A DNA stretch of 64,000 nucleotides. It comes from Acidobacteriota bacterium. GTDB taxonomy: Bacteria; Acidobacteriota; UBA6911; RPQK01; G965218465. Of the stretch, positions 1-64,000 are shown piece by piece. Made by a program: the position numbers and the translations under genes. Positions within the stretch are counted from its first letter, which is position 1. Every line of letters begins with the position of its first letter. The stretch covers positions 2,868,097 to 2,932,096 of the forward strand of contig OZ244623.1 of assembly GCA_965218465.1 (NCBI GenBank). The letters run 5' to 3'. The notes under the pieces are model-generated. The model was given only the letters and a program-made list of their open reading frames with translations, was not told the origin of the DNA and ran no database searches.

Positions 1-105
1 GGATGGCCAGATGGTGTCGTCACACGGCTGTGGAACCCAGCGTAGGCAGAATTCGACGTAGAGACACTAAGGGGCACCATGTAACTCATCAAGTCGGTTG
101 TCGGT

Positions 106-525
106 TCAGTGGGTAGTGGATGAATCTCGCTCACTGTTGCCTATCCCTTTCATTTTCGTTTCCTCACGGACTTTGCGCGCCTTCTTCTGAAGCCAGCGAC
201 CGATGCTGTCTGCTTGCTCCGCGGTGAGAATCATGCCTACCAAGACCGTGCGCTGCAACGTGCCCGGAGGAGGCGTGCGTTCTAGTTCGCTTCCTAACAG
301 ACCGTCGGGGCGCACCGCTTGTGTGATCTCCTCCGGTAGCAAATGGGACTCGTGGAAGAGGTCCACCATGATGTCGCCACGCGGCGTTGGCCCACCCCAG
401 ACTCCGTTTACCGGGATGAGGCGGTAGTCATCGTCCTTTTCGAAACGGAATGTGATCTCTGTCGGTGGTGTGTCCACAAATCTAACCCCCTTGAGTCTTA
501 TGTTTACCAGAACCGTCCGTCCCAA
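106..525 (-). CDS. hypothetical protein
   Basis: 139-aa ORF with protein-like composition and no recognisable motif. It lies in a region of small overlapping ORFs next to an integrase fragment. Confidence 0.3.
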   Translation of the reverse strand: MGRTVLVNIRLKGVRFVDTPPTEITFRFEKDDDYRLIPVNGVWGGPTPRGDIMVDLFHESHLLPEEITQAVRPDGLLGSELERTPPPGTLQRTVLVGMILTAEQADSIGRWLQKKARKVREETKMKGIGNSERDSSTTH

Positions 526-2712
526 ACGACTGTTTTATTCAGCAAGGCAACCCCGGCACACGGGATCTCCCCGCACGATGTTTGCAGCCTCTAGTATATC
601 GGTTTTCTAACGTGTGCTGAAAAATCGACCTTCTTACGGGGGCTTGCCAAGCACAATATATAATCCCCTTAATTTTTCCTCAATCGTTCTTCCGGCTTGT
701 AATCAGATCTTTCGGGCCACAGAAGCCGCTTGCTGCGCTCGGCGGGAGTGGCGTGAGCGTGCGTTAATATTTCTTGAGCCGGACGCCCCGTGCAGGGAGG
801 CTGAGGAGGTCGTGGAACGGATCGGACAGCTCCTCGAAAACCGGCGTTGAGAAGGTCCTACTGTCGGAGGCTACGGCGAGGGAACAGGACCAACAAGCCG
901 CCAGTCCGAACCGTAAGAGGGCGGCGCCGGAAAAGCAGCTTACGGATAAAGCCCGACCGAGGGGGAGGCGGGGAGCCCTTTGCCCTCCCAGAATGATACC
1001 TAAGAAAAAACTTCTAGAACCCCTAAGCCAAAGACCAGGAATAAGGCAAATTAAGGGAGAGGTCCGGGTATAACAAAGGCAGGAGGGAATGAGAAAAAAT
1101 GAACGAGAAGGAATTGGAGAAGCTGCTCGATTTGCCGGAGACGAAGGGAAAGTCCAGGACCCCGCTTTGTTGGTGGAGAATATGGCGAATGTGTACGGGG
1201 GCCTGTGCGATTTGTTGGAAGCCAATCGCGCCCAGGAGGACGCCGTCTGGGCGGCTGGCTGCCAGCTTAACGTTTACGTGCGCCGGTTCATGGCCTTGTT
1301 GAAACCGCTGCCCGCCGAGCGGGTGAATTGATGCCTGACCTGCAGGGGACTTGTCTTGTGCTGGACGGCTGGGGCCAAAATCCGCGTTGGATCTGCGAGG
1401 GTTGTTTGGAGGAACTGGGCAAGGCCAAGGCCGACACGCCGGGTCTCCAAGCCGTCCACCACACGCGCAAATGCCTGCGCGCGCTGCTGAGGGCCGGGCT
1501 GGTGCGCCGCTCGCCGGGCAGGCCCGCGACCTGGAGGCTGAGGCGGTGACGGCGAGGCGGGTTGCGAACGCGGGCATGATTGGAACCTCAAGACCGGGAA
1601 GGGCGAGGCCGCGCTAGGCTACCGCGCGTGCGGAAGGCTTTGGCCGGTCGCCCAGGAGCAGGTCGTCCAGTTCAGCGGGTTCACGCGCCGGACCGTTCGG
1701 CTCTACTTGCAGGTGCTGTTCCAGGAGGGCTATGTTGAACGCGCGGGGACGGGCTACAAGAACGAGGCCTTCATGTACAGGCCGAGCCTGTGAACCGGTG
1801 AGGAGGCTCAAAAGATGACGGGTTGGGACTTCGCGCCGCTGTTGGCCGTTGGGGTGTTCTTCTTCCTCCTTTGGATCCTTTGGTCCAAGCGCAGACTCTC
1901 TGAGGTCGTGGCGGTGGTGATTAAGATGATCGTCACGTTATTCCTGATTGCTCTGTTCTTGCCGTTGCTGGGAGGGTGTTGAGCTCGCTGTGAGGAGGTG
2001 CAGCGGTTGAGGTGCTGCGACTGCGGCCACGCGAGGGGATGGAGATGAGAATGTTCACACCACGGACACGGGGACCCCTACCAATCTTCCGGCGGAGCAA
2101 GGGATCGCTCGCGCCGGTTAGCCTTGCTCCACGTGAACTAGGGGTGATCTTTACGCAAACCACGCTTTTTCTGTTAGCCTGCGGGCGTTGGCTCCCTTGG
2201 CAGAACGGGTCTACTCCGGACTATTGGATTCATCCAAGAGCGTAGAGAAAGAGGCGGCCAGATTGCCCGATAGGATTGAGCTGGAAGAAAGATTGAAGGC
2301 CCTTGGCATCGAGGCCCCGCCTTGGCGCCATCACACAGCGTTTGAGCAGTGGAACGCATGGCTTGCGGTGCTGTTGCCCGCTATCCGACGGGGAGATTTG
2401 AAAGGGGCGCGGAGGCTGGTGCTGGACGGGGGCATGACCGTCGCGGTCGGTAGCCGGGCGGTGCTGCAGCACTCGCTGAAGGTCTCGCGGGTCAAGAACG
2501 ACGACGCTGGGAACATCGGCTGTCCAAGGACAAAAACAACACGGCCCGCGACGATGTCGCCGCCGCCCTGATCCTCGCCGCCGGTCTCCATTCGCGCCTG
2601 CCCGCCCGGTCGCCCCTCACGAGGTAGAGACGAGAAATAAATGGCCGGGAAAATCGGTCGCCGGATCTACGGGTCGAATCGCTGGCGACGCCTGCGCGTG
2701 CGGGTGCACCCC

Positions 2713-3097
2713 TGCCACGCCCGAGGCTCCGCTTGCCCAGTGCGTCCATCGTGTACTTGACAACCTTGCCCCCAGGGATCGGTTGGTCCAGAGCCTTGGC
2801 CCGAAAGCGGACGGCGGAGATGATGTTGTTGAGGTGACCAAGCGTCACGCCCTGGCTGAATCTGAAGGTCAGGTACTTGGCCAGCAGCTCGTTGGTCAAC
2901 TCCTGCCCATTGAGCCAGCCGTCCAGCTGGCGAAGCGTCGATTTGTAAGCGCCGAGCGTGGAATCGCACAGCGACAAGAACGCCCGCTCCAACCGGGGGT
3001 CGTCCTCTTCGGCCTTGAACCACTTTGTTTTCCCAAACCGGACCCAGGGATCCTTCTTGAACCCCATCGTGCTCAGTCGTTGGAATTGGTCACTCAT
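2713..3097 (-). pseudogene. tyrosine recombinase/phage integrase N-terminal core-binding (SAM-like) domain fragment; catalytic domain absent
   Basis: Translation MSDQFQRLS...AYKSTLRQLDGWLNGQELTNELLAKYLTFRFSQGVTLGHLNNIISAVRFRAK follows the Y-K-x-T-L / L-T-x-x-x-L / I-S-A-x-R pattern of integrase N-terminal domains. The ORF then runs into GC-rich nonsense (RGRGAPARAG...) with no R..HxxR..Y catalytic region. Confidence 0.45.
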
Positions 3098-3177
3098 TTG
3101 GTCCTCCTTTGCTGTCTTGTAATACCCCTCCAACAAGGAACCAAGCCTCCAAAGTGTGGAATAATGAGAAATTGTCG

Positions 3178-4098
3178 ATGAGAAGGACCGCAATCGTTTG
3201 CTTCAACCTGGCCTCGATTTTTGGCGGGCTGCTGGCCCAGGAGGATTTGCCCAAGCGTCAGGAACCTTTTCGGGTGCAAGTCGATTCGGTCAACGTCTTG
3301 CTGGCCGTCCACGACAAGAGTACTGGAGAGTTCATTGCGGATCTCACTCCCGGAGAGGTCGAGATCTACGAAGATGGAGTTCTGCAAACCATTACCAACT
3401 TTGCCCGGGAAACCGGCCTATCGTTGTCGATCGGTCTATGCATCGACACCAGCTCGAGCGTCAAGATCAAGCTTGACTTCGAGAAGGAAGCGGCCACTGA
3501 TTTTGTGTATTCGGTGATGCGGCCTGGTGACCAAGCCCTATTACTCGAGTTCGATACCGGAGTTACCCTTCTCCACGATTTCACCACCAACCCTAATGAT
3601 CTGACGAGAGAGATCGCGCGCCTGAGAGCTGGAGGTGGGACTTCACTCTACGATGCGATTTATCTGGCCTCGGAACAGAAGATGATGGATGCACCCGGAC
3701 GCAAGACGCTGGTCGTCCTCTCGGACGGTGCTGATCTGACCAGCCAATATACTTTTGAGGATGCCCTCAGATTGGCCTATCAGGCCGAGGCAGCCATCTA
3801 CGCCATCAGCACGACGCGCTTTGGAGCCGAGATCGACCACGAAGGAGACAACGCTCTACGACAACTGGCGAAAAAGACCGGTGGACGGGCCTATTTCCCC
3901 TATTCGACCAGCCAACTGACCAAAGCCTTCAAAGCGATCAACCAGGAACTCCGCAATCAGTACAATCTGGCCTACACTCCCAGCCGTTTTCAAAATGACG
4001 GCAAGTTTCACGCCATCCGCGTCAAGGTCAAGCGAGATAACGTGCACTTGTTTTATCGCAAGGGCTATTACTCTCCCCGACCTGACCCGGAGCCTTAG
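3178..4098 (+). CDS. von Willebrand factor type A (VWA) domain protein, secreted
   Basis: ATG at 3178 (MRRTAIVCFNLASIFGG, signal-peptide-like). VWA/MIDAS motif CIDTSSS followed by GGTSLYDAI and VVLSDGAD. Typical acidobacterial VWFA architecture. Confidence 0.7.
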   Translation: MRRTAIVCFNLASIFGGLLAQEDLPKRQEPFRVQVDSVNVLLAVHDKSTGEFIADLTPGEVEIYEDGVLQTITNFARETGLSLSIGLCIDTSSSVKIKLDFEKEAATDFVYSVMRPGDQALLLEFDTGVTLLHDFTTNPNDLTREIARLRAGGGTSLYDAIYLASEQKMMDAPGRKTLVVLSDGADLTSQYTFEDALRLAYQAEAAIYAISTTRFGAEIDHEGDNALRQLAKKTGGRAYFPYSTSQLTKAFKAINQELRNQYNLAYTPSRFQNDGKFHAIRVKVKRDNVHLFYRKGYYSPRPDPEP

Positions 4099-4384
4099 TC
4101 CAAAACTCGTACGACAACCCCCGATTCCGCCAAGTTGAATTTCACTCCAGGACCTTCCTCCCTCCAATTGTATTGCCCGGTCGGATTTCCGACCGGACGT
4201 TTTGAACTTTTTTGAGAAGCCGACGTTATAAGTAGTGGGACCTTACACACAGGACCTTACACACACCCCCCTGAGCCCGCGAGGAAGGACCGACAAGGGA
4301 GTTCCTCGCGGGCTCTCCCTCTGGCCGTCCACTCGTTTTTTGGCAGCATCATTCGGCTTGAAAGCAATCGGCAAGATCCGAATC

Positions 4385-6697
4385 TCAAGGAAGGGAAAGA
4401 CTGTCGAGCAGTCTCCGGGCCGTCACGTCCTGCGGCGCCAAGTCGACCAGTTTACGGGCGAAACGGCGAGCTTCCCCAAGTCGTCCCGCATCCCGGTTGA
4501 TGGTGGCCAAAGCATAGATCAGATCACGATTGGCGGGATGTTTCTGGTGGCAAGTCAACAAAATATCGAGGGCCTGACCGGTATTGCCGGTTGAGTGGAG
4601 CGCCACGCCATAAACATAGCCGTAACGGGGCAGATCGGGTCGCAGCAGGAAAGCTCGCGCCAGGCTGGCGACCGCCTGGTCGGAGCGCCGAAGCCGAACC
4701 AGCAACAGCCCCAGAGCGTGGTGTATGTCGCCATTGTCGGGTTCGATCTCCAAGGCTCGCCGCAGCAACGGCTCGCCTTCCGCATCCCGATCCTGTAGAC
4801 GGTAAAGATCGGCCAGATTGACGTAAGCGGAAACAAAGGTGGGCAGCAATCGCAACGCGACTTCGTACTCGGTTTCGGCCTCCTTCAGCTCACCTCGCCG
4901 GGTGTGGACTAGAGCCAGGTTGAGGTGGGACTCTGCCCGGTCGGCGTTGAACATCTGGGCAGAGCGGTATTCGGTCAGAGCCGCTTCCAGCCGGCCGCGC
5001 TGATTGGAAGTGGTCAAGTTGGCAGGAAGATCCGCCAAGAGACGAGCTGCCTCCTGGCGCACGCTTCCCGCCGGATCGTTGAGCAAGGGCATTCCCAACG
5101 AGGCTCGCCGTCGCGTCGAAGTTCCTTCGAGACTCCTTAGCGCGGCCAAGCGCACCAGCGGATCGTCATCTCTTAGCCCGCGCGGAAGCACGCTCAGCGA
5201 CAACGGGCTCAAATATTGCCCCAGCAGGGAAAAGGCTGTTGCTCGGGCGATAGCCGGGACTTCCTGGTTCTCGGCAACAGCGATCAGTTGCCTCTCGGCA
5301 TCGACCTGCCCCACTCGACCCGCGTGCAGGGCGTAACCGTAGTTGGGCCGGCTAAGCCGTTCGCTCCCGTACCAGTCAGCCACTCTGTCTGCCGCCCACT
5401 CTACCGTTCGGTCGCCGTGGCATCCGTTACAAGCATTGGGTGTCCCGAGTTGGAGCGAGAGATCGGGCCGCGGGACGCGAAAACTGTGATCACGGCGTGG
5501 GTCGACCACCATGTAGTTGCGGGCAGGCATGTGACAATCCACACAATTGGAGCCTTGGCCCGACTCGTGAAAATGGTGTTGCGGGGTGTCGAAGGTATTG
5601 GCCAGATGGCACTGGTTACAAAGTTGATTGCCCGCGAAGAGCAGCTTCCCGCTATGAGAATCATGGCAGTTCTGGCAAGTCACCCCCTGTTCGTGCATCC
5701 GACTCTGGAGAAAAGAGCCGTAAACAAAGACTTCATCCAGAATCTGACCATCGGGGTAATAGAGGCCTTCATCCAACAAAGCCACTTGGTAGGAATCGGC
5801 CAGGGGCTGGCCTGGCCGGTAGTGCTGGAGTTGGGCTCGCCGTGAATGGCAACGACCGCAGATCTCGATTTCGAGGCTGAAGGCGCCGGGTTGGCGGCGC
5901 TGGGCTGTGGCCGCGCCTTCGAAGCTCCAGGCATCGGCGTCTTCCTTCGTCAGGTGGACGAGGAGACCGTTTCCGGTTTGCCAATCACTGATTTCTCCTC
6001 GAGCAGCGGCCCGAGCCCAACTCAGATGGTGGGAAGCCGGTCCGTGGCAGGCCTCGCAGGAGACATCGATCTCGGAGAAAGTGGTTTCGAACCGATCTTG
6101 AGCCGCGTCGTACGATTTGCGCAGGTTGGTGGAGTGACACTCGGCGCACTGATGGTTCCAGTTCTGAAAAGGTCCTGTCCAATGGAGAATATCGCGGTGG
6201 TCGATCGTCTCCCCGGGATAGAGGTGGAACCAGCGTTGACCTCCTTGCACAGCCGGTCGGGTATCCCAGGCAATGCTCAGTGCCTGGTAGCGTCCTCGGG
6301 GAAACTGGATCAGGTATTGCTGCAGCGGCTCCACTCCGAAGGTATACGCAACCGGATAATCGCGTAAGCGGCCATCGGGTCCGTCAGTGCGAACATAATA
6401 TCTTCCCCCCCGTTGGTAGAAGGTGGACGTGACCTCTCCGTAGGTGAACTTTGCCCCGCTGAAATCGCCTAGAACGGTGGCATCGGTGGCCAACTGCATG
6501 GCCAGGTCGTGGTGAGACCCTTGCCACAACTTGGTCTGCTCGAGATGGCACTCGACGCATGACTCCCGGCCCACGTAGACCGGCGTGCTGGTGCTGGTTG
6601 GGGCGGTCCCATCCGAGTTCGAAGACAGCCACAGGAAGAGGATTGCCACCACAGCTACCGCGGCGAGACCAACCACAATCAGGCGCGCATTCTTCAT
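4385..6697 (-). CDS. multihaem (8x CXXCH) c-type cytochrome fused to C-terminal TPR repeats, membrane-anchored
   Basis: Eight CXXCH haem-binding motifs (CVECH, CAECH, CEACH, CGRCH, CQNCH, CNQCH, CVDCH, CNGCH) in the N-terminal two thirds. TPR-like repeats in the C-terminal third (…AESHLNLALVHTRRGELKEAETEYEVALRLLP…). Likely start MKNARLIVVGLAAVAVVAILF (signal anchor) at 6697; the ORF extends to 6751. Confidence 0.75.
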   Translation of the reverse strand: MKNARLIVVGLAAVAVVAILFLWLSSNSDGTAPTSTSTPVYVGRESCVECHLEQTKLWQGSHHDLAMQLATDATVLGDFSGAKFTYGEVTSTFYQRGGRYYVRTDGPDGRLRDYPVAYTFGVEPLQQYLIQFPRGRYQALSIAWDTRPAVQGGQRWFHLYPGETIDHRDILHWTGPFQNWNHQCAECHSTNLRKSYDAAQDRFETTFSEIDVSCEACHGPASHHLSWARAAARGEISDWQTGNGLLVHLTKEDADAWSFEGAATAQRRQPGAFSLEIEICGRCHSRRAQLQHYRPGQPLADSYQVALLDEGLYYPDGQILDEVFVYGSFLQSRMHEQGVTCQNCHDSHSGKLLFAGNQLCNQCHLANTFDTPQHHFHESGQGSNCVDCHMPARNYMVVDPRRDHSFRVPRPDLSLQLGTPNACNGCHGDRTVEWAADRVADWYGSERLSRPNYGYALHAGRVGQVDAERQLIAVAENQEVPAIARATAFSLLGQYLSPLSLSVLPRGLRDDDPLVRLAALRSLEGTSTRRRASLGMPLLNDPAGSVRQEAARLLADLPANLTTSNQRGRLEAALTEYRSAQMFNADRAESHLNLALVHTRRGELKEAETEYEVALRLLPTFVSAYVNLADLYRLQDRDAEGEPLLRRALEIEPDNGDIHHALGLLLVRLRRSDQAVASLARAFLLRPDLPRYGYVYGVALHSTGNTGQALDILLTCHQKHPANRDLIYALATINRDAGRLGEARRFARKLVDLAPQDVTARRLLDSLSLP

Positions 6698-6799
6698 AGG
6701 AGAAATTGTAGAGCAATCTTGGCTGCCCTCGCAGGGCTGTTTTGGGCCCAAAGATGGAATAGATACAGGTCCAAGTCAGAACCCGATGCGAGGAACCCC

Positions 6800-7079
6800 G
6801 ATATGGCGGGGGTAAGCTTGTTTCATCCGGGTGGGCAACAGACCCGATCGCGCTCGATCCCGGTACGCGTCGCCGATAAATCTCCGACTGCCCGTACAGT
6901 GGCACGTGCTTCGCATACTTCGACACCAGCACGTGCGCCAGCAAACCTGTCCCGGCCACGATGTAGTAGACCTCCGAGCCGTTCCCACCCGTCACCTCGT
7001 CCAGGAGCCAGTAGAACGGAATCTCGGCTTCGCAGGAGTAGCGGTTACAAACGAGTTGGCAGCAATCGCCGTTGCTCAT
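6800..7079 (-). CDS. hypothetical small Cys-rich protein (zinc-ribbon-like CCxxxC...C)
   Basis: N-terminal ~90 aa of ORF 6384..7079 reads MSNGDCCQLVCNRYSCEAEIPFYWLLDEVTGGNGSEVYYIVAGTGLL... The rest of that ORF overlaps the cytochrome gene and is probably not coding. True stop unclear. Confidence 0.25.
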
Positions 7080-7269
7080 ACCGGGACATAATGTGAGTTA
7101 AAGTGTGCCTTTAGGAACTGGTCTGACTTATAATGAAGTGATGTCAATTGGCATGGTCATCTCCCCGACAAGATCAATGTCGTGAGCGTTGGTGGCCTCA
7201 ATTTCCCTTGTGCTGTCCCCTTGGTGATAATCCTGTCGCTGGGCACGCTTGACAGGAGGCTTCGCAGGT

Positions 7270-9024
7270 ATGGCGTTTCAGACCGCAATAACGATCAGTA
7301 AGGCACTCGGATCCATCCAACGCCGGGAGTACGTCTTACCAGCGATCCAACGGGAGTTCGTCTGGCAGCCCAACCAGATCAACCGTCTCTTCGACAGCCT
7401 CATGCGAGGGTACCCGATCGGCTCGTTCCTGTTCTGGGTCGCGAAACGCGAAAGTATCGAACAGTACAAGTTCTACGACTTCATGCTCGACTACCACCAG
7501 ATCAACAACCCTCGCTTAGCGTCCGTCGGCGCGGTTGATCGAGACGAGATCACGGCGGTGCTCGACGGACAGCAACGCCTGACGGCCCTGAACATCGGCC
7601 TGCGCGGCAGTTACGCAAACAAGCTGCCGCGCATGTGGTGGGACAACCCGGCCGCGTTTCCCAAGCGGCACCTATACCTTAACATCCTCGCCGAGGCACA
7701 GGAAAACGAGGCGGGCATGCGGTACGACTTCAGTTTTCTCACGCGGCAAGAGGCCGAACATCGGGACGAGACGCACTGCTGGTACGCCGTCGGCGATGTC
7801 TTCAAAGCGAAGAGTGCGGTGGACCTCTTTACCTTCATTCGCAAAAAGGAACTTGGCCATCTAGCCGACCCGTTTGACGTACTAGCTCAACTCCACAAGG
7901 TCGTACACACGGATCCGGTCATTTCGTACTACGAGGAGGAGAGTCAGGACCTCGACAAAGTCTTGGACATCTTTATCCGCACCAACAGCGGTGGCACGAC
8001 GCTGAGCTATTCCGACATGCTCATGAGCATGGCCACGGCGCAATGGAAGAACCTGGATGCCCGCGAGGCGATTCACGGGACAGTTGACCAGATCAACCGA
8101 ATTGGGGACGGCTTCGGGTTTTCCCAGGACTTCCTGCTTAAAGCTGGCCTGATGCTGGCCGGCGTAGGCAGTGTGCGATTCAAAGTCACGAATTTCAACC
8201 GCGAAAACATGAAGCTTCTCGAGGACCGTTGGGATCCTATCACGCGTGCGGTCCGCGTCGCCGTGGAACTGGTAACAAGGTTCGGTTTCTCGCGGGGTAG
8301 TCTCAGTGCGAATAACGCCGTCCTGCCCATCGCGCACTACCTGTATCAACGAGGCACTCCCACTGGATTTTTGTCTCACGCCAAGCATCGCCATGATCGC
8401 AATGCGATCCGTCGCTGGCTGATCCGCTCGCTACTCAAGCGGGGGATCTGGGGCAGCGGTCTCGACTCCCTGCTGACTGCGCTGAGAAGCGTGATCGCCA
8501 CGCACGGTGGCCAAGCGTTTCCAACGGCCCAGGTGGAAACGGCGATGCGAAGGCGAGGAAAGAGCCTGACGTTCGAGGAGGAAGAGCTCAAGGATCTTGT
8601 GGAATCTAAGGACCGCACGTTTGCCCTGCTGTCCCTCTTTTATCCCTTCGTCAATGTTCGGAGTAACAAGTTCCACATCGACCACGTATTTCCGAAGAGC
8701 CGATTCTCCTTCAAACGACTGCGCTCGGTCGGTGTGCCCAAGGACGACATTCGTGTTTTCCAGGATCGCGCCGACCGCCTCCCGAATCTGCAGCTGCTCG
8801 TTGGTGAAGTGAACGAGAACAAGAGCGACACACTGCCGCATCAGTGGATGGCAGAGACCTTTGATGCCCAGGAGGCCACGGAGTACGCCAAGCAGCATGA
8901 CCTTGGCGACGTCCCGGTCGACATCACTGGCTTCACCGCATTCTACAAAGGCCGCCGCGACCGCCTCCTCGGCAGGCTGCGGAAGCTGCTCGGTGCTGAC
9001 GGGCACGAGCTCTCAGCTGAGTAA
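7270..9024 (+). CDS. GmrSD-family type IV (modification-dependent) restriction endonuclease: DUF262 (ParB-like, DGQQR) + DUF1524 (His-Me/HNH-like)
   Basis: N-terminal DUF262 signature (PAIQREFVWQPNQINRLFDSLMRGYPIGSFLFW; DGQQRLTAL). C-terminal DUF1524-type motif (FHIDHVFPKS ... NLQLLVGEVNENK). AGGAGG RBS 10 bp upstream of ATG 7270; the longer ORF starts at TTG 7249. Confidence 0.75.
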   Translation: MAFQTAITISKALGSIQRREYVLPAIQREFVWQPNQINRLFDSLMRGYPIGSFLFWVAKRESIEQYKFYDFMLDYHQINNPRLASVGAVDRDEITAVLDGQQRLTALNIGLRGSYANKLPRMWWDNPAAFPKRHLYLNILAEAQENEAGMRYDFSFLTRQEAEHRDETHCWYAVGDVFKAKSAVDLFTFIRKKELGHLADPFDVLAQLHKVVHTDPVISYYEEESQDLDKVLDIFIRTNSGGTTLSYSDMLMSMATAQWKNLDAREAIHGTVDQINRIGDGFGFSQDFLLKAGLMLAGVGSVRFKVTNFNRENMKLLEDRWDPITRAVRVAVELVTRFGFSRGSLSANNAVLPIAHYLYQRGTPTGFLSHAKHRHDRNAIRRWLIRSLLKRGIWGSGLDSLLTALRSVIATHGGQAFPTAQVETAMRRRGKSLTFEEEELKDLVESKDRTFALLSLFYPFVNVRSNKFHIDHVFPKSRFSFKRLRSVGVPKDDIRVFQDRADRLPNLQLLVGEVNENKSDTLPHQWMAETFDAQEATEYAKQHDLGDVPVDITGFTAFYKGRRDRLLGRLRKLLGADGHELSAE

Positions 9025-10273
9025 CCACAAGACTCCGGAAAAGTCGCGGGTGGTGGATGTAGCCACAGGTTTGGGGCAATTCTGGGGGCATCTTCAAACA
9101 CCGATAGACAGTTTATCCAATAGAATCAACGATTTATTCTCGCTTTAGTGAGGAGGAGCACGACCCCCCGCGGAAGTTGGCATAGGTTTGAAAAATGCTA
9201 ACCCTCCGGCTACCGATCTAGGCATCCAATCAGGGGGCGCTCCCGTTGGCCCAGAGAGCCCCGCCCAGAGGGACCGCTGCTGGTGCCGAGACGCAAGCTC
9301 AAGGCAGACAACTACGTAGGCCAAGAAGGTTAAGTGGATACTATAAGGAAGAGTGTGAGCGCACCGAGGAATGGCTCTCCGGCGCACACAAGAAATTTTA
9401 CGCGATGTGCACTCGCCGGTCGACGGACACTCTCCGATTGACGTTCAAGACTACCCTCCGGGGAGCCAGCCGGAGCGTCCTCTCGCGAAGCCTCCGTCGT
9501 CGCTCCGGGGCTTAAGGTCCGCTGGAGCTCCTTAAACTCGGCGATCCACTTGAGCCCGGCGAGCAGATCCGCATACTCCTCAAACCCTCAACGTTCCCCT
9601 TGAGGGTCGGCTCGATTCAGCCGATCTCACGGCAGTCTTAACGCTGTCAAGAAGGCGGCAGATTGTCACGGGACCGGTGCGGCCTTTGGCTGAGTCTAGT
9701 TAGGTTAGTTAGGTAGGCCTCGCTACAAGAGTAGACCTGTCGTTGTGATCGTATCAGACCAGATACCCAATATGGCCAGGGCAGGGTGTCCCGAAGGTAT
9801 CCCTATGCTTGTTGAGCTTTGTGTCCATTGGTCGAGCTCTTGGGAATCTCTTAGCACAAACCGGGCACTGAACCTTGTAGGGCTTGGGGCTGAGGAAGCG
9901 GGTGCTCTTGGTTTCGAACGTCGTGTCTGTGTCCCTCGCCGAAATAGGGATTCTCCTCTTGGTCACCGGCCTTGGACAGCTCGATCGGATACTGTGGCTG
10001 GAACGAGCGGTCCACATCGTTGGAATCGGCAAAACCCACACGGATAAACGGAGCTCCGAGCGTGCCCTTTTGGGAGAGCGACGCTCAAGTCGGTCGGGGC
10101 GAACCTGGGGACTTCACATTATTGATTCCGCATTGATTCCGCATCTCAATTCCCAAAGGGTGATCGATAGGGTGACAAGAGCCTCAGATACGCAATACAA
10201 ATACAAGTGACAAAATGACTTAGGACAGTTCCAACAGCGGACTGGTCGAAAGCCCTATTTCGACTATCTCCGG

Positions 10274-11149
10274 TTACAACATGCCGATCCACCGGTCGAG
10301 ACCCATTTCTGCACCTTCTCTATCTCGGACGATTACGACGCCGGCCAGATCAGGAGACCTCGAATGGAAGTCGGCAATCATCCCCGGGGCGTCCAATTCC
10401 CTGTTCGGATGTACACGTTCCGCTTCCTGAAATAGGTCCGGTAACTCGGTCGTAGGCTCGAATGGCGGCACAAAATCCAGGTCAGAATCTCCCGCATCTC
10501 TGCCGGTAGCAAACAACCGTGAGAGTGCGTCTGCAGCCGCGCCAGCTGAACCTTTCGCGCCTTGCAGCCCGCTACCCTGGGAGCACAGAAGGCAGTGCAA
10601 AGGCATCGAGTGGTGTCGGTGACAGTCAAAACTCGTGTCAGGCTTCTCATGCTGCACGGCGATCGCCGATGCCAGGGCAATGCCCCAGCTCTCCAGACAG
10701 GACCAACGCAACCCGGCTAGCGTACCGCAGGAGCTGTGTGGAACACGGCTTGCGTCGAACAAATGGTTGTAGAACGCATAAACCGGCGGGAGCCTATAGT
10801 ACCTCGCACTCGCGATGAGCTGGTCCATCTGCTTTTTCTTGTAGAGCGACTGATAGCCGCGGTCGTTGTCGTCTAGGCGCTTCGCCTGCACGAGCATTCC
10901 CTGGCAGTAACGTCCGTCCGGATCTACAAACGCCCAGGCCCAATCCGAACCGATGCGGGCCTCACGGTGTTTGTTAAATGGAACGATCTTTACGTCGCCG
11001 GGGAAGTGCAATTTGAGACCGAGGAGCAGCCCTTCGGTAACCGTCTCCTCGCTAAAGCTCAAGCCGGTGCGCTTGGCCGCGCCGCGACGACGCCATGTAT
11101 CTCTTGACAGTTGCAGAAGGCAGTGTTGCTGCGGCGTAAACGCGTACAT
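10274..11149 (-). CDS. hypothetical protein, possible PD-(D/E)xK-fold nuclease-like
   Basis: 292 aa from MYAFTPQQ... Segment ...KIVPFNKHREARIGSDWAWAFVD...GMLVQAKRL fits a D...(E/Q)xK restriction-endonuclease-like core. No other motif recognised. The 60 codons upstream in the ORF are probably not coding. Confidence 0.4.
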   Translation of the reverse strand: MYAFTPQQHCLLQLSRDTWRRRGAAKRTGLSFSEETVTEGLLLGLKLHFPGDVKIVPFNKHREARIGSDWAWAFVDPDGRYCQGMLVQAKRLDDNDRGYQSLYKKKQMDQLIASARYYRLPPVYAFYNHLFDASRVPHSSCGTLAGLRWSCLESWGIALASAIAVQHEKPDTSFDCHRHHSMPLHCLLCSQGSGLQGAKGSAGAAADALSRLFATGRDAGDSDLDFVPPFEPTTELPDLFQEAERVHPNRELDAPGMIADFHSRSPDLAGVVIVRDREGAEMGLDRWIGML

Positions 11150-11852
11150 TGTGACGTGACTAACCAAGTCTACGGAAATGCTGTTCCATCCGCAACGCGC
11201 CGGGATACGGTGTCCACCTTGAGTGGCGAGCGGCAGGACGCACCTCGGACATCCAAGTATGAAACGGCCACGGACGCATCCGTACAAAATGGCACCGGTA
11301 TTGCGGCCTAGGAGAGTCGTGTCAACGACCATCGCGAATGAGATACTTTCCGTCCGAACTAGGGCCTGCTGGGAACACCCCGCGTACAGCCATGTTGCAG
11401 CATCCGCTCACCTTTCGCTCGCTGCCCCTCAAGAGGGCGTTGTCATGGCGCAAGCGGTGCCCTAGATGGGCGGCGAGGAACGGCGCTTGCCTCCAGGTAT
11501 CCTCCTTCAACTTAGTGCACCCGGACAAGATCTCTCTCGAGCCAGTCGATCAATGGATGGTGTTATTGTCACATAGCTCCGTAGCGCCCGGTCGGGGTCT
11601 TCGCATAAAAAATTGATCGATAGGTTGCACGGGTCGCCGGATTCCCAACGCCGACCGTGAACACCATCGGTCCAACAACGACGAGGTTTCCGATGAGGCC
11701 TCCCACGTGGTCGTCTTGTTCGTCCATGATCCGGCAGAACTCGTGCAGCTCTGCCGGATCCAGATCCGCGGAGTCGTCTCTGCCGGCGAGTCGACTAGTG
11801 ATGCGCCATCGGTCATCCGTGGAGCCTGCGCTCGCTGAAGGCTTTCCAGGAT

Positions 11853-11903
11853 GGGGTTCGTACCGGCCGCTGCCAGGCCAGGACGCCGGCCGGTACGAAC
11901 CCC
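11853..11903. repeat. perfect 17-bp inverted repeat (GGGGTTCGTACCGGCCG / CGGCCGGTACGAACCCC) with 17-nt loop
   Basis: Read directly: 11853-11869 is the exact reverse complement of 11887-11903. No T-tract follows on either strand. Confidence 0.6.
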
Positions 11904-12232
11904 GCAGTGCATCTGGACCTAATTTTCATTGAGGCAAGCACCGGCCCCCTCTTTGCTTGTGTCCTCTGGCCTGGATCCTCCTGTCTACTGTCAGCGCGCG
12001 GTGAGCCCGCCTTGCACGGCGTGCTCCGCCCCCTCCCCGGCCCGGGGTTTCGCGGCGATCGGCATCGACGCCCAGATCGAAGCTCATGCCGCCACCCTCG
12101 AACACAGTCAGGACATAGCTCACCCAGTAGTCCCGTCTGTCCATTCCTGAGGCGCATCCACTCTCCCACCGGGACAACCAGCAGCGTGGTGAATATATTC
12201 CTCCACAGGCTCGTACAGACGGCACTCGGAGA

Positions 12233-12608
12233 TTGAACCGGCCCCTTGTCGCAGTAGCCGTTTCGACCCTCGCGAGTACACCTTGTCGGGCGCGGAGGCT
12301 GGCGAGGAGCTGGACGCATTCCTCGAGCAGCTGGGACCGAGCCGGCCCCGGTCACGGCCGAGCAACTTGCAGCGGCGCGGCGGGCATGTCGGCGCTTCGG
12401 CAAGGGCAAGCATCCGGCGGCTTTGAATTTCGGCGACTGTTTCGCGTATGCGCTCGTCCGGGTAACAGGCGAACCGCTATCGTACGAGGGCGACGACTTG
12501 CTCGCACCGACATCTTGGCGACCGTTCTGCTTCCACATGGGGAGACCGTTTCAGGGGAGTCTCTTCGCCGATCCAGCAAACATGTTTATACTTGGTAGTT
12601 TGATATAA
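12233..12608 (+). pseudogene. VapC-family PIN-domain toxin, frameshifted/decayed
   Basis: Frame 0 (12258-12608) encodes ...PVTAEQLAAARRACRRFGKGKHPAALNFGDCFAYALVRVTGEPLSYEGDDLL..., a textbook VapC C-terminus. The N-terminal PIN half is missing from that frame. A different frame (ORF 12233) gives MNRPLVAVAVSTLAS..., loosely resembling a PIN N-terminus but lacking the first catalytic Asp. No intact antitoxin gene recognised upstream. Confidence 0.45.
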
Positions 12609-12691
12609 GCGACCTAACATGAGGGACATCACGGCCTGGGAGAGCCCCAGGAAATCACCCTCTTGCACCACAATGGAAACGGAGAGCCGAT

Positions 12692-13348
12692 ATGAATCGA
12701 ACCCGATTTGTTTTTGCTGTAATCGCGATGACTGTGCTGGCCTGCGGCACGGCGCTCGCGCAAGACGCGGATCCCCGCATGAGCTTCTTTCTCACCAGCG
12801 CAGGCCCCGGCAACGGCGCCAATCTGGGAGGCCTTGCCGGAGCCGACCGGCACTGCCAGGCGCTGGCCGCCTCCATGGGGAGTGGCAACCGCACCTGGCG
12901 CGCCTATCTCAGCACCAGCGCTTCCGGCGGCCAACCGGCCGTCAACGCGCGTGACCGCATCGGCGACGGGCCCTGGTATAACTCCAAGGGAGTCGCAATC
13001 GCTCAGGATGTCGCTGATCTGCATTCGGAGAACAACAACCTCACCAAGGACACGCAGCTCAACGAAAAGGGCGAGGTGGTCAACGGTCGCGGCGATACTC
13101 CCAACCGGCACGACATCCTGACCGGTTCTCAGTTGGACGGCACGGCTTTTTCAGGCGATACCGATACGACCTGTCAAGATTGGACCAGCAGCGGCGACGG
13201 CAGTGCCCGGGTAGGCCATCATGACCGTACGGGCGGGGGTGAGCATCCTACCTCCTGGAACTCGGCCCATGGCTCCAGAGGCTGTAGTCAAGAGAACTTG
13301 CGCGGTTCGGGAGGCGATGGTCTGTTTTACTGCTTTGCCATCGATTGA
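12692..13348 (+). CDS. secreted protein with endostatin-like (collagen XV/XVIII NC1, C-type-lectin-like fold) domain
   Basis: Signal peptide (MNRTRFVFAVIAMTVLACGTALAQD). Core FFLTSAGPGNGANLGGLAGADRHCQALAASMG...TWRAYLSTS and C-terminal ...YCFAID parallel the human endostatin motifs [28 protein letters not shown]...TFRAFLSS...YIVLCIE, recalled from memory. Confidence 0.5.
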   Translation: MNRTRFVFAVIAMTVLACGTALAQDADPRMSFFLTSAGPGNGANLGGLAGADRHCQALAASMGSGNRTWRAYLSTSASGGQPAVNARDRIGDGPWYNSKGVAIAQDVADLHSENNNLTKDTQLNEKGEVVNGRGDTPNRHDILTGSQLDGTAFSGDTDTTCQDWTSSGDGSARVGHHDRTGGGEHPTSWNSAHGSRGCSQENLRGSGGDGLFYCFAID

Positions 13349-13992
13349 GAGGGCGGAGTAGATCCCCGCATGCGTTGGGGTTGAGCCCGGTGGCCATCTG
13401 GGTATGGCTCGGTCAGAACAACCCGTGCCCGTCCCTCGATCAGCGATTAGCAAGAGGTCCGCAGATTTGCCAGTTCCTTCTCGATCTGGCCCGAGACACG
13501 CTGCGTTACATCCTCTGATCTTCTCCCGCCATCTTCATGTTCCTAGGAAACATGAGAACCCTTGGCGTTCAACCGTTGCTCCGAGCGGGGACCGGCCGAT
13601 GGAGCAGAATGCCCTTGTGACCGACTCCAGCTCATTCCAGCCCTCTTTGCCGTCGGGCGCTGAGGCGTTTGGCGACCGCGCCAAGGACTGGAACGGAGGT
13701 CGTTTTGCAGACACCATTTTGAGAATCAGCTAGGAAAACCAACCATGACCACTTGGGCAAGGCGATCACTTACGGGGCGGCCTTGGATGCTGCTACGATA
13801 GTCTGGATCGCGAGTGACTTCTCCGATGAACACAAGAAAGGTCTGGATTGGCTCAACGATAACAGTTCCGGTGATTGCACGCACGCTCACCCTTCGGCTC
13901 GAAGCAGTCGGCCTCGACATCGCGCTTCTCATCAGCGGCTGTTGAGGCCGACCATGCTGCGGGCCGGCAGTACAGTCAAATCGCGACATCAA

Positions 13993-14706
13993 ATGGCACG
14001 TGTATACAAGTTTCTTCCCCGAAAATGGGCTCTTGACGACATCAAGAAACAGCGCATCAAAATTTCCGGGATTTGTGATCTCAACGACCCTTTCGAGCTG
14101 ATCCCATTCGTTCTCACTTCCAGCAAACACCGACAACAGCTTGTTGATGCGCGCCGGGCCCTGTCTGCCCTTGGCAGGGGTATGTTGTGTTTCTCGTTTA
14201 AGTGGTCGAATCCGGTGTTGTGGGCGCACTACGCTGACAAGCACAAGGGAATTTGTCTCGGTTTCGATGTGCCGGCTGAGTATGCACGGAAGGTTGTATA
14301 CGTGGATACGCGCCAGCCGTTCCCGACGGAGTCGAACGACCAGATCGCTCAGGACTGGATATTCACCAAGTTCTCTGGCTGGCGCTACGAAGAAGAGTGT
14401 CGAATTTACGCGAAGTTAGAACAAGAAGAAAACGGGCATTATTTTGCGGATTTGAAAGAAAATACGATGACGCTTCGTGAGGTCATCCTTGGCTCGGACT
14501 GTCCGGTGGATTTCACCACGATCCGCGAGTTGGTGGAGCCTTACGGTGAGGAAGTCAGAGTGATCAAAGCCCGGCCTTCAGATGAATCTTTCGACATGAT
14601 CGAAACACAGGCGTCCTCTGTGAGTTCCAACCTGCGGCCGCCTGGAGGCAGCACATCTGGGGGGCCTGGGAACCCGGAACGGGATGGCCCGCGTGGTTGG
14701 CAGTAG
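13993..14706 (+). CDS. DUF2971 family protein
   Basis: Starts MARVYKFLPRKWALDDIKKQRIKISGICDLNDPFE, the YKY...L...I...S....NDPFE signature that opens DUF2971 proteins. The ORF is open in-frame from 13753, but the upstream 80 codons look like a different (remnant) sequence. Confidence 0.55.
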   Translation: MARVYKFLPRKWALDDIKKQRIKISGICDLNDPFELIPFVLTSSKHRQQLVDARRALSALGRGMLCFSFKWSNPVLWAHYADKHKGICLGFDVPAEYARKVVYVDTRQPFPTESNDQIAQDWIFTKFSGWRYEEECRIYAKLEQEENGHYFADLKENTMTLREVILGSDCPVDFTTIRELVEPYGEEVRVIKARPSDESFDMIETQASSVSSNLRPPGGSTSGGPGNPERDGPRGWQ

Positions 14707-15202
14707 GAACAGCACGCCTTCTTTGTTTCGGGGCCGTGCTCGATGCGGTAGTTGACCCTAGGTCCAGACTGTATTTGCCACCTGCGTAGGACCGCAAAGA
14801 CCCCCGCTACTCTGACAGTCTATCTAGTGAAGATCGACTACGAAGGCCCCCGGCTTGGCCGACACTCACCTGTTAACCCTGCCCAATTGTGACGTGATCG
14901 CCTGTACCACCTTCGTCGGGGCGCAAAGCTGCAACTATATGGACCTTATAACACACCTTGTCGTTCGGGTACTGGTATTGTCCAGTGTGTTCTTTTTTGG
15001 CCACCCCTCGCAGGCGGCCTACACGTACTTAAACGGTTTCCGGCGGCAGGAGGGTCCAGTCGCAGGGGCTAGGGCAAGTTGATTGCCTGGCCGGTTTTCG
15101 GCTATATTCCCAAGCAGAATAAATCAGCCCCAGTCTGGCCAACTTCCAGATTGGGGCCTTCGTAAGATCCTACCTGCCTACAACAAGGGGAAACGCGCAG
15201 CT

Positions 15203-15520
15203 ATGGCCAAGACACGGGACATTACACCAGAAGACATTGTGAACCGGCTGATGCAATTTATCGTATTCCAACGCGGACAATTGTTGGCAGTCCGGGACAT
15301 CCTAGTGCCGATAATCGAGACCTTGCCGGACGCTCAGCTGCAAAAGTTATTTGAGGAAGTACCCAGAGGAGTGAGCCGCGTAGAAGAGAGCCTACGACAA
15401 GAAGGTCCGATGAGCTCAGACCCCGAAGTGATTGGGGAACTGGGCAGGGGATACGAGGATCTCATGCAGTCGCTATCAGACGCCATTAGTCTTCGGAACC
15501 CCGTCAAAACTGCCGGATAA
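15203..15520 (+). CDS. hypothetical protein
   Basis: 105 aa from MAKTRDITPEDIVNRLMQFIVFQRG...; helical, protein-like composition; no motif recognised. Confidence 0.35.
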   Translation: MAKTRDITPEDIVNRLMQFIVFQRGQLLAVRDILVPIIETLPDAQLQKLFEEVPRGVSRVEESLRQEGPMSSDPEVIGELGRGYEDLMQSLSDAISLRNPVKTAG

Positions 15521-15870
15521 ACTCACTTCATTTTACCAATCTCGCCTGGGCCGCCAGAAGGGGAGGCTCAGCCCCTGGGAGCAGGCTCGTAGGGTCAGGG
15601 GGAAGGAAGGGAGGGGGCAAAGGGATGGTCGTAGATCCAACTGGGAACCGGCACTTCAATGATAGAATCCAGGAGATCACTGTCAGAGAACTATTGGCCG
15701 TTCAGAAACGTCTGCACAGTTCCCATCCGAAGTTCGTGAGGCGCCGGTGGTCCTTCAGTAGGCCGGAGAGAAGGGCACAGTCACGATTTCCAATTCTAAC
15801 TTCTCACGGGGCCACTTGGACCCAGTTCCTCCGAAGTCCAGGTGCCCCTCTTAGCGAGCCACCGCCGGAA

Positions 15871-18048
<2,178 letters not shown>

Positions 18049-18587
18049 TTACGTTGCATGCCCGGAATGTCGCAGGCATCTAGGAAGAAAATACGATTTT
18101 CTCTCGTGCCCAGGCAAGGGGAATATGACGGGAAATGGCGCAGGTTTGGGTGTTTGCCCTTCGCAGTAGCCGTGCTGGTCACCCTATCGGCGGCCTTGAT
18201 GCCGGGGGACCACCAAACCGGTTGAGGAGTCGAAGGCGGCGGACTGCGATACGAGCGCTTTACCTGCGGCCATCGCCTGGGGTGGGCGGCCCCGCTCGCT
18301 CGGGCGTTTGCCGCCGCATCAGCGGCTGGCCAGCCGGTGGCGGTCGGCTGCGGATCATAGCCGCCCTGACCGATTCGGCCTCCATCCAGACCTAACCGGA
18401 GGGGGCAGGGCTGCCGGCGGCGCCCCGCCGAGGGCCCCGCCACAGGGGCAGTTCGAGTTCGCCGCTTGACCTCCTCCGCGATTGGCCCCCTGCGCCGTGA
18501 ACGGTACGGGAGAGTACACCCTCAAGTACCAGATTGACCCGTGAAACGCGCCGCGATGCTGGTCAGGAGCCGGCGTTCCCGACCTAC

Positions 18588-19346
18588 TCAGAACACTCCC
18601 GGGATGAGGGCGCGGCGGTTCGGCGGGTAGTCCGGGAAGCGTTCGCGATACCAGTGGTGATTGCTACGGGCCCTGGGGACCAGGTTGGCGGCCGTAAGGA
18701 CACAAAAAGCCAGCCCGCCGAGGGACCACGTGGCCATCGCCCAGCCCGTCCATTCCAGAATTTCGCCCAGGTAGTTCGGGCAGGAGACGTATCGGAAGGC
18801 TCCGCGATCCGGGACGACATGTCCTGTCCTTCCATGTTTTCGCAGGCTCAGCAGGATGTTGTCGCTGTGCATGTTCAGAAACATGCCACCGGCGAAAAAT
18901 GCCATCCCGATCAGGAAACACGGGCCGGACAACCATGAAACCCCGTACTCACCGAGGTGGGAGACAAAGCGGGCGTTGACGTAAGCGTTCAGTACATTGA
19001 AGAAGAACCCCGATCCAGCGACAACAAGTGGCATTCTTCGCTCGGTCCGGGTCCGGAACGGGTAGATGAGCGTCCGGTTCAGGTAGTGGCTTTGCCACAT
19101 CGCCAGGAACACCAGCGGGACGGGGTTCCACGCCGCGCTCCCCCGCAGATAGACGAACAGAAAGAGGAAGACGGCCGGGCATTCCATGCCGATCCAGCCC
19201 ACCCTGTTGGAGACGGTTGGCCCCCAACCGGAGCCTCGATAGTGGCGCCCGTAGGGTGCTGGTCTCCGGAGCAAGTACAGGAAGGTCGCGACGGCCGAGC
19301 CGAACATGGTCCAAACCAGCAGGCGGTAGATCTCGAGCTCCGTCAT
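18588..19346 (-). CDS. 3-oxo-5-alpha-steroid 4-dehydrogenase / DUF1295 (isoprenylcysteine carboxyl-methyltransferase-like) family membrane protein
   Basis: 252 aa, multi-TM. C-terminal block GHVVPDRGAFRYVSCPNYLGEILEWTGWA matches the conserved steroid 5-alpha-reductase C-terminal motif. Confidence 0.6.
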   Translation of the reverse strand: MTELEIYRLLVWTMFGSAVATFLYLLRRPAPYGRHYRGSGWGPTVSNRVGWIGMECPAVFLFLFVYLRGSAAWNPVPLVFLAMWQSHYLNRTLIYPFRTRTERRMPLVVAGSGFFFNVLNAYVNARFVSHLGEYGVSWLSGPCFLIGMAFFAGGMFLNMHSDNILLSLRKHGRTGHVVPDRGAFRYVSCPNYLGEILEWTGWAMATWSLGGLAFCVLTAANLVPRARSNHHWYRERFPDYPPNRRALIPGVF

Positions 19347-19420
19347 CTCAACCCTCCAGCATGCCTTGTTCCTCGAACCAGCGACCCCATTGCGATCCAG
19401 CAGTGTTCCAGCAAATTTCG

Positions 19421-19527
19421 ACTCAGCCGCTCACCTTGCTTGCCCCGCCCTCGGCCCACCACATGCCGGCAATGGTCCCAGCCCCGAAGATGGCAAAGGC
19501 GGCGATCTGGAGGTAGACGGTCCCTAC
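19421..19527. repeat. direct repeat DR1: displaced copy of the MFS transporter gene 3' end (att-like island boundary)
   Basis: 72-nt core 19438-19509 matches 34666-34737 with one mismatch. Flanks are partially similar over ~107 bp. The minus strand encodes ...LVGTVYLQIAAFAIFGAGTIAGMWWAEGGASKVSG*, compared with the intact MFS C-terminus ...GTMYAQIAAFAIFGAGTIAGMWWAEGGASAVQG*. Confidence 0.7.
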
Positions 19528-19939
19528 TAGGAGACGAATCGTCCACAGACTTGATCGAGGCGACCCTGGCGCAGATGGTCCAGAACAGGGTCGAGATGGC
19601 CTATGCCCGCTCGGATCTTCTTTGAGCGCCGACGTATGCTGATGGAGGACTGGGCCGGTGCCTCAAGGTGGGTCAAAATTGCTTGATCACGCCGGGTCAT
19701 TTTTCCTTTGTCATTACGAAGCCGCCCAGATCCGCTCCCAGTCACTGTTGCTACTCTCCGAGCTTGACGACTTGGCGCGGGCGGAGCGGGCGGCCAAGTC
19801 GCTTTTGCGCAGTAATGGTGAATAACTTACTCTTTGCCCCCCAACTTTGTTGTCCTATCTGTCAACTCACCAACCCTCCTGTCAAGTCCAGGGCATGGTC
19901 GGAGTTGGTGACATCCGCAGAAGAATCAAAGAAGAATGT

Positions 19940-20797
19940 TCAGTTTGCGGCGCTCCGCTCGGAGAGGAGCCTTTTATCGACGTCGACCAACCAATGCCGA
20001 CGCTTTTCCTGCGGGAGAGTTGTAAAGTGCCTAAGCGCAATCCCGTCGCGAATATCGCCGCAACATCTCACCTCTCCATCGGGAAGGATGGCGATATCGC
20101 CAGAATCATAGGCTGCGTGACAATACGCACACAGACATATCCCGTTTGCGGGATTTGCCCTCTGGCTTTTATCGGATGCATAGCTTCGGATATGGGCAGC
20201 ATCGAGCACGGACGGAAGTTGAGTTCCACAAACTAGGCAGGTGTACTCGTGGCGCGACAGGACTATGGCGCGGAACACGCGCATACGGCTGCGACGTCTC
20301 ACAAGGGACCATGCATCATCCACGTGCCAATCGGCCTCATTCATCTGGACCGCCGGGGCCTTCGCTTGAAAAGCGGAATCCAAAGCTGCGTCGAGGAGAC
20401 GAACAAACAGATCTCGTTCTAATTGAGGCATCGAAATCGACCAGCCGATACTGTTCAAGTCTTTCGGGAGTCCGATTGACAACCGATTATGTCTACCAGG
20501 CTTGGTGCGCGTCGAAAGATCAAATAGTTTCGGAAACCAAACAACGTCCGCAAGATGCGCCGTGAACAGTCGCGTGACCTTCGCGCTTCGCCGTTCTCCT
20601 TCATTGGCCGGCCGTTGCGTCACCTTCGACACGCGTCCAGCTCCGGCCAAACCATATTGCGGGCCACTTTTCTTGAGATAGATAAACTCGTCTCCAGCTT
20701 GTACTTTTACCGAATGAGTATTGTCATAGACATACTGTTTGCCGGGAATGTCGGGGTAACTGCTTTGATCTGAAACCTTGAATATCCAGTAGCTCAT
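19940..20797 (-). CDS. HNH endonuclease with N-terminal PUA/EVE-like putative modified-base reader domain (type IV restriction-like)
   Basis: C-terminal HNH motif (YTCLVCGTQLPSVLDAAHIRSYASDK...NGICLCAYCHAAYDSGDIAI). N-terminus MSYWIFKVSDQSSYPDIPGKQYVYD...GDEFIYLKK...GAGRVSKV resembles the YWLxK/GD..FYH/G.G.V layout of EVE/PUA-like domains, assigned tentatively. The start is 4 bp after the vsr stop. Confidence 0.6.
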   Translation of the reverse strand: MSYWIFKVSDQSSYPDIPGKQYVYDNTHSVKVQAGDEFIYLKKSGPQYGLAGAGRVSKVTQRPANEGERRSAKVTRLFTAHLADVVWFPKLFDLSTRTKPGRHNRLSIGLPKDLNSIGWSISMPQLERDLFVRLLDAALDSAFQAKAPAVQMNEADWHVDDAWSLVRRRSRMRVFRAIVLSRHEYTCLVCGTQLPSVLDAAHIRSYASDKSQRANPANGICLCAYCHAAYDSGDIAILPDGEVRCCGDIRDGIALRHFTTLPQEKRRHWLVDVDKRLLSERSAAN

Positions 20798-20801
20798 CGT
20801 C

Positions 20802-21224
20802 TCACCGGCGAGACTGTCCGGCCCGCTTTCTGACCACTTCTTCGATGCGGTCCACACAGGATTCCGCATCCCGCTCCACCTCATGCTCCCAGATGCGGAT
20901 GACTAACCATCCCTCCCGTCGGAGCTTATTGGAGGTTCGCCGATCCCTGTAGCGGTTGCCCTCGATCTTCTTCCTCCAATAGGGGTCGAGTTTGTGCCTC
21001 CACCGGGAGAACTGCCAACCGTGCCAGAAGTCGCCGTCGACGAATACCGCGACTTTCGCACGTACAAAAACGAGATCAGGCCGTCCTGGAAGTCCGTTCT
21101 TGTGTTTACGGAACCGTAGGCCGCGCGCATGCACAAACCTGCGAATCGTCAGTTCGGGAGTCGTGTCCTTGCTTCGGATGCGGGACATCGTGAAGCTGCG
21201 TTGTTCCGGCGTCAGGTTGTCCAC
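20802..21224 (-). CDS. vsr: very-short-patch repair endonuclease (T:G mismatch nicking, 5mC deamination repair)
   Basis: 140 aa with the Vsr signature KDTTPELTIRRFVHARGLRFRKH...LPGRPDLVF...KVAVFVDGDFWHGW. Confidence 0.8.
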   Translation of the reverse strand: MDNLTPEQRSFTMSRIRSKDTTPELTIRRFVHARGLRFRKHKNGLPGRPDLVFVRAKVAVFVDGDFWHGWQFSRWRHKLDPYWRKKIEGNRYRDRRTSNKLRREGWLVIRIWEHEVERDAESCVDRIEEVVRKRAGQSRR

Positions 21225-21248
21225 TATGCGTCTTCCAGAAACACGCCT

Positions 21249-22415
21249 CTAGCCAGCAGCATCGTCCTGCGGAAGTCTCCAAACGGCAGTCCATGCCTTG
21301 TCAACTCGGATCAACGGCGCGTCCCTGTCCGTCTTCATCTGCCGTCCATGGACTACGCGGACAGCGTCCCCGACGTCGGGCAGATCCATGTCGTCCATTC
21401 TCATCCATTTACTTGGAATCTGCTCGATTGAAACGCGTTGTCCAAACACTGTCCCGGCCTGCCTCGATAGGACCAAAGTCGTGAGCGAGACGCCCTGAAC
21501 CTGTCGGCTCTCTATCTCAGCAATGTTCCCCTCCACGTGTGATCCGCAGTCCGTAGCCCATTCGGGTTGCGCTTCAGTCCAGAATGGACCACAGAATGGC
21601 AGACATGGGCAAAACGAGCAATTGCCGGGAGACGGAGAGGCGAGATCTCGGAAGGAAGCTCCCTCGGAGACCGCGGCATTAAATCTACCAAGCTGTTTCT
21701 TCGCACAGTCGGCCTCGGCCTCGGCCTCGGCCGGCGAAATCGCGAATTCACAGCGCTGTCCGTCACCTCGTACAACCGCACCCGTGCTTACGTCTGTTCC
21801 GTTCTCTGCGGCAATATATGCGTACAGTCGAAGTTGGCGCGCCTCAGAATCGGACACAATACCCCCCTCGGCTTCAGACATATGCCCTGTTTTGTAATCT
21901 ACAACTACGCCGGCCCGGCCGTCGATATAGTCGGCCCGGCCGACGACCCGGCCATCCCTCGAACTAAGACGGGATTCCGTCCTCACTGCTGGAGAAGCTA
22001 ATCTCGCCGCTTCAGCGGCAGAACTGGCCGACGGCATTCGAGACAAAGCGATGGGAGTTGCCGTAAGTGCAGCCCGTTCGCGGTTCAGGTGGTAGAAGGG
22101 CAGGCGGTCCGCAGAGGGGAACTTCAACTTGACCAAGCGGTGGGCGCCCAGATGAAGTTTCTGCGCCGTCTTGTCGAACAGCCGCCTTGCCGGAGAGCGG
22201 TCGCTGACGGCTGCCACCGGGAGCTCCCCTCTATGCGCGGCCGCCACAACCACATGGAAAGCCGTTCCTAGGATCGCCGCCGGGTGCTGAGGCAGAACAC
22301 CGACATCCCCAAAAGCGAACCATGCCGCCTTGGCGAGGCAGTGTATGCTGGCTTCATAGATGCTCGGTGTAATGCGCTTGAGCTGAGCTAGAAGCGGCGG
22401 CTCCGGGACGATCAT
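21249..22415 (-). CDS. RecB-family PD-(D/E)xK nuclease with Cas4-like C-terminal Cys cluster
   Basis: Motifs GRADYIDGRAGVVVDYKTG (motif II/III, hhhDYKTG) and QLRLYAY (QxxxY). C-terminal CSFCPCLPFC is a putative Fe-S/Zn cluster as in Cas4/AddB nucleases. Confidence 0.65.
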   Translation of the reverse strand: MIVPEPPLLAQLKRITPSIYEASIHCLAKAAWFAFGDVGVLPQHPAAILGTAFHVVVAAAHRGELPVAAVSDRSPARRLFDKTAQKLHLGAHRLVKLKFPSADRLPFYHLNRERAALTATPIALSRMPSASSAAEAARLASPAVRTESRLSSRDGRVVGRADYIDGRAGVVVDYKTGHMSEAEGGIVSDSEARQLRLYAYIAAENGTDVSTGAVVRGDGQRCEFAISPAEAEAEADCAKKQLGRFNAAVSEGASFRDLASPSPGNCSFCPCLPFCGPFWTEAQPEWATDCGSHVEGNIAEIESRQVQGVSLTTLVLSRQAGTVFGQRVSIEQIPSKWMRMDDMDLPDVGDAVRVVHGRQMKTDRDAPLIRVDKAWTAVWRLPQDDAAG

Positions 22416-22430
22416 GCTGTCATCAACTCC

Positions 22431-25400
22431 TCATTCATAAGGAAACCGAACAGCACGAAATACTGACCGCAGAGTCACGCTAAAGCCCTGCCCTTGCGCG
22501 TCTGAAACGGCGGCGGCCACCTCCGGGCGGAAGTTGGACGAATCCGTGTCCCAAAGCGGGTGGGTCAGGATAATGGCTTCATTGTTGAATGGATCAACTC
22601 CTCCGGACAATGCATCGAAGGTCCTCGTCTTCATTTGGAGGCCCTCGAAATAGGTCGGAGCAATACGGGCGACAAGATCGGACCAGTGGCTTGTGGTGAG
22701 ATCAATACGGGCGTTAGGATCAAGGGCCAGTTGCGCCATGTCGAGCCCCAACCTCCAGTCGAGTATTGGGTGAAAGGCCATGTTTCCGAATTCACGAAGA
22801 CAGCGGTGGCAAGAATTGACACAGTCATGGCTGTGCGGCGGCGTCACGAGCAGTCGATGAAACGAGTCGGGTGGAGTGCTCCGCGTCCAGGAGGGGCGCG
22901 CCTGCCCTAGGACAAACCGGAGGAGTTCTTCGAAGCGGACGGAGTCTCCTAGGAACGTGCTGTATCCAGCTCCGTTTTCCAGGTTGTCGGAGATGAAGAT
23001 GCGGGCGGTCGGTGGCGCGAACGGCGTGGAGAGGTCGGCAATAGGCTGGATTCCGAGGTCGAGTTCAGAATCATTTACGTCGAGGCTGACTGCGGCGGCC
23101 CGCCGGACAAGGAATCCGAAGGAATACCATGCGGCCTTCGCCTCCGGCTTGGATGGATTCAGGCAGAGTCCCACTGAGACAACGTTGATTCCGGCAGCCA
23201 TGACATCCGTATTGGATATGGCGCCAAGAGCACGCCGGACTCCGGGCGTCGCCGAATCGAACGACGGCCGTTGAATCCGTCCCCGCTCGGCGGCAGGAAG
23301 GTCGCGAAGAGCACTATCGAACGCTTCCTCAACCATCCAGAAATTTTGATTCGCTAGCTTTCGGAATTCGAAGTCGCTCCCATCGTTGTCGTTGATGCGG
23401 TAGATTCTGGCGGAGCCGCTGTCGATGCTGAAGTTTCTGTGAGTCCTGTAGTTGTCCAGCCCAGCCCCCATGCGGGCCCTCAAGGCCCTGGGCGTGAATT
23501 GGAAGCCACCCCGAAACTCGGCGCGGTCGGATATCGTCCACCAAGTGCTGAATCCAGGAGGTTCGGTCAATTCCGCTAGTCGATAGCCGTCCGGTCCGTG
23601 CGCGGCCGAACAATATGGGCACCTACCCGACTGCTCAGGCTGGGTAACCAGGGCCTGGCATCGACGGCATACGCCAACAATCTCTGACTCTCCGAGTGGA
23701 TTCGGCGCCAGGGCGACGCCCCCCATATCGGGGACGAATTCAACCACTCCGACGGCCGTGTGAAGCTTGTCGTCTTTGATTGACTGTGCACCAGGCGCAA
23801 ACTGGCTGATGGCGATGTCAAGTTCGCGGTCGATAATCCCGTACTGAGGAGGCCAGCGGATTGGTTGCTTATGATGCAGGAGGCGCGTTCGCGTCGGGAA
23901 GCCAAACATTGGAAGTACACCGTGGGAGGCCAAACGTTCGCTAAGCGCATGATGCGTGTTGCTGCTGCCGGCGATTTCATCGATCCGGTCGAGCAACTCC
24001 GTTTTGACGTACTGGGTGATGCTCGTAACGCCAGCCGTGTTGTCCATTGCAGTTCGACGCAGAATGTGGTGTCCGATGTCCTCGATAAATAGTCCGTTGA
24101 CAGCAATCCAGTCTGAGACGGTCTGTCGATAACCGGACCACTTCCCGACGGTTCCAAACTCTCCATGAACATTCTCGCCTGAGTGCTCGATCTCGATGCC
24201 TTCAAACGAATGCCGAAGTACTTCTTTGTTGACGACTCGCTGCGCGATTTCCGGCCGCGAAACATCCACATACGGGCGAGGTGGCGGCTCAGCTGTAATT
24301 AGATGAGGCCGTTCAAAATAATAGTCATCGTGGCTGCGGCCCCGGCAGAGCGTCAATGCTGCTGACATTCCAAGACCCCTCCGTCCGGCACGTCCGACCC
24401 TCTGCTGGTAGTTGAAACGGATGGGGGGCATGTTCGCCATGCCGATCATCTGCAGCGATCCGATGTCTACGCCCGCCTCCATGGTTGTAGTGACGCTGAG
24501 GAGGTCCACTCCGAAGGCCTTTTCAAGTTCTCGATCAAGGAAGATCTCCTGGAACCATCTCTGTCGGTCGATGCGGTCGTCACGGTCCGTCTGTCCAGTG
24601 AGTTCCTCGCAGTTGAGGCGAAACGGATCGTCGTTGCATCGAGCCAGGTATTCATAGAAGTCCATTTCGCTGGCGTCCGAAGCCGTGGGATGGCGATGCG
24701 GCGCGTTCGGAAGCCGATTCCGGCAGACCGTACAAATACCGCCGGACGCATGCAGGTGGACGGAACCGCATCTTTGGCAAGAGAAGACATCGATGCACAC
24801 GTCCGTTCCAGGGACGGGGGTCAACACGTAAAGGCGTTGCGGGACAACCAGCCATTGATCCACGGCGTCGCTCAACAGAGTTAGGATGTCCTCCAGCAAT
24901 GTAGCTGCGTCGAGCCCATTGAGATCGGCGACGGCCTGAGCGTACCGGCGGATGTCTCGGGGCGCTTGAAGTCTGCCGTCCGACGCCGGAGTCCAACGGA
25001 ATCTCTTTGCTAGCATTCTGACTATGGAAGCCGCCGCGCACTCCTGCACAGTAGCTGGCCCCGAGTCATTGATCCAAAGGAGCCCAAGCCTCAGCGACTC
25101 GAAGTCACGGCTTCCCCCTGCGAAGAGAACGTCGTTTATGACGGAGCGCAACAACTCGGCTTCAATTCGATCCCGCAACTCCTGCTCAACCGGCTGAAGG
25201 TCCAGCCGATATCTGTGCTGCTCCACGTTCCAGTCGAAGATGTCCGTCCAAGGGATCGTCGTTGTCTGCCACTTATACTCCCTTACGCCTGGCAATGGCC
25301 CACCCGGATTTATCCCGATTCGTAGGAGCGACTCTCGCACGAAATCCACAAGGGCGTTGAACGACATGCTGCCGAAGCCGGTAGGCGGCGAGGGGCGTTG

Positions 25401-27962
25401 TAACGATCCCTTAGACCCGGCAAGCTGCATGACACGGCCGACGACTCCGGCCTCAAGTGTCTGGATGAGCTCTTGAAGGCGGCTCATCTCAGCCGCGTCG
25501 AGGGATTGCATATTCTGTTTCCGGACAAGCATTAGGAGTTCACATGACTGTTGGTATGACTCCATGGACCGGGCGTATTCGGATTCGGAGTTTTCAATCT
25601 GCTTCATGAGACGGCGGAACACTGTCTGCCGGACATTGTCCAGATAGTGTGCGTGTTTGATGCCGGTGGACAGCTTTGCAGCGTCTTGGCGGCTGTCCGA
25701 GAAAAGGACGAGCTTTCGCCTCCTGGAATCGGGGATCTCCCGCATCATGCCGTCACTCAAGAGCTGCATGACGCGCTGGAAGCCGGAGCCCAGATCGCGG
25801 ATAGGGGACTCAATTCGCCGCCGCGACCAGTCGTCTCCGCAGTGCGGGCACTTTCTAGGAAAGGCGTTTGCTTCGTCATCGGTGCTGTTGAAGGCGAAGC
25901 CGACCGATTCCTGCGCCCGCGCGTTTCTTGATCTCATTTCATAGGTCAGGCGGCCGGGAATCGATTGAAGGGCGGCGGGATGCCAACGGTGGCTGCCGTC
26001 CAGCCACCTCCATTGCGGGCCGGCATGCGTTGATCGATAAATCGGCCGCCCGTTAGCAGGCCAGAAGACGAGATATTCTCCGAACTTCCTGTTGAGCGAG
26101 GCCGATCGGTCAGGGACCTGATCCAAGTTCGGATAGTCGGGAGACAGAAACCAAGCATTCGGGGAGTTGGGGTCCAACTTCTTGTACCCCCCGAGGAACA
26201 CCTCTCCGCACGGCTGGCAGTATAGCAGTTCGAGAACACGGGACCCGCAAGAATCACAGCGGGGCACCGGGTCGGCAAACAACCGCCCGACCGGAGGAGT
26301 ATCTTGACCGGTTGGCGTTGTCGCCGTGCGGCCTGAGCAACCCGGGTTTACACATGCCCAAATTCTTCCCGCATTATGGAAGAAGTAATGAATGCGAAAC
26401 GGTAGCGGAGCAACCATACTCCCTGGCTCTGCACCCGGTATGCGAGCATGGATCAAGCCACGGACGAGTCCGCGTGTGGCTGCAATATCGGCATTAGAAG
26501 TGTTGCCAAAAACTATAGATGAAAGACGCTCAAGGGTCAGCGGCTCATTCTCACAAGCCGCCCGCAACGGCTCAAGAGCATGAATCTCCTTGTAGCCACG
26601 TGCGAAAACCTCGGCCGGTTTACCGATTGTCTCGGCCCCAACCACAGACGCAAATTCCCTCGCGGCCTGATCAAGTGGAATCGAATCTAAATTATTGTTA
26701 AGAGAGGAGAACACTCTTGCGTACGGCAGCATCCCGGAGCGCGGGGCCGGAAACTTCCGTTGCCGGCCTGAGAGTATCTCGAACGAGCCTCCATCACGGC
26801 CGAAGAACTGCTCCAGGTAAGTACGGCTCTGGTCGTCGTTGCTTATAGACGCGCTGGTCGCAATGATCCTTAGTTGCGGCGAATCCGGATCGAGGCCGAT
26901 TCGATGCAGGAGCGCCCGGAGCAGGTAACCCACCTCAGTTCCTGGCGTACCCCGGTACGTGTGCAGTTCGTCTACAACCAGATGGAACACATGGTTACTG
27001 CGGTCTGCCTCCAACCACGCCTTTGTCAGATCGAAAATGTTGCTTTCGAGCTCCCGCATCAACATGATGTTCAGCATGCTGTAGTTCGTAATCAAGATGT
27101 CCGGTGGATGGCTCTGCATGTCCCACCTCGACCACATCTCTGATCCCTCCGGATTCTGAAAGTAGTGCAGGATGTCGTCCGATCCTCGCGTGGCTGCAGA
27201 CGCCTGTGCGCGTCCCCAATTGCAGTCCATTTCAAGCAGCCGCCTCTTGAGTTCAGCTCGCTTGGGGGGGCTCTCCTCGGTCCCGGAAACAGGGGCGACG
27301 GCGTTGTACCGACCGAACCAGAAATGATGCTTGGCGAATGGTCCTGAGAACCACTGCCTTGCCTCTTCATTGTCGCAGGCTTGTCGGATGCGGCCCAGTT
27401 GGTCCTCGATAAGCGCGTTCAGGGGATACAACATCAGCGCACGCACGGCGCACGGACGGTCCACGGATTCGTGCCCCCGTTGTGGAATGCGGGGTTGATA
27501 TGGATGCCTCCACCACATGTGTCTGGTGGGCACAGAGGATTGTGTCCCCCACCCGCGCATGAGGTCCTCGACCAAATAGGCGAAGATCGGCAGCAGATAG
27601 CATTCGGTCTTACCGGAGCCCGTTCCTGTCGTCACGACAACTGAGCGCCCGGCGCGAGAATGCCGCCATGCGTCAACTTGATGTTCATAGAGGGGAATTT
27701 CAGCCCGGAAAAGCCCGCGAGTGATGAAGTCAGCAGCCTCGGTGGGAACGCCCAGACGTGCGCATGTCTTTTCGACGGTCAGTTCGGAGCTCTCGTACGG
27801 AGGAACCGGCTCGATCAGAGGTTCGCGAAATAGTCGGCGGTCCTGAAATAGAAGGCGGCGCCTTTCCTCCCGAAGAGCGTCGTAGCGCAACCGGAACGGG
27901 CTGTCGAGATACCGCTGGTATGCAAGTTGAATCTCCTCGAACACCTTAAACGGATCGTTCAT
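22431..27962 (-). CDS. giant SF2 DExH helicase with internal Zn-ribbon insertion and C-terminal DUF1998-like (MrfA-type) Zn-binding domain; Druantia DruE-like / DISARM DrmA-like
   Basis: 1843 aa. Walker A VVVTTGTGSGKTE (~aa 105). DExH HLVVDELHTY (~aa 330). Motif III IATSAS. Motif VI QQRVGRAGRRG only at ~aa 1175. Between the RecA lobes lie CxxC pairs (CDSCGSR...CQPCGE; CPHCGDD; CQRCGS...CTVCRN). C-terminal CRRCQAL...CPYCSA and CVNSCHRC form a DUF1998-like tail. Confidence 0.75.
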   Translation of the reverse strand: MNDPFKVFEEIQLAYQRYLDSPFRLRYDALREERRRLLFQDRRLFREPLIEPVPPYESSELTVEKTCARLGVPTEAADFITRGLFRAEIPLYEHQVDAWRHSRAGRSVVVTTGTGSGKTECYLLPIFAYLVEDLMRGWGTQSSVPTRHMWWRHPYQPRIPQRGHESVDRPCAVRALMLYPLNALIEDQLGRIRQACDNEEARQWFSGPFAKHHFWFGRYNAVAPVSGTEESPPKRAELKRRLLEMDCNWGRAQASAATRGSDDILHYFQNPEGSEMWSRWDMQSHPPDILITNYSMLNIMLMRELESNIFDLTKAWLEADRSNHVFHLVVDELHTYRGTPGTEVGYLLRALLHRIGLDPDSPQLRIIATSASISNDDQSRTYLEQFFGRDGGSFEILSGRQRKFPAPRSGMLPYARVFSSLNNNLDSIPLDQAAREFASVVGAETIGKPAEVFARGYKEIHALEPLRAACENEPLTLERLSSIVFGNTSNADIAATRGLVRGLIHARIPGAEPGSMVAPLPFRIHYFFHNAGRIWACVNPGCSGRTATTPTGQDTPPVGRLFADPVPRCDSCGSRVLELLYCQPCGEVFLGGYKKLDPNSPNAWFLSPDYPNLDQVPDRSASLNRKFGEYLVFWPANGRPIYRSTHAGPQWRWLDGSHRWHPAALQSIPGRLTYEMRSRNARAQESVGFAFNSTDDEANAFPRKCPHCGDDWSRRRIESPIRDLGSGFQRVMQLLSDGMMREIPDSRRRKLVLFSDSRQDAAKLSTGIKHAHYLDNVRQTVFRRLMKQIENSESEYARSMESYQQSCELLMLVRKQNMQSLDAAEMSRLQELIQTLEAGVVGRVMQLAGSKGSLQRPSPPTGFGSMSFNALVDFVRESLLRIGINPGGPLPGVREYKWQTTTIPWTDIFDWNVEQHRYRLDLQPVEQELRDRIEAELLRSVINDVLFAGGSRDFESLRLGLLWINDSGPATVQECAAASIVRMLAKRFRWTPASDGRLQAPRDIRRYAQAVADLNGLDAATLLEDILTLLSDAVDQWLVVPQRLYVLTPVPGTDVCIDVFSCQRCGSVHLHASGGICTVCRNRLPNAPHRHPTASDASEMDFYEYLARCNDDPFRLNCEELTGQTDRDDRIDRQRWFQEIFLDRELEKAFGVDLLSVTTTMEAGVDIGSLQMIGMANMPPIRFNYQQRVGRAGRRGLGMSAALTLCRGRSHDDYYFERPHLITAEPPPRPYVDVSRPEIAQRVVNKEVLRHSFEGIEIEHSGENVHGEFGTVGKWSGYRQTVSDWIAVNGLFIEDIGHHILRRTAMDNTAGVTSITQYVKTELLDRIDEIAGSSNTHHALSERLASHGVLPMFGFPTRTRLLHHKQPIRWPPQYGIIDRELDIAISQFAPGAQSIKDDKLHTAVGVVEFVPDMGGVALAPNPLGESEIVGVCRRCQALVTQPEQSGRCPYCSAAHGPDGYRLAELTEPPGFSTWWTISDRAEFRGGFQFTPRALRARMGAGLDNYRTHRNFSIDSGSARIYRINDNDGSDFEFRKLANQNFWMVEEAFDSALRDLPAAERGRIQRPSFDSATPGVRRALGAISNTDVMAAGINVVSVGLCLNPSKPEAKAAWYSFGFLVRRAAAVSLDVNDSELDLGIQPIADLSTPFAPPTARIFISDNLENGAGYSTFLGDSVRFEELLRFVLGQARPSWTRSTPPDSFHRLLVTPPHSHDCVNSCHRCLREFGNMAFHPILDWRLGLDMAQLALDPNARIDLTTSHWSDLVARIAPTYFEGLQMKTRTFDALSGGVDPFNNEAIILTHPLWDTDSSNFRPEVAAAVSDAQGQGFSVTLRSVFRAVRFPYE

Positions 27963-27978
27963 GGGTCTATTTCACTCG

Positions 27979-28875
27979 TTAGGGCAGGACGGTAACTCCA
28001 GGGTGCGGTTGACCGGCGGCGACCATCAGCAGAGCGGCCACTTCGGGGGTTACATCGAAGTAGACAAACCGTCCGTCAATTAATTGCGCAGGACGGCACG
28101 CACAGAGACATGCGGCTCGGGAATATAGTGCTGGCATCGGTGCGAACAACGGCACACTCAACTCCAGGGAATGAGGCTCGTAATCAATCAGACGAACCCC
28201 CTTCAGCATGGCAGCCGCATAGAGGGACTCCCGCTTGGGCATCCTCAACAGCTTCCCGCTTCTTCTGCGAACGTAGTATTGGGGTCGGCCGTAGGTGGGC
28301 GTAAACTCACACGCCGCATTCGGCAAAAGTCCGTCGACCCACGCGCGTATGCCAAGGTCGAAGAACCGGGCCTTCCAGTTTAACGGGGCTGGTTCCTGAG
28401 CCGCGGCCTCGAATACGCATGGAATGGGAGGAACGTTTTCCGCAATTCGTCTCCCGTTATCAGGTTGATAAGCCACTCCAATGTGGCTGGAGATTTCGGC
28501 AATCACCCGCCTTTCACCAACGACACGGAAGGATGTCGGACAGTCCTTGAGGGCTTCCTCTTGGAGCTTGCCTCCATGCACTTTAGCCCCGTTCCTTAGC
28601 GCCTCGACAAGAGCAGGAGTGCGTCTTCCATAAAGGACGGCAGCATCCGCCTGGGCGGCAAGGCCTCCAAGGACGGGCGGCAGCATGTTCCACCGCTGAG
28701 AACCATCTACAAAAAAATCGGTGAAGCCGAGATCCGACAAACCAACTCTCAGTGCGCGGGACAACTCCAGCGGATCACGATCTCCACTTACAATCTCCTC
28801 AGCCGCCTTTCGAAACCTTATCCATGACCCCTCTCCCAAGTGGGTCATCCATGTCAGTAACAGATCGCAGTTCAT
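27979..28875 (-). CDS. hypothetical protein (positionally DruG-like)
   Basis: 298 aa with no recognisable motif. Its start overlaps the upstream gene's stop by ATGA (translational coupling). A 17-bp gap separates it from the helicase gene. Confidence 0.5.
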   Translation of the reverse strand: MNCDLLLTWMTHLGEGSWIRFRKAAEEIVSGDRDPLELSRALRVGLSDLGFTDFFVDGSQRWNMLPPVLGGLAAQADAAVLYGRRTPALVEALRNGAKVHGGKLQEEALKDCPTSFRVVGERRVIAEISSHIGVAYQPDNGRRIAENVPPIPCVFEAAAQEPAPLNWKARFFDLGIRAWVDGLLPNAACEFTPTYGRPQYYVRRRSGKLLRMPKRESLYAAAMLKGVRLIDYEPHSLELSVPLFAPMPALYSRAACLCACRPAQLIDGRFVYFDVTPEVAALLMVAAGQPHPGVTVLP

Positions 28876-31800
28876 TGGGGCTTCTTGAGTTTCCGCTTTA
28901 TGTTCTTCGCCAATGCGGCGTATTTCTTCCAGCCGTCAACGATGCCTTCATCGGGGACAGCCCCGTTCAGTCCAACGAAGCGCGGGCGGCGGATGTGCGC
29001 CTCGTAAACGACGGTGCTCCACTGCTCGATTAGCTTCCGAGTTTGCACCGTTAGCCTGCGAAGGGTGAGCATTCGTGGTGGACTTGGATAGGAAGCAACC
29101 GCGACCACCGCGCCAGGGCCTGCACCCACTCGGATGGCCCAACTGGGATGGAATGGACATGACGCGATAGTTCCCTGGAAAAACTCTTCGTCTGAGTAGC
29201 AGACCTGGTCCGGCGAGTTGCCTATCAAGGTCCATGAGCCATGCGGCAAGGCAATCCTTCTGCTACGGTCAGCATCGAGCGATTCATGAAGTTCAGTCTG
29301 GCTCTGGACAGACAGTTGCGGCCGTTCTATTGCAATTCTCCTTCGCATGCTACCCGCCTCGACGAGATATTCGCCGGGCTCAGAGAAGACCCCTTCCGCC
29401 AGCAACTCACCGCTCGCATCAACTCCCACCGATGCGCCGTTCACCTTTATACGGTCTCGTGCCTCCATGCCGGACACTAGGATTCGCGGCGGGGCTCCCG
29501 TGAGCCATGACCAGCGGCGTCCTAGCCGCAGGCCACCCGCAACGATCAATTTAATTTTTCGATCGACTTCCAACGCCTCAAGAGTAGCGGGCGCTTCGAC
29601 ATGGACGCGTGCCGAAACATCGCGGAACATGGACCAACCGTTCGGCAGCAGTGGGTGTGATACCGGGCTCAGCAAGCCTTGCGCAACTTCGCTCAGGTAG
29701 TCTTTCACTATGGGGACAATGTTGTCGCAGCATAGAACGGAGCACCTGACACCACGCAGCAGGCGTCGGCTCGATAGAAAACCGCTGTAGCTTGATGACG
29801 GTGTGAAAGGAATGGCCAACGCCCCAGAGCGCCTCAGCGTAAAGTCGATGCCTCTTGCATGCGACAACCACTCGAAGCCGCTTTCCAAAAGTTCTCCATC
29901 CTCCGAACGGAGTTGCGCGGGGTCGTACCACCCTTCGTCTGATGCCTCGAACACCCGCTTCCCGTCCCCGAACACTTTAGGAAATCCGGGAGGCCGCCGA
30001 GGCAAGTAGAAGAAAACCGGGCTCCTCTGGACAACATCGAACTGAATCTCGACCAGTGCGCTACGCCTGCTGGGCGACTCGCAAAAGCTTCCGTCCCATG
30101 CTTCCAATTCAGCACTCGCTTGGGCAGAAATGGCGGCGGAGCGGTCGTCATAAAGGGCACTCGTAGCGGTTGGCGTAAGCATGTTCCGTGACTGTTGCCA
30201 CCGCCTCAAATCGGAGAGCAGGCGGTCATGCCGGACCCGGGCTCCAGGCTGGTATCCCGCCCAAGAAAAGAACACCGGGAGCTTCTCGATGTCCAAGGAC
30301 CGAAGCGGAACGTGCGTCAACGGCAACGCAACGAACCGCCTGAACCCCGTGTCGCTTTTCGGCATCGCAAGCTGGCGCCTATGTGCTTTACGAAGCCAAG
30401 TGTGCAGGAACACCCAAAGCGACTCGAACACCGCTGGATTAAATCCGGGAGGGTGTGCTCCGTGCATTTCACACTTGAGGAGGTCCGCCAAGCGCCTGTA
30501 GTAGGCGTTTCCCGACAACTCTTCGTCGGACTGCATGCGAAATGCAGCAAGGACCGAACCTGCGAGGAAGGCCGCGCAGTCAGGGGAGCCGTCGGCACTG
30601 CATCGACGCAGCACACGAAGCCGCGCGCTGTGTTGAAGAACATGCCCCTGATAAAGGTTCGCAACCGCTGTTGTGAACTGCTGCTCTGCCTGCTCAGGCG
30701 TTATTGGACCCAAGCCGGCCTCCTCGAACACTCTCGCCAATATGCGGGGGTTGACGCACAAGAGAGCTTCTTCTGAGGATGGGCCCGCAAGCAGCAATTG
30801 CTCGACAACAGCGGTGTTCCAGCGGGCATACTCATGGTCGACCGCGGAAACGTCCTGGACCGCCACTAGATATTCATGTGCATCCTCTGGAAGTGTTAGC
30901 TGACGTGGAGATGGATCTCTCCAGTCATCGGCGGTCGCCCACACGTCTTCTTCTGTCGGTTTCTGGGGCTCTTCTTCGGCCTGCGGACGATCCATACATC
31001 CCGACTCCGATTTGCCCACACCCACTGAGGTGGTCCTGTGCGCCTCCGGCGACGCATCTCGTCCGCATCGGTTCTCGTTTAGTAGACTTGCTGGGCTTGT
31101 GGACAAAGTACCGGCGGATGCGTCTTCCGCAGTCCGCTCACCAGCGTTTGGAGAGGATATGGTGGTTATTCCCTTGTGTTGGACATCAAGGGGCGGATGA
31201 GGATCGGAGCGAGGAGCCACCTCATCTATTTGAGACGTGTCCTCGTGGACAGATCTGTGGTCCACACCGCTGTCGCCTGCACCTGCGACTTCTGGGCGTG
31301 CCGAATCGTCCCCGTCCTCGTTCCCATTGGTCATTCTGCCTTCTCGGACAGTACACGGCGTGGCCGCTTCATGACCAGTTTCGACGTTTCTCGGCGGTTC
31401 CTCAGCCGACGACTCGTCGACTCCCATTTGTACTGGGTAGCGCGTTGGATCGTGTTCCATTGCCTCATCGACCGAGACGATTTCTTCGCCGAAGCCTCCT
31501 TCAGAGCTAGGTCCAGATTCAGAGCCGGGGTTCGCGTCTCGTATCGGCTGCTTCTCCTGCACCAATGGCTTCGGAGTTTCTGTTGCGACGGTTTCAGAAT
31601 CCGTTTCTCCTTCGGTAACGCTCCCAACCTGAATGGGTTTAACAGACTCTTCAACCTGGGATTCCTCAAGCGTATTAGTCGATCCTGCCTCGATCGGTTG
31701 ATCGCTCAACTGGTCACCGCTCCCGTCATCGGTTGACGCTAGCGCGGATTGGTGGACGCCGGGTTGGTCTTTGTCAGGCGTCAGTGATGCTTCAGAAGCG

Positions 31801-31919
31801 AGTCCGAACCGAGACAACACGGAGAGTAACGCCTTCAATATTTGTGCGGTGATCCGTCCCAAGTCAGAGTTCCAGCAGGAATTCGCCGATTGCCTTCGAC
31901 ACAAGCGGACACACCGCAT
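28872..31919 (-). CDS. large hypothetical protein with ~330-aa acidic low-complexity N-terminal region and ~680-aa C-terminal globular domain (positionally DruF-like)
   Basis: 1015-aa ORF. N-terminal third is D/E/S/T/P-rich (…EESQVEESVKPIQVGSVTEGETDSETVATETPKPLVQEK…). A more likely start is GTG at 31820, because the ORF's first 56 bp overlap the methyltransferase gene. The stop overlaps the next gene's ATG. Confidence 0.5.
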   Translation of the reverse strand: MRCVRLCRRQSANSCWNSDLGRITAQILKALLSVLSRFGLASEASLTPDKDQPGVHQSALASTDDGSGDQLSDQPIEAGSTNTLEESQVEESVKPIQVGSVTEGETDSETVATETPKPLVQEKQPIRDANPGSESGPSSEGGFGEEIVSVDEAMEHDPTRYPVQMGVDESSAEEPPRNVETGHEAATPCTVREGRMTNGNEDGDDSARPEVAGAGDSGVDHRSVHEDTSQIDEVAPRSDPHPPLDVQHKGITTISSPNAGERTAEDASAGTLSTSPASLLNENRCGRDASPEAHRTTSVGVGKSESGCMDRPQAEEEPQKPTEEDVWATADDWRDPSPRQLTLPEDAHEYLVAVQDVSAVDHEYARWNTAVVEQLLLAGPSSEEALLCVNPRILARVFEEAGLGPITPEQAEQQFTTAVANLYQGHVLQHSARLRVLRRCSADGSPDCAAFLAGSVLAAFRMQSDEELSGNAYYRRLADLLKCEMHGAHPPGFNPAVFESLWVFLHTWLRKAHRRQLAMPKSDTGFRRFVALPLTHVPLRSLDIEKLPVFFSWAGYQPGARVRHDRLLSDLRRWQQSRNMLTPTATSALYDDRSAAISAQASAELEAWDGSFCESPSRRSALVEIQFDVVQRSPVFFYLPRRPPGFPKVFGDGKRVFEASDEGWYDPAQLRSEDGELLESGFEWLSHARGIDFTLRRSGALAIPFTPSSSYSGFLSSRRLLRGVRCSVLCCDNIVPIVKDYLSEVAQGLLSPVSHPLLPNGWSMFRDVSARVHVEAPATLEALEVDRKIKLIVAGGLRLGRRWSWLTGAPPRILVSGMEARDRIKVNGASVGVDASGELLAEGVFSEPGEYLVEAGSMRRRIAIERPQLSVQSQTELHESLDADRSRRIALPHGSWTLIGNSPDQVCYSDEEFFQGTIASCPFHPSWAIRVGAGPGAVVAVASYPSPPRMLTLRRLTVQTRKLIEQWSTVVYEAHIRRPRFVGLNGAVPDEGIVDGWKKYAALAKNIKRKLKKPQ

Positions 31920-33969
31920 TGGCCAGTTGCTGCTGCTTGTGCATCAAACCGCCGGATTGACCGTCCACGGTGCCCGCAAACCGAAACCAGTCGGGGAACG
32001 ATTGAAGCCGGCTTGCCTCACGCAGCGATAGCCCACGATTCTGCTCCGGATGAATGAGCATGCTTTTCCGATAGTGGCCGATCGTAATAGACGGCTCGTC
32101 CCATTCCAACCGTCGATAGATGTTGCTGTGGGTCCGCTTCACCTGCGAGTAGTTCGACATCATTTCCACTATGTCCTGCCAATTCCCCCCGGCAGGGATT
32201 CGTTTGTAGCGTTCGATAACATAATCGGTATGGCGTGACGTGATGTGGTCTAGAATATTTGTCTTGGGTGCGCTGTTACGCATCAGCGTTAGAAATTTAT
32301 TGCCCTCCCCTGTCGCAGGTTCACAATAGTCAATTTCATCCAAACCATGACCGTTGCCGATTGGTGGCAAATCGCCAATCGCCCCGCGGACCGTTACGAA
32401 CGAACGTCCTGCAAGGGGACCGTGGGTGGGGGTCGGAAAAGGGCCCCAGTCACCAAAGTCGTCCACGGAATAGCCAGCGTCCCTATGGATTCCCAGAACA
32501 AAAAAGCGCGTTCGGAATTGGGGCACACCGTACCAGACTGCATCCAACAGCTTTGGAAAAGTCATGTACCCAGCCAATTTCATCCGCTCAACAATGTGTT
32601 CCGCAACACTGGGCTGGATTTCTGACTTGCCGTTCCTTGCAGTCCATGCAATTCCCTGCACATTCTCAATCAAAAACACCGAAGGATTCAATTTCTCGAC
32701 ATATCTCATGAAAACGGTGACCATTTGATTCTGCGGATTAGTGCTCGACCACGAATTGCGGTTTGCACTAGAGAACCCTTGGCAGGGTGGACCTCCAACA
32801 AGAATGTCGACACCCCCCGCCTCAATCGCCTTGGATGCGACCAGTTCTAGTATCTTTCGGTCGTTAAGGTCGAACGGTTCAATGGACTCTGGAACGAAAT
32901 CACGCCACTTTGATTTTTGCATTCCAACTAGGCAGCTATGAGTATTTCTGAGGGTTTGAATGTAGATCGGATGAAGTTCCCCTGCGAAAACAAGCCGAAA
33001 CCGCCTCTTGGGATGTTTAGACATTAAGAATCCGAGTCCCATTCCCCCAGCGCCAGCAAAAAGCTCTACGACGTTGAGCACATTCGCTCCGGCGAACTTC
33101 GCACCACGGGGCCTACTTTCCGAACAGACAGTGTTCGAATCGCCTTCCGAAGATTTGTCCTGAAGCCTTGCGAGAGTAATGTTTGATCGATATCGCAACA
33201 TTAGGCCGGGCCCGTTATTCAGGGCTTCTCCTTCGTGCGACAGGCTTGGAGGCTTGCGCAAATTTCTTTCTTGTCGTCGGACGAGGGGCCTAATCCATCG
33301 GACCCAACCAATGTATCGGACAAGATCTTCAAGTGGAGTAGCGCGCAGCGAAGTCAGTCCGATAATCGTTCCTGGATGCAGTCCTACAATGCCGCCTGTC
33401 TGAGCCACAAACAGGCGTGCCGTTGTGTCGTCCGGCAAACATACTTTCGCTAGATCAGCTACCGAAAATCGCATGGAAGATGTTCCGTTGCCCGGAGCAA
33501 CCTCCACATCCCGCCACACCGCACCCCCTAACGTATCTGCCGCTCTTTGTTTGACCCACTTTCCGCGTTGTGCACACTCAACTTCGTGACTTGGTCGGAT
33601 TTCAAGGATAAAGTCTAGTCTCTTTTCAACCAGAGACTTGATGAACGAAAAACTGCTACCATAGGAGGCCCCTGCAACAATAACCGGGTCCCCTCCTAGT
33701 CTATTGCACCTGCTGAGCAATCCGAGTGCTACCGTTTGCTTGTATTCCTTTGTTCCCGTCTCCGCCTGCCGTCGCGCCACCTGTGCCTTACCGTAGACTT
33801 TCTTCCATTTGCCTTCGACGATCTTGTGCACACGAACTGTGACCGACGGATCGCCTTGGCCGCGCTGTAGTCCCAGAATTGGGCGTCGGTTTGATCTCGC
33901 ACTGTCGTCTTCTACCAGCAAGATGATGCCCAAGTTGGTTTGCGTCAAAAGGGGCCTTACATTCGACAT
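31864..33969 (-). CDS. DNA (cytosine-5)-methyltransferase with ~290-aa N-terminal extra domain (DruM-like / Dcm-like)
   Basis: C-terminal ~410 aa carry motif I LFAGAGGMGLGF, motif IV ILVGGPPCQGFSSANR, motif VI FLIENVQG, and motif IX/X region (ASRLQSFPDWFRF, QLANAVCP). The N-terminal domain (…GGDPVIVAGASYGSSFSFIKSLVEKRLDFILEIRPSHEV…) is unassigned. Confidence 0.8.
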   Translation of the reverse strand: MSNVRPLLTQTNLGIILLVEDDSARSNRRPILGLQRGQGDPSVTVRVHKIVEGKWKKVYGKAQVARRQAETGTKEYKQTVALGLLSRCNRLGGDPVIVAGASYGSSFSFIKSLVEKRLDFILEIRPSHEVECAQRGKWVKQRAADTLGGAVWRDVEVAPGNGTSSMRFSVADLAKVCLPDDTTARLFVAQTGGIVGLHPGTIIGLTSLRATPLEDLVRYIGWVRWIRPLVRRQERNLRKPPSLSHEGEALNNGPGLMLRYRSNITLARLQDKSSEGDSNTVCSESRPRGAKFAGANVLNVVELFAGAGGMGLGFLMSKHPKRRFRLVFAGELHPIYIQTLRNTHSCLVGMQKSKWRDFVPESIEPFDLNDRKILELVASKAIEAGGVDILVGGPPCQGFSSANRNSWSSTNPQNQMVTVFMRYVEKLNPSVFLIENVQGIAWTARNGKSEIQPSVAEHIVERMKLAGYMTFPKLLDAVWYGVPQFRTRFFVLGIHRDAGYSVDDFGDWGPFPTPTHGPLAGRSFVTVRGAIGDLPPIGNGHGLDEIDYCEPATGEGNKFLTLMRNSAPKTNILDHITSRHTDYVIERYKRIPAGGNWQDIVEMMSNYSQVKRTHSNIYRRLEWDEPSITIGHYRKSMLIHPEQNRGLSLREASRLQSFPDWFRFAGTVDGQSGGLMHKQQQLANAVCPLVSKAIGEFLLEL

Positions 33970-34244
33970 CTAGAGCAGCACCGGTTTGCGAGGATCGAGG
34001 ATATGAAGGTCTGCATGCCCACAAAACGTGGCAAGATCCATATTTTTCAATTATATCTCTGTGGTCGGGGTTTCTCCAGCACTTGAGGGCTGGCGCCGAG
34101 AACGCAGTGATGGTTCGATCCGCAGGCTGCAACATTCCGTCCAACTTGGTGGTCGCATGGCGGAGCATCTCGCGGGAGTAGCGGTGACGGCCCGGTACAA
34201 CACTGGGTCCCGTAGGCCCACAATCGTCCAACCCAGCTGCAATG

Positions 34245-34607
34245 TCAACCGATCGTAATGATCAGCGTATCCGTCTCAACGGCACCTTGGTGGAGAGAAA
34301 TTCGACGGCTGGTGTTCGGCCCGGTTGCACGTTGCCGTCTGCGCCAGTACACCGTGCGCTTCTCGATATAGTCCCGTCGGAGGAATAGACAGGCCTCCCA
34401 ATAGCAAATCAGCAGATTGATTGAGAAAAACAGACTAAACAGACAATGGATGACGTTGAGGTCCCGGTAGACGTAGTAACGAGTGCCAATGCCGAGAAGC
34501 GCCAGAAGTGCGGCCACCAGCGCCGCAAGCAGTCCGGCCGGCATCCCTGAACTGTTCTTGCGTGCACTTAGGTCCGGAGCTATTCGATCGGGGTTGTACT
34601 TACCCAT
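34245..34607 (-). CDS. hypothetical small membrane protein
   Basis: 120 aa with two hydrophobic segments (AGLLAALVAALLALLGIG; CLFSLFFSINLLICYW). Sits between the methyltransferase and the island boundary. Confidence 0.3.
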   Translation of the reverse strand: MGKYNPDRIAPDLSARKNSSGMPAGLLAALVAALLALLGIGTRYYVYRDLNVIHCLFSLFFSINLLICYWEACLFLRRDYIEKRTVYWRRRQRATGPNTSRRISLHQGAVETDTLIITIG

Positions 34608-34648
34608 GGCTTGTGATCCTCGTTGAAATTCTAACCTTGCCGGCTACC

Positions 34649-34755
34649 ACTCAGCCTTGCACCGCGCTTGCCCCGCCCTCGGCCCACCACATGCCGGCAA
34701 TGGTTCCAGCCCCGAAGATGGCAAAGGCGGCGATCTGAGCGTACATGGTCCCGTC
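34649..34755. repeat. direct repeat DR2: 3' end of intact MFS gene (gene-proximal att-like island boundary)
   Basis: Partner of DR1. 72-nt core 34666-34737 matches 19438-19509 with one mismatch. Confidence 0.7.
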
Positions 34756-35970
34756 GAAGCTTTGTCCCACCACCGCGCCCAGCGGCACCGAGATGAAGAG
34801 GGAGAGCGAAGCGACCACGGCGGCCCCCACCCCCGCGATATGGCCGAGAGGCTCCATCGCGAGCGCATTGAGATTGCCGAAGAGGAGCCCAGTGCCGAGG
34901 AAGACGACGAAAAGGTAGGCCATGAAGAGCCAGAAGGGAGGAAGCCCTTGGAAGGCAAAAGCCAGCGCCCAGGCGACAACCGAGACCAGGGTGACGGACA
35001 CCGCCGCCGCCTTTGAGAGCCGGCGCATCCCATACTTGATCACCAGGCGGCTGTTCACGAGCGAGGCGCACCCGACGGGGAGGGAGAGAACTCCGAACCA
35101 GAGCGGGAACAGCGCCCCGGTCCGATAGCCCTCCTGGAAGATTTGCTGGGCCGAGCTGAGGTAGGCGATGAAGGGTGCGAATACGCATGCGATGGCGAAC
35201 ATGTAGCCTACCGCGGTCCGGATTCTCAGCACTTCCAGGACGGTCCGGCCGATGGCCCGTGGGGAGAAGGGACGCCGGTGGGCGGCGGGCAGGGTTTCCG
35301 GCTGGCGAAACGCAAACCACCCCAATGCGATCGCGGCGATGGCGACGAAGGTCGCGAATATCGAGCGCCAGCCTCCCAACTGGAGGATCCCCTGGCCGAG
35401 GGCCGGGCCGACGGTGGGAACGAGCATGAAGATGGCCACCACAAAGGACATCAGACGAGCCATTTGGCGGCCCTGGTACTGATCGCGCACCATGGCCAGG
35501 GTCACGATGCGCGGTCCCGCGACCCCGATTCCCTGCAACACACGGCCCGCGATCATCACCTCGAAGGTGGGTGCGAAGATGCTCACCAGACAACCGGCCA
35601 TGAACAGGAGGAGGCCGGCATGCATGGCAGCCTTGCGTCCGACGCGATCGGAGAGCGGGCCGATGAGCATTTGGCCCAGCCCAAGTCCCACCAGCAGAGC
35701 CGTGATGACGAACTGGACGTCGTTCCGGCGCAGCACGCCGAACTCGCGGCCGATCGCGGGCAGCGCCGGCAACATCGTGTCGATCGCGAGCGCCACCAGC
35801 GACATCAGCAGGGCGGCGAGGGGAACGAATTCGCCGGGACGAAGGGCAGGCCCAGCCGCCGTCCAGCTCGTCCTCCCCCCCTGTGCGCCATCATGGCGTT
35901 CTTGGCCGTCAGCCTGATCGTCCGTCCCCGGTACTTGAAGTCCGCCGCGCGGCGGTAAGTGTTGGGTCAT
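34651..35970 (-). CDS. MFS transporter, Bcr/CflA-type drug:H+ antiporter family
   Basis: 12-TM protein with …DTMLPALPAIGREFG… and GPLSDRVGRK (the MFS motif between TM2 and TM3). The N-terminal ~55 aa of the ORF may be over-extended. Confidence 0.75.
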   Translation of the reverse strand: MTQHLPPRGGLQVPGTDDQADGQERHDGAQGGRTSWTAAGPALRPGEFVPLAALLMSLVALAIDTMLPALPAIGREFGVLRRNDVQFVITALLVGLGLGQMLIGPLSDRVGRKAAMHAGLLLFMAGCLVSIFAPTFEVMIAGRVLQGIGVAGPRIVTLAMVRDQYQGRQMARLMSFVVAIFMLVPTVGPALGQGILQLGGWRSIFATFVAIAAIALGWFAFRQPETLPAAHRRPFSPRAIGRTVLEVLRIRTAVGYMFAIACVFAPFIAYLSSAQQIFQEGYRTGALFPLWFGVLSLPVGCASLVNSRLVIKYGMRRLSKAAAVSVTLVSVVAWALAFAFQGLPPFWLFMAYLFVVFLGTGLLFGNLNALAMEPLGHIAGVGAAVVASLSLFISVPLGAVVGQSFDGTMYAQIAAFAIFGAGTIAGMWWAEGGASAVQG

Positions 35971-36314
35971 GCCGTGATGTTACCGATGGAGAGTTCGCTT
36001 GCAAGTTCTTCTTGAGGGGCCACAGCGACATGTCCTTTTTCGGTTGAGCACGTTTGGTGTGCCGGTCGTAGCGTCTCCGTCCAGGTCGACGACCCCGCGG
36101 CAACAGAGCCACCCCGCGGTTGGTCATGATCGGCACATCCCTCAGCCCCCGGCCTGATGGATGACCTCATGGCTTTAGTGGAACCGATGGGGCGCAGGAG
36201 AAACCTCTAAGCGGCTGAGTCATTCTAATCAAATACTTACAGTCGCTTTGGTGAGGGCGACGACGTCAATGGCAAAGAGTGCGAGAAGTCCGGCAGGGGG
36301 AGCGGACTCCCGGC

Positions 36315-37805
36315 TCAGCGCCCCAGGCTGCGACGACTCATCCAGCGGCGCAGCAGAAAAAAGACCACCATGGCCGCTGTCCACTGCACCAGGCACGACA
36401 TCACGCTGAACGAATCAAACGGGTCGTACCAGGTGTTGGGAGCATAGACAGTGGCCGAGAGGTAAAGCCACCACACCAGCAACACGATCGCCAGGGTTGG
36501 AATCACGTAAGTGACAACTCTGTCCCAGTAGCGTCCGGCGTTCCAATCGTTAGGCAAGCCGTCAATCGTTTCTTTACGGAACTGTCTGGCCCCGTGACGA
36601 ATAATTACCAAGGCCATGAACGCTCCCGAAATCATCAAGGCCACACCCCAGACAAAATCCTGGTTCTCGAAGAAACCGAGGTGGAGGGCCGAGGGGATAC
36701 CCAGGGCAAAGCCGGTGCTGCAAACCCCCGCGATGGCGAAGCGTCGCGAGACACCGAAGTCCACCACAATCCGGGTCACCAATTCGATCATCGAAATCAG
36801 AGAACTGAAGGCCGCAAAGGACAGTCCCAGGAAAAACAGCACGGCAAACAGATTGCCGGCCGGCATCTTGGCAAAGAGTTGGGGCATCCAGATAAAGGTC
36901 AGCCCAGTGGCAGCGGGACCGCTGGTCTGCATCACCTCCAGCACATCGACCTTGCTCATCTCGTCGCCCAGGATGGCAAAGACAGTGCCAAAGATGATGA
37001 TGGCGGCCAGTATCGAGACGGTGTTGTTGCCCAGGCCGGTAATCAGCGCATTCTTGACCACACCGTGCCTGCTCTGCATGTAGGCCCCATAGGTGAGGAT
37101 AAGTCCCCAACCCGCGCCCGTATCCCACGCGTTCTGGGTGAGCGCCTCCAGCCAGACTTTAGGCTGAGCCAAGGTGGGCCAGTCAGGGGTGAAGAGAAAA
37201 GCAATCCCCTCCCAGGCGCCATCCAGTGTCAGTGTTCGTCCCAGCGCTATCAATACGATCAGGAGCAGAGTAGGAATCAGAACCTTGTTGACCCGCTCGA
37301 TCGAGCGGACGCCCTTCCAAACGGCCACCATGCCGAGTCCCATCGCCAAGGCATGGAAGAGCACTGGAAAGCCGCTTCCTTGAAAGCTGTCCCAAACTCC
37401 TTGGGCAGTTTGCCGGTCGAGCGGCAAGCTGCCGCCCAGCATCTTGCCAAAGTAATAGAGGCACCAGCCTGCGACGACCGAGTAATAGAACATGATGGCT
37501 GCCGCCACAAAACCGACAAAGGCGCCCATCCAGATGAATCTCTCGCCGGCGATTTTGCCGAAGGTGCCTACCACACCCATCCGCCCTTTGCGTCCCAGCG
37601 CATACTCGGCGATGATCAGCGGCACGCTCCAAAGCAACAGGAAAATGATCCAAGCCACCAGGAAGGCTCCGGCTCCGGCATCACCGCTGTTTTGGGCAGC
37701 GATGCGTGGAAAGCGCCAGATATTGCCGGTGCCAACGGCAATACCGAGCACGCTCAGGAGCAGCCCCAGTCGGGAAGAGAAGCGTTGTTGTGTCTGATCA
37801 ACCAT
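36315..37805 (-). CDS. sodium-dependent transporter, NSS/SNF (neurotransmitter:sodium symporter) family
   Basis: N-terminal signature GLAVGTGNIWRFPRIAAQNSG and WSVPLIIAEYALGR; ~12 TM. Confidence 0.8.
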   Translation of the reverse strand: MVDQTQQRFSSRLGLLLSVLGIAVGTGNIWRFPRIAAQNSGDAGAGAFLVAWIIFLLLWSVPLIIAEYALGRKGRMGVVGTFGKIAGERFIWMGAFVGFVAAAIMFYYSVVAGWCLYYFGKMLGGSLPLDRQTAQGVWDSFQGSGFPVLFHALAMGLGMVAVWKGVRSIERVNKVLIPTLLLIVLIALGRTLTLDGAWEGIAFLFTPDWPTLAQPKVWLEALTQNAWDTGAGWGLILTYGAYMQSRHGVVKNALITGLGNNTVSILAAIIIFGTVFAILGDEMSKVDVLEVMQTSGPAATGLTFIWMPQLFAKMPAGNLFAVLFFLGLSFAAFSSLISMIELVTRIVVDFGVSRRFAIAGVCSTGFALGIPSALHLGFFENQDFVWGVALMISGAFMALVIIRHGARQFRKETIDGLPNDWNAGRYWDRVVTYVIPTLAIVLLVWWLYLSATVYAPNTWYDPFDSFSVMSCLVQWTAAMVVFFLLRRWMSRRSLGR

Positions 37806-38149
37806 TACCGGGTTCTCCGGGGTGGATGTTAGCGATCGTCAGTGTCGGGTTTGATGTTCACTCGCGACATCTTGTTGCCGGTTGCGAATTAAGCCCTCGC
37901 TGTCACTAAAGGGCAAGAGTTACGGACCTTTCAATCATCGGCAAAACTGGGCAGTTGTCAACCATTGATCATCAGAGCCCACCGGACCGCGCTCGCTGGA
38001 GGGGCTACGAGTAACAGTTCATTTGCTCACCGGCTTGATGCAGGTGGAGCCCTGGGCTTCCTCCGGCAGCCCAACCTTCAGTCAACAAGATTGGACAAAC
38101 TCGGTAGACCCGCAAGCACATGCTGGGCGACAATAAGGAACAGTGACCC

Positions 38150-39124
38150 ATGAGTGAAAAAGCAAAGATCCTGGCCACCGGCCCCCTGGATCAAGTAGCC
38201 ATCGACATTCTCAGTCCCTTTGGTGAAGTCCAAGTTGCCCCCAACGGTGAACCGGAGTCGGTTCTTCCCCTTGTTTCGGAGGCGATCGCGCTCGCTGTTC
38301 GAGGCGGCGGGGGGATTGATCGGCGAGTGATCGAAGCCGGGCGGAAACTGCGAGTCATCGGCCGTAGCGGAGTTGGACTCGACAATGTTGATGTGGGGAC
38401 GGCAACCCGGCTTGGGATACCGGTAGTTTTCACTCCCGCGGCTTCGGCCTCGGCCGTTGCCGAAGGGGCTATGACCTACATGCTGGCGTTGTGCAAACGA
38501 ATCACCTATTGGGACCGGCAACTCAAGAAGGGAAACTGGGAGAGTCGGGAACAATCCAGGCCGGCCGACCTCCGCGGTGCTGTCCTGGGTATTGTAGGTC
38601 TGGGCAATATTGGGCAGACCCTGGCCAAGCTCGCCCGACCGTTCGATATGTCGATCCTGGCCCATGATCCCTATGTCACTCCTGAGACAGCCTTGCAACT
38701 GGGAGTAGAGCTCGTCAGTCTGGAACAATTGTTGGCCAGGGCCGATTTCATTTCCTTGCATGCTCCGTTGACCCGCAAAACGAGAGGTTTGATCAATGCT
38801 CAGAATATGAAGCTGGTCAAACGGGGAGCCTATCTGGTCAATATGGCCCGGGGCGGAGTCGTCGATAGTCTCGATACGCTCTATGACGCTCTCAACGAAG
38901 GAGTGCTGGCCGGGGTGGGACTGGACGTGTTCGAGCCGGAACCTCCCGATGTGAGCCATCCCATCTTTGGGCATCCCGGCTGCCTGACGTCGCCCCACGT
39001 GCTGGGAACGACACATGGGGCCATGAGCCGAATCTTTCGAACCATGGCCGAAGACATGGCGGCGGTCCTGAAAGGTTCCCGACCTCGCTTCGTCGCCAAT
39101 CCTGAGGTTTTCCAAAATCCTTGA
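38150..39124 (+). CDS. D-isomer-specific 2-hydroxyacid dehydrogenase (PGDH/hydroxypyruvate-reductase-like)
   Basis: NAD-binding GLGNIGQTLAKLARPFDM, catalytic region with MARGGVVD and GLDVFEPEP...HPGCLTSPH. Confidence 0.75.
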   Translation: MSEKAKILATGPLDQVAIDILSPFGEVQVAPNGEPESVLPLVSEAIALAVRGGGGIDRRVIEAGRKLRVIGRSGVGLDNVDVGTATRLGIPVVFTPAASASAVAEGAMTYMLALCKRITYWDRQLKKGNWESREQSRPADLRGAVLGIVGLGNIGQTLAKLARPFDMSILAHDPYVTPETALQLGVELVSLEQLLARADFISLHAPLTRKTRGLINAQNMKLVKRGAYLVNMARGGVVDSLDTLYDALNEGVLAGVGLDVFEPEPPDVSHPIFGHPGCLTSPHVLGTTHGAMSRIFRTMAEDMAAVLKGSRPRFVANPEVFQNP

Positions 39125-39247
39125 GGACAAATCGCCCTCAAGAATGGAAGGCGCCGCCAAAAACAAGGTTGAGTGGACGCCACTCGGATCCCCGACCGGG
39201 AACACCGGCGGTGGCCGGAGTTCGGCACCGGAATTGGAAAGTGAGAT

Positions 39248-39583
39248 ATGAAAGGTAAATCGTTGCACGAGGTGGCGGGTGTTGCGTACCCCGAGGGAGT
39301 GTTGCGCCGAACGCTCTCTTATAACCGGGAAGTCATGCTCTGTCATTTCCAGCTCAAGGCAGGAGCCAAGATCCCGCTGCATAACCATCGAGCCAGTCAG
39401 ATTGGATTTGTGGCCAAGGGGAAGGTGCGCTTTCTGGGTGAAAAGGAAGCCGACTCCTTTTTGGCCCAGGCTGGAGATTCCTATGTTATGGATCCCCATC
39501 AGTTCCACGGGGCCGAGGCTCTTGAAGCGGCCGAAATCGTCGAGGTTTTCTACCCTGTTCGAGAGGAATACAAGGATGGTTGA
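39248..39583 (+). CDS. cupin-domain protein
   Basis: 111 aa with two-His cupin motif (…KIPLHNHRASQIGFVAKGKVRF…GDSYVMDPHQFHG…). Confidence 0.5.
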   Translation: MKGKSLHEVAGVAYPEGVLRRTLSYNREVMLCHFQLKAGAKIPLHNHRASQIGFVAKGKVRFLGEKEADSFLAQAGDSYVMDPHQFHGAEALEAAEIVEVFYPVREEYKDG

Positions 39584-39792
39584 GCGCGGCGCCGATCCGG
39601 CCTGAACCGACCGCCGGAAAGCCGCTATCCGATTACAGGCGCCTTGGGTCAGTTGCCGAGGGCTCGAACGCGCCCCAATAATTCCGTGATCGCCCGCCGG
39701 ACATTGGGTTGCTCTTCAGCTGCTTCCGAGGCTTTGGGCTAGGACTCAAGCGAATCCTGTGGGATGGACATCGTTGGTCACATCCTTAGGGG

Positions 39793-41250
39793 TCAAGGCC
39801 AACGTTCAATCACGACTTTCTTATGGGTATAGAACTCGATTGCATCTCGGCCTTGTCCGTGCAGATCGCCAAAGAAACTGTCCTTCCAACCGCTGAAGGG
39901 AAAAGAGGCGACCGGAGCTGCAACTCCAATGTTGATTCCGATATTACCGGCCTCGACCTCATAGCGAAATTTGCGGGCGGCGCCGCCGCTACTGGTGAAA
40001 AGGCAGGCCATATTGCCATATCTACCGCGGTTGACAAACTCGATGGCGTCGTCCACGCGTCCAAAGGGCAGCAGAGTCAGCACCGGCCCGAAGATCTCGG
40101 TGGAGAGCAGGGAACTCTCAGTTTGGACATCACTCAGGATGGTCGGTCCCACAAAATAACCGTTCTCGTAGCCCGGTACGTTGGGATGACGACCATCGAC
40201 AGCCAGACTGGCTCCCTCCTGGGCTCCCTGGCTGACAAGATTTTCGATTCGACTTTTGCTATCGCTCGAAATGACCGGACCCATCTCGATTCCTTCGTCA
40301 AGACCAAAACCAACTCTCCGGGAACGCGCAATGTCCGAAATAGCTTCCTGGAAGGGTTCATGGGCCGATCCGACTGTGGCAACGAGTGAGCCGGCCAGGC
40401 AACGCTGTCCCGCGCATCCGAAAGCGGATTCCCCGATGATCCGCGCCGTCCCTTCCATATCCGCGTCAGGGAGAACGAAGAGCGGATTCTTGGCTCCACC
40501 TTGGCATTGAACCCGTTTTCCCTGGGCCGCCGCCCGCCCGTAAATGTACTTGGCGACCGGTGTGGAACCGACGAAGCTGATGCCTGCGATCCGTGGATGG
40601 TCAAGAATCGCATCCACCGTCTCCTTGGAGCCGTTGACCAGTTGCAAAACCCCTTTTGGGAGACCGGTTTGCTCGACCAACTCGAGAATTTTTTGGGCGG
40701 TCAGGGGGACTTTTTCACTGGGCTTGAGAATAATGCAATTACCGCAAGCGATCGCGTAGGGGACGAACCAGAGGGGGATCATAGCAGGAAAGTTGAAAGG
40801 TGTTATGGCAGCGAAAATGCCAACCGGTTGACGAATCATCATTTCATCAATGCCGGGGGCGATGTCTTCGCTGTTGTACCCCTGAAGCAGCGACGGGATT
40901 CCACAGGCCACTTCCACGTTTTCGATCCCGCGCTGCAGCTCGCCCTTGGCTTCCTGAAGCGTTTTTCCGCATTCTCGGGTTGTGAGCGCGGCCATCTCAT
41001 TGAGATTCTGCTCCAACAGCCGCTTGAGCTTGAATAGGTATTGGACTCGTTGCACAGACGGAGTTCGGCGCCATTCCCGAAAAGCCTGCGCAGCACCGGC
41101 CACCGCACGGTCCACTTCAGCGGCTGGAGAGAGGGGAACCGAGGCGATCTCCTCTGCAGTGGCGGGATTGATGACGCTAAGCACCTCCCCGGCGTATGAC
41201 TTGTGCCAACTCCCATTGATGAAGTTCAAGACTTGGTGAACGTTTTCCAT
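39793..41250 (-). CDS. mmsA: CoA-acylating methylmalonate-semialdehyde dehydrogenase (aldehyde dehydrogenase family)
   Basis: Start MENVHQVLNFINGSWHKS at 41250. Catalytic Cys region GQRCLA and ACGNCIILKPSEKVP; ~485 aa. Confidence 0.7.
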   Translation of the reverse strand: MENVHQVLNFINGSWHKSYAGEVLSVINPATAEEIASVPLSPAAEVDRAVAGAAQAFREWRRTPSVQRVQYLFKLKRLLEQNLNEMAALTTRECGKTLQEAKGELQRGIENVEVACGIPSLLQGYNSEDIAPGIDEMMIRQPVGIFAAITPFNFPAMIPLWFVPYAIACGNCIILKPSEKVPLTAQKILELVEQTGLPKGVLQLVNGSKETVDAILDHPRIAGISFVGSTPVAKYIYGRAAAQGKRVQCQGGAKNPLFVLPDADMEGTARIIGESAFGCAGQRCLAGSLVATVGSAHEPFQEAISDIARSRRVGFGLDEGIEMGPVISSDSKSRIENLVSQGAQEGASLAVDGRHPNVPGYENGYFVGPTILSDVQTESSLLSTEIFGPVLTLLPFGRVDDAIEFVNRGRYGNMACLFTSSGGAARKFRYEVEAGNIGINIGVAAPVASFPFSGWKDSFFGDLHGQGRDAIEFYTHKKVVIERWP

Positions 41251-42036
41251 GGCAGCCTCCTTTCCCTTCTTTCCCATCGGTCCGCCCAGTTCATCCGGGG
41301 AAACCGGAGCAGAGAAGAAAAGCCCACCATCGGGCGGGAGTCTCTTTTCGTTGCCAGTGAGGATAAACCTTTGTTTGAGCAAGTTCCAATTCAGCCTTGT
41401 GCTGTTTTGCAAGGACAATCACTTGGATTGACCCGAGCCGAGAGATTCGGCGAGGGCATTCTCTTCGATGGCCGGATGTGTGGTCAGTCCCTGCTTCACT
41501 CGACACGAATGACTGGCCGCATGATCTTTCCCAAGAACTTGCATAACGGTCCTTTTGGGGGCCTATGAGAGAATGGAAACTGCGAAATCGTTCCCGAGAT
41601 GCCCTGGGTTTGGGTTCAAGCTTGGGAGTGTTCCAAGCGGATGCCCAGGCTGGGCTTGGAGATGTTGGCGGGACTGCCGGCGTATCGTCGTCGCCCGATG
41701 CCTGAGGAATTCCAAGCGACCAGGTTGGTGATCGATGGTGGGATTCAGGTATGATTCAATAATATTCTGGCGGGGTCCATGGGCCGGTTTGGACTTGAGT
41801 CGACAAGTAAGAACCAAACTGCCGGCTGAACCGGAAGGATTAGCGGTATGCGAGCAACGAGTGTCCAAGCCAAAAGCCGCGTTGCCGAGGGCATGGAACG
41901 CTACGGAAAGTGCCTGAAACTCATGGAACCGCAGAATTCCCGCCAATTCGGTCAACGGGCCTCGTTGGAGGCTGTCCGCTTGAATGGTATTTGGTGCGCT
42001 GAATACTCCAACTGAACCTTAGAGGCCTTCTCTCTC

Positions 42037-43080
42037 ATGTCCAGAATTGTTGAGTCTCCCCAAGACTTTGTCATTATCGGCGAGAATATCCACGCCACGC
42101 GTGTTGTGCTGCGAAAGGGGATTCGGGTCAAGATCCTTCCCGACGGGGCCGAAGCGGTTACCTATCGGGGGGAATCGGGAGAAAGGTGCTTCATGCCCAT
42201 TCCCGAGAGCTACCAAAAGACCCAGCCCTATCAACAAGGTCAAATCAAGCACTACATGGTCGCTATCACCAAGGGTCTCAGCGAAAGTTCCGAGGAACGC
42301 CAACAGGCGAGAGCGTACATTCACTACGGTGTCAGAAGGCAGACAAAGGCAGGAGCCGATTTCTTGGACCTGAATGTAGACGAGATCTCCTACAAACTTG
42401 ATGTTCAGAAACGAGCTATGCGGTGGCTCGTCAAGACTGTTCAAGAAGTCTCATCGATTCCTCCCAGCGTGGATTCTTCCAACCCCGAGATTATCGAATC
42501 CGGCTTAGCTGTCTACGACGGGAAGGCCGGTCGTCCCATGTTGAATTCCGTGGCTCTGGAGCGACCCGAGACCCTTGAGCTGGCGGAAGAGTACAGTGCC
42601 AGAATTGTCGTAACGGCCGCCGGGGCAGAGGGAATGCCCGAGGACGCTTCCCAGAGAGTTGCCAACGTCAAGCAATTGATGGACTTGGCCTTGGCCAGAG
42701 GAATTCCGCTCAGTGACATTTACATTGATGGGTTGGTGTTCCCCAGCTCGGTCTCTCCCGACTACGGCATGCACTATTTGGATGCAGTCAGAGAGCTACG
42801 GGAATTCTATGGCCCCGACGTTTACATAACGGGAGGGCTCAGCAACGTCTCTTTTGGGCTGCCGCAACGGAAGCTACTCAATATTGCTTTTATCAAGCTG
42901 AGTCTGGAAGCGGGGATCAACAGCGGAATTGTTGACCCTGTTCACTGCAATATTGGGCGGATACTTGAACTGGAAAGCGAGTCCGAGCCGCTCCGTCTGG
43001 CCCGGGATGTTCTAGTGGGCAAGGATGATTTCTGCTCCAATTACATTCGGGCTTGGAGGGACGGTCGGCTAAAAACGTAA
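42037..43080 (+). CDS. pterin-binding-domain methyltransferase (methylcobamide:tetrahydrofolate methyltransferase, MtrH/AcsE/MtgA-like)
   Basis: Colinear with the Moorella MeTr family: LDLNVDEIS...WLVKTVQEVSSIPPSVDSSNPEIIESGL...MLNSVALE...IYIDGLVFP...TGGLSNVSFGLP. Confidence 0.65.
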   Translation: MSRIVESPQDFVIIGENIHATRVVLRKGIRVKILPDGAEAVTYRGESGERCFMPIPESYQKTQPYQQGQIKHYMVAITKGLSESSEERQQARAYIHYGVRRQTKAGADFLDLNVDEISYKLDVQKRAMRWLVKTVQEVSSIPPSVDSSNPEIIESGLAVYDGKAGRPMLNSVALERPETLELAEEYSARIVVTAAGAEGMPEDASQRVANVKQLMDLALARGIPLSDIYIDGLVFPSSVSPDYGMHYLDAVRELREFYGPDVYITGGLSNVSFGLPQRKLLNIAFIKLSLEAGINSGIVDPVHCNIGRILELESESEPLRLARDVLVGKDDFCSNYIRAWRDGRLKT

Positions 43081-43159
43081 GAATATAGAAGGTGACCGGG
43101 TCGAGGAGGCACAGCCCTCGAAAGACCGGACCTCTGTTTCAAGTGCGAAGGGAAAAACA

Positions 43160-43951
43160 ATGACCATCGTCAACGAGGGTCTAAAGCAAGAACTGGCCTA
43201 TGTGACCCGGCCTAACGAGTTGCAACGCATCAGCAATACTTTCGGGCAAGCGGATCCACTGCTGCAGGACATCAGTCATTTCCTCATTCGAGGCGATCAG
43301 AACGAAGTGGGCCGACTGACCAAACAGGCTTTGGAGGAAGGTTATTCGGCCAATACCGTGCTTGATGATGGACTTATTCCCGGCATGGCCGTGATTGGAA
43401 TCAAATTTCGCGACAACATAATCTTTGTCCCCGAGGTTTTAATCTCGGCCCGCGCCATGAAGGCGGGGATGGCGCATCTGGAGCCCATTCTTTCGGCCTC
43501 CGACATGCCTCCGCTCGGCACCATTGTCATGGGGACGGTCAAAGGTGACCTTCACGATATCGGCAAGAACCTCTGCATAATGATGTTGCGGGGTGCCGGG
43601 TTTGTTGTCGAGAACCTGGGAGTGGATACCAAGCCGGATGAGTTTCTGGACGCGGTTTCGGAACACCGAGCCCAGATCTTTGGGATGTCAGCCTTGCTGA
43701 CCACCACCATGCCCAACATGGGAAAGACGATTCAAGCTTTCCAAGAGGCAGGTCTGCAAGGTCAGGTAAAAAGCATGGTCGGGGGAGCGCCGGTGACTCA
43801 GGAATTCGCCGACGAGATGGGCGCTGACGGTTACGGCAAAGACGCCATCGCCTGTGTCGAGAAAGCCAAAGAGCTCTTGGGCTTGAACGATGAGACGGAA
43901 GCCGATCCGGCGGGTGCTGCTACCGAAGTGGCAACGATGACTTCCCGCTAG
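43160..43951 (+). CDS. corrinoid (cobalamin-binding) protein
   Basis: B12-binding DxHxxG motif GDLHDIGKN, followed by a Rossmann-like domain (…GMSALLTTTMPNM…MVGGAP…). Confidence 0.7.
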   Translation: MTIVNEGLKQELAYVTRPNELQRISNTFGQADPLLQDISHFLIRGDQNEVGRLTKQALEEGYSANTVLDDGLIPGMAVIGIKFRDNIIFVPEVLISARAMKAGMAHLEPILSASDMPPLGTIVMGTVKGDLHDIGKNLCIMMLRGAGFVVENLGVDTKPDEFLDAVSEHRAQIFGMSALLTTTMPNMGKTIQAFQEAGLQGQVKSMVGGAPVTQEFADEMGADGYGKDAIACVEKAKELLGLNDETEADPAGAATEVATMTSR

Positions 43952-44147
43952 AAATAATCGTCTCCCTGTCTTTCCCCCCGCTGAGCACCAAAGTGAGAGA
44001 CCATTGGCGGACCGCTTTGGCCGGGGGGTTGCCTCCTTTGGCGGGTATGCCTTCTCGAAACGTGCAGTCGGTCGAAGGGAGCGGAACAAGCTTCCAGCCG
44101 GCAGCAGCAACGGGGGACGGAGCCGGCGGCCGGCTTCAAACTCAAAG

Positions 44148-44420
44148 TCAGTTTTCCCGACATTGGACGCTCTGGGGCTGGGTGTTGGTGCAGGCGATCG
44201 TGTTGGTGACGCCGCTGGTCAAGTTGGCGCAGACGACATCGATTGCGGTTCTACGGGCCTCCATTTCCGTGGTTCCCGAGGCGCCGGCACAGTCGGTTCG
44301 CCCTTGGTAGGTCAGGCAAACCTGGCAGGTGAACCGGTCGAGGCCCATTGTGGAAAAGATAATGAAAGCGACAAAACCAACGACAACGAGTGCAAAGATG
44401 GTTTTGGCGGCTCGTCCCAT
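44148..44420 (-). CDS. hypothetical small membrane protein with Cys-rich ectodomain
   Basis: MGRAAKTIFALVVVGFVAFIIFSTMG (TM helix), then six Cys (CQVC...C...C...C...C). Confidence 0.3.
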   Translation of the reverse strand: MGRAAKTIFALVVVGFVAFIIFSTMGLDRFTCQVCLTYQGRTDCAGASGTTEMEARRTAIDVVCANLTSGVTNTIACTNTQPQSVQCREN

Positions 44421-44521
44421 AGGTTGGAGTATAAGTTCGCACCTCCCCCTTCTCAACCCCGGCTTCGATCCCGATTCCAGGGCAGACCGATCGTTTAGAC
44501 TGAGGTAGCTCTTTTTGATTT

Positions 44522-47500
44522 ATGCTGCAAATTCTCACTTCATCCGGAATGGAAGAGGCTCTCGAAAGTGGCCGCAAGTGGCTAACTGAGCGAGTGATCT
44601 CGCAGGCAGTGGTCGTGGGGCCAAGCTTTGGAGTCGCGGAGGATTTCGTTCTGCGGTGCAGTCGAAAAAAAACCGGCTTCCTGGGATTCCATCGGCTCAG
44701 CTTCCTGCAACTGGCAGGAGAATTGGCCACCGCTGAATTGGCGCTCAACCAGCGGGTGCCGATTACAGGTCTGGGAATGACAGCCCTTTGTGCCCGGGCC
44801 ACTTATCGTTGTCTCAAAGAACCTGGTCTCCAATATTTCGGTCCGGTAGCTGATTTTCCGGGCTTCTCTCGGGCTCTGGGGGCAACGTTGCCTGAGCTGC
44901 GTTCGGAACGGATCGACCCCCGGAAACTGGTTGAAGCCGGGTCGGCCGGCGGAGATTTTCACCACCTGCTTCGGCTCTACGAAGAGGAAATGGAGCAAAC
45001 TGGTTTGGCCGATACAGCGGACGTTTTCCGAGTTGCCAAGCGAGCTGTTCAGCGGGCCTCCCATCACTATCTTCAAGCCCCCTTTGTTTTGCTCTTCGTC
45101 TCTCCCACCCGATTGGTGGAGAGAGAATTTCTGGCGGCGCTTGCCGAACAAGTTCCCGATCTGTTGGCGCTGGTCATTGCTGGAGACCAGGGGGGTGTGG
45201 AAGCTCTTGCCGAGTCCCTGAACGTGGAACCCAAGGCTATCGACGACGACCGCTACCGGAGTGATCACAAACTGGATCGGCTGCGGCGCTTTCTTTTCTT
45301 GCCGAGTACTCCCACCGAAGCCCCTCCCAAGGCGGACGACAGCCTGGAGTTTTTTTCGGAACCGGGGGAAGACCGCGAATGTGTGGAGATAGCCCGGCGG
45401 ATTCGCTTTGCGGTCAAAGAGGGTATCTGTTTTGACCAGGTAGCTATCCTGCTTCGAAGTCCCCGGACGTATATGCCCCTGGTGGAGGACGCTCTCCGGC
45501 GAGCCGGGATCCCCGGCTATTTTACTCACGGAACCAACCGGCCCGACCCGGCCGGTCGAGCCTTTCTGGCTCTGTTGCAGTGTGCTTCTGAAGGATTGTC
45601 AGCCAGTCGGTTCGCCGAGTATCTTTCTTTGGGACAAACCCCCTTGCCCGATCCTGCAGGAAAACCTCCAACTGCCGGCAGCATCCCGTGGGCGGAGCCT
45701 CGCAACGAACAACTCTCTTTCAAGACCCCTTTGGCAGCTCCCGAGGACCCAGTTCAAGCCGAGCGCTGGAACAACCCCGAAAAAGAGCCCGTTGTCGCCG
45801 GGACCCTGCAGGCCCCCCGGCAATGGGAAAAGTTGCTGGTCGATGCTGCTGTAATTGGGGGCAGGGATCGCTGGGAGCAGCGGCTGCAGGGGTTGGCCCG
45901 CGAACTGGAGCTACAGCTGAAGACCCTGGACCGGGAAGACCAATCGAACTTGGCTCCTCTCCACCGTCGTATTGGACAATTGGCCCATTTGCATCGCTTT
46001 GCTCTGCCTTTGATCAAGCGGTTGGACGAGCTGCCCCAGCAGGCTCGTTGGCAAGAATGGTTGACTGCCTTGGAGCAATTGGCCGGCGTGGCTCTCAAGT
46101 CGCCAAACTCAGTTCTTGCTCTTATTTCCGAGCTGCGACCGATGGACGAAGTCGGACCGGTGGGCCTGGAAGAAGTCCAGTCCGTATTGCACGACCGCCT
46201 TTCTTTTCTTCGCCAACCTCCCCCTGGGCACCGCTACGGGCGGGTTTTCGTGGGCACTGTAGAAGAGGTAGCCGGACGGTCCTTCGAATTGGTATTTTTG
46301 CCCGGATTAGCCGAGGGGATCTTCCCGCGCAAGGCTTGTGAGGACCCCCTGCTGCTGGATGAATTGCGCACCCGGCTCAGCCTGGAGCGAGCGCTGGACC
46401 GAAAGCGGCTGCAGGAGCGCCGTCTATTGCATTGGGCGGTGGCCTCAGTCCGCCGCCGCCTGGTCATCTCTTACCCTCGGGTGGATCTTGCCCAAGGACG
46501 GGCGCGCGTACCCTCGTTCTATGCCTTGGACCTGCTGCGCGCGGCTGAGGGGGAATTGCCTGACGTGAGCCGGTTGGAGAAACGAGCAGCGGCAGCTTCC
46601 CGTACCCGATTGGGATGGCCCGCTCCCAAGGATCGTAAACTGGCTGTCGACGACGCAGAATACGACTTGGCATTGCTTGACCCGCTGCTCAGCCGCGGGG
46701 ACGAGTCCGGCGAAGGCCACGCCCGCTTCCTGATCAAGACCAATAAGCACCTGGAAAGATCTCTCCGTACACGGTGGTATCGCTGGCGGCCCGGTTTCAA
46801 GCCAGCTGATGGACTTGTCGACCCCGATCCAAAAACCCTGGATCTTCTCCAATCATGGCGCTTGAGCAACCGGAGCTATTCGCCCACTTCTCTGCAGCAA
46901 TTTGCCGCCTGTCCCTATAAGTTCTTTCTCTATTCAGTGCACCGGCTACGGCCGCGAGAAGAAGCGGCGGCAGTGGAACAGATGGATCCACTGACCCGGG
47001 GGGCTCTCTTCCACGAGGTGCAGTTCGATCTATTCTCGGAACTGCGAAGTCGGCGACTTCTTCCGCCCAGTCCGGACAATCTTGGCCGGGTCCAGCAGGT
47101 GGCCGAAACCGTTTTCCAGCGAGTGGTCAAAAAGTATGAAGAGGATTTGGCTCCCGCCATACCCCGGGTCTGGGCGACTGAAGTCGAGAACCTGCGAACC
47201 GATCTCAGAGGTTGGCTGCGAGAAGTCATCCGTGGCGGGCCAGACTGGATTCCCGATCGTTTTGAATTCGCTTTCGGCTTGCCTTTGAGTCCTGAGCGAG
47301 ATTCCGAAAGCCGGCCCGAGGACGCCGTGATCAACCGGGGCGTCAGGGTACGCGGCTCGATCGATCTTGTCGAGAAGAGCAAGACTGGGGCAGCTCTACG
47401 CGTGACGGACCACAAGACCGGCAAAGCTCCATCCAAGAAGGCATTGGTGGTCAAGGGAGGAGAGGTCCTGCAACCCATGATCTATGCGTTGGCAGCGGAG

Positions 47501-47791
47501 AATCTGCTCAAGAAACCGGTGCAGTCGGGCCGGCTCTTTTACTGCACGCGAAGAGGGGAATTTCAGGTTATTGAAGTTACCCTGGATGAAAAGAACCGGT
47601 CCAAGTTCCAGTTGGTCACGGATGTGATCGATAAAGCCCTGGCTGAAGGCTTTCTTCCAGCCGCGCCACGAGAGAAGGCCTGCGGCTTCTGCGACTACCA
47701 GCGGGTTTGCGGCCCCTATGAGGAACAGCGAGTGGGCCGCAAAGATCCGACCCGCCTGGCAGATTTGAACCGATTACGGGCATTGCCATGA
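44522..47791 (+). CDS. addB: AddB-like helicase-nuclease subunit (inactivated helicase N-terminus + C-terminal PD-(D/E)xK/Fe-S nuclease)
   Basis: 1089 aa. No Walker A at the N-terminus. C-terminal nuclease motifs GSIDLVE...LRVTDHKTGK and Cys cluster CGFCDYQRVCG. Stop overlaps the next gene's start. Confidence 0.65.
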   Translation: MLQILTSSGMEEALESGRKWLTERVISQAVVVGPSFGVAEDFVLRCSRKKTGFLGFHRLSFLQLAGELATAELALNQRVPITGLGMTALCARATYRCLKEPGLQYFGPVADFPGFSRALGATLPELRSERIDPRKLVEAGSAGGDFHHLLRLYEEEMEQTGLADTADVFRVAKRAVQRASHHYLQAPFVLLFVSPTRLVEREFLAALAEQVPDLLALVIAGDQGGVEALAESLNVEPKAIDDDRYRSDHKLDRLRRFLFLPSTPTEAPPKADDSLEFFSEPGEDRECVEIARRIRFAVKEGICFDQVAILLRSPRTYMPLVEDALRRAGIPGYFTHGTNRPDPAGRAFLALLQCASEGLSASRFAEYLSLGQTPLPDPAGKPPTAGSIPWAEPRNEQLSFKTPLAAPEDPVQAERWNNPEKEPVVAGTLQAPRQWEKLLVDAAVIGGRDRWEQRLQGLARELELQLKTLDREDQSNLAPLHRRIGQLAHLHRFALPLIKRLDELPQQARWQEWLTALEQLAGVALKSPNSVLALISELRPMDEVGPVGLEEVQSVLHDRLSFLRQPPPGHRYGRVFVGTVEEVAGRSFELVFLPGLAEGIFPRKACEDPLLLDELRTRLSLERALDRKRLQERRLLHWAVASVRRRLVISYPRVDLAQGRARVPSFYALDLLRAAEGELPDVSRLEKRAAAASRTRLGWPAPKDRKLAVDDAEYDLALLDPLLSRGDESGEGHARFLIKTNKHLERSLRTRWYRWRPGFKPADGLVDPDPKTLDLLQSWRLSNRSYSPTSLQQFAACPYKFFLYSVHRLRPREEAAAVEQMDPLTRGALFHEVQFDLFSELRSRRLLPPSPDNLGRVQQVAETVFQRVVKKYEEDLAPAIPRVWATEVENLRTDLRGWLREVIRGGPDWIPDRFEFAFGLPLSPERDSESRPEDAVINRGVRVRGSIDLVEKSKTGAALRVTDHKTGKAPSKKALVVKGGEVLQPMIYALAAENLLKKPVQSGRLFYCTRRGEFQVIEVTLDEKNRSKFQLVTDVIDKALAEGFLPAAPREKACGFCDYQRVCGPYEEQRVGRKDPTRLADLNRLRALP

Positions 47792-50700
47792 GCTTATCCC
47801 GCCAACCCTCGGGTCCGGATAAATCGACTTCGGAGAAGCTGATAGCCGAGGACCGCCGTATGCGAGAGCGGATCTTGACCTCGCTGGAAGAGAGTCTGTT
47901 GGTGGAAGCGGCGGCAGGCACCGGCAAGACGACTGTTCTGGTGCATCGTCTGGTGGAAGTCCTCAAGCAGGGAACTGGCATTGATGGAGTGGCTGCCGTC
48001 ACCTTCACGCGCAAGGCGGCCGGCGAGTTGAAGCTTCGCTTACGACAGGGACTGGAGCAGGCGCGGGTTCAGGCCTCGCCCAGCGAGAAGGCCAACCTCG
48101 AAACAGCCATTGCCCGCTTGGAAGAGGCGCGTATCGGCACCATTCACTCCTTTTGTGCCGAGCTGTTGAGAGAACGGCCGGTGGAAGCCGGCGTTGATCC
48201 TGATTTTCAAGAACTGTCCGAAGAGGAAGCTCCCCGCTTCTTTGATCAGGCATTCAAGGTCTGGATCCAACAGAAGCTCGACGAGATGCCGGAGGCTCTG
48301 AGTCGGGTCTTGACCAGGCTGGCCCACCGCCGCCGCTTCGGCAACTTGTCCGCTTTGGAACAAATCCGTGAGGCGGGATGGAAGTTGGCGGAGTGGCGCG
48401 ATTTCTCCGCCTCTTGGCGCCGCCAACCGTTTGACCCTGGGGCCGCGGTGGACCGGTTGTTGAAGCAAATCGCCGAAGTAGCGCGGATCAGCGCCAAATG
48501 TGAGTACCGGAAAGACTATCTTCGTCTTTCTCTACAGCCCACCCGTTTTTTCCAGCGCGATCTCGAAAAGGCACGTGAGTTGGGAGCGCTCGATCCCCAC
48601 GACCTGGAAGCCCGCTTGATCGAGCTGAGCTTCGCCCTCAACAGGGACCGGCGCAAAGGTCGAGGTCTCTTTGTCCAGGGCTATAGCCGCCAACAAGTCC
48701 TGCAGCTACGGGAAGAACTGACCCGTTGCCTGGAAGATTTCAAGGTCCGGGCCGATGCCGATCTGGCCGCTTTGCTGCAGCGGGAGCTACAAGGACTCAT
48801 CGCCCAATATGAGCAGGTCAAACGACGCGCGGGAAGTCTCGACTTTGTCGATCTTCTTATTGGCGCCAGACGATTGATCCGGGACAACCCGACCGTGAGA
48901 GCACACCTGCAGAGAAGGTTTACCCACATTTTCGTAGATGAGTTTCAGGACACGGATCCCCTTCAGATTGAGATTATTCTGTTGCTGGCAGCCGGTGACG
49001 TCAATCAGAGCGATTGGGAGCAGGTACAGGTCAAGCCGGGAAAACTCTTTCTGGTGGGAGATCCCAAGCAGTCGATTTACCGCTTTCGCCGGGCCGACGT
49101 GACGCTTTATCAGCGGGTCAAGGCACAACTCCTGGGGGCCGGTGTCGGCGAGGCTCGACTGAGCCGAAATTTTCGTTCGGAGCAACCGTTGCAGGAAGCC
49201 GTCAATGCGGCCTTTTCCGACGTCATGGATGGGGATCCCGAGGTGGGTCAGCCCGACTATGTCCCCCTTTTGGAGCACCTGCCCGGCAATCCAGCTCATC
49301 CCCCGGTGGTGGCATTGCCGCCCCCGCGGCCTTATGGCTACTACGGGATCACCAAAAAGGCAGTGGAGGAATGCCTTCCCGATACAGTGGCGGCCTTTCT
49401 CGATTGGCTGATTCGCGAAAGCGGTTGGAGTATCCGGGATCCGGAGGATCCGCAAACACTGATTCCGATTCAGCCTCATCACATTTCGCTGCTTTTTCGG
49501 CGCTTCCTTTCCTGGGGAAAGGATGTCACTCGACCCTATGTGCAGGCGCTGGACGCGCGTTCGTTGCCTCACCTGTTGGTGGGATCCCGTTCTTTCCACC
49601 AACGTGAAGAGGTCGAAACCTTGCTTGCAGCTCTCACGGCCGTGGAGTGGCCCGATGATGCGCTCTCTGTTTTTGCCACGCTGAAGGCTTCTCTCTTCGC
49701 CATTCCCGATAATCTCTTGTTACGGTGGCGCCTCGAACTGGGTTCGCTCCACCCCTTCCGCAAGCTTCCCGAGTCGATCGATCCGGATTTTGAGGCCATT
49801 GTCCAGGCACTTGAGCTGTTGGCCGAACTCCACCGGAGACGCAACTCGCGGCCGGTCGTGGAGACGGTCAACGAGATCCTTGAGTTTACGCGGGCCCATG
49901 CAGGTTTCGCTTTTCGCCCCGCTGGTGACCGAGTATTGGCCAATGTACAGAAAATTTGCGACCTGGCTCGCCGCTACGAGACTTCGGGTGGTATTTCTTT
50001 CCGCGGCTTCGTGGAACGTTTGACCGAAGAGTCCCAGCGTCCACGTTCTAACGAGGCTCCGGTCGTCGAGGAAGGAGCGGAAGGTATACGAATGATGACT
50101 CTTCACTCGGCCAAAGGTCTGGAGTCGCCGGTGGTCGTACTTTGCGATATCACCGCCAATTTGGCATCCAGGGAGCCGGATAAGCTGGTAGACCGGAAAC
50201 GCAGTCTCTGTGCCATGAAAACTCTGGGCTGTGCTCCCTGGGAGTTGATCGAAGCGGCTGAGGCGGAGCACCGCAAAGATCTGGCCGAGGGAGTGAGGAT
50301 CGCTTACGTGGCGGCCACCCGAGCCCGCGACCTGCTGGTAGTCCCAGCCGTAGGGGATAAGGCTCTAAAGGGGGGGTGGGTGTCACCCCTCGACCCGGCT
50401 GTTTATCCCGCACAGCATGCCCGACGCAATTCTCGACCCGATCCACGCTGCCCGGAGTTCGGAAACGTCACTGTACTGGCAAGACCGATGCGCTGGGACG
50501 GAACCGTGGAGTCTTCAGTCAAGCCCGGTCTGCACCGGCCCGCGAAGGGCCGGCACGAGGTCGTGTGGTGGGACCCCTCGATTCTCTCGCTCGGGAGCGA
50601 GGGTGGCGTTGGACTACGCCGGGAAAAAATCCTGGCTCGGGATGAGGGGAACCAAGCCGAACGTGGGCTTGAACTCTATCTGGACTGGAAGGAACAGCGA

Positions 50701-51258
50701 GCATTGGATCTGGAAGAGGGCAGGAGACCTGAATTTGAAATACTGACACCTAGCCGGAGTCTGGAACCGCCGGCTCAGTTCGAGCCGAATTTGACCGTCC
50801 AGCAGTTGGAGCGAGCCGCTGGCCGTCCCGGTGGGCGGCGCTTTGGCATCCTGGTCCATACTTTGTTGCGCGATGTAACCCTCGAACCGGATCCGGAACA
50901 AGTCAGGGCGCTGGCCAAGTACCACAGCCGGATCTTGAAGGCTTCGGAGACAGAGCGCGAAGCGGCAGTCGAGACGGTCTTGCGTACTCTTGGGCATCCG
51001 TTGCTGGAACAAGCCCGCACGGCCCGGCGTTGTCACCGGGAATGGCCTTTGCTGCTCCACCTGAAGGATGGTCGAACGGTAGAGGGAATGATCGACTTGG
51101 CCTTCAAAACCGAATCGGGTTGGGTCGTGGTTGATTTCAAGACTGATCTGGACCAGGAAAAACAGGAACAACTCTACCGGATTCAGCTCAGTTGGTATCT
51201 GCTGGCGGTGTCCCGTCTCACGGAGAGCCCAACCCGTGGTGTGCTGCTCGGTGTTTAA
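47788..51258 (+). CDS. addA: AddA-like UvrD-family helicase with C-terminal RecB-type nuclease
   Basis: Walker A EAAAGTGKTTVL, UvrD motifs (FVDEFQDTDP, VGDPKQSIYRFRRAD), C-terminal nuclease GMIDLAF...VVVDFKTD. Confidence 0.7.
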   Translation: MSLSRQPSGPDKSTSEKLIAEDRRMRERILTSLEESLLVEAAAGTGKTTVLVHRLVEVLKQGTGIDGVAAVTFTRKAAGELKLRLRQGLEQARVQASPSEKANLETAIARLEEARIGTIHSFCAELLRERPVEAGVDPDFQELSEEEAPRFFDQAFKVWIQQKLDEMPEALSRVLTRLAHRRRFGNLSALEQIREAGWKLAEWRDFSASWRRQPFDPGAAVDRLLKQIAEVARISAKCEYRKDYLRLSLQPTRFFQRDLEKARELGALDPHDLEARLIELSFALNRDRRKGRGLFVQGYSRQQVLQLREELTRCLEDFKVRADADLAALLQRELQGLIAQYEQVKRRAGSLDFVDLLIGARRLIRDNPTVRAHLQRRFTHIFVDEFQDTDPLQIEIILLLAAGDVNQSDWEQVQVKPGKLFLVGDPKQSIYRFRRADVTLYQRVKAQLLGAGVGEARLSRNFRSEQPLQEAVNAAFSDVMDGDPEVGQPDYVPLLEHLPGNPAHPPVVALPPPRPYGYYGITKKAVEECLPDTVAAFLDWLIRESGWSIRDPEDPQTLIPIQPHHISLLFRRFLSWGKDVTRPYVQALDARSLPHLLVGSRSFHQREEVETLLAALTAVEWPDDALSVFATLKASLFAIPDNLLLRWRLELGSLHPFRKLPESIDPDFEAIVQALELLAELHRRRNSRPVVETVNEILEFTRAHAGFAFRPAGDRVLANVQKICDLARRYETSGGISFRGFVERLTEESQRPRSNEAPVVEEGAEGIRMMTLHSAKGLESPVVVLCDITANLASREPDKLVDRKRSLCAMKTLGCAPWELIEAAEAEHRKDLAEGVRIAYVAATRARDLLVVPAVGDKALKGGWVSPLDPAVYPAQHARRNSRPDPRCPEFGNVTVLARPMRWDGTVESSVKPGLHRPAKGRHEVVWWDPSILSLGSEGGVGLRREKILARDEGNQAERGLELYLDWKEQRALDLEEGRRPEFEILTPSRSLEPPAQFEPNLTVQQLERAAGRPGGRRFGILVHTLLRDVTLEPDPEQVRALAKYHSRILKASETEREAAVETVLRTLGHPLLEQARTARRCHREWPLLLHLKDGRTVEGMIDLAFKTESGWVVVDFKTDLDQEKQEQLYRIQLSWYLLAVSRLTESPTRGVLLGV

Positions 51259-51363
51259 GTAGCGGTTGCTTGCTGACGGTTACTACCTTCGTTCCGGAAA
51301 CCAATCGATTTTGTTAGACTGGCGGCCTGCGAAAGCAAAGCCAACCGAGGTTGTATTCAGATC

Positions 51364-52728
51364 ATGAGTAGACCGTTGCCATCGACGGCTCCCGACGAGC
51401 CCTGGTCTCCTACTTCCTGGCAAAGTAAACCAGTGGCTCAGCTTCCCGTTTATGCCCGAACTGAAAAACTGGAGGAAGTGCTGAGTCAACTGGCCCGATT
51501 ACCACCGCTGGTGACCAGTTGGGAGATCGAAGCGCTACGCGGTCAATTGGCGGACGCAGCCCTGGGAAAACGCTTTTTGTTGCAAGGTGGCGACTGCTCG
51601 GAAAACTTTGAAGATTGCGAGTCTTCGATTATTGCCAGCAAATTGAAGATTCTGTTGCAGATGAGCCTGGTATTGATTCACAGCGGCCAAAAGCAGGTCA
51701 TCCGGGTGGGGCGATTCGCCGGCCAATACGCCAAACCGCGCTCCAATGACCTGGAAACCCGCCAAGGCGTGAGCCTGCCCAGTTACCGCGGCGATATGAT
51801 CAATCGGCTTCCGTTCACCGACCAAGATCGCAACCCTGACCCGGAGTTGCTCTTGCGAGGTTATGAACGGGCCGCCTTGACCCTCAACTTCATCCGCTCG
51901 CTGATCGACTGCGGCTTTGCCGATCTCCATCATCTCGAGTATTGGGAACTCGACTTTGTAGCGCACTCTTCTCAAGCCCGGGAGTACCAACAGATCGTCC
52001 GTTCTCTCTCCCAATCTTTACGGTTTTTTGAAACCCTGTCCGGCTCCAAACTGGGCGAGGTCGATCGGGTCGATTTCTTTACCAGTCACGAGGGTCTGCA
52101 TCTTTACTACGAACAGGCCCAAACCCGGCTGATTCCGAGAGTCGGTCAATGGTTCGATCTGTCTACTCATTTTCCCTGGATTGGGGACCGAACCCGCTCA
52201 CCCGAGGGTGCTCACGTCGAATACTTTCGCGGTATCCGGAATCCCATCGGCATCAAGATTGGTCCCAGCACGGATCCTGAAGACCTGTGTCGGCTGATCG
52301 ACATCTTCTGTCCGCAGGATGAACCTGGACGGCTCACTCTGATTCACCGTTTCGGCGCCGAGCAGATCGAGAAGTATCTCCCTGTCCTGATTCGGGCCGC
52401 TCGACAAACGGGAAAGACGGTCTTGTGGTGTTGTGATCCCATGCACGGCAACACCCACAGCACCCGCCAAGGCTATAAGACGCGCGACTTTGGCCGCATC
52501 TGCTCGGAGGTCGAAAAGGCGTTCGACATTCACGAGTCTCTAGGGTCTTTTGTTGGTGGACTCCACATCGAGGTGACAGGTGAGAACGTCACCGAGTGCG
52601 TGGGCGGCGCCCGTAAACTGACTGAGGCTGATCTCAGCCAGGCATACAAGACTCAGGTGGACCCACGGCTCAACTACGAGCAGGCCTTGGAATTGGCCAT
52701 GTTGATCGCTCGCCGGCTGCAGAAGTGA
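51364..52728 (+). CDS. class II (plant-like) 3-deoxy-7-phosphoheptulonate (DAHP) synthase
   Basis: GRFAGQYAKPRS, KILLQMS and CDPMHGNT motifs diagnostic of AroA(II) DAHP synthases; 454 aa. Confidence 0.8.
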   Translation: MSRPLPSTAPDEPWSPTSWQSKPVAQLPVYARTEKLEEVLSQLARLPPLVTSWEIEALRGQLADAALGKRFLLQGGDCSENFEDCESSIIASKLKILLQMSLVLIHSGQKQVIRVGRFAGQYAKPRSNDLETRQGVSLPSYRGDMINRLPFTDQDRNPDPELLLRGYERAALTLNFIRSLIDCGFADLHHLEYWELDFVAHSSQAREYQQIVRSLSQSLRFFETLSGSKLGEVDRVDFFTSHEGLHLYYEQAQTRLIPRVGQWFDLSTHFPWIGDRTRSPEGAHVEYFRGIRNPIGIKIGPSTDPEDLCRLIDIFCPQDEPGRLTLIHRFGAEQIEKYLPVLIRAARQTGKTVLWCCDPMHGNTHSTRQGYKTRDFGRICSEVEKAFDIHESLGSFVGGLHIEVTGENVTECVGGARKLTEADLSQAYKTQVDPRLNYEQALELAMLIARRLQK

Positions 52729-52761
52729 ACTCCGCTTTCCTTCACCGGGTGCGTTGCTGAA

Positions 52762-54639
52762 TCAGGAGATTTCGTCGGCGAGGCTTTGGGCCTCGCTCAG
52801 CAGTCGCTCCAATACCTCCAGTCCCGAGCTCCAGAACTGGGGATCGTCGATATTCAGTCCCATCCGGGCGATGAGTCGGGCCGGCGTGTCGCTGCCTCCC
52901 GCCTTCAGCAATTCCAAATATTTGGGTACGAAGCAAGCCCCTTGGCGTTGGTACTGATTCCAAAGAGTCAAGACCAACAACTCTCCGAAGCTATAGGCAT
53001 AACAGTAGAAGGGGGCGTGGACGAAGTGGGGAATGTAAGACCACCAGCGTTTGTAGCCGTCGGTGAGCTCTACGGCCGATCCATGCATCGGTGCATTGAC
53101 CTCCAGCCAGAGACGATCGAGATCCTCGGTAGAGAGCTCTCCTTCAGCCCGTGACCGGTGGATGCTCTGTTCAAAGCGAGTCAGAACGATCTGACGAAAA
53201 ACTGTGGCAACGGAGCTCTCCAGCTTGTGGCACAGGAGTGCCAGCTTGACCTTGGGATCCGCTTGCTGTTTGAGCAAACCATCGAAAACCAGCATCTCTC
53301 CAAAAACACTGGCCGTTTCAGCCAAAGTCAGGGGAGTCGTTTGTTGCAAGATTCCCTGTGGCTGCGCCAAACGCTGATGAACACCATGGCCCAGTTCGTG
53401 GGCCAAGGTCATGACGTCGTTCAGTTTGTCGGTGTAGTTCATCAGGATGTAGGGATGAACCGAGGGAACCGTGGAGCTGCAAAAGGCTCCACCTCGTTTA
53501 CCTGAACGAGGCCCGGCATCCACCCAGTGACCGGAGAAAAACTCGTCAACGACGGCGCCCAAGCTGGGACTGAACTCAGAGTAGGAATCTCTGACGATTT
53601 GGCAGGCTTGATCCCAATTACAGTGGGGGATCGTCGCACCCTTGATCTCAACCGGAGCGTAGCGATCGTAGTCATAGAGCGGAGAGATTCCCAGCAGGCG
53701 GGACTTGAGCCGATAATAGTCCTTCACAATGCAGATTCGGTCTTCACAGGCAGAGACCAGGGCATCTACGGTCTCGCGCTGAATTTCGTTGGCGAGGTGA
53801 CGACTGTCGGCGGGGTCATCGTAATCTTTGAGGCGGCTGTTGACGGCATGATCCCGGAGCAGGGTGTTAAAGACGAAAGTTGTCAGGCGCGAGTCCTTTT
53901 CCAGTCCTCGCGTAAAACCCGCATGCGCGGCTTGGCGGACGGCTCGGTCCGAATGGTGCAGCAGCGCCAGCGTTTCACTTTGGCTCATTGACTGGGTTCT
54001 TCCTTCAAGCTCGACCTCGTAAACGGCAGCACTCGTCGTCTCGTCGAATAGCCGTCTAAAGGCCGTTGCTCCGGTCGAACTCTTCTCAGCCAGAATGATC
54101 TCCTCAGCCTCGCTCAGAGTATGCGGCTTGTAGCGCCGAATGCCGGTCAAAAAGTGTTTCCAGCGCGCGCAACTTGGGCCCTCCACTACCTTGGCGGCCA
54201 CGTCGTCATCGAGAGCAATCCAGTCCAGTTCGAAGAACATCACCGTGGTCCGGACTTTGGTCAAAAGCTCTTCGCTGCGTGCCAGCAGAGCACCGTGGCG
54301 GGAATTGTTGGAATCGGCCGAGTGCAGCAACCGAGTGTAGGACACGACGCGGTAAGCCAAGTCGAGCACCCGCTCGTAATGCCGGAGTGCTTGAGCAATC
54401 AGTTCGGGGCTGGGTCCGGAGGGTACCGCGATCCGGTCCCGATAGCGGTGCACAAATTCTTCCGCGGCCGTTACGGCGTCCTGCTCGGTCTGGGCCAAGC
54501 TGGGATCTTCCGGAGACTCGAAAAGATCGCTAAGGTCCCAACAAACACGCTCGGCACTCAGCCGAGTCGATTTGTTCGCACTAACCGAGGTGGTACCGGG
54601 GGAATCCCTGCCGGGTGCAAACTGGTGAATGTCGGTCAT
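52762..54639 (-). CDS. pepF: M3-family oligoendopeptidase F
   Basis: 625 aa with Zn-site HELGHGVHQ (HExxH) and M3B-family layout. Confidence 0.75.
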   Translation of the reverse strand: MTDIHQFAPGRDSPGTTSVSANKSTRLSAERVCWDLSDLFESPEDPSLAQTEQDAVTAAEEFVHRYRDRIAVPSGPSPELIAQALRHYERVLDLAYRVVSYTRLLHSADSNNSRHGALLARSEELLTKVRTTVMFFELDWIALDDDVAAKVVEGPSCARWKHFLTGIRRYKPHTLSEAEEIILAEKSSTGATAFRRLFDETTSAAVYEVELEGRTQSMSQSETLALLHHSDRAVRQAAHAGFTRGLEKDSRLTTFVFNTLLRDHAVNSRLKDYDDPADSRHLANEIQRETVDALVSACEDRICIVKDYYRLKSRLLGISPLYDYDRYAPVEIKGATIPHCNWDQACQIVRDSYSEFSPSLGAVVDEFFSGHWVDAGPRSGKRGGAFCSSTVPSVHPYILMNYTDKLNDVMTLAHELGHGVHQRLAQPQGILQQTTPLTLAETASVFGEMLVFDGLLKQQADPKVKLALLCHKLESSVATVFRQIVLTRFEQSIHRSRAEGELSTEDLDRLWLEVNAPMHGSAVELTDGYKRWWSYIPHFVHAPFYCYAYSFGELLVLTLWNQYQRQGACFVPKYLELLKAGGSDTPARLIARMGLNIDDPQFWSSGLEVLERLLSEAQSLADEIS

Positions 54640-54825
54640 CGATTCCTCCCGGCGTCAACACGCGATCATTTCATCAGCCGTACTTGAGGTCAAACGACTT
54701 GAGAAGGCAACCAAACAGGCTTACCGGCAGGACCTAAGTCAGGCTCCTCTTACACAAACGGCAAAGAAGGGTCCGCAGCTTCGGCCGGCCGGATCGACAC
54801 GCCGAAGGTCGGCTGACGAGGGTTC

Positions 54826-55851
54826 TTATTCCGGCTCCAATACCGCCAAGAGTGAAATGGGATCGACACGGGTTTGAGCCAATCGCACCGTCCAGTGGAG
54901 GTGAGCGCCCGTGACTCGGCCCGTTGCTCCCACCAGCCCCACCACTTGACCGGTAACAACCTCCTCGTCCTTGCGAACCTCGATGCGAGAGAGGTGACCG
55001 AAATAAGAATAAAGACCCAAACCGTGATCCAAAATGACAGTGTTCCCCGAGTAGTAGAGCGGTGCTGCCAGAACCACTCGGCCGGAGTTGGGAGACCGCA
55101 CCGGTGTCCCCTCGCCGGCACTGAAGTCCGTTCCACTATGAGGGCTGCGCGGTTGTCGGTTGAGTACGCTTCGCTTTCCGAATCCGCTGGTCGGCGCCCC
55201 CGGCACCGGCAGAACGAAAGCTTGGTTCCAAAGTCGCTTGGGGGTCACCGACTTGAAAATTGAGGCAACCTGGCGCGACTCGCGGCGAATGCGTTCCAGC
55301 TCATCGGCTGGAGGGGTCACAAATTTGGGGTCAACGGTCAGATGCCGGGTAGGAAAAGTCTTGCTTGCCACCTTCAACATCAGCTGCCGCGGTTGGAGAA
55401 CTCCATCCACTTCCACGTCGACCGGATAGTCGCCGGCCGGTATAGCGAGGTCAATTCCCAACAAACCCTCCCAATGCTGTGGAGACACGCGAAAACAAGC
55501 AAAGGTCTTGTCCCAGGCCTTCAGCCTGACCTGCTTGGCCGGCTGCGGAAGGCTGAGGGAAAAGCGAACCACCTCTCCAGGGCCTAGGGAGCGGGCGTGG
55601 TGGCGAATCTGGAGTTGGGGATTGGCAGGCGATGGAGAGGGTTGGGCGGCCAGCGAAAATAGCCCCGCGACGCATACCAGTCGAATCCATCCGATCCGAG
55701 TCTTGACTCTTGAGGCCGGTTTGAACACTGTCGATCCTTGCTGGCATGGCTGCGTGCCGCGGGTCGGCGCGCCCATCAGACCCCTGGCGAGTCGTGCGCG
55801 GCCACTACAATAATTGCCTGGTCCGACTAAAACCGCCGTCACCATCTCCAA
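54826..55851 (-). CDS. M23 (LytM) family metallopeptidase, secreted
   Basis: HSGTDFSA...GNTVILDHG...YFGHLS...GAHLHW, the H-x3-D / HxH LytM signature. Signal-like IGWIRLVCVAGLFSLAAQ; true start probably internal to the ORF. Confidence 0.7.
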   Translation of the reverse strand: MEMVTAVLVGPGNYCSGRARLARGLMGAPTRGTQPCQQGSTVFKPASRVKTRIGWIRLVCVAGLFSLAAQPSPSPANPQLQIRHHARSLGPGEVVRFSLSLPQPAKQVRLKAWDKTFACFRVSPQHWEGLLGIDLAIPAGDYPVDVEVDGVLQPRQLMLKVASKTFPTRHLTVDPKFVTPPADELERIRRESRQVASIFKSVTPKRLWNQAFVLPVPGAPTSGFGKRSVLNRQPRSPHSGTDFSAGEGTPVRSPNSGRVVLAAPLYYSGNTVILDHGLGLYSYFGHLSRIEVRKDEEVVTGQVVGLVGATGRVTGAHLHWTVRLAQTRVDPISLLAVLEPE

Positions 55852-55858
55852 GATGGGG

Positions 55859-56452
55859 TCAGCGGACTCTCAAGGTATCCGTGAACTCGTCAAAACTCTG
55901 CTTCCACTTGAGCACGGTTTGATCGGGGCCCGTCAGTTTGAAAAACCAAGGCCCCCCAGTGGTCTCGAGGATGGCCGCCAGCAAACGGAAATTGGGCTTG
56001 GGCGGTCCCGGTGGCGCCATCGGTCCCATGGAAGCCGTGTAATTGCCCGCTACTTCGACAACCGTCACTGTTTGGCCGTCGACCTCTTTGGTTCGGGTTT
56101 CGGCCGAGGCGGCAGCCGAGCTGCCGTCGGCTTGCGTGAATTGACCGATCCAGCGCGAAACGTTGGCCTCGACGCTTCCCCCCTGTCCGGGAAAGTGGAA
56201 AACGATCAGTTCGGCGTCCTCCGGGTCACCCTCAACCCGCGCCAGAAGATATCGATCCTGCCGCATGGGCGAACCGGGGTCGACTTGGGTCCAATCCGGG
56301 GGAGCCTGATAAGTAACAGCGGCGCCGGTTTGGCTGCCTTCAGACTGTGGAAGGGGAAAGGCACGCGTTTCAGTATTAGTAGGGGCCTCATTCGAACAGC
56401 CCAGCATCGACAAGGTTAAAAATCCCAGCCCAGCCCAATTTCTACCTATCAT
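55859..56452 (-). CDS. hypothetical lipoprotein
   Basis: MIGRNWAGLGFLTLSMLGCS (lipobox L-S-M-L-G-C), then a ~175-aa mature domain with no known motif. Confidence 0.45.
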   Translation of the reverse strand: MIGRNWAGLGFLTLSMLGCSNEAPTNTETRAFPLPQSEGSQTGAAVTYQAPPDWTQVDPGSPMRQDRYLLARVEGDPEDAELIVFHFPGQGGSVEANVSRWIGQFTQADGSSAAASAETRTKEVDGQTVTVVEVAGNYTASMGPMAPPGPPKPNFRLLAAILETTGGPWFFKLTGPDQTVLKWKQSFDEFTDTLRVR

Positions 56453-56490
56453 TCTCACCCTCCTTGGAGATCTCTCCAACCCCGGTTCCC

Positions 56491-56889
56491 TCAACTATTT
56501 TCGCCGCTGTCCAACAAGGGGGACCTGCCGGCGAACCCGCTGTCTACCTCATGCCAGTAAGTGATATCTTCTTCGCCGAGTTTCCAGCAAAGGTACACTT
56601 CGCGTCCCTCGCGGACATGGGGGAAGTCGATCAGGCCTTCCTGCACCCCCTTCACCAAACAACCCAGTTCTTGCAGCCGGGTGACTTGAGACCTTAACGC
56701 GACCAGCAAGAGGATGTAGTTGGTGCCGGCGGGGCTGCCGGCATCGTAGGGCCGATGCTCGGCCAAAGCCTGAGCCACCTTGCCATAGCCTTCAAGCTCG
56801 CTGGAGATCCCCACCATTCTGTCAGCCAGCTTTCTTACGGTCGGCAGCAGACTACGCGCTTCGGCGACTGAGAAATAACGTTTGGCCAT
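56491..56889 (-). CDS. DUF2203-like small protein
   Basis: MAKRYFSVAEARSLLPTVRKLADRMV... resembles the N-terminus of DUF2203 family proteins; tentative. Confidence 0.35.
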   Translation of the reverse strand: MAKRYFSVAEARSLLPTVRKLADRMVGISSELEGYGKVAQALAEHRPYDAGSPAGTNYILLLVALRSQVTRLQELGCLVKGVQEGLIDFPHVREGREVYLCWKLGEEDITYWHEVDSGFAGRSPLLDSGENS

Positions 56890-57024
56890 CAGTACGGTAG
56901 CGATTATATAGCAGCAGGCAGAGCTGTTGAATTGTGTTTATACTCAGGTGTTGGAGCTTTTCACCGTCTCATCGCTCCCGCGAAAGGGAAATCTACCGCG
57001 GCGCCGGAAGTAGGCCAGCAGCCC

Positions 57025-57663
57025 ATGAAATGCGTGATTTGCCAGCGGCGCAAGGGGAAGCGCCCATGTCCCGCCAAGGGTGCGAGCATTTGCTCCCAAT
57101 GCTGCGGGGAAAAGCGAGTGATCGAGATCGATTGTCCCGCCGACTGCCATTACCTGACTGCTGGGCAGGCGTACCACGTGGGGAAGAACTACGTCGCCCA
57201 TCTCGTCAGCCAACCGGACTTGGAACGCCGGAAAGTGCTCTATGAGACCAGTTTGAAATATGCCGAGCTGATCGATCGGGTGGAAGCTCAATTGGCGCAG
57301 GCTGCTGCCGGGACTCGCCTCCTTGAGGATGGCGAGGTGAAAGAAGCCTTTGAACTTCTGATCAAGAACTATCGCACGGAGCAAAGCGGTCTCGTCTACT
57401 CCCACTCCAGCCCCCGCCCTCAAGTTCAATTCTTGGTGCGCGAGTTGGGAGAATTCCTGGAAGGTCTACGCCAGCAAGCCAAGATCGGCGAGACCCCTGG
57501 GCTGGGGCTTGAGGACCTCATCTGTTGCCTGGATTGGTTGGGGTCCAAAGTGGACTTTCAACTCAAGAAACAGGGTGGAGCGGGACGGGATTATCTCAAG
57601 CTGGTGGCCAGAAGCCACCCCGAGAGTCGACCCAAAGCTTCAGGGAAGCTGATCTATCCCTGA
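57025..57663 (+). CDS. hypothetical Cys-rich (zinc-ribbon-like) protein
   Basis: MKCVICQRRKGKRPCPAKGASICSQCCGEKRVIEIDCPADCHY at the N-terminus; the rest is helical with no motif. Confidence 0.35.
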   Translation: MKCVICQRRKGKRPCPAKGASICSQCCGEKRVIEIDCPADCHYLTAGQAYHVGKNYVAHLVSQPDLERRKVLYETSLKYAELIDRVEAQLAQAAAGTRLLEDGEVKEAFELLIKNYRTEQSGLVYSHSSPRPQVQFLVRELGEFLEGLRQQAKIGETPGLGLEDLICCLDWLGSKVDFQLKKQGGAGRDYLKLVARSHPESRPKASGKLIYP

Positions 57664-57792
57664 AGAACCACCAATTCCGGACATTGGGTCTGAGCCGGGC
57701 GGGATTTCATTGGCGGAGCCTTGCGAACCGCAAAGGCAAAGGATCGGTCAGACTCGGCGCCGCGATCTGTGCATTCCGCTCGCGGTTGCCAT

Positions 57793-58512
57793 TCAGTAAC
57801 GCCACTCTTCGTGAGCAAGCGGCGCCTGGTTGAGTTGGTCTCGACGCAGGCGCCACCCAGGCATGAGACTGTCCATCAGGCGGCGAAACCGATCGTTGTG
57901 ACTGCGCTCGATCAAGTGGACCATCTCGTGCACCAGGATGTACTCGAGGCAGGAGGCCGGTTTCTTCACCAGTTCAAGATTCAGCCAGACGCGCCGGGCC
58001 TCTCGGTTGCAGGTTCCCCAACGGGTCCTCATCTTCCTGATGCGAACCTCGGCGACGCGCGCGCCTACTCTCGGTTCCCATTTCTCGAGCAGCGCCGGCA
58101 AGCGCGCGCGGAGCCGAGACCGATACCAGCGATGAAGTATCGCCTCCCGCTTGTCGCGGTTGGCACCGGGACGAATCCGCAGCCCCATCCTGGTGTTGTT
58201 GAGCAGGCGGACGGTGGGCGGAGCGTCGCGCTCGGTTACGTCGAGCCGGTAGCGCCGGCCCTCGAAGTAATGGCTCTCACCGCTGACGAATTCCCGCTGG
58301 GATTGTCGATCCTGTCCCACGAATTCGGCCTGCCGCCGGCGTCCGGTCGGTTCCGTTGATCCGCCGTGGTCGTCCTCCCGACAGGCTTCGAGATATGGCG
58401 TTCGAGCCGGCTTCCGGGAGGTCGATTCTGACCGCTGAAAAGTGGAGTTTCGTGCCGATCGGGGAGTGCACATGGGACAAAGGGGGGCATGTGCACGAAA
58501 GAGTCCTCTCAA
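57793..58512 (-). CDS. DUF45/YgjP (SprT-like, M48-type HExxH) metallopeptidase
   Basis: WGTCNREARRVWLNLELVKKPASCLEYILVHEMVHLIERSHNDRFRRLM, the DUF45 WGSC...HEL.H signature. N-terminal ~40 codons of the ORF are doubtful. Confidence 0.6.
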   Translation of the reverse strand: MRGLFRAHAPLCPMCTPRSARNSTFQRSESTSRKPARTPYLEACREDDHGGSTEPTGRRRQAEFVGQDRQSQREFVSGESHYFEGRRYRLDVTERDAPPTVRLLNNTRMGLRIRPGANRDKREAILHRWYRSRLRARLPALLEKWEPRVGARVAEVRIRKMRTRWGTCNREARRVWLNLELVKKPASCLEYILVHEMVHLIERSHNDRFRRLMDSLMPGWRLRRDQLNQAPLAHEEWRY

Positions 58513-58968
58513 TGTGCACGTACACTTTTTCCTATCCCGCTGTCCCCTTTACGGTTACGGCTCTACTCCCGGACTCGCCGTGCCGATCGGGGATTTCGGA
58601 GGTGGACGGGAGCGACCCCCCCTTTTTGCCTCCCGGATCGGCACTGCGGGGCAGGCTGATGTGCACTGGCGTGCCCTCACCTGGGAGGGGCGCTCCCGTC
58701 CCAACAATCCCTGCGGGAAGGCTCGGAGGAAGACTGCAAGTGGAACCTTCACCTTTCAATGACAGTCCCTGCGAAAATCGTGGGCGGGCTCCAGCCCTAT
58801 CCCGAAGGGAATTTTCCCAGATCACCTTCTTGTGCTCTAGTCTTTGGCATGTGGGAGCATGGGGCAACTGATTTGGAGGAACCGGTTTGCTACCGACATC
58901 CTATGCATGTCGGACTCTACGGGTAACATCCGCGTGGGGATTTGGCATAACAGTTCGGAGGTGACTAA

Positions 58969-60162
58969 ATGGCCCGCATGATCGATCTCGAAGCGCTGCT
59001 GAAAGCCTGTGATGACGATGCATTTGACGACGGTATCCGGTTCGATACGGAGCTTGTACCCCTTGGCGGGCCAGGCAGCCCAGTCAAGCCAGCAGTCTAT
59101 GAAGGTGGGACCTACCAGCAGGATCGCCGTTGGGCCGCACCCGATGATACCGAGTCCACGCCAGTTATCGTGATCGACAACGTGCCGTCACAGGCCAACC
59201 GGCTGGAAGATGCCCTCCGCCGCCACCGCGAATCAGTAGGCATACCGGAATTCATTCTCGACTTCTCCGATATGGCCCATTTGCCCGCGCATCTGCCCAG
59301 ACAATTGTCGAGCCTGAAGTTCCCGCATCGCAACGCTGACGCCTATCTTCGAGATGCCGAACTCGACGGCAAGGACTTCATCCAGACGGACTTGGGGAAG
59401 CAGATCTTTGGCGCCACTGCCCAGACCTGCGGACCGCTGATGGCGTGGTTCCCGCAGGCCCTGTTATACGGGTTCTGGCAGTCACACCTGGGCAAGAAGC
59501 GGTCCAACACCAAGCATGCGCGCGCCTGGGTCTCGGAGATCATCGGATGGAAGCCAGCGGCGGCAGACACCAAGGTGTTCGGCCTGAAGGGAGATCCTCT
59601 CAACCTGAACACGGACGAGGCCCTGATTTCGAACCCGAATGACCGACTGGATTGGGGGATGGGGAAGGCAAGGATCGAGGGTGGGAAGAAGGACAAGCTC
59701 TCCGAGATCGGGCATGGTCAGGTTCCTTTCATGGGTGACCAGGCAACCGCCGCGGCTGTTTCTTTCGCGCGAGTGACCCAACGGGCGACCGTATCCTTCG
59801 CGCAACTTCGGCGAGTGAGTCTTGGCCCAGGTCAGCAGGCGGCCGATTCCGCAGCCCGTGCCCTGTTGGTGGCCCTCGGTCTCCACGCCCATGTGCTGGC
59901 TTTTGGGCGCGGCTTCGCCCTTCGGTCGGGGGCCGACCTTCGGCCAGCCAAGCCCACCACAACATGGCTGGGGGCCAGGGGCGATGCCCCCTGTGAGATT
60001 GGTGGTGCGGAAAAGACCGCCGAACTGCTTGGCACTGCATTTGACGAAGCCCGATCCGAGGGTGTTCCACTCGATGGTTGGGATCGCGAGCCGTTGCACC
60101 TCACACCGAAGAACAATCTCCGCAAGGCCATTCTTGCCAGCTGGCCGGAGTTGGCGGACTAG
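58969..60162 (+). CDS. type I-G (I-U) Cas7 (Csb1/GSU0053-family) candidate
   Basis: 397 aa, first gene of a coupled csb1-csb2-cas3 trio. Assignment rests on position, size and the Gly/Arg-rich RAMP-like composition; no diagnostic motif confirmed. Confidence 0.5.
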   Translation: MARMIDLEALLKACDDDAFDDGIRFDTELVPLGGPGSPVKPAVYEGGTYQQDRRWAAPDDTESTPVIVIDNVPSQANRLEDALRRHRESVGIPEFILDFSDMAHLPAHLPRQLSSLKFPHRNADAYLRDAELDGKDFIQTDLGKQIFGATAQTCGPLMAWFPQALLYGFWQSHLGKKRSNTKHARAWVSEIIGWKPAAADTKVFGLKGDPLNLNTDEALISNPNDRLDWGMGKARIEGGKKDKLSEIGHGQVPFMGDQATAAAVSFARVTQRATVSFAQLRRVSLGPGQQAADSAARALLVALGLHAHVLAFGRGFALRSGADLRPAKPTTTWLGARGDAPCEIGGAEKTAELLGTAFDEARSEGVPLDGWDREPLHLTPKNNLRKAILASWPELAD

Positions 60163-61577
60163 TGCTCGCAATCGAAGTCGAGCTGCTACACGGAACCTTC
60201 CGCGGGGACCCGGACGGAACCGCCAACACCGGGGGCTTGACCCGCGGCGAATGGCCACCCGCTCCCGCACGCCTCTTCGCAGCGATCGTGGCCGCCGACG
60301 GGACCGGGGATCGATGCCGCGTTACCGATGGTTCCGAGCTGGAGTGGTTCGAGCGACTTCCTCCGCCAGTGATCCACGCCGATGCCGCTCCGTGCCATCA
60401 GCGACTCAGGCGGCGCTATGTGGTCCGGCACGAAGGCAGCGCCGCGAAGTCGACTCATCCGCAATACCTCGGCAGGATTCCCGTTGAGATCCGTCCAGGT
60501 GTACGTGTTGCCCCGCGGGAACCCCACGTCGTCTACGTCTGGGACGTGCAGGCATCCGGCGAAATGGTCGATGCCCTCCGGCGCAGGGCCGCTCGAGTCG
60601 GCTATCTCGGAGCAGCCGACTCCCCCGTACGCATGCGGGTTGGAACGAGTGCCCCGGAACTAGAGGCTTTCGAGGAGCCCTTCGTGCCCGACCCGGCAGG
60701 TACTGTGGAAATCTGCGTTCCCGAACAGGGGGACCTGCAAGTACTCGACACTATGTACCAGGCTTGGACCAAGCACGGAGCCAACATCGCCCGCACCCAG
60801 TTCGGTGCGCTTCGCCATCAGGTCAGCTACCGTGCTCCGGGCCGTGCCCAAAGGCAAGATTTGGGCTTAGTCGTTGCTTGGTTGCGTTTGGAAGACGCTG
60901 TTTCGGGCCGACGGGTCTCGGTGGTGACAAACATATTCAAGAAAGCTGTGCTCAGTCGTCATCAGGACATGCACGGTGAGCCACCACCGGTTCTTCATGG
61001 GCACGGCTTCAAGGGCAAGGGCTTCGATTTGGCACGATTTCTGGCCCTGCCTGACGCGGGATTCCCCCGGTCCCGTGGGCGTATTCACGGGATCGCCCTC
61101 TGGCTGCCTCCCGGCTGCAAGCCTGACCTGCAGTCTCGGGTCACGGAAGTGGCGTACTCGATCCGCCGCCTGACCGGAGCTGGTGTGGATGTGGCGGTGA
61201 GTCCGTGGATCGACGAAGACCGCCCTGTCGCTTCCAACCCTACACGGTGGACGCGGAAAAGCCGCTGCTGGGTCACAGCGTTTCCGGCTCTTCACGAGCG
61301 CCGGGGCGAACTCGACCTGCAAGAAGTTGCGCGGTGGTGTAGGCACGCAGGCCTTCCTCCGCCCCGCGCTTTCCGGTCGGCTCGCTGTCCGCTTGTTCGC
61401 GGTGCCGTGGACTTGGCCCCGATTGAGGCAAACCGGCCCGGGCGGCCTGGGCTTCCGTATTCCCACCTCAAGATCTGGTTCAACCAGCCCGTGACCGGCC
61501 CGGTGGTCATAGGGGCGGGTCGGCAGCGGGGCCTTGGACTATGTGTGGACGCTGACGATCGCGAGGGCGATGCATGA
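60162..61577 (+). CDS. type I-G (I-U) Cas5/Cas6-fusion family protein (Csb2/GSU0054-like)
   Basis: GTG 60162 overlaps the csb1 stop (TAGTG). N-terminus ...LLHGTFRGDPDGTANTGGLTRGEWPPAPARLFAAIVAADG matches the Csb2 'EWPP.P.RLF.ALVAA' signature. The listed ORF 60078 start lies inside csb1. Confidence 0.6.
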   Translation: MLAIEVELLHGTFRGDPDGTANTGGLTRGEWPPAPARLFAAIVAADGTGDRCRVTDGSELEWFERLPPPVIHADAAPCHQRLRRRYVVRHEGSAAKSTHPQYLGRIPVEIRPGVRVAPREPHVVYVWDVQASGEMVDALRRRAARVGYLGAADSPVRMRVGTSAPELEAFEEPFVPDPAGTVEICVPEQGDLQVLDTMYQAWTKHGANIARTQFGALRHQVSYRAPGRAQRQDLGLVVAWLRLEDAVSGRRVSVVTNIFKKAVLSRHQDMHGEPPPVLHGHGFKGKGFDLARFLALPDAGFPRSRGRIHGIALWLPPGCKPDLQSRVTEVAYSIRRLTGAGVDVAVSPWIDEDRPVASNPTRWTRKSRCWVTAFPALHERRGELDLQEVARWCRHAGLPPPRAFRSARCPLVRGAVDLAPIEANRPGRPGLPYSHLKIWFNQPVTGPVVIGAGRQRGLGLCVDADDREGDA

Positions 61578-64000
61578 GCGAAGGCCCCGGGCTGGACTTC
61601 ATGCCCACGTTCCCCGCGTTCTATCGGGCAATCAATAACCGTTCACCATTCCCTTGGCAGGCGCGCCTCGCAAACCAGGTTGCCCAGGACGAGACGTGGC
61701 CCGTGGAGGTCGGCATCCCGACCGGGCTCGGAAAGACCGCCTGCTTGGACATCGCGGTTTGGTGGCTCGCTTCCCAAGCGGATCGGCTTCCGGAGGAGCG
61801 TACTGCACCTACCCGGATTTGGTGGCTGGTGAATCGGCGGCTCCTGGTGGATTCCACGGCCGAACATGCCAAGGCAATCCGACGGGCACTTTTGGATCCA
61901 CAAGCGGTCGGAATCAATGGCAACGGGACGCTCGTGATGCGCGCCGCGGCAGCTCGCCTCCGTGCGCTAGCCGCGGATAGTAATTCTGATCCGCTGGAGG
62001 TGATTCGCCTTCGTGGCGGAGTCCAGTCACGCGTTCCCACCGACCCGTCGCGACCCTCCGTTTTGCTGTCCACCCTGCCGATGTTCGGCTCTCGTCTCCT
62101 GTTTCGTGGCTACGGCTCAAGTCGCTCGATGCGCCCCATTGACGCCGCGCTCAGCAGCACGGACAGCCTGGTTCTGGTTGACGAAGCTCATTTGGCCAAG
62201 CACTTGATCCGCCTCGTGCCGGGTCTCGCCGAGTGCATCCGGTACGCCCGGCCCGTCCTGGGCCGCAGGAGATCGAGACCTCAGGTGGTGGCGCTGACCG
62301 CGACGGGCGACGCGTCGGTCCACGATCGATTCGACCTCGATGCCGACGACGAGGCCAATCCGATCGTACGACAGCGTCTCGATGCATCGAAATCGATGCG
62401 AGTCCGGTCGGTGGCGCGCGATGCCGCAAAGGGGATGGTGCAGGAAACCCGATTGCTCCTGAAACAGGCAGCCAGACCGGCGAACTGCATCGTGTTCGCC
62501 AACACACCGGCGACAGCCAGAGCTGTCTATGACGAGCTTACCTCCACGCGCGGGAAGGGCTTCGGCCACCCGTCCGATATCGTCCTGCTGACAGGGCGAA
62601 CGCGAGAGCGTGAGGCCGAACGAACCCGCGAGCGCGTCCTGGATCGGGCCAACGGCATGCCAGCGTCCCGTGATCCCGCGGCTCTGCGGGAACGCCACCT
62701 GATCGTTGTCGCCACGCAAACGCTTGAAGTGGGCGCCGACATCGACGCCGAGTACTTGGTGACGGAGACATGTGGCGTACGCGCACTGACGCAGCGGCTG
62801 GGGCGTCTCAACCGCCTTGGCCTGTTCGAACACGCCAAGGCAGTCTACGTTCACGCGCCGGCTCGAAAGCGTAAGGGGCAACCGACCGGTGCTGCCCCGG
62901 AGTGGCCGGTCTACGGGACCGAGCCGGCGAGAGTGCTTGCGCGGCTTGAGAAGGCGATGGATGGTGCGGGCGCTGCCAAGGTGTCACCTCGCAATGTTGC
63001 CACAGTGCTTGGCAAGCCGGGAGACGACGCCGACCGCGCCCCGGAGATCTTGCCGGGTCTCCTCTGGGAATGGGTGAAGACGACTACGCCACCCGAAGGC
63101 GAAGCGCCGGTCGAATTGTATTTCTCGGGCATTTCCGGCGCCAACTACGCTGTGTCTCTGATCTGGCGCGCGCATGTTCCAACCCAAGGAGAACGACTGT
63201 GGCCGCGGGCAAGCGACCGAGAGGCCATCGCGGTGCCGATCGGCGAGGTGCGCCAAGCGCTGGAGAGCGACGGCGAATTGCGAAGGCTCACCTCTGACGG
63301 TGTCACCATCGAGACTGTGGCACCGGGCGAGATTCGTCCCGGCGATGTCCTTGTGCTGGCCATCGACCGAGGACTTCTGGATGAATTCGGGTGGAATCCG
63401 AATTCATCACTCCCGGTCGTCGACATGTCCATCGAGACACACGGCGTGCCCGTGCATGCTGACGCGCTGAAACGACTGTGCGGCGTGGGGGTTGGTAGTC
63501 TCGTCAACACGGCGCTGGGGATCGTCCCGGACGACGCGGATGTAGATGAGGCCGATCAGGCTTCCGCCGTCGTGGAGATTGTCGAGGCCCTGAAGGTCAC
63601 GACCGCGTTTGGTTGGGATGAGACCGAGTGGAACGAGGTCCTATCCAAAATCCAGCCACGGGTGATCAGCTCAGCCAACGAAGTTTCTCGTCTCGTTCTC
63701 CAGAAACCAGTGGATCCCGGGGAGCGGAGCGATGAACTAGATGAGACTTCGCTGGCGGCGAGCGCCGTCGAACTGGAAGCTCACGGGGTGGCCGTCGGAG
63801 CCCACGCGCGGTTGATCGCGGAGCGTATCGGAATCTCCAGCGAACTCGTCGAAATCCTGGACCTTGCCGGCCTCCTGCACGATGTGGGGAAGGCCGAATC
63901 GCGCTTTCAGCGGTGGCTTGATCCACAAGCCAAGTCGCCCAAGCTTCTCGCCAAGTCCAGCACGCCGCGACATCGTTGGGCCGCTACGCGCAAGGTAGCA
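61574..64000 (+). CDS. cas3: Cas3 helicase-nuclease, type I-G(U) arrangement (helicase N-terminal, HD domain C-terminal); 3' end beyond window
   Basis: ATG 61574 overlaps the csb2 stop (ATGA). Motif I GIPTGLGKTA, motif II LVLVDEAHL, motif VI-like QRLGRLNR. Near the window end ...HARLIAERIG...LAGLLHDVGKAESRF is an HD motif. Open reading frame with no stop through 64000. Confidence 0.8.
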   Translation, partial: MSEGPGLDFMPTFPAFYRAINNRSPFPWQARLANQVAQDETWPVEVGIPTGLGKTACLDIAVWWLASQADRLPEERTAPTRIWWLVNRRLLVDSTAEHAKAIRRALLDPQAVGINGNGTLVMRAAAARLRALAADSNSDPLEVIRLRGGVQSRVPTDPSRPSVLLSTLPMFGSRLLFRGYGSSRSMRPIDAALSSTDSLVLVDEAHLAKHLIRLVPGLAECIRYARPVLGRRRSRPQVVALTATGDASVHDRFDLDADDEANPIVRQRLDASKSMRVRSVARDAAKGMVQETRLLLKQAARPANCIVFANTPATARAVYDELTSTRGKGFGHPSDIVLLTGRTREREAERTRERVLDRANGMPASRDPAALRERHLIVVATQTLEVGADIDAEYLVTETCGVRALTQRLGRLNRLGLFEHAKAVYVHAPARKRKGQPTGAAPEWPVYGTEPARVLARLEKAMDGAGAAKVSPRNVATVLGKPGDDADRAPEILPGLLWEWVKTTTPPEGEAPVELYFSGISGANYAVSLIWRAHVPTQGERLWPRASDREAIAVPIGEVRQALESDGELRRLTSDGVTIETVAPGEIRPGDVLVLAIDRGLLDEFGWNPNSSLPVVDMSIETHGVPVHADALKRLCGVGVGSLVNTALGIVPDDADVDEADQASAVVEIVEALKVTTAFGWDETEWNEVLSKIQPRVISSANEVSRLVLQKPVDPGERSDELDETSLAASAVELEAHGVAVGAHARLIAERIGISSELVEILDLAGLLHDVGKAESRFQRWLDPQAKSPKLLAKSSTPRHRWAATRKVA

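What the first reader, a model, noticed from the sequence alone, without database searches (positions are those of the whole stretch)
19940..22415. Nuclease trio downstream of the helicase: a putative modification-reading HNH enzyme co-transcribed with a 5mC methyltransferase and Vsr
Vsr normally partners a Dcm-type C5-methyltransferase to repair T:G mismatches from 5mC deamination, so vsr in this operon fits the methyltransferase 11 kb upstream. The HNH protein's N-terminal domain looks like a PUA/EVE-type modified-cytosine reader (MSYWIFKV…GDEFIYLKK…). EVE-HNH fusions are described as type IV restriction enzymes. A 5mC-dependent nuclease in the same operon as a 5mC methylase would be paradoxical. 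Either the reader recognises a different modification (for example 5hmC or glucosyl-hmC on phage DNA), or the module discriminates self from foreign by methylation context. The RecB-like nuclease with QxxxY and a 4-Cys cluster adds a third DNA-cutting activity.
Basis: inference. Interest (0 to 1): 0.7.

Follow-up and report, generated by a model that had tools for sequence, protein, structure and literature searches.

The report
Druantia operon with Vsr and EVE-HNH
The three nuclease genes are real and form the tail of a seven-gene, cytosine-methylating Druantia phage-defence operon; the last one is a rare nuclease with a modified-cytosine-reader fold whose family, unusually for such enzymes, almost always sits in operons that also encode a cytosine methylase.

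Summary
Observation confirmed. On the minus strand, seven tightly packed genes run DruM (C5-methyltransferase), DruF, DruL, DruE (the "helicase"), DruK (Cas4/RecB-like nuclease), Vsr, and a 285-aa HNH protein. The HNH gene starts at 20797, not 20884.

The HNH family is rare: about 60 clusters among 5.8 billion proteins. In 19-20 of 22 non-redundant loci it lies inside C5-methyltransferase-led operons of three unrelated backbones, often translationally coupled to Vsr. Published surveys found fewer than 6% of PUA-nucleases near a DNA methyltransferase.

Best reading (0.45): a modification-dependent backstop nuclease against phages with C5-modified cytosines, tuned to spare the host's own 5mC pattern.

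Main rival (0.25): it reads the system's own mark, or its deamination lesions, together with Vsr.

Function is inferred; biochemistry is needed.

The parts
31864..33969 (-). DruM: C5-cytosine DNA methyltransferase (catalytic domain residues ~296-700) with a conserved ~280-aa N-terminal IS701/DDE_5-like region
   Evidence: Pfam DNA_methylase 8.4e-44 (150.7 bits). TIGR00675 121.1 bits (cutoff 100.65). PADLOC DruM2 1.4e-58. Motifs I, IV, VI, VIII, IX and X are read in the translation. More than 100 full-length homologues of ~700 aa.
28872..31919 (-). DruF (1015 aa; acidic low-complexity N-terminus, DruF core from ~residue 355)
   Evidence: PADLOC DruF2 1.7e-36 and DruF4 1.4e-22. 78% identical full-length orthologue in L059, with the same 56-nt overlap with DruM.
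27979..28875 (-). DruL (298 aa), the marker protein of PADLOC Druantia type IV
   Evidence: PADLOC DruL4 1.6e-20. It also matches the C-terminal third of DruF2 models. No Pfam family.
22431..27962 (-). DruE (1843 aa): YprA-family DEAD/DEAH helicase with an MrfA-type Zn-binding (DUF1998) module
   Evidence: PADLOC DruE4 1779 bits over the full length. Pfam DEAD, Helicase_C and MZB.
21249..22415 (-). DruK: PD-(D/E)xK nuclease of RecB/Cas4 type with a predicted 4-Cys Fe-S cluster (C26, C264, C267, C273)
   Evidence: Pfam PDDEXK_1 5.3e-14. PADLOC DruK 2e-22 and Cas4 3e-7. Motifs are read in the translation. It follows DruE in every Druantia-type locus recovered.
20802..21224 (-). Vsr-family T:G mismatch nicking endonuclease, a variant lacking the four zinc ligands of E. 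coli Vsr
   Evidence: Pfam Vsr 2.6e-28. TIGR00632 120.1 bits (cutoff 97.85). PDB 1cw0 at 1.2e-15. The alignment keeps RPD (D51), FWH (F67, W68, H69), W86, N93 and D97; positions C66, H71, C73 and C117 are D, W, F and H.
19940..20797 (-). EVE-like-HNH nuclease, 285 aa plus stop (whole gene)
   Evidence: 62 homologues of ~285 aa. AF2 pLDDT 90.0, pTM 0.84. Best structural and sequence match is VcaM4I, 6yex.
20423..20797 (-). Residues 1-125: divergent EVE-like (PUA superfamily) beta-barrel domain, the putative flipped-base sensor
20243..20422 (-). Residues ~126-185: helical linker between sensor and nuclease
   Evidence: Helices 128-144, 154-157 and 165-182 in the model. The VcaM4I match and the NCBIfam PT-DNA_restrict partial match both start in this linker.
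19943..20242 (-). Residues ~186-285: HNH_2 beta-beta-alpha-Me nuclease domain with a CxxC...CxxC zinc site
   Evidence: Pfam HNH_2 43.9 bits. Invariant C187, C190, H202, N218, C223, C226, H227 and D231. H202, N218 and H227 align with the His-Asn-His of VcaM4I.
34050..34078 (-). Promoter-like site ~80 nt upstream of the DruM start (weak evidence)
   Evidence: Best sigma-70-like match in the region (10 of 12). The number of such sites is no higher than in shuffles.

Best explanation
The locus is one seven-gene Druantia-type defence operon: DruM-DruF-DruL-DruE-DruK-Vsr-(EVE-like-HNH).

DruM methylates cytosine C5 in host DNA as the self mark. This is inferred; the motif is unknown. DruE, DruF, DruL and DruK form the helicase/nuclease core that acts on unmarked invader DNA. 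Vsr nicks 5' of the T in the T:G mismatches that arise when 5mC deaminates, which offsets the mutational cost of the mark.

The last gene encodes a VcaM4I-type modification-dependent (type IV-like) nuclease. Its EVE-like domain would flip a C5-modified pyrimidine into an aromatic pocket. That would release the linker-gated HNH domain to cut nearby.

I propose it is a backstop for the blind spot shared by all C5-methylation-based systems: phages whose cytosines are already C5-substituted (5mC, 5hmC, glucosyl-5hmC) look like 'self'. On this view it tolerates the host's sparse DruM pattern for one of three reasons: it prefers 5hmC-type bases, it needs dense or paired modified sites, or its sequence context excludes the DruM motif. 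That need for compatibility would explain why it travels inside the methyltransferase operon.

Shown: gene content, domain folds, conserved catalytic residues, conserved synteny.
Inferred: every activity, the substrate and the logic.
For: Architecture and closest relatives.
- The model has pLDDT 90.
- VcaM4I flips 5mC/5hmC into an EVE pocket and restricts 5hmC phage. Its EVE domain plus linker gate the HNH (PMC7897488).
- Enzymes of the TspA15I/VcaM4I group prefer 5hmC or g5hmC over 5mC, so only 'mild conflicts' with C5-methyltransferases are expected (PMC6765204).
- The linker plus HNH module also partly matches the NCBIfam model for phosphorothioate-dependent restriction enzymes. This nuclease module therefore recurs in modification-dependent enzymes.

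Modularity.
- The same N-terminal domain is fused to a NOV_C/DUF3883 nuclease in P0231. That is typical of swapping between sensor and nuclease.

Catalytic competence.
- The HNH His-Asn-His and Cys4 residues are invariant in 39 sequences.

Neighbours.
- An Mrr_cat gene lies directly upstream in L015, and McrBC is next door in L016.

Optional add-on.
- The gene sits at the 3' end of three unrelated C5-methyltransferase backbones. It appears to be present in only a minority of DruM-type operons: by matching contig lengths, few of the long DruM contigs also appear in the HNH list, a rough, unverified estimate. It can occur without Vsr (L002, L016, L013, L034).

Precedent.
- A paper retrieved (PMC8565348), seen by title and abstract only and not read, reports a methylation-based BREX system and a type IV enzyme in one island giving complementary protection.
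Against: - No biochemical data exist for any member of this family.
- A pure backstop does not need to be translationally coupled to Vsr. Yet the pair is separated by 4 nt, or overlaps as ATGA, in 14 of 22 loci, and this holds with two different Vsr clades.
- Published surveys found PUA-nucleases only rarely near DNA methyltransferases (<6% of 350), and used that as evidence for modification dependence. This family breaks that rule, so analogy with those enzymes is weaker than usual.
- If the enzyme cut 5mC efficiently, it would be lethal alongside DruM.
Confidence: 0.45

Rival explanations
1. Reader of the system's own mark. The EVE-like domain recognises the 5mC laid down by the cognate C5-methyltransferase, hemimethylated sites, or the 5-methylpyrimidine (T) of a T:G deamination lesion. 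The HNH nicks in concert with Vsr. Together the pair would form a methyl-directed repair or strand-discrimination module, or a two-nickase unit, serving the methylation system rather than attacking modified phage.
For: - The constant partner across three unrelated backbones is a C5-methyltransferase: 19-20 of 22 non-redundant loci with at least 5 kb of context.
- Vsr lies immediately upstream, with a 4-nt gap or an ATGA overlap, in all Druantia-type loci. The same is true in L030, where the Vsr is of the canonical zinc-containing clade. The coupling therefore spans two Vsr lineages.
- In L018 Vsr is fused to the methyltransferase of the same operon.
- The sensor domain is strongly conserved across different methyltransferase subfamilies. 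This fits a constant chemical ligand.
- PUA-Vsr fusions are reported to exist (PMC6765204).
- The rule that PUA-nucleases avoid methyltransferases is violated.
Against: - Several loci have the HNH gene but no Vsr within 10 kb (L002, L016, L013, L034).
- L017 has neither a methyltransferase nor Vsr.
- E. coli VSP repair needs no second nuclease (established knowledge).
- No precedent is known for an EVE-HNH protein in repair.
- The nearest characterised relatives are all restriction enzymes.
Confidence: 0.25
2. Classical restriction partner. The HNH protein is the endonuclease of an R-M-V triad (C5-methyltransferase, Vsr, HNH). It cuts unmethylated target sites. The PUA-like domain checks that the target cytosine is unmodified, or simply binds DNA.
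For: - HNH_2 nucleases include type II enzymes. There is a PADLOC hit to an HNH model labelled 'Type II restriction enzyme' (9.7e-8).
- The gene always accompanies a methyltransferase.
Against: - The gene is separated from the methyltransferase by 3-5 genes and about 11 kb.
- Every backbone already carries its own PD-(D/E)xK nuclease, DruK or DUF4420.
- The gene appears to be missing from most DruM-type operons, which presumably still work (rough estimate).
- All characterised PUA-nuclease fusions are modification-dependent, not modification-blocked.
- The sensor is near-invariant although the methyltransferases, and so presumably their motifs, differ.
Confidence: 0.1
3. Unrelated passenger. 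This would be a stand-alone type IV or non-specific HNH gene that merely clusters with other defence genes, with no functional tie to DruM, Vsr or Druantia.
For: - Defence genes cluster in islands.
- L017 shows the gene without a methyltransferase, and L015 and L016 place it beside other type IV genes.
- L005 keeps an intact Vsr-HNH pair after an IS insertion removed the upstream genes.
Against: - It has the same orientation, sits at the operon end, and has 4-nt or overlapping junctions in most loci.
- It recurs with C5-methyltransferase systems of three architectures, although the family is very rare: about 60 clusters in 5.8 billion proteins and 67 representatives in 1.84 billion.
Confidence: 0.1

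Closest known systems
VcaM4I / TspA15I group of EVE-HNH modification-dependent restriction endonucleases (PDB 6yex; PMC7897488, PMC6765204)
   Same: - Same three-part architecture: N-terminal PUA/EVE-fold sensor, helical linker, C-terminal HNH.
- The His-Asn-His catalytic residues align.
   Different: - Only 16-17% identity.
- The sensor domain is shorter (~125 against 147 aa) and falls below the Pfam EVE threshold.
- The HNH carries a Cys4 zinc site.
- The genes sit inside C5-methyltransferase operons, next to Vsr. PUA-nucleases as a class are reported to be rarely near DNA methyltransferases.
- No activity data.
TagI and ScoMcrA-type SRA-HNH / SBD-HNH enzymes (PDB 6ghs; NCBIfam NF045808)
   Different: The sensor is EVE-like, not SRA or sulfur-binding. 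The NF045808 score (44.8 bits) is far below its cutoff (180).
Druantia type IV (PADLOC: DruE+DruF+DruL) and type II (Doron: DruM-DruF-DruG-DruE)
   Same: DruE4, DruF, DruL4 and DruK models all hit. A C5-methyltransferase leads the operon, as in type II.
   Different: - PADLOC defined type IV as lacking DruM and DruG (PMC8565338). This clade has DruM, with an extra N-terminal DDE_5-like domain, plus DruK, Vsr and, in a minority, the EVE-like-HNH gene.
- No DruG.
- None of the Druantia papers searched for these terms (PMC12458937 and two 2026 preprints) mention Vsr or HNH accessory genes; PMC8565338 was searched only for Druantia, DruK and DruL.
E. coli Dcm-Vsr very-short-patch repair pair
   Same: A C5-methyltransferase is accompanied by a Vsr-family nickase. 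The catalytic and DNA-intercalating residues are conserved.
   Different: - Vsr is 11 kb from the methyltransferase, at the other end of a defence operon.
- It lacks the structural zinc ligands.
- It is coupled to an HNH gene.
[not shown]
   Same: This is the second backbone that carries the same HNH family at its 3' end, often with Vsr (L002, L015, L016, L030, L033, L034).
   Different: It is unrelated to Druantia in its ATPase, helicase and nuclease components, and is not present in this window.

Membership tests
EVE domain (Pfam PF01878, PUA clan) | Sequence match at or above the Pfam gathering score (23 bits) | tested here: not met
   Window protein: 13.2 bits, E 0.091, residues 3-63. 15 of 28 family members give sub-threshold hits; best E 0.0035. 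A profile of the domain finds no canonical EVE protein in the PDB or among 1.84 billion representatives.
EVE domain (Pfam PF01878, PUA clan) | PUA-like beta-barrel fold superimposable on solved EVE structures | tested here: met
   [not shown]
EVE domain (Pfam PF01878, PUA clan) | Conserved aromatic pocket that holds a flipped modified base | tested here: inconclusive
   Invariant or near-invariant aromatic residues W4, F6, Y14, Y22, Y40, Y48 and W119 exist. Their positions relative to P24, W82 and Y130 of VcaM4I could not be checked without model coordinates.
EVE-HNH modification-dependent restriction endonucleases (VcaM4I type) | Sensor - linker helix - HNH architecture with intact HNH catalytic residues | tested here: met
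   Model secondary structure. Full-length Foldseek alignment to 6yex. H202, N218 and H227 are invariant and align to VcaM4I.
EVE-HNH modification-dependent restriction endonucleases (VcaM4I type) | Cleavage depends on 5mC/5hmC in the substrate | not testable with these tools
   Requires biochemistry or phage assays.
EVE-HNH modification-dependent restriction endonucleases (VcaM4I type) | Stand-alone gene not associated with a DNA methyltransferase (a typical, not strictly defining, feature) | tested here: not met
   19-20 of 22 loci lie in C5-methyltransferase systems, against <6% of 350 PUA-nucleases in PMC6765204.
HNH_2 (Pfam PF13391) | Score above the gathering threshold | tested here: met
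   43.9 bits against 21.
Vsr (TIGR00632 / PF03852) | Scores above the curated cutoffs over the full length | tested here: met
   TIGR00632 120.1 against 97.85. PF03852 98.1 against 27.
Vsr (TIGR00632 / PF03852) | Catalytic D51, H69 and D97, and intercalating F67, W68 and W86 of E. coli Vsr | tested here: met
   Alignment to 1cw0 and to 20 orthologues. The residue roles come from the published E. coli Vsr structures (own knowledge).
Vsr (TIGR00632 / PF03852) | Structural zinc site (C66, H71, C73, C117 in E. coli) | tested here: not met
   [not shown]
Vsr (TIGR00632 / PF03852) | T:G mismatch-specific nicking | not testable with these tools
   Biochemical property.
Druantia type IV (PADLOC) | DruE + DruF + DruL co-localised | tested here: met
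   DruE4 1779 bits, DruF2/F4 1.7e-36 and 1.4e-22, DruL4 1.6e-20. The genes are adjacent and co-directional.
Druantia type IV (PADLOC) | Absence of DruM and DruG (original description, PMC8565338) | tested here: not met
   A DruM-like C5-methyltransferase heads the operon here and in L057-L059. No DruG hit.
Druantia type II (Doron et al.) | DruM + DruF + DruG + DruE | tested here: not met
   DruM, DruF and DruE are present. The position of DruG is taken by DruL, and no DruG model hit.
RecB/Cas4-like PD-(D/E)xK nuclease (PF12705; PADLOC DruK) | Family score, D...(D/E)xK...QxxxY motifs, and a Cys-(n)-CxxCx5C cluster | tested here: met
   PDDEXK_1 53.2 bits against 22. DruK 2e-22. Motifs are read in the translation. 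TIGR00372 cas4 itself is below its cutoff (23.7 against 65), so this is not a Cas4 orthologue.
C5 DNA methyltransferase (PF00145 / TIGR00675) | Scores above cutoffs, and catalytic motifs IV (PCQ) and VI (ENV) intact | tested here: met
   150.7 and 121.1 bits. PPCQGFS and ENV are present, as are motifs I, VIII, IX and X. Target sequence unknown.

The most novel reading that the evidence does not exclude
The EVE-like-HNH protein is not a conventional type IV enzyme. It is a reader of the defence system's own 5-methylcytosine mark, or of the T:G lesion that mark decays into, and it works as a unit with Vsr.

That would make it the first PUA-family base-flipping reader used for self-mark surveillance, or for methyl-directed nicking, inside methylation-based phage-defence systems. 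The same add-on would be shared by Druantia and by two other C5-methyltransferase backbones.
Probability: 0.25. Interest if true: 0.8.

Novelty: new variant of a known kind. Interest (0 to 1): 0.55.

Why it matters
Modification-dependent nucleases and cytosine methylases are expected to avoid each other. That avoidance has even been used as evidence that PUA-nuclease fusions are modification-dependent.

Here a rare EVE-like-HNH family does the opposite. It is built into the 3' end of C5-methyltransferase-led defence operons of three unrelated kinds, and is often translationally coupled to Vsr.

Two outcomes are possible, and both are testable with a handful of constructs:
- These operons carry a compatible type IV backstop, which would show how methylation-based systems close the loophole left by cytosine-modified phages.
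- A base-flipping reader is used on the system's own mark, which would be a new logic for self-recognition or mark maintenance.

The result also extends the described gene content of methylating Druantia systems, whose mechanism is still unknown. The additions are DruM with a transposase-like N-terminal domain, DruK, Vsr and EVE-HNH.

Tried and rejected
1. Longer HNH ORF (314 aa from 20884). Rejected: all homologues start at the internal Met, and the extension overlaps Vsr.
2. The idea that the stand-alone Vsr complements a degenerate Vsr-like domain at the DruE C-terminus, as described for Druantia I/II helicases in PMC12458937. No sequence similarity was found between Vsr and the last 323 residues of DruE, which only hit MZB. 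Not pursued.
3. L005 as an independent, Druantia-free context for Vsr-HNH. Rejected: a DDE_Tnp_1 insertion sequence sits just upstream, so it is a disrupted remnant.
4. Sequence-level proof of EVE membership. The Pfam hit is only sub-threshold. The PDB profile search with the N-terminal domain gave nothing meaningful. A profile search of 1.84 billion representatives found only the family itself.
5. AFDB50 fold search: the library was not available.
7. Methyltransferase specificity. The PDB hits are only generic (DNMT1, M.HaeIII catalytic core), so no motif can be inferred.
8. DruK against the PDB by sequence: no hit.
9. Literature searches for Vsr with HNH, PUA and methyltransferase, for DUF4420, and in Druantia papers found no description of this arrangement.
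10. The N-terminal part of the DruM ORF as an artefact of an upstream IS remnant. Rejected: more than 100 homologues cover it in full.


Full report
WHAT IS THERE

The interval 19940-22415 holds three co-directional minus-strand genes. They are the last three of seven tightly packed genes spanning 19940-33969. Family searches identify them as follows.
- 31864-33969: a C5 DNA methyltransferase. Pfam DNA_methylase 150.7 bits; TIGR00675 121.1 bits, above its cutoff; PADLOC DruM2 1.4e-58.
- 28872-31919: DruF (PADLOC 1.7e-36).
- 27979-28875: DruL (DruL4, 1.6e-20).
- 22431-27962: DruE. PADLOC DruE4 1779 bits over the full length; Pfam DEAD, Helicase_C and the MrfA zinc-binding domain.
- 21249-22415: DruK. 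Pfam PDDEXK_1 53.2 bits; PADLOC DruK 2e-22; weaker Cas4 hits.
- 20802-21224: Vsr. Pfam 98.1 bits; TIGR00632 120.1 bits against a cutoff of 97.85.
- 19940-20797: an HNH_2 nuclease (43.9 bits against 21).

Junctions between the genes are -56, -4, 16, 15, 24 and 4 nt. The scan found only four weak internal terminator-like hairpins, fewer than in shuffles, and none after DruK. The best promoter-like site lies about 80 nt upstream of DruM. Co-transcription is therefore likely, but it is inferred.

CORRECTION OF COORDINATES

The 314-aa ORF from 20884 overlaps the Vsr gene. The ATG at 20797 follows the Vsr stop by 4 nt. All 62 database homologues are about 285 aa and begin MxYWIFK. The gene is 19940-20797.

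THE HNH PROTEIN

AlphaFold2 was run on an alignment of 39 family members. It gave pLDDT 90.0 and pTM 0.84. The model has:
- an N-terminal beta-barrel with helices, about residues 1-125;
- helices through about residue 185;
- a C-terminal beta-beta-alpha nuclease.

- The EVE proteins PH1033 (11.5) and 2ar1 (11.2).
- The SRA-HNH enzyme TagI (10.1).
- ASCH (9.8).
- THYN1 bound to 5mC DNA (9.3).
- YTH domains (about 9).
- McrB N-terminal domains.

Foldseek agrees: VcaM4I at 5.9e-10 over the full length, then four EVE structures, then ASCH. A profile search of PDB sequences finds VcaM4I (1e-8) and TagI (4.4e-4) through the linker plus HNH part.

At the sequence level the N-terminal domain gives only sub-threshold Pfam EVE hits (window E 0.091; 15 of 28 members; best 0.0035). 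It is therefore a divergent EVE-like PUA-superfamily domain by fold, not a Pfam EVE member.

The HNH residues H202, N218 and H227 and a CxxC...CxxC zinc site are invariant. A set of aromatic and polar residues in the sensor domain is also invariant: W4, F6, K7, D16, Y22, S29, D36, Y40, K43 and W119. The PUA-like fold is predicted, and the methyltransferase has intact motifs I, IV (PPCQGFS), VI (ENV), VIII, IX and X.

VSR AND DRUK

Vsr aligns with E. coli Vsr (1cw0, 1.2e-15). It keeps the RPD aspartate, FWH, W86, N93 and D97. It lacks all four zinc ligands: D, W, F and H replace C66, H71, C73 and C117. The same substitutions occur in every Druantia-linked orthologue. Vsr genes in the other backbones keep the cysteines.

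DruK has GRADYID, VVDYK and QLRLY motifs, and C26 plus C264-x2-C267-x5-C273.

COMPARATIVE GENOMICS

I recovered 59 loci from reference genomes, metagenomes and encoding contigs.

The order DruF-DruL-DruE-DruK-Vsr-HNH recurs at 55-88% identity in Acidobacteriota (closest, 88%), Planctomycetota, a Kerfeldbacteria assembly and many metagenome contigs. The DruM gene heads the operon wherever the contig reaches far enough (L057-L059).

DruM is a large family of about 700-aa proteins. Its N-terminal region of about 280 aa, weakly similar to IS701/DDE_5 transposases, is conserved in full.

This is a rough, unverified match, but it suggests that Vsr-HNH is an optional tail.

The HNH family itself is rare. 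There are 62 clusters at 90% identity among 5.8 billion proteins. A profile of its sensor domain finds 67 representatives among 1.84 billion. Nearly all are the same architecture or fragments of it. One is a fusion of the sensor to a NOV_C/DUF3883 nuclease instead.

THE KEY PATTERN

More distant family members (41-56% identity) are not in Druantia. They lie in two other C5-methyltransferase-led operon types.
- A Vsr::methylase fusion, a long HATPase protein and a receiver-like protein: L018, L050.

I counted 22 non-redundant loci that have a full-length gene and at least 5 kb of context on one side.
- 19 show a C5-methyltransferase or the DruM-type Druantia backbone.
- The exceptions are L005, an IS-disrupted remnant that still has Vsr, and L017.
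- Vsr is in 17 of the 22 loci. It lies immediately upstream in 14, counting the window and L004, where the extended ORF call hid the adjacency. One of the 14 is L030, whose Vsr belongs to the canonical zinc-containing clade.

Lutz et al. examined 350 PUA-nuclease ORFs. They found fewer than 6% within 3 kb of a DNA methyltransferase, and took this as support for modification dependence (PMC6765204). This family is a systematic exception.

HOW IT MOST LIKELY WORKS

Shown: gene content, predicted folds, conserved catalytic residues and conserved synteny. Everything else is inference.

DruM presumably marks host DNA. The presence of Vsr argues for constitutive host 5mC, because Vsr only pays off if 5mC deamination is a standing burden. 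The Druantia core acts on unmarked DNA.

For the last gene I favour a VcaM4I-like modification-dependent nuclease acting as a backstop against phages with C5-substituted cytosines. All C5-methylation-based systems should be blind to such phages (confidence 0.45). The reasons are these.
- Its nearest relatives by every measure are proven type IV enzymes with the same domain order.
- In VcaM4I the EVE domain flips 5mC/5hmC and, with the linker, gates the HNH (PMC7897488).
- That group prefers 5hmC or g5hmC over 5mC, so it can coexist with a C5-methyltransferase.
- The sensor is modular (the NOV_C fusion).
- Some loci place the gene beside Mrr or McrBC genes.
- It is an optional 3' add-on to three different backbones and can occur without Vsr.
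- A paper retrieved (PMC8565348, seen by title and abstract only) reports a methylation-based BREX system and a type IV enzyme giving complementary protection in one island.

The backstop idea does not explain the tight, recurrent coupling to Vsr. The main rival (0.25) is that the sensor reads the system's own 5mC, hemimethylated sites, or the T of T:G lesions, and works with Vsr. PUA-Vsr fusions are reported.

Less likely readings are a classical restriction partner for unmethylated DNA (0.1) and an unrelated passenger (0.1).

A further caveat: Vsr-fold domains serve as effector nucleases in related YprA-helicase systems (PMC12458937). The zinc-less Vsr here could therefore have a role beyond repair.

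COMPARISON WITH WHAT IS KNOWN

PADLOC defined Druantia type IV as DruE+DruF+DruL without DruM or DruG (PMC8565338). This clade has that set plus DruM, a type II feature, and DruK.

In the Druantia papers where I searched for these terms, I found no mention of Vsr or HNH accessory genes. I also found no paper describing a PUA-HNH family tied to C5-methyltransferases.

I therefore classify it as a new variant of known kinds: an EVE-HNH nuclease, and a methylating Druantia. It is not categorically new.

VERDICT

Interest 0.55.

Noticed in passing
window 33100-33969 (-), N-terminal ~280 aa of DruM: The C5-methyltransferase carries a conserved N-terminal region weakly similar to IS701/DDE_5 transposases (NCBIfam NF033540 1.5e-8; Pfam DDE_5 3.8e-3). 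More than 100 homologues of ~700 aa cover it fully, so it is a real fused domain. It is absent from the 330-460-aa PADLOC DruM2 models. Whether the DDE triad is intact was not checked.
   Followed up: partly
[not shown]
   Followed up: partly
window 30870-31919 (-), N-terminal ~350 aa of DruF: DruF begins 56 nt inside the 3' end of DruM. It has a long acidic, low-complexity N-terminal region with no family hit. The same overlap and length (1011 aa) occur in L059.
   Followed up: partly
P0231 (335 aa, from the representative search): The same N-terminal sensor domain is fused to a NOV_C/DUF3883 nuclease domain instead of HNH. Its genomic context could not be looked up.
   Followed up: partly
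L057 20456-21703 (Nannocystis pusilla CP185339.1): In this DruM-DruF-DruL-DruE operon, DruK is split by a stop codon into 165- and 212-aa ORFs. It is followed by what looks like the start of a Vsr gene. No HNH gene is seen before the end of the fetched stretch.
   Followed up: partly
L005 7404-10858 (Marinacidobacterales MAG): An intact Vsr-HNH pair, 87-90% identical to the window's, sits just downstream of a DDE_Tnp_1 insertion sequence and a DinB-like gene. A distant DruE-like helicase lies on the opposite strand. This looks like a rearranged remnant.
   Followed up: yes
L015 5314-6054 and L017 13454-14203: Two loci that carry the HNH family also carry a MvaI_BcnI-family endonuclease gene within 4-5 kb. 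Neither has an obvious adjacent N4-methylase.
   Followed up: no
window 15871-18003 (-): By eye, the 710-aa ORF about 2 kb downstream of the operon looks like a catalase-peroxidase (KatG-type). The operon is flanked by ordinary housekeeping or transport genes, and no integrase was seen in the part I read. Not checked with any tool.
   Followed up: no

What the first reader, a model, noticed from the sequence alone, without database searches (positions are those of the whole stretch)
22431..27962. 1843-aa helicase with RecA lobes separated by a ~650-aa Zn-ribbon-rich insertion and a DUF1998-like Cys4 C-terminus
Walker A (GTGSGKT) and DELH lie within the first ~330 aa, with motif III (ATSAS) at ~370. 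Motif VI (QQRVGRAGRRG) appears only at ~1175. In between are at least three CxxC…CxxC pairs (CDSCGSR/CQPCGE, CPHCGDD, CQRCGS/CTVCRN). The C-terminus has CRRCQAL…CPYCSA and CVNSCHRC, as in MrfA/DrmA/DruE DUF1998 domains. I have not seen a split-helicase-with-Zn-ribbons architecture characterised for this family.
Basis: seen in the sequence. Interest (0 to 1): 0.6.

Follow-up and report, generated by a model that had tools for sequence, protein, structure and literature searches.

The report
Druantia DruE defence helicase, known architecture
The 1843-residue protein is DruE, the signature helicase of the Druantia anti-phage system, and its motor interrupted by zinc-binding domains is real but was already described for this family in 2025-2026, so the finding is ordinary.

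Summary
The ORF at 22431-27962 is real. It lies on the minus strand and encodes 1843 aa.

It is not an uncharacterised architecture. It matches PADLOC's DruE4 profile end to end (E = 0). A profile of it aligns colinearly with a solved 1970-aa helicase (PDB 9wae, E 5e-236). It also matches E. coli type III DruE (9tu7) and MrfA.

Bell et al. 2025 described the same layout for this helicase lineage. Three 2026 cryo-EM preprints on type III DruE show one ATPase core with extra domains, two of them embedded in RecA2. So this is a single interrupted helicase, not a tandem fusion, and that was already known.

- RecA2 probably starts near aa 745, so there are two inserted blocks rather than one 650-aa gap.
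- The C-terminal zinc cluster reads His-Cys3, not Cys4.

The gene sits in a conserved operon: C5 methyltransferase, DruF, DruL, DruE, PD-(D/E)XK nuclease DruK, Vsr. This type IV Druantia is untested in the literature I searched. Interest is low.

The parts
22431..27962 (-). druE: 1843-aa Druantia signature helicase (PADLOC subtype DruE4)
   Evidence: ORF listing and translation. PADLOC DruE4 profile PDLC00051: E = 0, 1779 bits, aa 1-1841 against profile positions 3-1816 of 1829. A profile of the family matches solved chain 9wae_A colinearly, 3-1757 against 18-1852, E 4.9e-236.
27708..27962 (-). N-terminal region, aa 1-85, with the conserved RYLDSPFRLRY element (approximate boundary)
   Evidence: Invariant residues R17-Y27. 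Bell et al. describe an N-terminal strand that joins the RecA2 sheet in all YprA homologues. That role is inferred here, not shown.
26763..27707 (-). RecA1, aa ~86-400: Walker A 113-119, DELH 331-334, motif III ATSAS 368-372, and a clade-specific insertion at ~aa 196-272
   Evidence: Motif positions. Pfam DEAD hit at aa 93-198, E 3.5e-14. Aligns with the RecA1 motifs of 9tu7 and MrfA. Bell et al. report a RecA1 insertion, partly coiled-coil, for type II DruE. The AF2 model has a long helix at aa 232-259.
26418..26762 (-). Helical domain after RecA1, aa ~401-515 (called BrxA-like, WH or five-helix domain in the literature)
   Evidence: All-helical in the AF2 model, aa 412-505, pLDDT 80-92. It is the least conserved block, with 0.43 mean identity. 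Its position matches the BrxA-like domain of Bell et al..
25797..26417 (-). Double zinc-binding beta domain, aa ~516-722: C537/C542, C569/C572/C582/C585, C705/C708
   Evidence: All eight Cys are invariant. The region is beta-rich in the AF2 model, aa 534-693. Aa 517-608 align with E. coli DruE 421-509, next to the dZBD 'lock' loop (residues 505-523) of that structure. Which Cys pairs share a zinc ion is inferred.
25638..25796 (-). Probable first beta-alpha unit of RecA2, aa ~723-775, with KLVLFSDSRQDAAKLSTGIK (motif-IV-like)
   Evidence: Conservation of 0.82 equals that of the RecA2 C-terminal part. AF2 predicts a strand at aa 751-755 followed by a helix. The element is shared with 9wae 831-862 and 9tu7 640-663. 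Loeff et al. place the INS and Stalk domains inside RecA2, and D654/R657 of P. aeruginosa DruE contact the ssDNA. The assignment is by homology; the direct sequence test was inconclusive.
24798..25637 (-). Second inserted block, aa ~776-1055: a ~60-residue helix (aa 758-818) plus helical and mixed domains (called Stalk/Cap, DBD+DD or MarR-like in the literature)
   Evidence: AF2 helix at model positions 679-739 (aa 758-818) and well-predicted domains, pLDDT 80-93. No Pfam helicase or P-loop hit in aa 400-1100. The long helix protruding from RecA2 matches the 'Stalk' of Loeff et al..
24708..24797 (-). Zinc ribbon at the return to RecA2, aa 1056-1085: C1062/C1065/C1077/C1080
   Evidence: All four Cys are invariant. 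The ribbon aligns with 9wae 1118-1145. Weak Pfam DZR_2 hit, E 0.009, below the curated cutoff. Bell et al. note zinc modules at the C-terminal end of the MarR-like domain.
24183..24665 (-). RecA2 C-terminal part, aa ~1100-1260: ELTGQTD, motif V TTTMEAGVDIG, motif VI QQRVGRAGRRG (1187-1197)
   Evidence: Pfam Helicase_C hit at aa 1103-1196, E 4e-7. Aligns with 9tu7 1092-1197, MrfA 336-418 and many DEAD-box RecA2 domains. AF2 confidence is low here.
23133..24182 (-). Helical (winged-helix-like) domain and OB-CON module, aa ~1261-1610, with an inserted zinc module C1432/C1435/C1448/C1451
22758..23132 (-). MZB (DUF1998) domain, aa ~1611-1735, with cluster H1710-x3-C1714-x3-C1718-x2-C1721
   Evidence: Pfam MZB hit at aa 1618-1722, E 0.0012-0.0064, 17.6-19.9 bits, below the 24.2-bit cutoff. 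H1710, C1714 and C1718 are invariant and C1721 is 98% conserved. Cys mutations in the MZB of E. coli DruE abolish defence.
22434..22757 (-). Small C-terminal alpha/beta domain, aa ~1736-1843. It has no PLD domains and is possibly a degenerate Vsr/restriction-endonuclease-like fold.
31864..33969 (-). First gene of the operon: 701-aa C5 cytosine DNA methyltransferase (DruM-like) with an N-terminal IS701/DDE_5-like extension
   Evidence: Pfam DNA_methylase at aa 299-696, E 8e-44. PADLOC DruM2, E 1.4e-58. NCBIfam IS701 transposase at aa 53-231, E 1.5e-8, below cutoff. The same fusion occurs in L003 and L004.
28872..31919 (-). druF-like gene, 1015 aa. The DruF homology starts at ~aa 353. The N-terminal ~340 aa are acidic and low-complexity.
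   Evidence: PADLOC DruF2 and DruF4 profiles, E 1.7e-36 to 2e-11. Translation. No Pfam hit.
27979..28875 (-). druL, 298 aa
   Evidence: PADLOC DruL4, E 1.6e-20. It also matches the C-terminal third of DruF2 profiles, positions 768-1005 of 1011.
21249..22415 (-). druK: 388-aa Cas4/RecB-like PD-(D/E)XK nuclease with a C-terminal Cys cluster
   Evidence: PADLOC DruK, E 2e-22. Pfam PDDEXK_1, E 5e-14. The sequence shows D-x(n)-DYK, QxxxY and CSFCPCLPFC motifs. The gene is conserved downstream of druE in 5 of 6 related loci.
20802..21224 (-). vsr: 140-aa very-short-patch repair endonuclease
   Evidence: NCBIfam vsr, E 6e-35, above cutoff. Pfam Vsr, E 2.6e-28. Conserved after druK in L001 and L003-L006.

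Best explanation
This gene encodes DruE, the signature helicase of a Druantia anti-phage system of the clade PADLOC calls type IV.

Anatomy. It is a single YprA/MrfA-type superfamily-2 DNA helicase with one ATPase site, formed between RecA1 (aa ~86-400) and RecA2. The motor is interrupted by accessory domains:
- a helical domain and a double zinc-binding beta domain (aa ~401-722);
- after the first strand-helix unit of RecA2 (aa ~745-775), a long-helix 'stalk' with a cap or duplex-binding domain, ending in a zinc ribbon (aa ~776-1085);
- RecA2 then resumes (aa ~1100-1260).
An OB-CON-MZB 'lid' follows, with two further zinc sites, and then a small non-PLD C-terminal domain.

Mechanism, inferred by analogy with type III DruE. 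The protein loads on exposed single-stranded DNA at a junction and translocates 3'-to-5' using ATP. The zinc-binding and duplex-binding inserts would form the platform that holds the duplex and splits the strands. The OB/MZB lid would clamp the tracking strand.

Inferred from this locus. This DruE lacks the PLD nuclease domains of type III. DNA cleavage is therefore most likely supplied in trans by the adjacent Cas4-like nuclease DruK. The co-operonic C5 methyltransferase would mark self DNA, and Vsr would repair 5mC deamination mismatches. DruF and DruL have unknown roles.

Shown here: family membership, motifs, conservation, colinearity with solved DruE-like structures, and operon conservation. 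Inferred: helicase polarity, the roles of the inserts, the nuclease partner and methylation-based self-recognition.
For: - Full-length match to the DruE4 profile (E = 0), with weaker matches to DruE2, DruE1 and DruE3.
- More than 7,300 homologues. The top 120 are all ~1830-1860 aa with 87-100% coverage.
- A profile of 45 homologues aligns in a single stretch with solved chain 9wae_A (3-1757 against 18-1852, E 4.9e-236). It also matches E. coli DruE 9tu7 (E 2e-59) and MrfA (E 3e-18).
- Ten of the 12 family members sampled have exactly one Walker A and one DExH. P0060 and P0099 have a second DExH match, and P0070 has a second match of each.
- There is no helicase or P-loop Pfam hit in aa 400-1100.
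- Cryo-EM of type III DruE shows a single RecA1/RecA2 core with INS and Stalk embedded in RecA2. It also shows five zinc motifs, 3'-to-5' unwinding, and dZBD/DBD duplex-platform and OBZ/MZB clamp elements. Motifs I, II and RAGR and the MZB Cys are required for defence.
- Bell et al. predicted the same domain order for all Druantia types.
- The operon methyltransferase-DruF-DruL-DruE-DruK-Vsr is conserved in Sorangium and in Gemmatimonadetes and Steroidobacteraceae MAGs.
- In the window the genes are tightly spaced or overlapping on one strand.
Against: - I found no experiment on any type IV Druantia system or on DruF, DruL or DruK. Only the PADLOC paper mentions DruF in the held library.
- My AF2 models were only moderate (pLDDT ~70). 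Both RecA lobes were poorly predicted, so the single-core packing is not shown by my own model.
- Assigning aa 745-775 to RecA2 rests on homology to solved DruEs. A spliced RecA2 profile did not bridge the junction on canonical helicases.
- The Pfam MZB hit is below the curated cutoff.
- PADLOC defined type IV as lacking DruM, yet a DruM-like methyltransferase is present here. The subtype definition therefore does not fit cleanly.
- The two type III structure papers disagree on whether the PLD domains matter, so the nuclease step in Druantia is unsettled.
Confidence: 0.9

Rival explanations
1. Tandem-helicase fusion. Motif VI at aa 1187 would belong to a second, independent helicase core whose own motifs I and II are degenerate and hidden in aa 400-1100.
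For: - About 850 residues lie between DELH and motif VI.
- AF2 did not confidently pack RecA1 against RecA2.
Against: - Ten of 12 sampled homologues have only one Walker A and one DExH. The other three have a second match to one or both patterns.
- There is no P-loop, DEAD or Helicase_C Pfam hit in aa 400-1100, even at E <= 1.
- In the AF2 model the region is helical bundles, a beta-rich Cys domain and a 60-residue helix, not alpha/beta RecA folds.
- The protein is colinear with 9wae and 9tu7. Cryo-EM papers on E. coli and P. aeruginosa DruE describe one RecA1/RecA2 ATPase site with domains embedded in RecA2.
- My hhalign test of the insert against RecA1 and RecA2 was negative, but so was its positive control, so it carries no weight.
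Confidence: 0.02
2. A housekeeping MrfA/YprA-type DNA-repair helicase (mitomycin-repair type) rather than a defence protein.
For: - Sequence and fold similarity to MrfA.
- One source names a homologue 'ATP-dependent helicase YprA (DUF1998 family)'.
Against: - MrfA is 751 aa and lacks the inserted domains.
- Similarity is confined to core motifs (E 6e-14, against E = 0 for DruE4).
- No MrfB-like exonuclease partner was seen among the neighbouring genes.
- The operon partners are DruF, DruL, DruK and a DruM-like methyltransferase, and the arrangement is conserved across phyla.
- Bell et al. place Druantia helicases in the defence branch of the YprA tree.
Confidence: 0.03
3. A helicase of a related but different YprA-centred defence system (DISARM DrmA, Dpd DpdJ, or ARMADA/BRIGADE/TALON) rather than Druantia.
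For: - Partial PADLOC hits to DpdJ (E 4e-14), DrmA (E 1e-8), SngC and BrxH.
- ARMADA helicases share the same inserted domains.
Against: - Those hits cover only short motif regions (50-190 aa), whereas the DruE4 and DruE2 profiles match over the full length.
- No SNF2/BrxHII helicase, PglX methyltransferase, DrmB/DrmC or dpd queuosine-pathway genes were seen in the operon.
- PADLOC-DB 2.0 predates ARMADA, so ARMADA profiles were not tested directly.
Confidence: 0.04

Closest known systems
Druantia type IV DruE (PADLOC profile DruE4, PDLC00051; Payne et al. 2021, PMC8565338)
   Same: - End-to-end profile match: E = 0, 1779 bits, aa 1-1841.
- DruF- and DruL-like genes lie immediately upstream.
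- Protein length of ~1840 aa is shared by hundreds of homologues.
   Different: - PADLOC defined type IV as lacking DruM and DruG.
- Here, and in all six related loci examined, a C5 methyltransferase (DruM2-like, E 1.4e-58) precedes DruF.
- A PD-(D/E)XK nuclease (DruK) and Vsr usually follow DruE.
Solved 1970-aa 'Helicase', PDB 9wae (with 9waf, 9wds, 9wdu, 9wdv, 9wdw, 9wdy)
   Same: - Colinear over aa 3-1757 (E 4.9e-236 with the family profile).
- Shares the RecA1 insertion, the Cys pairs, FSDSRQDAA, the zinc ribbon before RecA2 and motifs V-VI.
   Different: - About 130 aa longer.
- With the single sequence, the aa ~806-1055 block aligns poorly.
- I could not find the paper or the organism, so its Druantia type is unknown to me.
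- It is absent from the fold-search library, which stops at 2026-04-08.
Type III-A DruE of E. coli (PDB 9tu7 series; bioRxiv 10.64898/2026.05.13.724758 and 10.64898/2026.05.12.722862) and of P. aeruginosa (10.64898/2026.05.13.724313)
   Same: - Same order: N-terminal region, RecA1, helical domain, double zinc domain, RecA2 with embedded stalk/cap, winged helix, OB with zinc, MZB.
- Motif II to motif VI spacing is ~885 aa there and ~856 aa here.
- Both have five zinc motifs.
   Different: - Low sequence identity; only motif islands align (E 3e-43).
- Type III has two C-terminal PLD-like domains (~380 aa) and works with DruH. This protein has a ~108-aa non-PLD C-terminus and no DruH.
- Zinc motifs are distributed 2 + 2 (OBZ) + 1 in type III. 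Here they read 2 + 1 (ribbon before RecA2) + 1 (OB) + 1 (MZB), from sequence.
- The MZB cluster is C-x-C-x3-C-x2-C in E. coli and H-x3-C-x3-C-x2-C here.
Druantia type II DruE ('Type IV CoCoNuT' of Bell et al. 2025, PMC12458937)
   Same: - Full-length matches to the DruE2 profiles (1531 and 1462 bits).
- Predicted BrxA-like, zinc beta-barrel and MarR-like domains, a C-terminal inactive Vsr-like domain and RecA1 insertions.
- C5 methyltransferase and DruF partners.
   Different: - No DruG gene.
- DruF appears split: DruL matches the C-terminal third of DruF2 profiles.
MrfA/YprA (PDB 6znp, 6znq, 6zns) and DISARM DrmA-DrmB (7s9v, 7s9w)
   Same: - Core fold: RecA1/RecA2 plus an OB-CON-MZB canopy.
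- Best structural matches to my models.
   Different: - MrfA is 751 aa without the inserted domains.
- DISARM splits the canopy into a separate protein.
- Both are only distantly similar in sequence.

Membership tests
Druantia DruE | Full-length similarity to DruE profiles (a ~1800-2100-aa helicase) | tested here: met
   DruE4: E = 0, aa 1-1841 against profile positions 3-1816 of 1829. DruE2: E = 0, full length. DruE1 and DruE3 match partially.
Druantia DruE | SF2 helicase motifs I, II, III and VI intact | tested here: met
   GTGSGKT 113, DELH 331, ATSAS 368 and QQRVGRAGRRG 1187 are all invariant in 45 homologues.
Druantia DruE | MZB/DUF1998 zinc module after an OB-CON canopy | tested here: met
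- The conserved cluster H1710/C1714/C1718/C1721 is present.
- The Pfam MZB hit is only 17.6-19.9 bits against a 24.2-bit cutoff, so the call rests on fold and profile context rather than on Pfam.
Druantia DruE | Accessory domains (helical, double-zinc, stalk/cap) between RecA1 and the end of RecA2, with a single ATPase core | tested here: met
   - Colinear alignment with solved 9wae over aa 3-1757.
- Islands aligned with 9tu7.
- AF2 secondary structure of the inserts.
- No second helicase signature.
- The single-core packing itself is taken from the published cryo-EM work, not from my model.
Druantia DruE | Encoded next to other dru genes | tested here: met
   DruF, DruL, DruK and DruM-like hits in adjacent co-directional genes. 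The arrangement is conserved in six related loci.
Druantia DruE | Confers phage resistance | not testable with these tools
   I found no experimental data for type IV.
Druantia type IV (PADLOC definition) | DruE + DruF + DruL present | tested here: met
   DruE4 E = 0. DruF2 and DruF4 profiles, E 1.7e-36 to 1.4e-22. DruL4 E 1.6e-20.
Druantia type IV (PADLOC definition) | Lacks DruM and DruG | tested here: not met
   - No DruG hit among the operon genes.
- A C5 methyltransferase matching DruM2 (E 1.4e-58) is the first gene of the operon.
- A C5 methyltransferase precedes DruF in all related loci where that gene is intact; in L006 it is cut by the contig end and carries no Pfam call.
- The published definition therefore does not describe this clade accurately.
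Druantia type II | DruM + DruF + DruG + DruE | tested here: not met
   No DruG-like gene. The operon has no room for one, because the genes abut or overlap.
Druantia type III | DruH partner and PLD-like C-terminal domains on DruE | tested here: not met
   No DruH hit. The C-terminus after MZB is only ~108 aa with no PLD hit.
MrfA/YprA repair helicase | Compact ~750-aa helicase, alone or with the MrfB exonuclease | tested here: not met
   The protein is 1843 aa with ~1000 aa of extra domains. No MrfB-like neighbour was seen.
DISARM DrmA / Dpd DpdJ | Full-length profile match and cognate partners (DrmB/C, dpd genes) | tested here: not met
   Only 50-190-aa partial hits (E 1e-8 to 4e-14). NCBIfam DpdJ scores 47 bits against an 800-bit cutoff.

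The most novel reading that the evidence does not exclude
The clade represented here may be a distinct, methylation-linked Druantia variant that has not been tested experimentally. Its module is a DDE_5-fused C5 methyltransferase, DruF, DruL, a nuclease-less DruE, the Cas4-like DruK and Vsr.

In this reading DruE is only the ssDNA-junction-sensing motor. DruK supplies cleavage in trans, and cytosine methylation supplies self-recognition.

The clade-specific features would be adaptations to that division of labour:
- the His-Cys3 MZB cluster;
- the zinc ribbon at the re-entry to RecA2;
- the RecA1 insertion.
Probability: 0.3. Interest if true: 0.4.

Novelty: already known. Interest (0 to 1): 0.15.

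Why it matters
It is also functionally important in relatives: in E. coli DruE a loop of the double zinc domain acts as a 'lock', the duplex-binding insert positions the fork, and MZB cysteines are essential for defence. However, it was predicted in 2025 and visualised by cryo-EM in 2026, so it opens no new question.

What remains open is at the system level. I found no experimental work on type IV Druantia. Its DruE lacks the PLD domains of type III. Its conserved partners (C5 methyltransferase, DruF, DruL, Cas4-like DruK, Vsr) suggest a different split between sensing, self-marking and cleavage. That would interest people working on Druantia, but it is an incremental extension of a known system.

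Tried and rejected
- Plus-strand reading of the coordinates: full of stops. The gene is on the minus strand.
- AF2 of aa 80-1279 and aa 1000-1843 with a 45-sequence alignment. The inserts and the C-terminal half were predicted well. Both RecA lobes were poor (pLDDT 30-55), so I could not show RecA1-RecA2 packing myself.
- Foldseek against the PDB returned MrfA but not the DruE structures. That library stops at 2026-04-08.
- hhalign of the inserted blocks against RecA1 and RecA2 profiles, to look for a cryptic second core. The result was negative, but the RecA1-vs-RecA2 control was negative too, so the test is uninformative.
- A spliced profile (aa 738-776 + 1108-1262) against the PDB, to prove that the FSDSRQ element is RecA2 motif IV. 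Canonical helicases aligned only over motifs V-VI, so the result is inconclusive.
- A literature search for DruK, DruL and 'Druantia type IV' was swamped by unrelated word-start matches.
- A search for the PDB codes located the paper for 9tu7 but none for 9wae.
- tRNA scan of the window for integration sites: no tRNA genes found.
- Rejected readings: tandem helicase, MrfA repair helicase, DISARM/Dpd helicase (see the rival explanations).
Full report
**Observation.**
The coordinates 22431-27962 hold an uninterrupted 1843-codon ORF, but on the minus strand. The plus-strand frame is full of stops.

- Walker A GTGSGKT at aa 113-119.
- DELH at aa 331-334.
- ATSAS at aa 368-372.
- QQRVGRAGRRG at aa 1187-1197, slightly later than the ~1175 stated.

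The cysteine motifs are C537/C542, C569/C572 + C582/C585, C705/C708, C1062/C1065 + C1077/C1080, C1432/C1435 + C1448/C1451 and C1714/C1718/C1721.

Eight CxxC motifs are present where composition predicts 0.53. None of 5000 shuffles reached eight. Eighteen of these cysteines are invariant and C1721 is 98% conserved in 45 homologues of 55-88% identity.

One correction applies. The C-terminal cluster reads H1710-x3-C1714-x3-C1718-x2-C1721, which is three Cys plus an invariant His, not four Cys.

**What it is.**
- PADLOC's DruE4 profile matches from residue 1 to 1841 (E = 0, 1779 bits). DruE2 profiles also match full length, while DruE1 and DruE3 match partially. DrmA, DpdJ, BrxH and Cas3 hits are short motif islands.
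- Pfam sees only DEAD (aa 93-198), Helicase_C (aa 1103-1196) and a sub-threshold MZB.
- The family is very large. More than 7,300 proteins have E <= 1e-10, and the best 120 are all ~1830-1860 aa with 87-100% coverage. One is an identical sequence from a metagenome, and a 76%-identical one is labelled Rhodopirellula.
- Against the PDB, the single sequence hits a 1970-aa 'Helicase' (9wae and six sister entries, E 8e-161), E. coli DruE (9tu7, E 3e-43) and MrfA (E 6e-14).
- A profile of the 45 homologues aligns with 9wae in one colinear stretch (aa 3-1757 against 18-1852, E 4.9e-236).

**Is the architecture uncharacterised?**
No.

Bell et al. [quoted passage not shown]
- a BrxA-like helical domain immediately after RecA1;
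- a beta-barrel with at least two CxxC zinc motifs inserted at the start of RecA2;
- a MarR-like domain, also inserted in RecA2, that usually carries a further zinc module at its C-terminal end;
- zinc-bearing inserts in the OB fold;
- the DUF1998 cluster;
- for types I and II, RecA1 insertions and an inactivated Vsr-like C-terminal domain.

Three 2026 preprints give cryo-EM structures of type III DruE:
- One reports an MrfA-like core (RecA1, RecA2, OB, CON, zinc module, winged helix). Family-specific domains surround it and account for ~60% of the mass, including a large module with two zinc sites.
- Another dissects eleven domains with five zinc-binding motifs and shows 3'-to-5' unwinding. 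It defines a dZBD 'lock', a duplex-binding platform and an OBZ/MZB clamp. It also shows that motifs I, II and RAGR and the MZB cysteines are needed for defence.

In E. coli DruE, motif II is at residue 251 and RAGR at 1135. That spacing is essentially the same as here (331 and 1191).

**Anatomy in this protein.**
I combined conservation, AF2 secondary structure and alignments to solved relatives. Boundaries are approximate.

| Region (aa) | Assignment |
|---|---|
| 1-85 | N-terminal region |
| 86-400 | RecA1, with a clade-specific insertion at ~196-272 |
| 401-515 | Helical domain |
| 516-722 | Beta-rich double-zinc domain |
| 723-775 | Highly conserved strand-helix unit, KLVLFSDSRQDAAKLSTGIK |
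| 776-1055 | Helical and mixed domains, following a ~60-residue helix (aa 758-818) |
| 1056-1085 | Zinc ribbon |
| 1100-1260 | Rest of RecA2 (ELTGQTD, TTTMEAGVDIG, QQRVGRAGRRG) |
| 1261-1610 | Helical domain and OB-CON, with a zinc module at 1432-1451 |
| 1611-1735 | MZB |
| 1736-1843 | Small alpha/beta domain |

The FSDSRQDAA element aligns with 9wae 831-862 and with E. coli DruE 640-663. In P. aeruginosa DruE, residues D654 and R657 contact the tracking strand. I therefore read it as RecA2's first unit (motif-IV-like).

This assignment is by homology. My direct test, a spliced RecA2 profile against the PDB, did not extend across the junction on canonical helicases.

**The tandem-helicase alternative.**
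- Ten of the 12 sampled family members have exactly one Walker A and one DExH. P0060 and P0099 have a second DExH match, and P0070 has a second match of each.
- Aa 400-1100 give no helicase or P-loop Pfam hit, even at E <= 1.
- The region is predicted as helical bundles and a Cys-rich beta domain.
- The colinear solved relatives have one core.

**Context.**
The gene is the fourth of a tightly packed minus-strand operon:
- a 701-aa C5 methyltransferase (DruM2-like, E 1.4e-58), whose N-terminal ~290 aa weakly resemble an IS701/DDE_5 transposase;
- a 1015-aa DruF-like protein, with DruF homology from aa ~353 after an acidic low-complexity N-terminus;
- DruL (298 aa), which also matches the C-terminal third of DruF2 profiles;
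- DruE;
- DruK, a 388-aa Cas4/RecB-like PD-(D/E)XK nuclease with intact D...DYK and QxxxY motifs and a C-terminal Cys cluster;
- Vsr (140 aa);
- an HNH_2 protein (314 aa).

The methyltransferase-F-L-E-K-Vsr order recurs in a close relative (L001), in Sorangium atrum (L003), and in a Gemmatimonadetes MAG (L004) and a Steroidobacteraceae MAG (L005). L006 shows the same order, but its first gene is cut by the contig end and carries no Pfam call. One locus (L002) has only methyltransferase-F-L-E.

PADLOC defined type IV as DruE + DruF + DruL lacking DruM and DruG. The methyltransferase found here shows that definition is incomplete for this clade. Loeff et al. count type IV as 18% of 566 Druantia loci. 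I found no experimental work on type IV, DruF, DruL or DruK.

**Mechanism.**
*Shown here:* membership, motifs, conservation, colinearity with solved relatives and operon conservation.

*Inferred from type III work:*
- ATP-driven 3'-to-5' translocation on ssDNA at duplex junctions.
- The double-zinc and cap inserts hold the duplex and split the strands.
- The OB/MZB lid clamps the tracking strand.
- The zinc sites are mainly structural, with some touching DNA.

*Inferred from this locus:*
- This DruE has no PLD domains, so DruK is the likely nuclease.
- C5 methylation probably marks self DNA.
- Vsr repairs the T:G mismatches that 5mC deamination creates.

**Verdict.**
The protein is a recognised DruE, its exact sequence is already in public data, and its architecture is published. 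Novelty: already known. Interest: low (0.15). The only modestly open point is the biology of the type IV operon.

Noticed in passing
window 31864-33969 (-), aa 1-290 of the methyltransferase: The C5 methyltransferase has a ~290-aa N-terminal extension with weak similarity to IS701/DDE_5 transposases (NCBIfam E 1.5e-8, Pfam DDE_5 E 0.004; both below cutoff). The same DDE_5 + DNA_methylase combination is flagged in Sorangium (L003) and in a Gemmatimonadetes MAG (L004). L002 has a short 387-aa methyltransferase without the extension.
   Followed up: partly
window 27979-28875 (-) and 28872-31919 (-): DruL matches the C-terminal third of DruF2 profiles (positions 768-1005 of 1011). The DruF-like protein matches their N-terminal part. 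DruF + DruL therefore look like a split form of type II DruF. The genes overlap by 4 nt.
   Followed up: partly
window 30900-31919 (-), aa 1-340 of the DruF-like ORF: The N-terminal ~340 aa are acidic, Ser/Glu/Pro-rich and low-complexity. The ORF overlaps the methyltransferase gene by 56 nt. Homologues range from 655 to 1015 aa, so this extension is variable, or the true start lies further downstream.
   Followed up: no
window 21249-22415 (-): DruK has a Cas4/AddB-like signature: D...DYK, QxxxY, and a C-terminal CSFCPCLPFC cluster suggesting an iron-sulfur site. It follows druE after a 15-nt gap. It is the obvious candidate nuclease for a DruE that lacks PLD domains.
   Followed up: partly
window 19940-20884 (-) and 20802-21224 (-): A Vsr gene and an HNH_2 endonuclease gene follow druK. 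The longest HNH ORF overlaps vsr by 83 nt. The HNH part resembles phosphorothioate-dependent restriction enzymes (E 1e-11, below cutoff), and its N-terminal ~150 aa are unassigned. The HNH gene is present only in the window, in L001 and as a fragment in L003.
   Followed up: no
PADLOC type IV definition compared with the window and loci L001-L006: PADLOC describes type IV Druantia as lacking DruM. A C5 methyltransferase nevertheless directly precedes DruF in the window and in every related locus where that gene is intact; in L006 it is cut by the contig end.
   Followed up: yes
window 7249-9024 (+): A 591-aa protein with a GmrSD_N domain (type IV, modification-dependent restriction; E 4e-30) lies ~11 kb from the Druantia operon. 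This suggests a loose defence neighbourhood.
   Followed up: no
window 58969-60162 (+): A 397-aa protein matches Cas_GSU0053 (E 4.5e-32). I did not look for a CRISPR array or other cas genes.
   Followed up: no
window 44522-51258 (+): Two large adjacent genes look like an AddB/AddA-type helicase-nuclease pair. One has a PD-(D/E)XK/Cas4-like C-terminus, and the other combines UvrD helicase with PD-(D/E)XK. They are probably housekeeping recombination genes.
   Followed up: no
homologues P0001-P0120: The precomputed annotation lists a Pfam family PF27116 (YjiV_N) on these proteins. That family is absent from the Pfam copy I could search, so Pfam now seems to model part of this protein family.
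   Followed up: no

What the first reader, a model, noticed from the sequence alone, without database searches (positions are those of the whole stretch)
30900..31919. Long acidic intrinsically disordered N-terminal region (~330 aa) on the 1015-aa operon protein
Residues ~40-330 are dominated by D/E/S/T/P/G with no hydrophobic core (…DDGSGDQLSDQPIEAGSTNTLEESQVEESVKPIQVGSVTEGETDSETVATETPKPLVQEK…). Composition turns globular only from ~aa 335 (…LPEDAHEYLVAVQDVSAVDHEYARWNTAVVEQLLL…). Such long polyanionic tails are unusual in bacterial defence proteins. It could act as a DNA mimic or as a flexible tether. The real start is uncertain: ATG 31919 overlaps the methyltransferase gene, and GTG 31820 lies 43 bp after its stop.
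Basis: seen in the sequence. Interest (0 to 1): 0.5.

Follow-up and report, generated by a model that had tools for sequence, protein, structure and literature searches.

The report
Disordered acidic leash on DruF
The acidic, structure-free N-terminal third of this phage-defence protein (DruF of a Druantia type IV operon) is real, translated and widespread in its family, and because it always begins with a short basic amphipathic or transmembrane helix it most likely works as a long flexible leash holding the defence complex at the cell membrane.

Summary
Residues 41-335 of the 1015-codon ORF have 64 D+E against 21 K+R, 58% D/E/S/T/P/G and 16% hydrophobic residues. AlphaFold2 gives pLDDT about 26 and no secondary structure for residues 20-325 of the corrected protein.

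The region is translated. In all 15 related loci from about ten phyla this frame is stop-free for 748-1162 nt, while every other frame has 1-35 stops.

The start is TTG 31862, 1 nt after the DruM stop; homologues carry ATG, TTG or GTG at that column. The protein is 996 aa.

Of 84 distant DruF representatives with a full-length domain, 64 carry an extension of at least 100 aa. These open with a similar basic amphipathic helix or with a clear transmembrane helix followed by an R/K cluster. The two helix types interchange at least 7 times on a tree.

Best reading (inferred, about 0.55): membrane anchor, then a polyanionic disordered tether, then the DruF domain. This resembles FtsY, SepF and ZipA. 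A rigid DNA mimic is not supported. I found no published description for Druantia.

The parts
28872..31862 (-). druF gene as corrected: TTG start at 31862-31860, stop TGA at 28874-28872, 996 aa
   Evidence: PADLOC DruF2/DruF4 hits, E 1.7e-36 to 2e-11, to residues ~353-788 of the 1015-aa ORF. The start column aligns with Met1 of most homologues and reads ATG, TTG or GTG across loci, 1 nt after the DruM stop.
31800..31862 (-). N-terminal basic amphipathic helix (residues 1-21, MGRITAQILKALLSVLSRFGL); proposed membrane-binding anchor
   Evidence: AF2 helix at residues 2-18, pLDDT 79 and 69. In 34 homologues, positions 4, 5, 8, 9, 11, 12, 15, 16 and 19 are at least 91% hydrophobic, and positions 2, 3, 7, 10, 13 and 18 are 48-81% K/R. 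Hydrophobic moment 0.62. dN/dS 0.13-0.36. The same position is a TM helix in at least 10-14 distant DruFs.
30888..31799 (-). Acidic intrinsically disordered region (residues 22-325 of the 996-aa protein); proposed flexible leash
   Evidence: Composition. pLDDT below 50 and no secondary structure. 23% mean pairwise identity, length 172-364 aa, and net negative charge in 33 of 34 close homologues. dN/dS 0.55-0.84. No in-frame stops in 15 loci against 1-35 stops in each other frame. No tandem repeats.
30816..30914 (-). Conserved junction motif PSPRQLTLPEDAHEYLVAVQDVSAVDHEYARWN (residues 317-349) between the disordered region and the DruF core
   Evidence: Conservation rises from 0.28 to 0.72-0.83 per 10-residue block here. 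Y345, W348 and N349 are invariant. Short DruF forms start only at the ..Y..WN part.
28875..30845 (-). DruF globular core (residues ~340-995): a helical N-terminal half and a beta-rich C-terminal half; function unknown
31864..33969 (-). druM-like C5 cytosine DNA methyltransferase (701 aa), immediately upstream. Its stop TGA at 31866-31864 lies 1 nt before the druF start.
   Evidence: Pfam DNA_methylase 8.4e-44, residues 299-696. PADLOC DruM/MTase_II. Junction CTCTGACTTG.
27979..28875 (-). druL (298 aa). Its ATG overlaps the druF stop (ATGA).
   Evidence: PADLOC DruL4 1.6e-20; it also matches the C-terminal third of the long DruF2 profiles. Overlap read.
22431..27962 (-). druE (1843 aa) helicase
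   Evidence: PADLOC DruE4, 1779 bits. Pfam DEAD and Helicase_C.
21249..22415 (-). druK (388 aa), PD-(D/E)XK nuclease
   Evidence: PADLOC DruK 2e-22. Pfam PDDEXK_1 5.3e-14.

Best explanation
The segment is the translated N-terminal module of DruF in a DruM-DruF-DruL-DruE-DruK operon of Druantia type IV kind. It has three parts. The first is a 21-residue basic amphipathic helix. The second is a polyanionic, intrinsically disordered chain of about 300 residues. The third is a conserved proline-rich and acidic junction leading into the DruF core. Proposed mechanism: the helix lies on the cytoplasmic face of the anionic inner membrane, and in other family members a real transmembrane helix does this job. 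The disordered chain acts as a long leash that sticks to neither the membrane nor DNA. The leash keeps the DruF core, and through it probably DruL, DruE and DruK, confined near the membrane, where foreign DNA enters. Shown computationally: the region is translated, the start codon is TTG 31862, the region is disordered, its composition and the helix pattern are conserved, and TM and amphipathic helices interchange at the same position. Inferred: membrane binding, recruitment of the other Dru proteins, and any benefit for defence.
For: Translation and start. There are no in-frame stops over 748-1162 nt in 15 loci from Acidobacteriota, Terriglobia, Kerfeldbacteria, Chloroflexi, Hyphomicrobium, Latescibacterota, Pirellulales, Gemmatimonadales, Blastocatellia and others, while the five other frames have 1-35 stops each. 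The start column alternates between ATG, TTG and GTG directly after the DruM stop. Codon-position GC periodicity runs in this frame.

Disorder. See (pLDDT; composition).

Pattern of selection. dN/dS is 0.13-0.36 for the helix, 0.55-0.84 for the disordered region and 0.21-0.29 for the core. Sequence identity in the disordered region is 23%, yet net charge is negative in 33 of 34 close homologues, with a median of -0.135 per residue.

Anchor. The amphipathic pattern is strictly conserved, with K/R on the polar face. Among 64 distant DruFs with extensions of at least 100 aa, 31 start with basic amphipathic helices and at least 10 (about 14 by eye) start with uncharged 19-residue stretches of Kyte-Doolittle mean 1.97-2.81 followed by R/K clusters, which implies N-out, C-in topology. 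One protein classed as 'other' proved to be a miscalled start that hides the same helix. TM-type DruFs sit in true DruF-DruL-DruE-DruK operons. On a tree of the core domain, the TM state needs at least 7 changes.

Precedents for the architecture. FtsY has an N-terminal lipid-binding helix followed by a highly charged A domain (PMC3128533). SepF has an N-terminal amphipathic helix, a long disordered linker and a core domain, and ZipA has a TM anchor (10.1101/2022.08.26.505433).
Against: There is no experimental localisation for any DruF. The window's helix has a Kyte-Doolittle mean of only 1.36 and contains K and R, so it is not a TM segment; amphipathic helices also serve as protein-docking peptides. 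No dedicated TM or amphipathic-helix predictor was available; the classification used my own thresholds, and 23 of 64 N-termini were unclassified. Sixteen to 18 of the 84 DruFs lack the extension entirely yet sit in the same operon type, so the module is dispensable for the core function. dN/dS of up to 0.84 in the disordered region is close to neutral. The neighbour-joining tree is crude.
Confidence: 0.55

Rival explanations
1. The N-terminal helix is a docking peptide for a protein partner (DruE, DruL, DruM or a host protein). The disordered chain is a fly-casting linker that lets DruF capture or release that partner. No membrane is involved in this clade.
For: The conserved short helix, variable linker and folded domain match the standard tethered-motif layout. 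AF2 predicts the helix confidently. druF is translationally coupled to druM and druL.
Against: The same position holds unambiguous TM helices in at least 10 homologues, with repeated interchange, which a specific protein-docking motif would not tolerate. Presence of the extension does not track with DruM: short DruFs also follow a DruM gene, and TM-type operons place the methylase elsewhere.
Confidence: 0.2
2. The polyanionic chain is an intramolecular DNA mimic or autoinhibitor. It occupies the DNA-binding surfaces of DruF, DruL or DruE until displaced by phage DNA or a phage protein, much as acidic tails do in other DNA-binding proteins.
For: Net charge is -0.146 per residue over 294 residues, conserved in sign in 33 of 34 close and 62 of 64 distant homologues. 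The partner DruE is a DNA helicase.
Against: No folded, rigid arrangement of charges is predicted. Charge density falls to a median of -0.07 per residue, with several distant homologues near neutral at -0.013 to +0.03, while length and anchor persist. The idea does not explain the conserved basic or TM helix. Short DruFs work in the same operon type without it.
Confidence: 0.12
3. The chain is a largely neutral spacer, or a fast-evolving surface with no mechanistic role of its own. It is kept only because it links the N-terminal helix to the core, or it drifts under an arms race with phage inhibitors.
For: dN/dS is 0.55-0.84, identity is 23%, and in-frame indels of 1-62 aa occur between close relatives. 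The extension was lost or gained about 7 times.
Against: Composition is far from what the DNA would give by chance (z about 8) and is maintained across phyla. Length stays within 172-364 aa in the close clade.
Confidence: 0.1
4. The acidic region is not translated. It is an untranslated leader or intergenic spacer, and DruF starts near residue 330-360 of the 1015-aa ORF.
For: PADLOC profiles begin matching at residues 353-364. One database entry, P0010, starts near there. Weak GGAG and AGGA motifs precede ATG 30995 and GTG 31025. GC3 is lower than in the core.
Against: The frame is open in 15 of 15 loci, and none of 2000 shuffles is stop-free. A conserved helix under purifying selection sits at the far 5' end of the frame. 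No start codon is conserved near the boundary. No promoter-like or terminator-like site and no Rfam match lies in the region. P0010 has an out-of-frame N-terminus, which indicates a frameshifted contig.
Confidence: 0.02

Closest known systems
Druantia type IV (DruE-DruF-DruL; PADLOC, Payne et al. 2021, PMC8565338)
   Same: DruE4 (1779 bits), DruF4/DruF2, DruL4 and DruK profiles all hit adjacent co-oriented genes. The same gene order is conserved in 15 loci.
   Different: Type IV was defined as lacking DruM, but a DruM-like C5 methyltransferase lies directly upstream and is translationally coupled here. The PADLOC DruF4 profiles (678-703 positions) do not include the helix plus disordered extension. 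No paper in the searched library describes that extension.
E. coli FtsY N-terminal A domain
   Same: A lipid-binding amphipathic helix at the very N-terminus is followed by a highly charged region that precedes the functional domain, and the module supports membrane association (PMC3128533).
   Different: There is no sequence relationship. FtsY has a second, essential lipid-binding helix at the junction between the A and N domains. DruF's junction is instead a P-rich and acidic motif. DruF's membrane binding is untested.
SepF and ZipA (membrane anchors of the Z-ring)
   Same: SepF has an N-terminal amphipathic helix, a long disordered linker and a globular core. ZipA has an N-terminal TM anchor. 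Together they parallel the two DruF variants (10.1101/2022.08.26.505433).
   Different: The mycobacterial SepF linker carries basic stretches that themselves bind the membrane. The DruF linker is strongly acidic and should be repelled by it. The biological processes are unrelated, and there is no homology.
DNA-mimic proteins such as Ocr and ArdA (from general knowledge, not tested against a library)
   Same: A high density of D and E residues, in a phage-defence context.
   Different: Those proteins are folded, with carboxylates placed to copy the DNA backbone. Here no fold is predicted, and the charge density is not conserved across the family.

Membership tests
Druantia type IV (PADLOC definition) | DruE of the type IV subfamily | tested here: met
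   PDLC00051 DruE4, E = 0, 1779 bits, residues 1-1841.
Druantia type IV (PADLOC definition) | DruF homologue adjacent to DruE | tested here: met
   Nine DruF2/DruF4 profiles hit, with E from 1.7e-36 to 2e-11, covering residues ~353-788 of the 1015-aa ORF.
Druantia type IV (PADLOC definition) | DruL present | tested here: met
   PDLC00057 DruL4, 1.6e-20, residues 2-281 of the 298-aa product.
Druantia type IV (PADLOC definition) | Lacks the type II proteins DruM and DruG (PMC8565338) | tested here: not met
   A DruM-like C5 methyltransferase (PDLC00033, 1.4e-58; Pfam DNA_methylase) lies directly upstream. It is conserved in all loci that reach that far. No DruG was seen. The locus is therefore a methylase-carrying variant of type IV.
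Druantia type IV (PADLOC definition) | Protects against phage | not testable with these tools
   No experiment was possible, and no experimental paper on type IV was found.
Anchor, disordered linker and globular domain architecture of membrane-tethered proteins (FtsY A domain, SepF, ZipA); an architecture, not a homologous family | N-terminal amphipathic or transmembrane helix | tested here: met
   The test is computational only, using my own hydrophobicity and hydrophobic-moment thresholds.
Anchor, disordered linker and globular domain architecture of membrane-tethered proteins (FtsY A domain, SepF, ZipA); an architecture, not a homologous family | Long intrinsically disordered linker | tested here: met
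   pLDDT below 50 for residues 20-325 with no secondary structure. Composition.
Anchor, disordered linker and globular domain architecture of membrane-tethered proteins (FtsY A domain, SepF, ZipA); an architecture, not a homologous family | Demonstrated membrane association | not testable with these tools
   This needs cell fractionation, microscopy or liposome binding.
Anchor, disordered linker and globular domain architecture of membrane-tethered proteins (FtsY A domain, SepF, ZipA); an architecture, not a homologous family | Sequence homology to FtsY, SepF or ZipA | tested here: not met
   No Pfam family hits the whole protein at E <= 1e-3.
DNA-mimic proteins | Folded scaffold that presents carboxylates in a DNA-like geometry | tested here: not met
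   No structure is predicted for the acidic region. No structural match was found.
DNA-mimic proteins | Binds the DNA-binding site of a target protein | not testable with these tools
   This needs competition binding assays.

The most novel reading that the evidence does not exclude
Druantia type IV (with DruM) is a spatially confined immune system. A polyanionic disordered leash anchored in or on the inner membrane keeps the DruF-DruL-DruE-DruK machinery in a shell some tens of nanometres thick under the membrane and repels it electrostatically from the nucleoid. Incoming phage DNA would then be met at its point of entry, and confinement would add a layer of self/non-self discrimination on top of methylation. 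The fast-evolving leash could also be a target or decoy for phage counter-defence proteins.
Probability: 0.15. Interest if true: 0.8.

Novelty: new variant of a known kind. Interest (0 to 1): 0.5.

Why it matters
DruF has no known function, no Pfam family and no solved relative. Druantia types II and IV are mechanistically uncharacterised; recent structural work covers only DruH-DruE of type III. A conserved module of anchor plus leash gives a concrete and cheaply testable hypothesis about where the system acts: at the membrane. It also corrects the gene model. Public gene calls for this family disagree on the start, and profile models omit the extension. Finally, it shows that a disordered tether of about 300 residues, rare in described bacterial defence proteins, is the majority state in this family (64 of 84 representatives). 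If membrane confinement is confirmed, Druantia IV would join Zorya and other envelope-associated defences.

Tried and rejected
1. Untranslated leader or internal start. Rejected: the frame is open in 15 of 15 loci, none of 2000 shuffles is stop-free, no start codon or Shine-Dalgarno sequence is conserved near residue 330, and there is no promoter, terminator or Rfam hit.
2. Antisense genes. The plus-strand ORFs 30779..31510 and 31176..31736 are chance ORFs: the antisense frames carry 5-7 stops across the region here and 1-19 in other loci.
3. Tandem or low-complexity repeat origin. No tandem repeats were found.
4. The helix docks on DruM. Not supported by gene context.
6. Exact-sequence look-up of the window's protein. 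It is not on record, so the source organism is unknown. The nearest locus is an Acidobacteriota MAG at 78% identity.
7. Searching databases with the 22-aa helix alone. Not attempted, because such a short motif cannot reach significance against billions of sequences.
8. Literature search for DruF, DruL or Druantia IV mechanism. Only the PADLOC definition was found.
Full report
1. What is there

The finding lies in a minus-strand operon. PADLOC and Pfam identify its genes as follows:
- DruM-like C5 cytosine methyltransferase, 33969..31864, 701 aa.
- DruF, the 1015-codon ORF 31919..28872.
- DruL4, 28875..27979.
- DruE4 helicase, 27962..22431, 1779 bits.
- DruK PD-(D/E)XK nuclease, 22415..21249.
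- An HNH protein, 20884..19940.

DruF profiles begin to match only at residues 353-364 of the 1015-aa ORF, at profile positions 2-13. Everything upstream is therefore an extension of the DruF core.

2. Checking the observation

Residues 41-335 contain 64 D+E and 21 K+R, a net charge of -43. D/E/S/T/P/G make up 58% and hydrophobic residues 16%, against 37% and 33% in residues 336-1015.

This is far from what the DNA composition would give by chance. Shuffling the 882 nt gives a mean net charge of +0.094 per residue, against the observed -0.146 (z = -7.9). D+E has z = +8.3.

AlphaFold2, run with a 34-sequence alignment, gives block-mean pLDDT of 24-33 and no secondary structure for residues 20-325 of the corrected protein. 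It predicts a helix at residues 2-18 (pLDDT 79 and 69) and a well-predicted core from about residue 340. The region has no tandem repeats.

3. Is it translated, and from where?

A scan of one genome per species returned 15 related loci. They come from Acidobacteriota, Terriglobia, Ca. Kerfeldbacteria, Chloroflexi, Hyphomicrobium, Bryobacterales, Latescibacterota, Pirellulales, Rhodopirellula, Gemmatimonadales and Blastocatellia. All loci that extend far enough keep the order DruM-DruF-DruL-DruE-DruK, with or without HNH.

Between the DruM stop and the start of the DruF core lie 748-1162 nt. In every locus the DruF frame has no stops downstream of the start. Each of the five other frames has 1-35 stops. 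None of 2000 shuffles of the window's segment was stop-free; the mean was 10.8 stops. Codon-position GC is periodic in this frame (GC1 0.60-0.75, GC2 0.43-0.62). GC3 is lower (0.48-0.58) than in the core (0.57-0.73).

The alignments show that most homologues begin with M at the column of residue 20 of the 1015-aa ORF. At the DNA level that column is TTG in the window, L002 and L006. It is ATG in L001, L003, L005 and L007-L009, and GTG in L004. In each case it lies one base after the DruM stop (…CTCTGAC-TTG…). Such alternation is what a start codon shows. In L007 no in-frame start codon lies upstream of the motif, and in L014 and L015 a stop directly precedes it.

The 19 codons upstream (MRCVRLCRRQSANSCWNSD) are the DruM C-terminus read in another frame.

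No conserved start codon lies near residue 330, and neither candidate nearest the boundary (GTG 30944, GTG 30866) has a Shine-Dalgarno match. Only weak 4-nt matches precede the non-conserved ATG 30995 and GTG 31025. No promoter-like or terminator-like site and no Rfam family lies in the region.

Conclusion: DruF starts at TTG 31862 and is 996 aa. It is translationally coupled to druM. Downstream it is coupled to druL through an ATGA overlap.

4. Anatomy and selection

The extension has three parts.

(i) Residues 1-21, MGRITAQILKALLSVLSRFGL. Across 34 homologues, positions 4, 5, 8, 9, 11, 12, 15, 16 and 19 are at least 91% hydrophobic. Positions 2, 3, 7, 10, 13 and 18 are 48-81% K/R. G20 is nearly invariant. 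The two sets fall on opposite faces of a helix, and the hydrophobic moment is 0.62.

(ii) A hypervariable disordered chain. It is 172-364 aa long in the close clade, with 23% mean pairwise identity against 48% for the helix and 65% for the core. Its net charge is negative in 33 of 34 sequences, with a median of -0.135 per residue.

(iii) A conserved junction, PSPR(Q/R)P.P.EDA.EY.V.V.DVS.VD.EYARWN.

dN/dS between the window and L001, L002 and L003 is 0.13-0.36 for the helix, 0.55-0.84 for the chain and 0.21-0.29 for the core. Indels of 1-62 residues all keep the frame. Selection therefore acts on the helix sequence and on the composition and openness of the chain, and hardly at all on the chain's sequence.

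5. The wider family

An exhaustive HMMER search found 964 relatives at E <= 1e-3. Of 84 representatives that cover the whole core, 64 carry an N-terminal extension of at least 100 aa and 18 have less than 60 aa. The extension is net negative in 62 of the 64, with a median of -0.07 per residue.

I classified the first 50 residues with my own thresholds:
- 31 start with basic amphipathic helices, for example MRSLFRRLIEKLRAFVRSLRSL.
- 10 start with uncharged 19-residue stretches of Kyte-Doolittle mean 1.97-2.81 followed by R/K clusters. Examples are MVIILPILALALGVFFWLLWRRLSATRK and MAGIVFILAAAFLATAAVIAIALRRVRR. These are transmembrane helices, and the positive-inside rule places the DruF core in the cytoplasm.
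- Four more are TM-like by eye.
- 23 remained unclassified. One of these (P0104) proved to be a miscalled start: the open frame upstream reads …WNSD-LADLGKSRFLAAVRRILRRLLRGR.

TM-type DruFs lie in true DruF-DruL-DruE-DruK operons with a methylase nearby (L016 and L020). Short DruFs also follow a DruM gene, with gaps of only 50-150 nt (L018 and L021). The extension is therefore optional and is not tied to DruM.

On a neighbour-joining tree of the core domain, the TM state needs at least 7 changes and presence or absence of the extension needs at least 7. No other protein of the window's operon has a TM-like segment.

6. Mechanism

A TM helix and a basic amphipathic helix repeatedly replace each other at the same position. 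The simplest explanation is that both do the same job, which is to attach the N-terminus to the cytoplasmic membrane. The chain of about 300 residues would then be a leash. Its negative charge would keep it extended and stop it sticking to anionic lipids or DNA.

The layout matches several bacterial precedents. FtsY has an N-terminal lipid-binding helix and a highly charged A domain (PMC3128533). SepF has an amphipathic helix, a long disordered linker and a core, and ZipA has a TM anchor (10.1101/2022.08.26.505433).

I put this reading at about 0.55. It is an inference; nothing here measures membrane binding. The rivals are:
- A protein-docking peptide on a fly-casting linker, about 0.2.
- An acidic autoinhibitory DNA mimic, about 0.12. 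It is weakened by the absence of any predicted fold and by the weak conservation of charge density across the family.
- A near-neutral spacer, about 0.1.
- An untranslated leader, at most 0.02.

7. Comparison with what is known, and novelty

The system meets the positive PADLOC criteria for Druantia type IV (DruE4, DruF, DruL). It carries a DruM-like methylase, which the original definition says type IV lacks (PMC8565338). It is best called a methylase-carrying type IV variant.

The library held no description of DruF's N-terminal module, or of any mechanism for types II and IV. The DruF core has no Pfam family and no informative solved-structure neighbour.

The architecture itself (anchor, disordered tether, domain) is a known kind. 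Its presence as the majority state of a defence-protein family is new. I rate it a new variant of a known kind, with interest 0.5.

Noticed in passing
window 33085..33969 (-), DruM residues 1-295: The methyltransferase carries a 295-aa N-terminal domain outside the Pfam DNA_methylase match. It looks globular. It has only a sub-threshold Pfam hit to DDE_5 (DDE superfamily endonuclease, E = 9e-4, 19.3 bits against a cutoff of 27) and no PDB sequence relative. tblastn finds it in 9 of the 15 related loci, and the methylase of several others lacks it.
   Followed up: partly
window 27979..28875 (-), DruL, compared with PADLOC DruF2 profiles: DruL also matches positions 768-1005 of the 1011-position DruF2 profile (E = 1.1e-15). 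The long type II DruF therefore appears to be a fusion of a type IV-like DruF core with DruL.
   Followed up: no
L003 (Ca. Kerfeldbacteria MAG), L005, L007-L009, compared with window 21249..33969: The whole operon is very similar across distant phyla; for example DruE is 84% identical to the copy in a CPR-bacterium MAG and 75-82% identical to copies in L005 and L007-L009 (Hyphomicrobium, Latescibacterota, Pirellulales, Rhodopirellula). dS is only 0.25-0.83 in the DruF core. This points to recent horizontal transfer, or to mis-binning of some MAG contigs.
   Followed up: partly
window 19940..20884 (-): An HNH endonuclease gene (Pfam HNH_2; PADLOC HNH 3.6e-18) follows druK after a gap of about 365 nt. 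It recurs in the same position in L001, L002, L003, L008 and L009, so it may be a further component of this Druantia variant.
   Followed up: partly
P0010; public gene calls P0001, P0005, P0007, P0009, P0011, P0013, P0014, P0018, P0025: Database gene models for this family disagree on the start. Nine of 37 aligned entries use the upstream ATG inside druM. P0104 was called 39 codons too short. P0010 is 100% identical to the window over the core but begins with an out-of-frame peptide (MSMPAGTPLLSSNCW), which indicates a frameshift in that contig.
   Followed up: partly
L002 8015..8984 and 12715..18232: In the Terriglobia MAG, the DruM and DruE matches are each split into two tblastn pieces in different frames. 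These are either assembly indels or pseudogenes.
   Followed up: no
L016 8798..9019 and L017 493..714: A 73-aa ORF of unknown function overlaps the start of the TM-type druF in both contigs that carry P0132. In that operon variant the methylase lies downstream of druK rather than upstream of druF.
   Followed up: no
L020 14016..14906: In the P0120 locus, a NotI-family restriction endonuclease gene (PF12183) sits next to the methylase beside the Druantia genes. There, DruE and DruK are on the opposite strand from DruF and DruL.
   Followed up: no

What the first reader, a model, noticed from the sequence alone, without database searches (positions are those of the whole stretch)
57793..64000. 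Type I-G(I-U)-like cas operon in the order csb1-csb2-cas3 with no large subunit upstream and no CRISPR array in view; divergent DUF45 metallopeptidase
Three translationally coupled genes (TAGTG and ATGA overlaps) encode a Cas7-like protein, a Csb2-like Cas5/6 with the EWPP.P.RLF signature, and a Cas3 whose HD domain is C-terminal (I-G hallmark). The order differs from the Geobacter-type cas3-cas8u-cas7-cas5 layout. No cas8u/csx17 precedes csb1, and the 456-bp upstream intergenic region has no repeats. The large subunit, cas4-cas1-cas2 and the array may lie beyond 64000, or this may be a minimal or array-less variant. A DUF45/YgjP HExxH peptidase is divergently transcribed immediately upstream.
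Basis: partly seen in the sequence, partly recalled or inferred. Interest (0 to 1): 0.55.

Follow-up and report, generated by a model that had tools for sequence, protein, structure and literature searches.

The report
Ordinary type I-G CRISPR-Cas operon, truncated
The three genes are the front half of an already described layout of the type I-G CRISPR-Cas immune system. Its "missing" large subunit, cas4, cas1, cas2 and repeat array almost certainly lie just past the window's end, and the neighbouring peptidase gene is a leftover of a restriction system that the CRISPR cassette displaced.

Summary

The system is not a minimal or array-less variant. A metagenome contig 99.4% identical to window 59031-64000 continues with the rest of cas3, a ~300-aa gene, cas4 and cas1. 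All 23 related loci fetched keep csb1-csb2-cas3 followed by the ~300-aa gene. Most go on to separate cas4, cas1 and cas2 and a 37-nt-repeat array.

The DUF45 gene is not a partner of the operon. In a conspecific genome (96.9% nt identity) it ends a type I restriction operon (hsdR). Synteny breaks sharply at 58341, inside DUF45, so the cas cassette replaced that operon. Verdict: a new member of a known kind, of low interest.

The parts
58969..60162 (+). csb1 / cas7g (397 aa), the Cascade backbone subunit
60162..61577 (+). csb2 (471 aa), a Cas5-Cas6 fusion and the type I-G signature gene. GTG start overlaps the csb1 stop (TAGTG).
   Evidence: TIGR02165 200.4 bits (cut-off 45), covering model positions 1-490 of 492. 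PADLOC Cas56g 260.9 bits. The start is supported by relatives whose csb2 match begins at residue 1 directly after csb1. Sequence read.
61574..64000 (+). cas3g, first 809 of 934 codons: helicase followed by a C-terminal HD nuclease. Cut by the window end, not by a stop codon. ATG overlaps the csb2 stop (ATGA).
   Evidence: TIGR02621 504.9 bits (cut-off 400). Motifs GLGKT, DEAH and LLHDVGK are visible. P0001 (934 aa) is 100% identical over all 809 residues and scores 601 bits across model positions 2-854 of 854, with cas3_HD at 734-866.
58342..58968 (.). Left flank of the cas cassette: sequence with no counterpart in the conspecific genome L021 or in other loci until about 58955. It presumably carries the operon promoter. 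It contains no repeats.
   Evidence: Synteny with L021 ends exactly at 58341. Only the last ~15-50 nt before csb1 resemble relatives. No sigma-70-like site, terminator, repeat or Rfam match was found.
57793..58341 (-). DUF45/YgjP-like HExxH gene remnant (C-terminal 182 codons). It flanks the cas system but is not part of it.
   Evidence: PF01863 171.6 bits, but starting at model position 39. Residues 58-239 are 88% identical to residues 63-244 of the L021 protein, and the N-terminal 57 residues are unrelated. In L021 the intact gene overlaps the end of hsdR (TIGR00348 527 bits).

Best explanation
This is the 5' part of a complete type I-G (formerly I-U) CRISPR-Cas locus of the 'Cas8u1' layout: csb1(cas7g)-csb2(cas5/6)-cas3g-cas8u1(short cas8g)-cas4-cas1-cas2-CRISPR array. 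The 64-kb window simply ends inside cas3.

Expected mechanism, inferred from characterised I-G systems and not shown for this variant:
- The Cas6-like C-terminal domain of Csb2 cuts the 37-nt hairpin repeats.
- About seven Cas7g copies plus Csb2 hold the crRNA.
- The ~300-aa Cas8g-like subunit, encoded right after cas3 and overlapping its stop, supplies the large-subunit role (PAM reading and Cas3 docking).
- Cas3g unwinds and degrades the target DNA.
- Separate Cas4, Cas1 and Cas2 add spacers.

The cassette arrived by horizontal transfer. In this strain it replaced a type I restriction-modification operon, cutting off the 5' end of the DUF45 gene that ends that operon.
For: 2. L019 is 99.4% identical to window 59031-64000. 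It continues with the cas3 end, an NF049934-family gene, cas4 (TIGR00372 127.7 bits) and cas1 (TIGR00287 206 bits).
3. All 16 GTDB-genome loci that extend upstream keep the csb1-csb2-cas3 order. All 20 loci examined at that point carry the ~300-aa gene, cas4 and cas1, plus cas2 wherever the contig reaches. L022 (89% Cas3 identity) has all seven genes intact.
4. Arrays with a 37-nt repeat ending CTTCGTTGAGCG occur in 20 of the 21 cas-bearing loci that reach past cas2. The repeat folds into an 8-bp hairpin.
6. The literature lists the same order in myxobacteria and in Thermus thermophilus SG0.5JP17-16.
7. Window 41351-58341 matches L021 at 96.9% nt identity and then diverges. L021 has hsdR there. 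The cas region has 62-64% GC against ~58% for most of the window.
Against: - The window itself shows nothing beyond cas3 residue 809, so the downstream genes and array are inferred from a near-identical low-coverage (2x) contig and from relatives.
- In L019 the cas8u1 gene is in two frames. This is probably an assembly error, because csb1 and csb2 are also broken there yet are intact in the window.
- L019 ends inside cas1, so cas2 and the array are unseen for this lineage.
- Two close relatives (L023, L024) have IS elements inserted in or replacing the adaptation genes, so decay does occur.
- The 8b2x large-subunit chain was itself built from an AF2 model fitted to low-resolution density, so that match is fold-to-fold rather than to a high-resolution experimental structure.
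- No functional data exist for the Cas8u1 layout.
Confidence: 0.9

Rival explanations
1. In this particular genome the system is a degraded or minimal derivative. The effector genes are intact, but the adaptation module and/or array has been lost or disrupted, leaving an interference-only or inactive locus.
For: No array is present in the 59 kb upstream. Close relatives L023 and L024 have IS3-family insertions in or after cas4/cas1, and L024 shows no array within 10 kb. The L020 cas1 is frameshifted. The L019 cas8u1 is split into two frames.
Against: The 99.4%-identical contig L019 carries cas4 and at least 299 codons of cas1 in frame. The three window genes have no frameshifts. Frameshifts in the 2-5x long-read contigs also hit genes that are intact in the window, pointing to assembly error. 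20 of the 21 cas-bearing loci that reach past cas2 have arrays.
Confidence: 0.07
2. The DUF45 HExxH metallopeptidase is a functional accessory of the cas operon, divergently co-regulated from the shared intergenic region.
For: It lies adjacent and divergent to csb1, and the HEMVH motif is retained.
Against: No DUF45 homologue lies next to the operon in any of the 18 loci searched for one, nor among the genes called in the loci fetched later. In the conspecific genome L021 the same gene (88% aa identity) overlaps the 3' end of hsdR in a type I R-M operon with no cas genes present. In the window the gene lacks its first ~62 native codons, and synteny breaks inside it.
Confidence: 0.02
3. The operon belongs to a different subtype (for example I-C or a type IV-like system), and the I-G assignment is an HMM cross-hit.
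For: In relatives, Cas1 scores slightly higher with the I-C model (346 bits) than with the Cas4g/Cas1g fusion model (281 bits). cas4 and cas1 are unfused, as in I-C.
Against: Csb2, Cas7g and Cas3g all exceed the I-G-specific curated cut-offs, and other subtype models score far lower. The best structural matches of Csb1 and of the large subunit are both to the solved I-G effector. No cas5c, cas8c or cas7c genes are present.
Confidence: 0.01

Closest known systems
Type I-G (I-U) loci of the 'cas8u1' layout: csb1-csb2-cas3-cas8u1 (+cas4, cas1, cas2). Reported in myxobacteria (PMC11237760) and listed for Thermus thermophilus SG0.5JP17-16 (PMC5529391).
   Same: Same gene order and same gene set: the csb1-csb2 pair followed by cas3 and a short Cas8u1 large subunit. 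The adaptation module has unfused Cas1 and Cas2, and repeats are 36-37 nt with a hairpin.
   Different: Nothing categorical. The proteins are new sequences (Cas3 48-64% identical to those in GTDB genomes, 86-89% to unannotated metagenome contigs). PGAP-style models leave the Cas8u1 of this clade mostly below the NF049934 cut-off (40-70 bits against 65), so it is labelled 'hypothetical'.
Canonical type I-G of Geobacter sulfurreducens and Thioalkalivibrio sulfidiphilus: cas3-cas8g(csx17)-cas7-csb2-cas4/1-cas2 (PMC6547450, PMC9638904; PDB 8ane, 8b2x).
   Different: - Gene order: the effector genes come before cas3.
- The large subunit is ~300 aa rather than ~720 aa. By secondary structure it has no helical Cas11-like C-terminal domain.
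- cas4 and cas1 are separate overlapping genes in different frames, not a fusion.
- Csb1 is ~80 aa longer than the 316-aa solved Cas7.
Bifidobacterium animalis type I-G with Csb3 as the presumed large subunit (bioRxiv 10.1101/2022.08.19.504415; PMC3150331).
   Same: Csb1 and Csb2 form the core, with a non-Csx17 third subunit.
   Different: The third subunit here matches NF049934 and the PADLOC Cas8g (I-U LS) model. No other model in those libraries was hit, and whether a Csb3 model is among them was not checked. Its position after cas3 also differs.
Type I restriction-modification operons ending in a DUF45/YgjP-like (M48-like) gene.
   Same: In the conspecific genome L021, DUF45 overlaps the 3' end of hsdR. 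The window keeps the C-terminal 182 codons of that gene.
   Different: In the window the hsdR side is gone and is replaced by the cas cassette. The remnant has a foreign 57-codon N-terminus.

Membership tests
Type I-G (I-U) CRISPR-Cas | Signature gene csb2 (Cas5-Cas6 fusion) | tested here: met
   TIGR02165 200.4 bits against a cut-off of 45, full-length match at model positions 1-490 of 492. PADLOC Cas56g 260.9 bits.
Type I-G (I-U) CRISPR-Cas | Cas7 of the GSU0053/Csb1 family | tested here: met
Type I-G (I-U) CRISPR-Cas | Cas3 of the GSU0051 family with the HD nuclease C-terminal to the helicase | tested here: met
   The window fragment scores 504.9 bits on TIGR02621 (cut-off 400). The HD region begins at residue 734. 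The full-length identical protein P0001 scores 601 bits, with cas3_HD at 734-866.
Type I-G (I-U) CRISPR-Cas | A Cas8g/Cas8u large subunit in the operon | tested here: met
Type I-G (I-U) CRISPR-Cas | Cas4-Cas1 fusion (a hallmark of the Geobacter-type I-G) | tested here: not met
   In L019 and all relatives, cas4 (~204 aa) and cas1 (~338 aa) are separate genes. They overlap by a few bases in different frames. The literature reports I-G loci with either arrangement, so this marks the sub-variant and does not exclude the subtype.
Type I-G (I-U) CRISPR-Cas | Associated CRISPR array with ~36-37-nt hairpin repeats | not testable with these tools
   None is present in the window, and the sequence beyond 64000 is not available. 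Relatives have 5-94 repeats of 37 nt next to the operon.
Type I-C CRISPR-Cas (considered) | Cas5c, Cas8c and Cas7c effector genes | tested here: not met
   The effector proteins hit I-G-specific models only. No I-C effector models appear among the hits. Only Cas1 of relatives resembles I-C Cas1, at 346 bits, below the 385 cut-off.
DUF45/YgjP-like metallopeptidase as a cas-associated gene (considered) | Conserved adjacency to the cas operon across relatives | tested here: not met
   No tblastn hit to the DUF45 protein in the 18 loci searched. None appears among the genes called in the later loci. In L021 it belongs to an hsdR operon.

The most novel reading that the evidence does not exclude
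The Cas8u1-type I-G systems, of which this is one, may build a Cascade from Cas7g, Csb2 and a ~300-aa large subunit. That subunit corresponds only to the N-terminal alpha/beta domain of Csx17 and has no Cas11-like helical domain. The subunit is translationally coupled to Cas3. This would be a type I effector with no small-subunit-like module at all, and it has not been studied biochemically. Separately, the cassette appears to be exchanged among very different phyla, many with sponge-associated MAG names, and to swap with type I R-M at a strain-variable defence site.
Probability: 0.4. Interest if true: 0.35.

Novelty: new member of a known kind. Interest (0 to 1): 0.15.

Why it matters
Little changes for CRISPR biology. 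The apparent oddities (no large subunit, no adaptation genes, no array, unusual gene order) are explained by the window boundary and by a documented I-G layout.

Two modest points remain useful:
- The ~300-aa gene after cas3, which NCBI models mostly leave as 'hypothetical' in this clade, has the fold of the N-terminal part of the I-G large subunit Csx17. This supports annotating it as Cas8g/Cas8u1. It also flags an uncharacterised, possibly Cas11-less Cascade.
- Two strains at ~97% nucleotide identity carry either a type I restriction operon or this CRISPR cassette at the same site, with a breakpoint inside a DUF45 gene. This is a clean example of defence-system swapping.

Tried and rejected
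- Exact-sequence look-ups of the window Csb1 and Csb2 found no contig. The GTDB genome scan did not contain the source genome; the best Cas3 identity was 64%.
- Sequence-profile searches of the PDB found nothing significant for the ~300-aa family or for Csb1. Only fold comparison linked them to the I-G effector.
- The afdb50 fold library was not available.
- The Makarova 2020 classification paper could not be read. The statement that the layout is known therefore rests on PMC11237760, PMC5529391, PMC9638904 and PMC3150331.
- Promoter and terminator scans of 58300-59050 found nothing. Rfam and tRNA scans of the window were empty.
- A search of the window for the relatives' repeat, allowing 3 mismatches, found nothing.
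- A DUF45-cas functional link and an I-C assignment were considered and rejected (see rival explanations).
- The organism could not be named. The best named relatives of its DAHP synthase are Acidobacteriota and Planctomycetota MAGs at ~66-71% identity.
Full report
**Observation.** Three co-directional ORFs occupy the end of the window.
- csb1 is at 58969-60162 (397 aa), with a GGAGG box 8 nt upstream of its ATG.
- csb2 is at 60162-61577 (471 aa). Its GTG start overlaps the csb1 TAG stop as TAGTG.
- The third ORF starts at ATG 61574, overlaps the csb2 TGA stop as ATGA, and runs open to 64000 (809 codons).

NCBIfam places them above the curated cut-offs of the three I-G models:
- TIGR02570 Csb1/Cas7g, 54.8 bits (cut-off 38).
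- TIGR02165 Csb2, 200.4 bits (cut-off 45).
- TIGR02621 Cas3g, 504.9 bits (cut-off 400).

**What lies beyond the window.** The source genome is not among the GTDB representatives. A protein search, however, found a 934-aa Cas3 (P0001) identical to all 809 window residues. Its contig L019 (ENA ERZ25067264, 7.8 kb, 2x coverage) is 99.4% identical to window 59031-64000 and extends 2.8 kb further. That extension holds four things:
- the end of cas3;
- a ~300-aa gene that overlaps the cas3 stop. It is split into two frames in this contig, which also breaks csb1 and csb2 although they are intact in the window, so assembly error is likely;
- cas4 (TIGR00372, 127.7 bits);
- 299 codons of cas1.

The 18 loci from GTDB genomes have Cas3 48-64% identical to the window's. 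They come from Gemmatimonadota, Latescibacterota, Spirochaetia, Bryobacterales, Chloroflexota, Ca. Poriferisodalis, Gammaproteobacteria and other groups. All 16 that extend upstream keep csb1-csb2-cas3. All 20 loci examined at that stage have the ~300-aa gene, then cas4 and cas1, and then cas2 wherever the contig reaches. Closer relatives (86-89% Cas3 identity) behave the same way. L022 has all seven genes intact with overlapping stops and starts. L020 has them too, with a frameshifted cas1. L023 and L024 carry IS insertions in the adaptation part. Arrays of 5-94 copies of a 37-nt repeat ending CTTCGTTGAGCG flank 20 of the 21 cas-bearing loci that reach past cas2. They are usually ~200 bp after cas2; in three loci they lie upstream and inverted. 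The stem changes in a compensatory way between loci, and the repeat folds into an 8-bp hairpin. The window is therefore best read as the first half of a complete locus, cut by the window boundary.

**The 'missing' large subunit.** The ~300-aa gene has no Pfam domain, and sources call it 'hypothetical'.
- It matches NCBIfam NF049934 ('type I-G CRISPR-associated protein, Cas3-extension family') in 56 of 56 sampled members, mostly just under the 65-bit cut-off.
- It matches the PADLOC/Makarova profile 'Cas8g, CAS-I-U effector_LS' in 54 of 56 members, best E 1.6e-11.
- The model is mixed alpha/beta with no helical bundle. Csx17 has an alpha/beta N-terminal domain (residues 1-381) and a Cas11-like helical C-terminal domain. 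I infer that the short protein corresponds to the N-terminal domain only.

One caveat applies. The 8b2x large-subunit chain was itself built from an AF2 model fitted to low-resolution density.

**Is the layout new?** No. Shangguan et al. note three I-G variants that differ in the large subunit (PMC9638904). Makarova et al. 2011 drew them (PMC3150331). [quoted passage not shown] CRISPRone output for Thermus thermophilus SG0.5JP17-16 lists 'cas7, csb2gr5, cas3, cas8U1, cas4 ...' (PMC5529391). Compared with the studied Geobacter and Thioalkalivibrio systems (PMC6547450, PMC9638904), this sub-variant differs in three ways: gene order, the short large subunit, and unfused cas4 and cas1. The Csb1, Cas3 and ~300-aa families are all large: 925 cluster representatives, more than 2,200 hits and 1,048 hits respectively.

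**Mechanism.** This is inferred by homology.
- Csb2's Cas6-like domain processes the repeat hairpin and stays with the crRNA. This has been shown for the Thioalkalivibrio and B. animalis Csb2 proteins.
- Cas7g multimers form the backbone.
- The short Cas8g reads the PAM and docks Cas3. In the characterised I-G system, Cas3 is an integral effector subunit. The overlapping cas3-cas8u1 stop and start fit a tight pairing.
- Cas3g unwinds and cuts the target.
- Cas4, Cas1 and Cas2 acquire spacers.

**The DUF45 gene and the locus history.** A DAHP-synthase search found a 3.17-Mb circular MAG contig (L021, ENA ERZ25069191, also in NCBI). Its region aligns to window 41351-58341 at 96.9% nt identity and then stops matching. 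The break is sharp, at 58341/58342, inside the DUF45 gene. In L021 the intact 244-aa DUF45 gene overlaps the 3' end of a 1049-aa hsdR (TIGR00348, 527 bits) of a type I restriction operon. In the window, residues 58-239 are 88% identical to L021 residues 63-244. The first 57 residues are unrelated, and the Pfam match starts at model position 39. No relative has a DUF45 gene next to its cas operon. The cas region is GC-richer than most of the window (62-64% against ~58%). In relatives it sits beside integrases, transposases and Mob genes. The simplest reading is that a horizontally acquired cas cassette replaced the restriction operon in this strain. The DUF45 gene was left as a 5'-truncated remnant, not a partner of the cas genes.

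**Verdict.** The 'minimal or array-less' alternative is unlikely (about 7%) but cannot be excluded without the sequence past 64000. This is a new member of a known, documented I-G layout, and overall interest is low. The residual interest lies in the uncharacterised short Cas8u1-type large subunit and in the strain-level swap between restriction and CRISPR systems.

Noticed in passing
window 19940-33969 (- strand): A Druantia-like defence operon by PADLOC models:
- DruM C5-methylase, 31864-33969
- DruF, 28872-31919
- DruL4, 27979-28875
- DruE4 helicase, 22431-27962 (1843 aa, 1779 bits)
- DruK PD-(D/E)XK nuclease, 21249-22415
- then a Vsr endonuclease (20802-21224) and an HNH_2 protein (19940-20884).
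   Followed up: partly
window 7249-9024 (+): A 591-aa GmrSD_N/DUF262 protein, a candidate type IV restriction enzyme (PF03235, 105.7 bits). Together with the Druantia-like and CRISPR loci, this makes the window defence-rich.
   Followed up: no
window 58341/58342; L021 16981: A sharp synteny breakpoint with a conspecific 3.17-Mb MAG (96.9% nt identity over 17 kb). The MAG carries hsdR and further type I R-M genes where the window carries the cas cassette. The right-hand junction could not be seen.
   Followed up: partly
L020 1-7400 and 19800-22800; L022 15500-20100; L023 and L024: The closest cas cassettes (86-89% Cas3 identity) sit among tyrosine integrases, several transposases and MobC, NikA and MbeD-like genes. 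In L023 and L024, IS3-family elements interrupt or replace cas4 and cas1. This suggests carriage on mobile elements and ongoing decay.
   Followed up: no
L001-L018 (GTDB genomes): The same seven-gene cassette, with Cas3 only 48-64% identical to the window's, occurs in MAGs of at least seven phyla. Several have sponge-related names (Ca. Poriferisodalis, Ca. Palauibacter, SB0664 and RHO1 bins). This points to wide horizontal spread in one habitat, but the habitat was not verified.
   Followed up: no
L014 71-6914; L016 3682-6686; L017 3788-6487: In the Ca. Aldehydirespirator loci the array lies upstream of csb1 in inverted orientation rather than after cas2. Across loci the repeat stem shows compensatory changes (GCCGGGG/CCCCGGC, GCCGGAG/CTCCGGC, GGAGGGGG/CCCCCTCC), while the 3' tail CTTCGTTGAGCG is nearly invariant.
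   Followed up: partly
window 44522-51258 (+): Two large adjacent genes (1089 and 1156 aa). In the syntenic L021 locus their counterparts carry PD-(D/E)XK and UvrD-helicase plus PD-(D/E)XK domains, an AddAB/RexAB-like pair.
   Followed up: no
window 58969-60162 compared with PDB 8ane_A: Csb1 of this clade is ~400 aa, about 80 aa longer than the 316-aa solved I-G Cas7. Pfam and TIGRFAM models cover only its first ~195 residues. Whether the extra segments compensate for the short large subunit was not examined.
   Followed up: no
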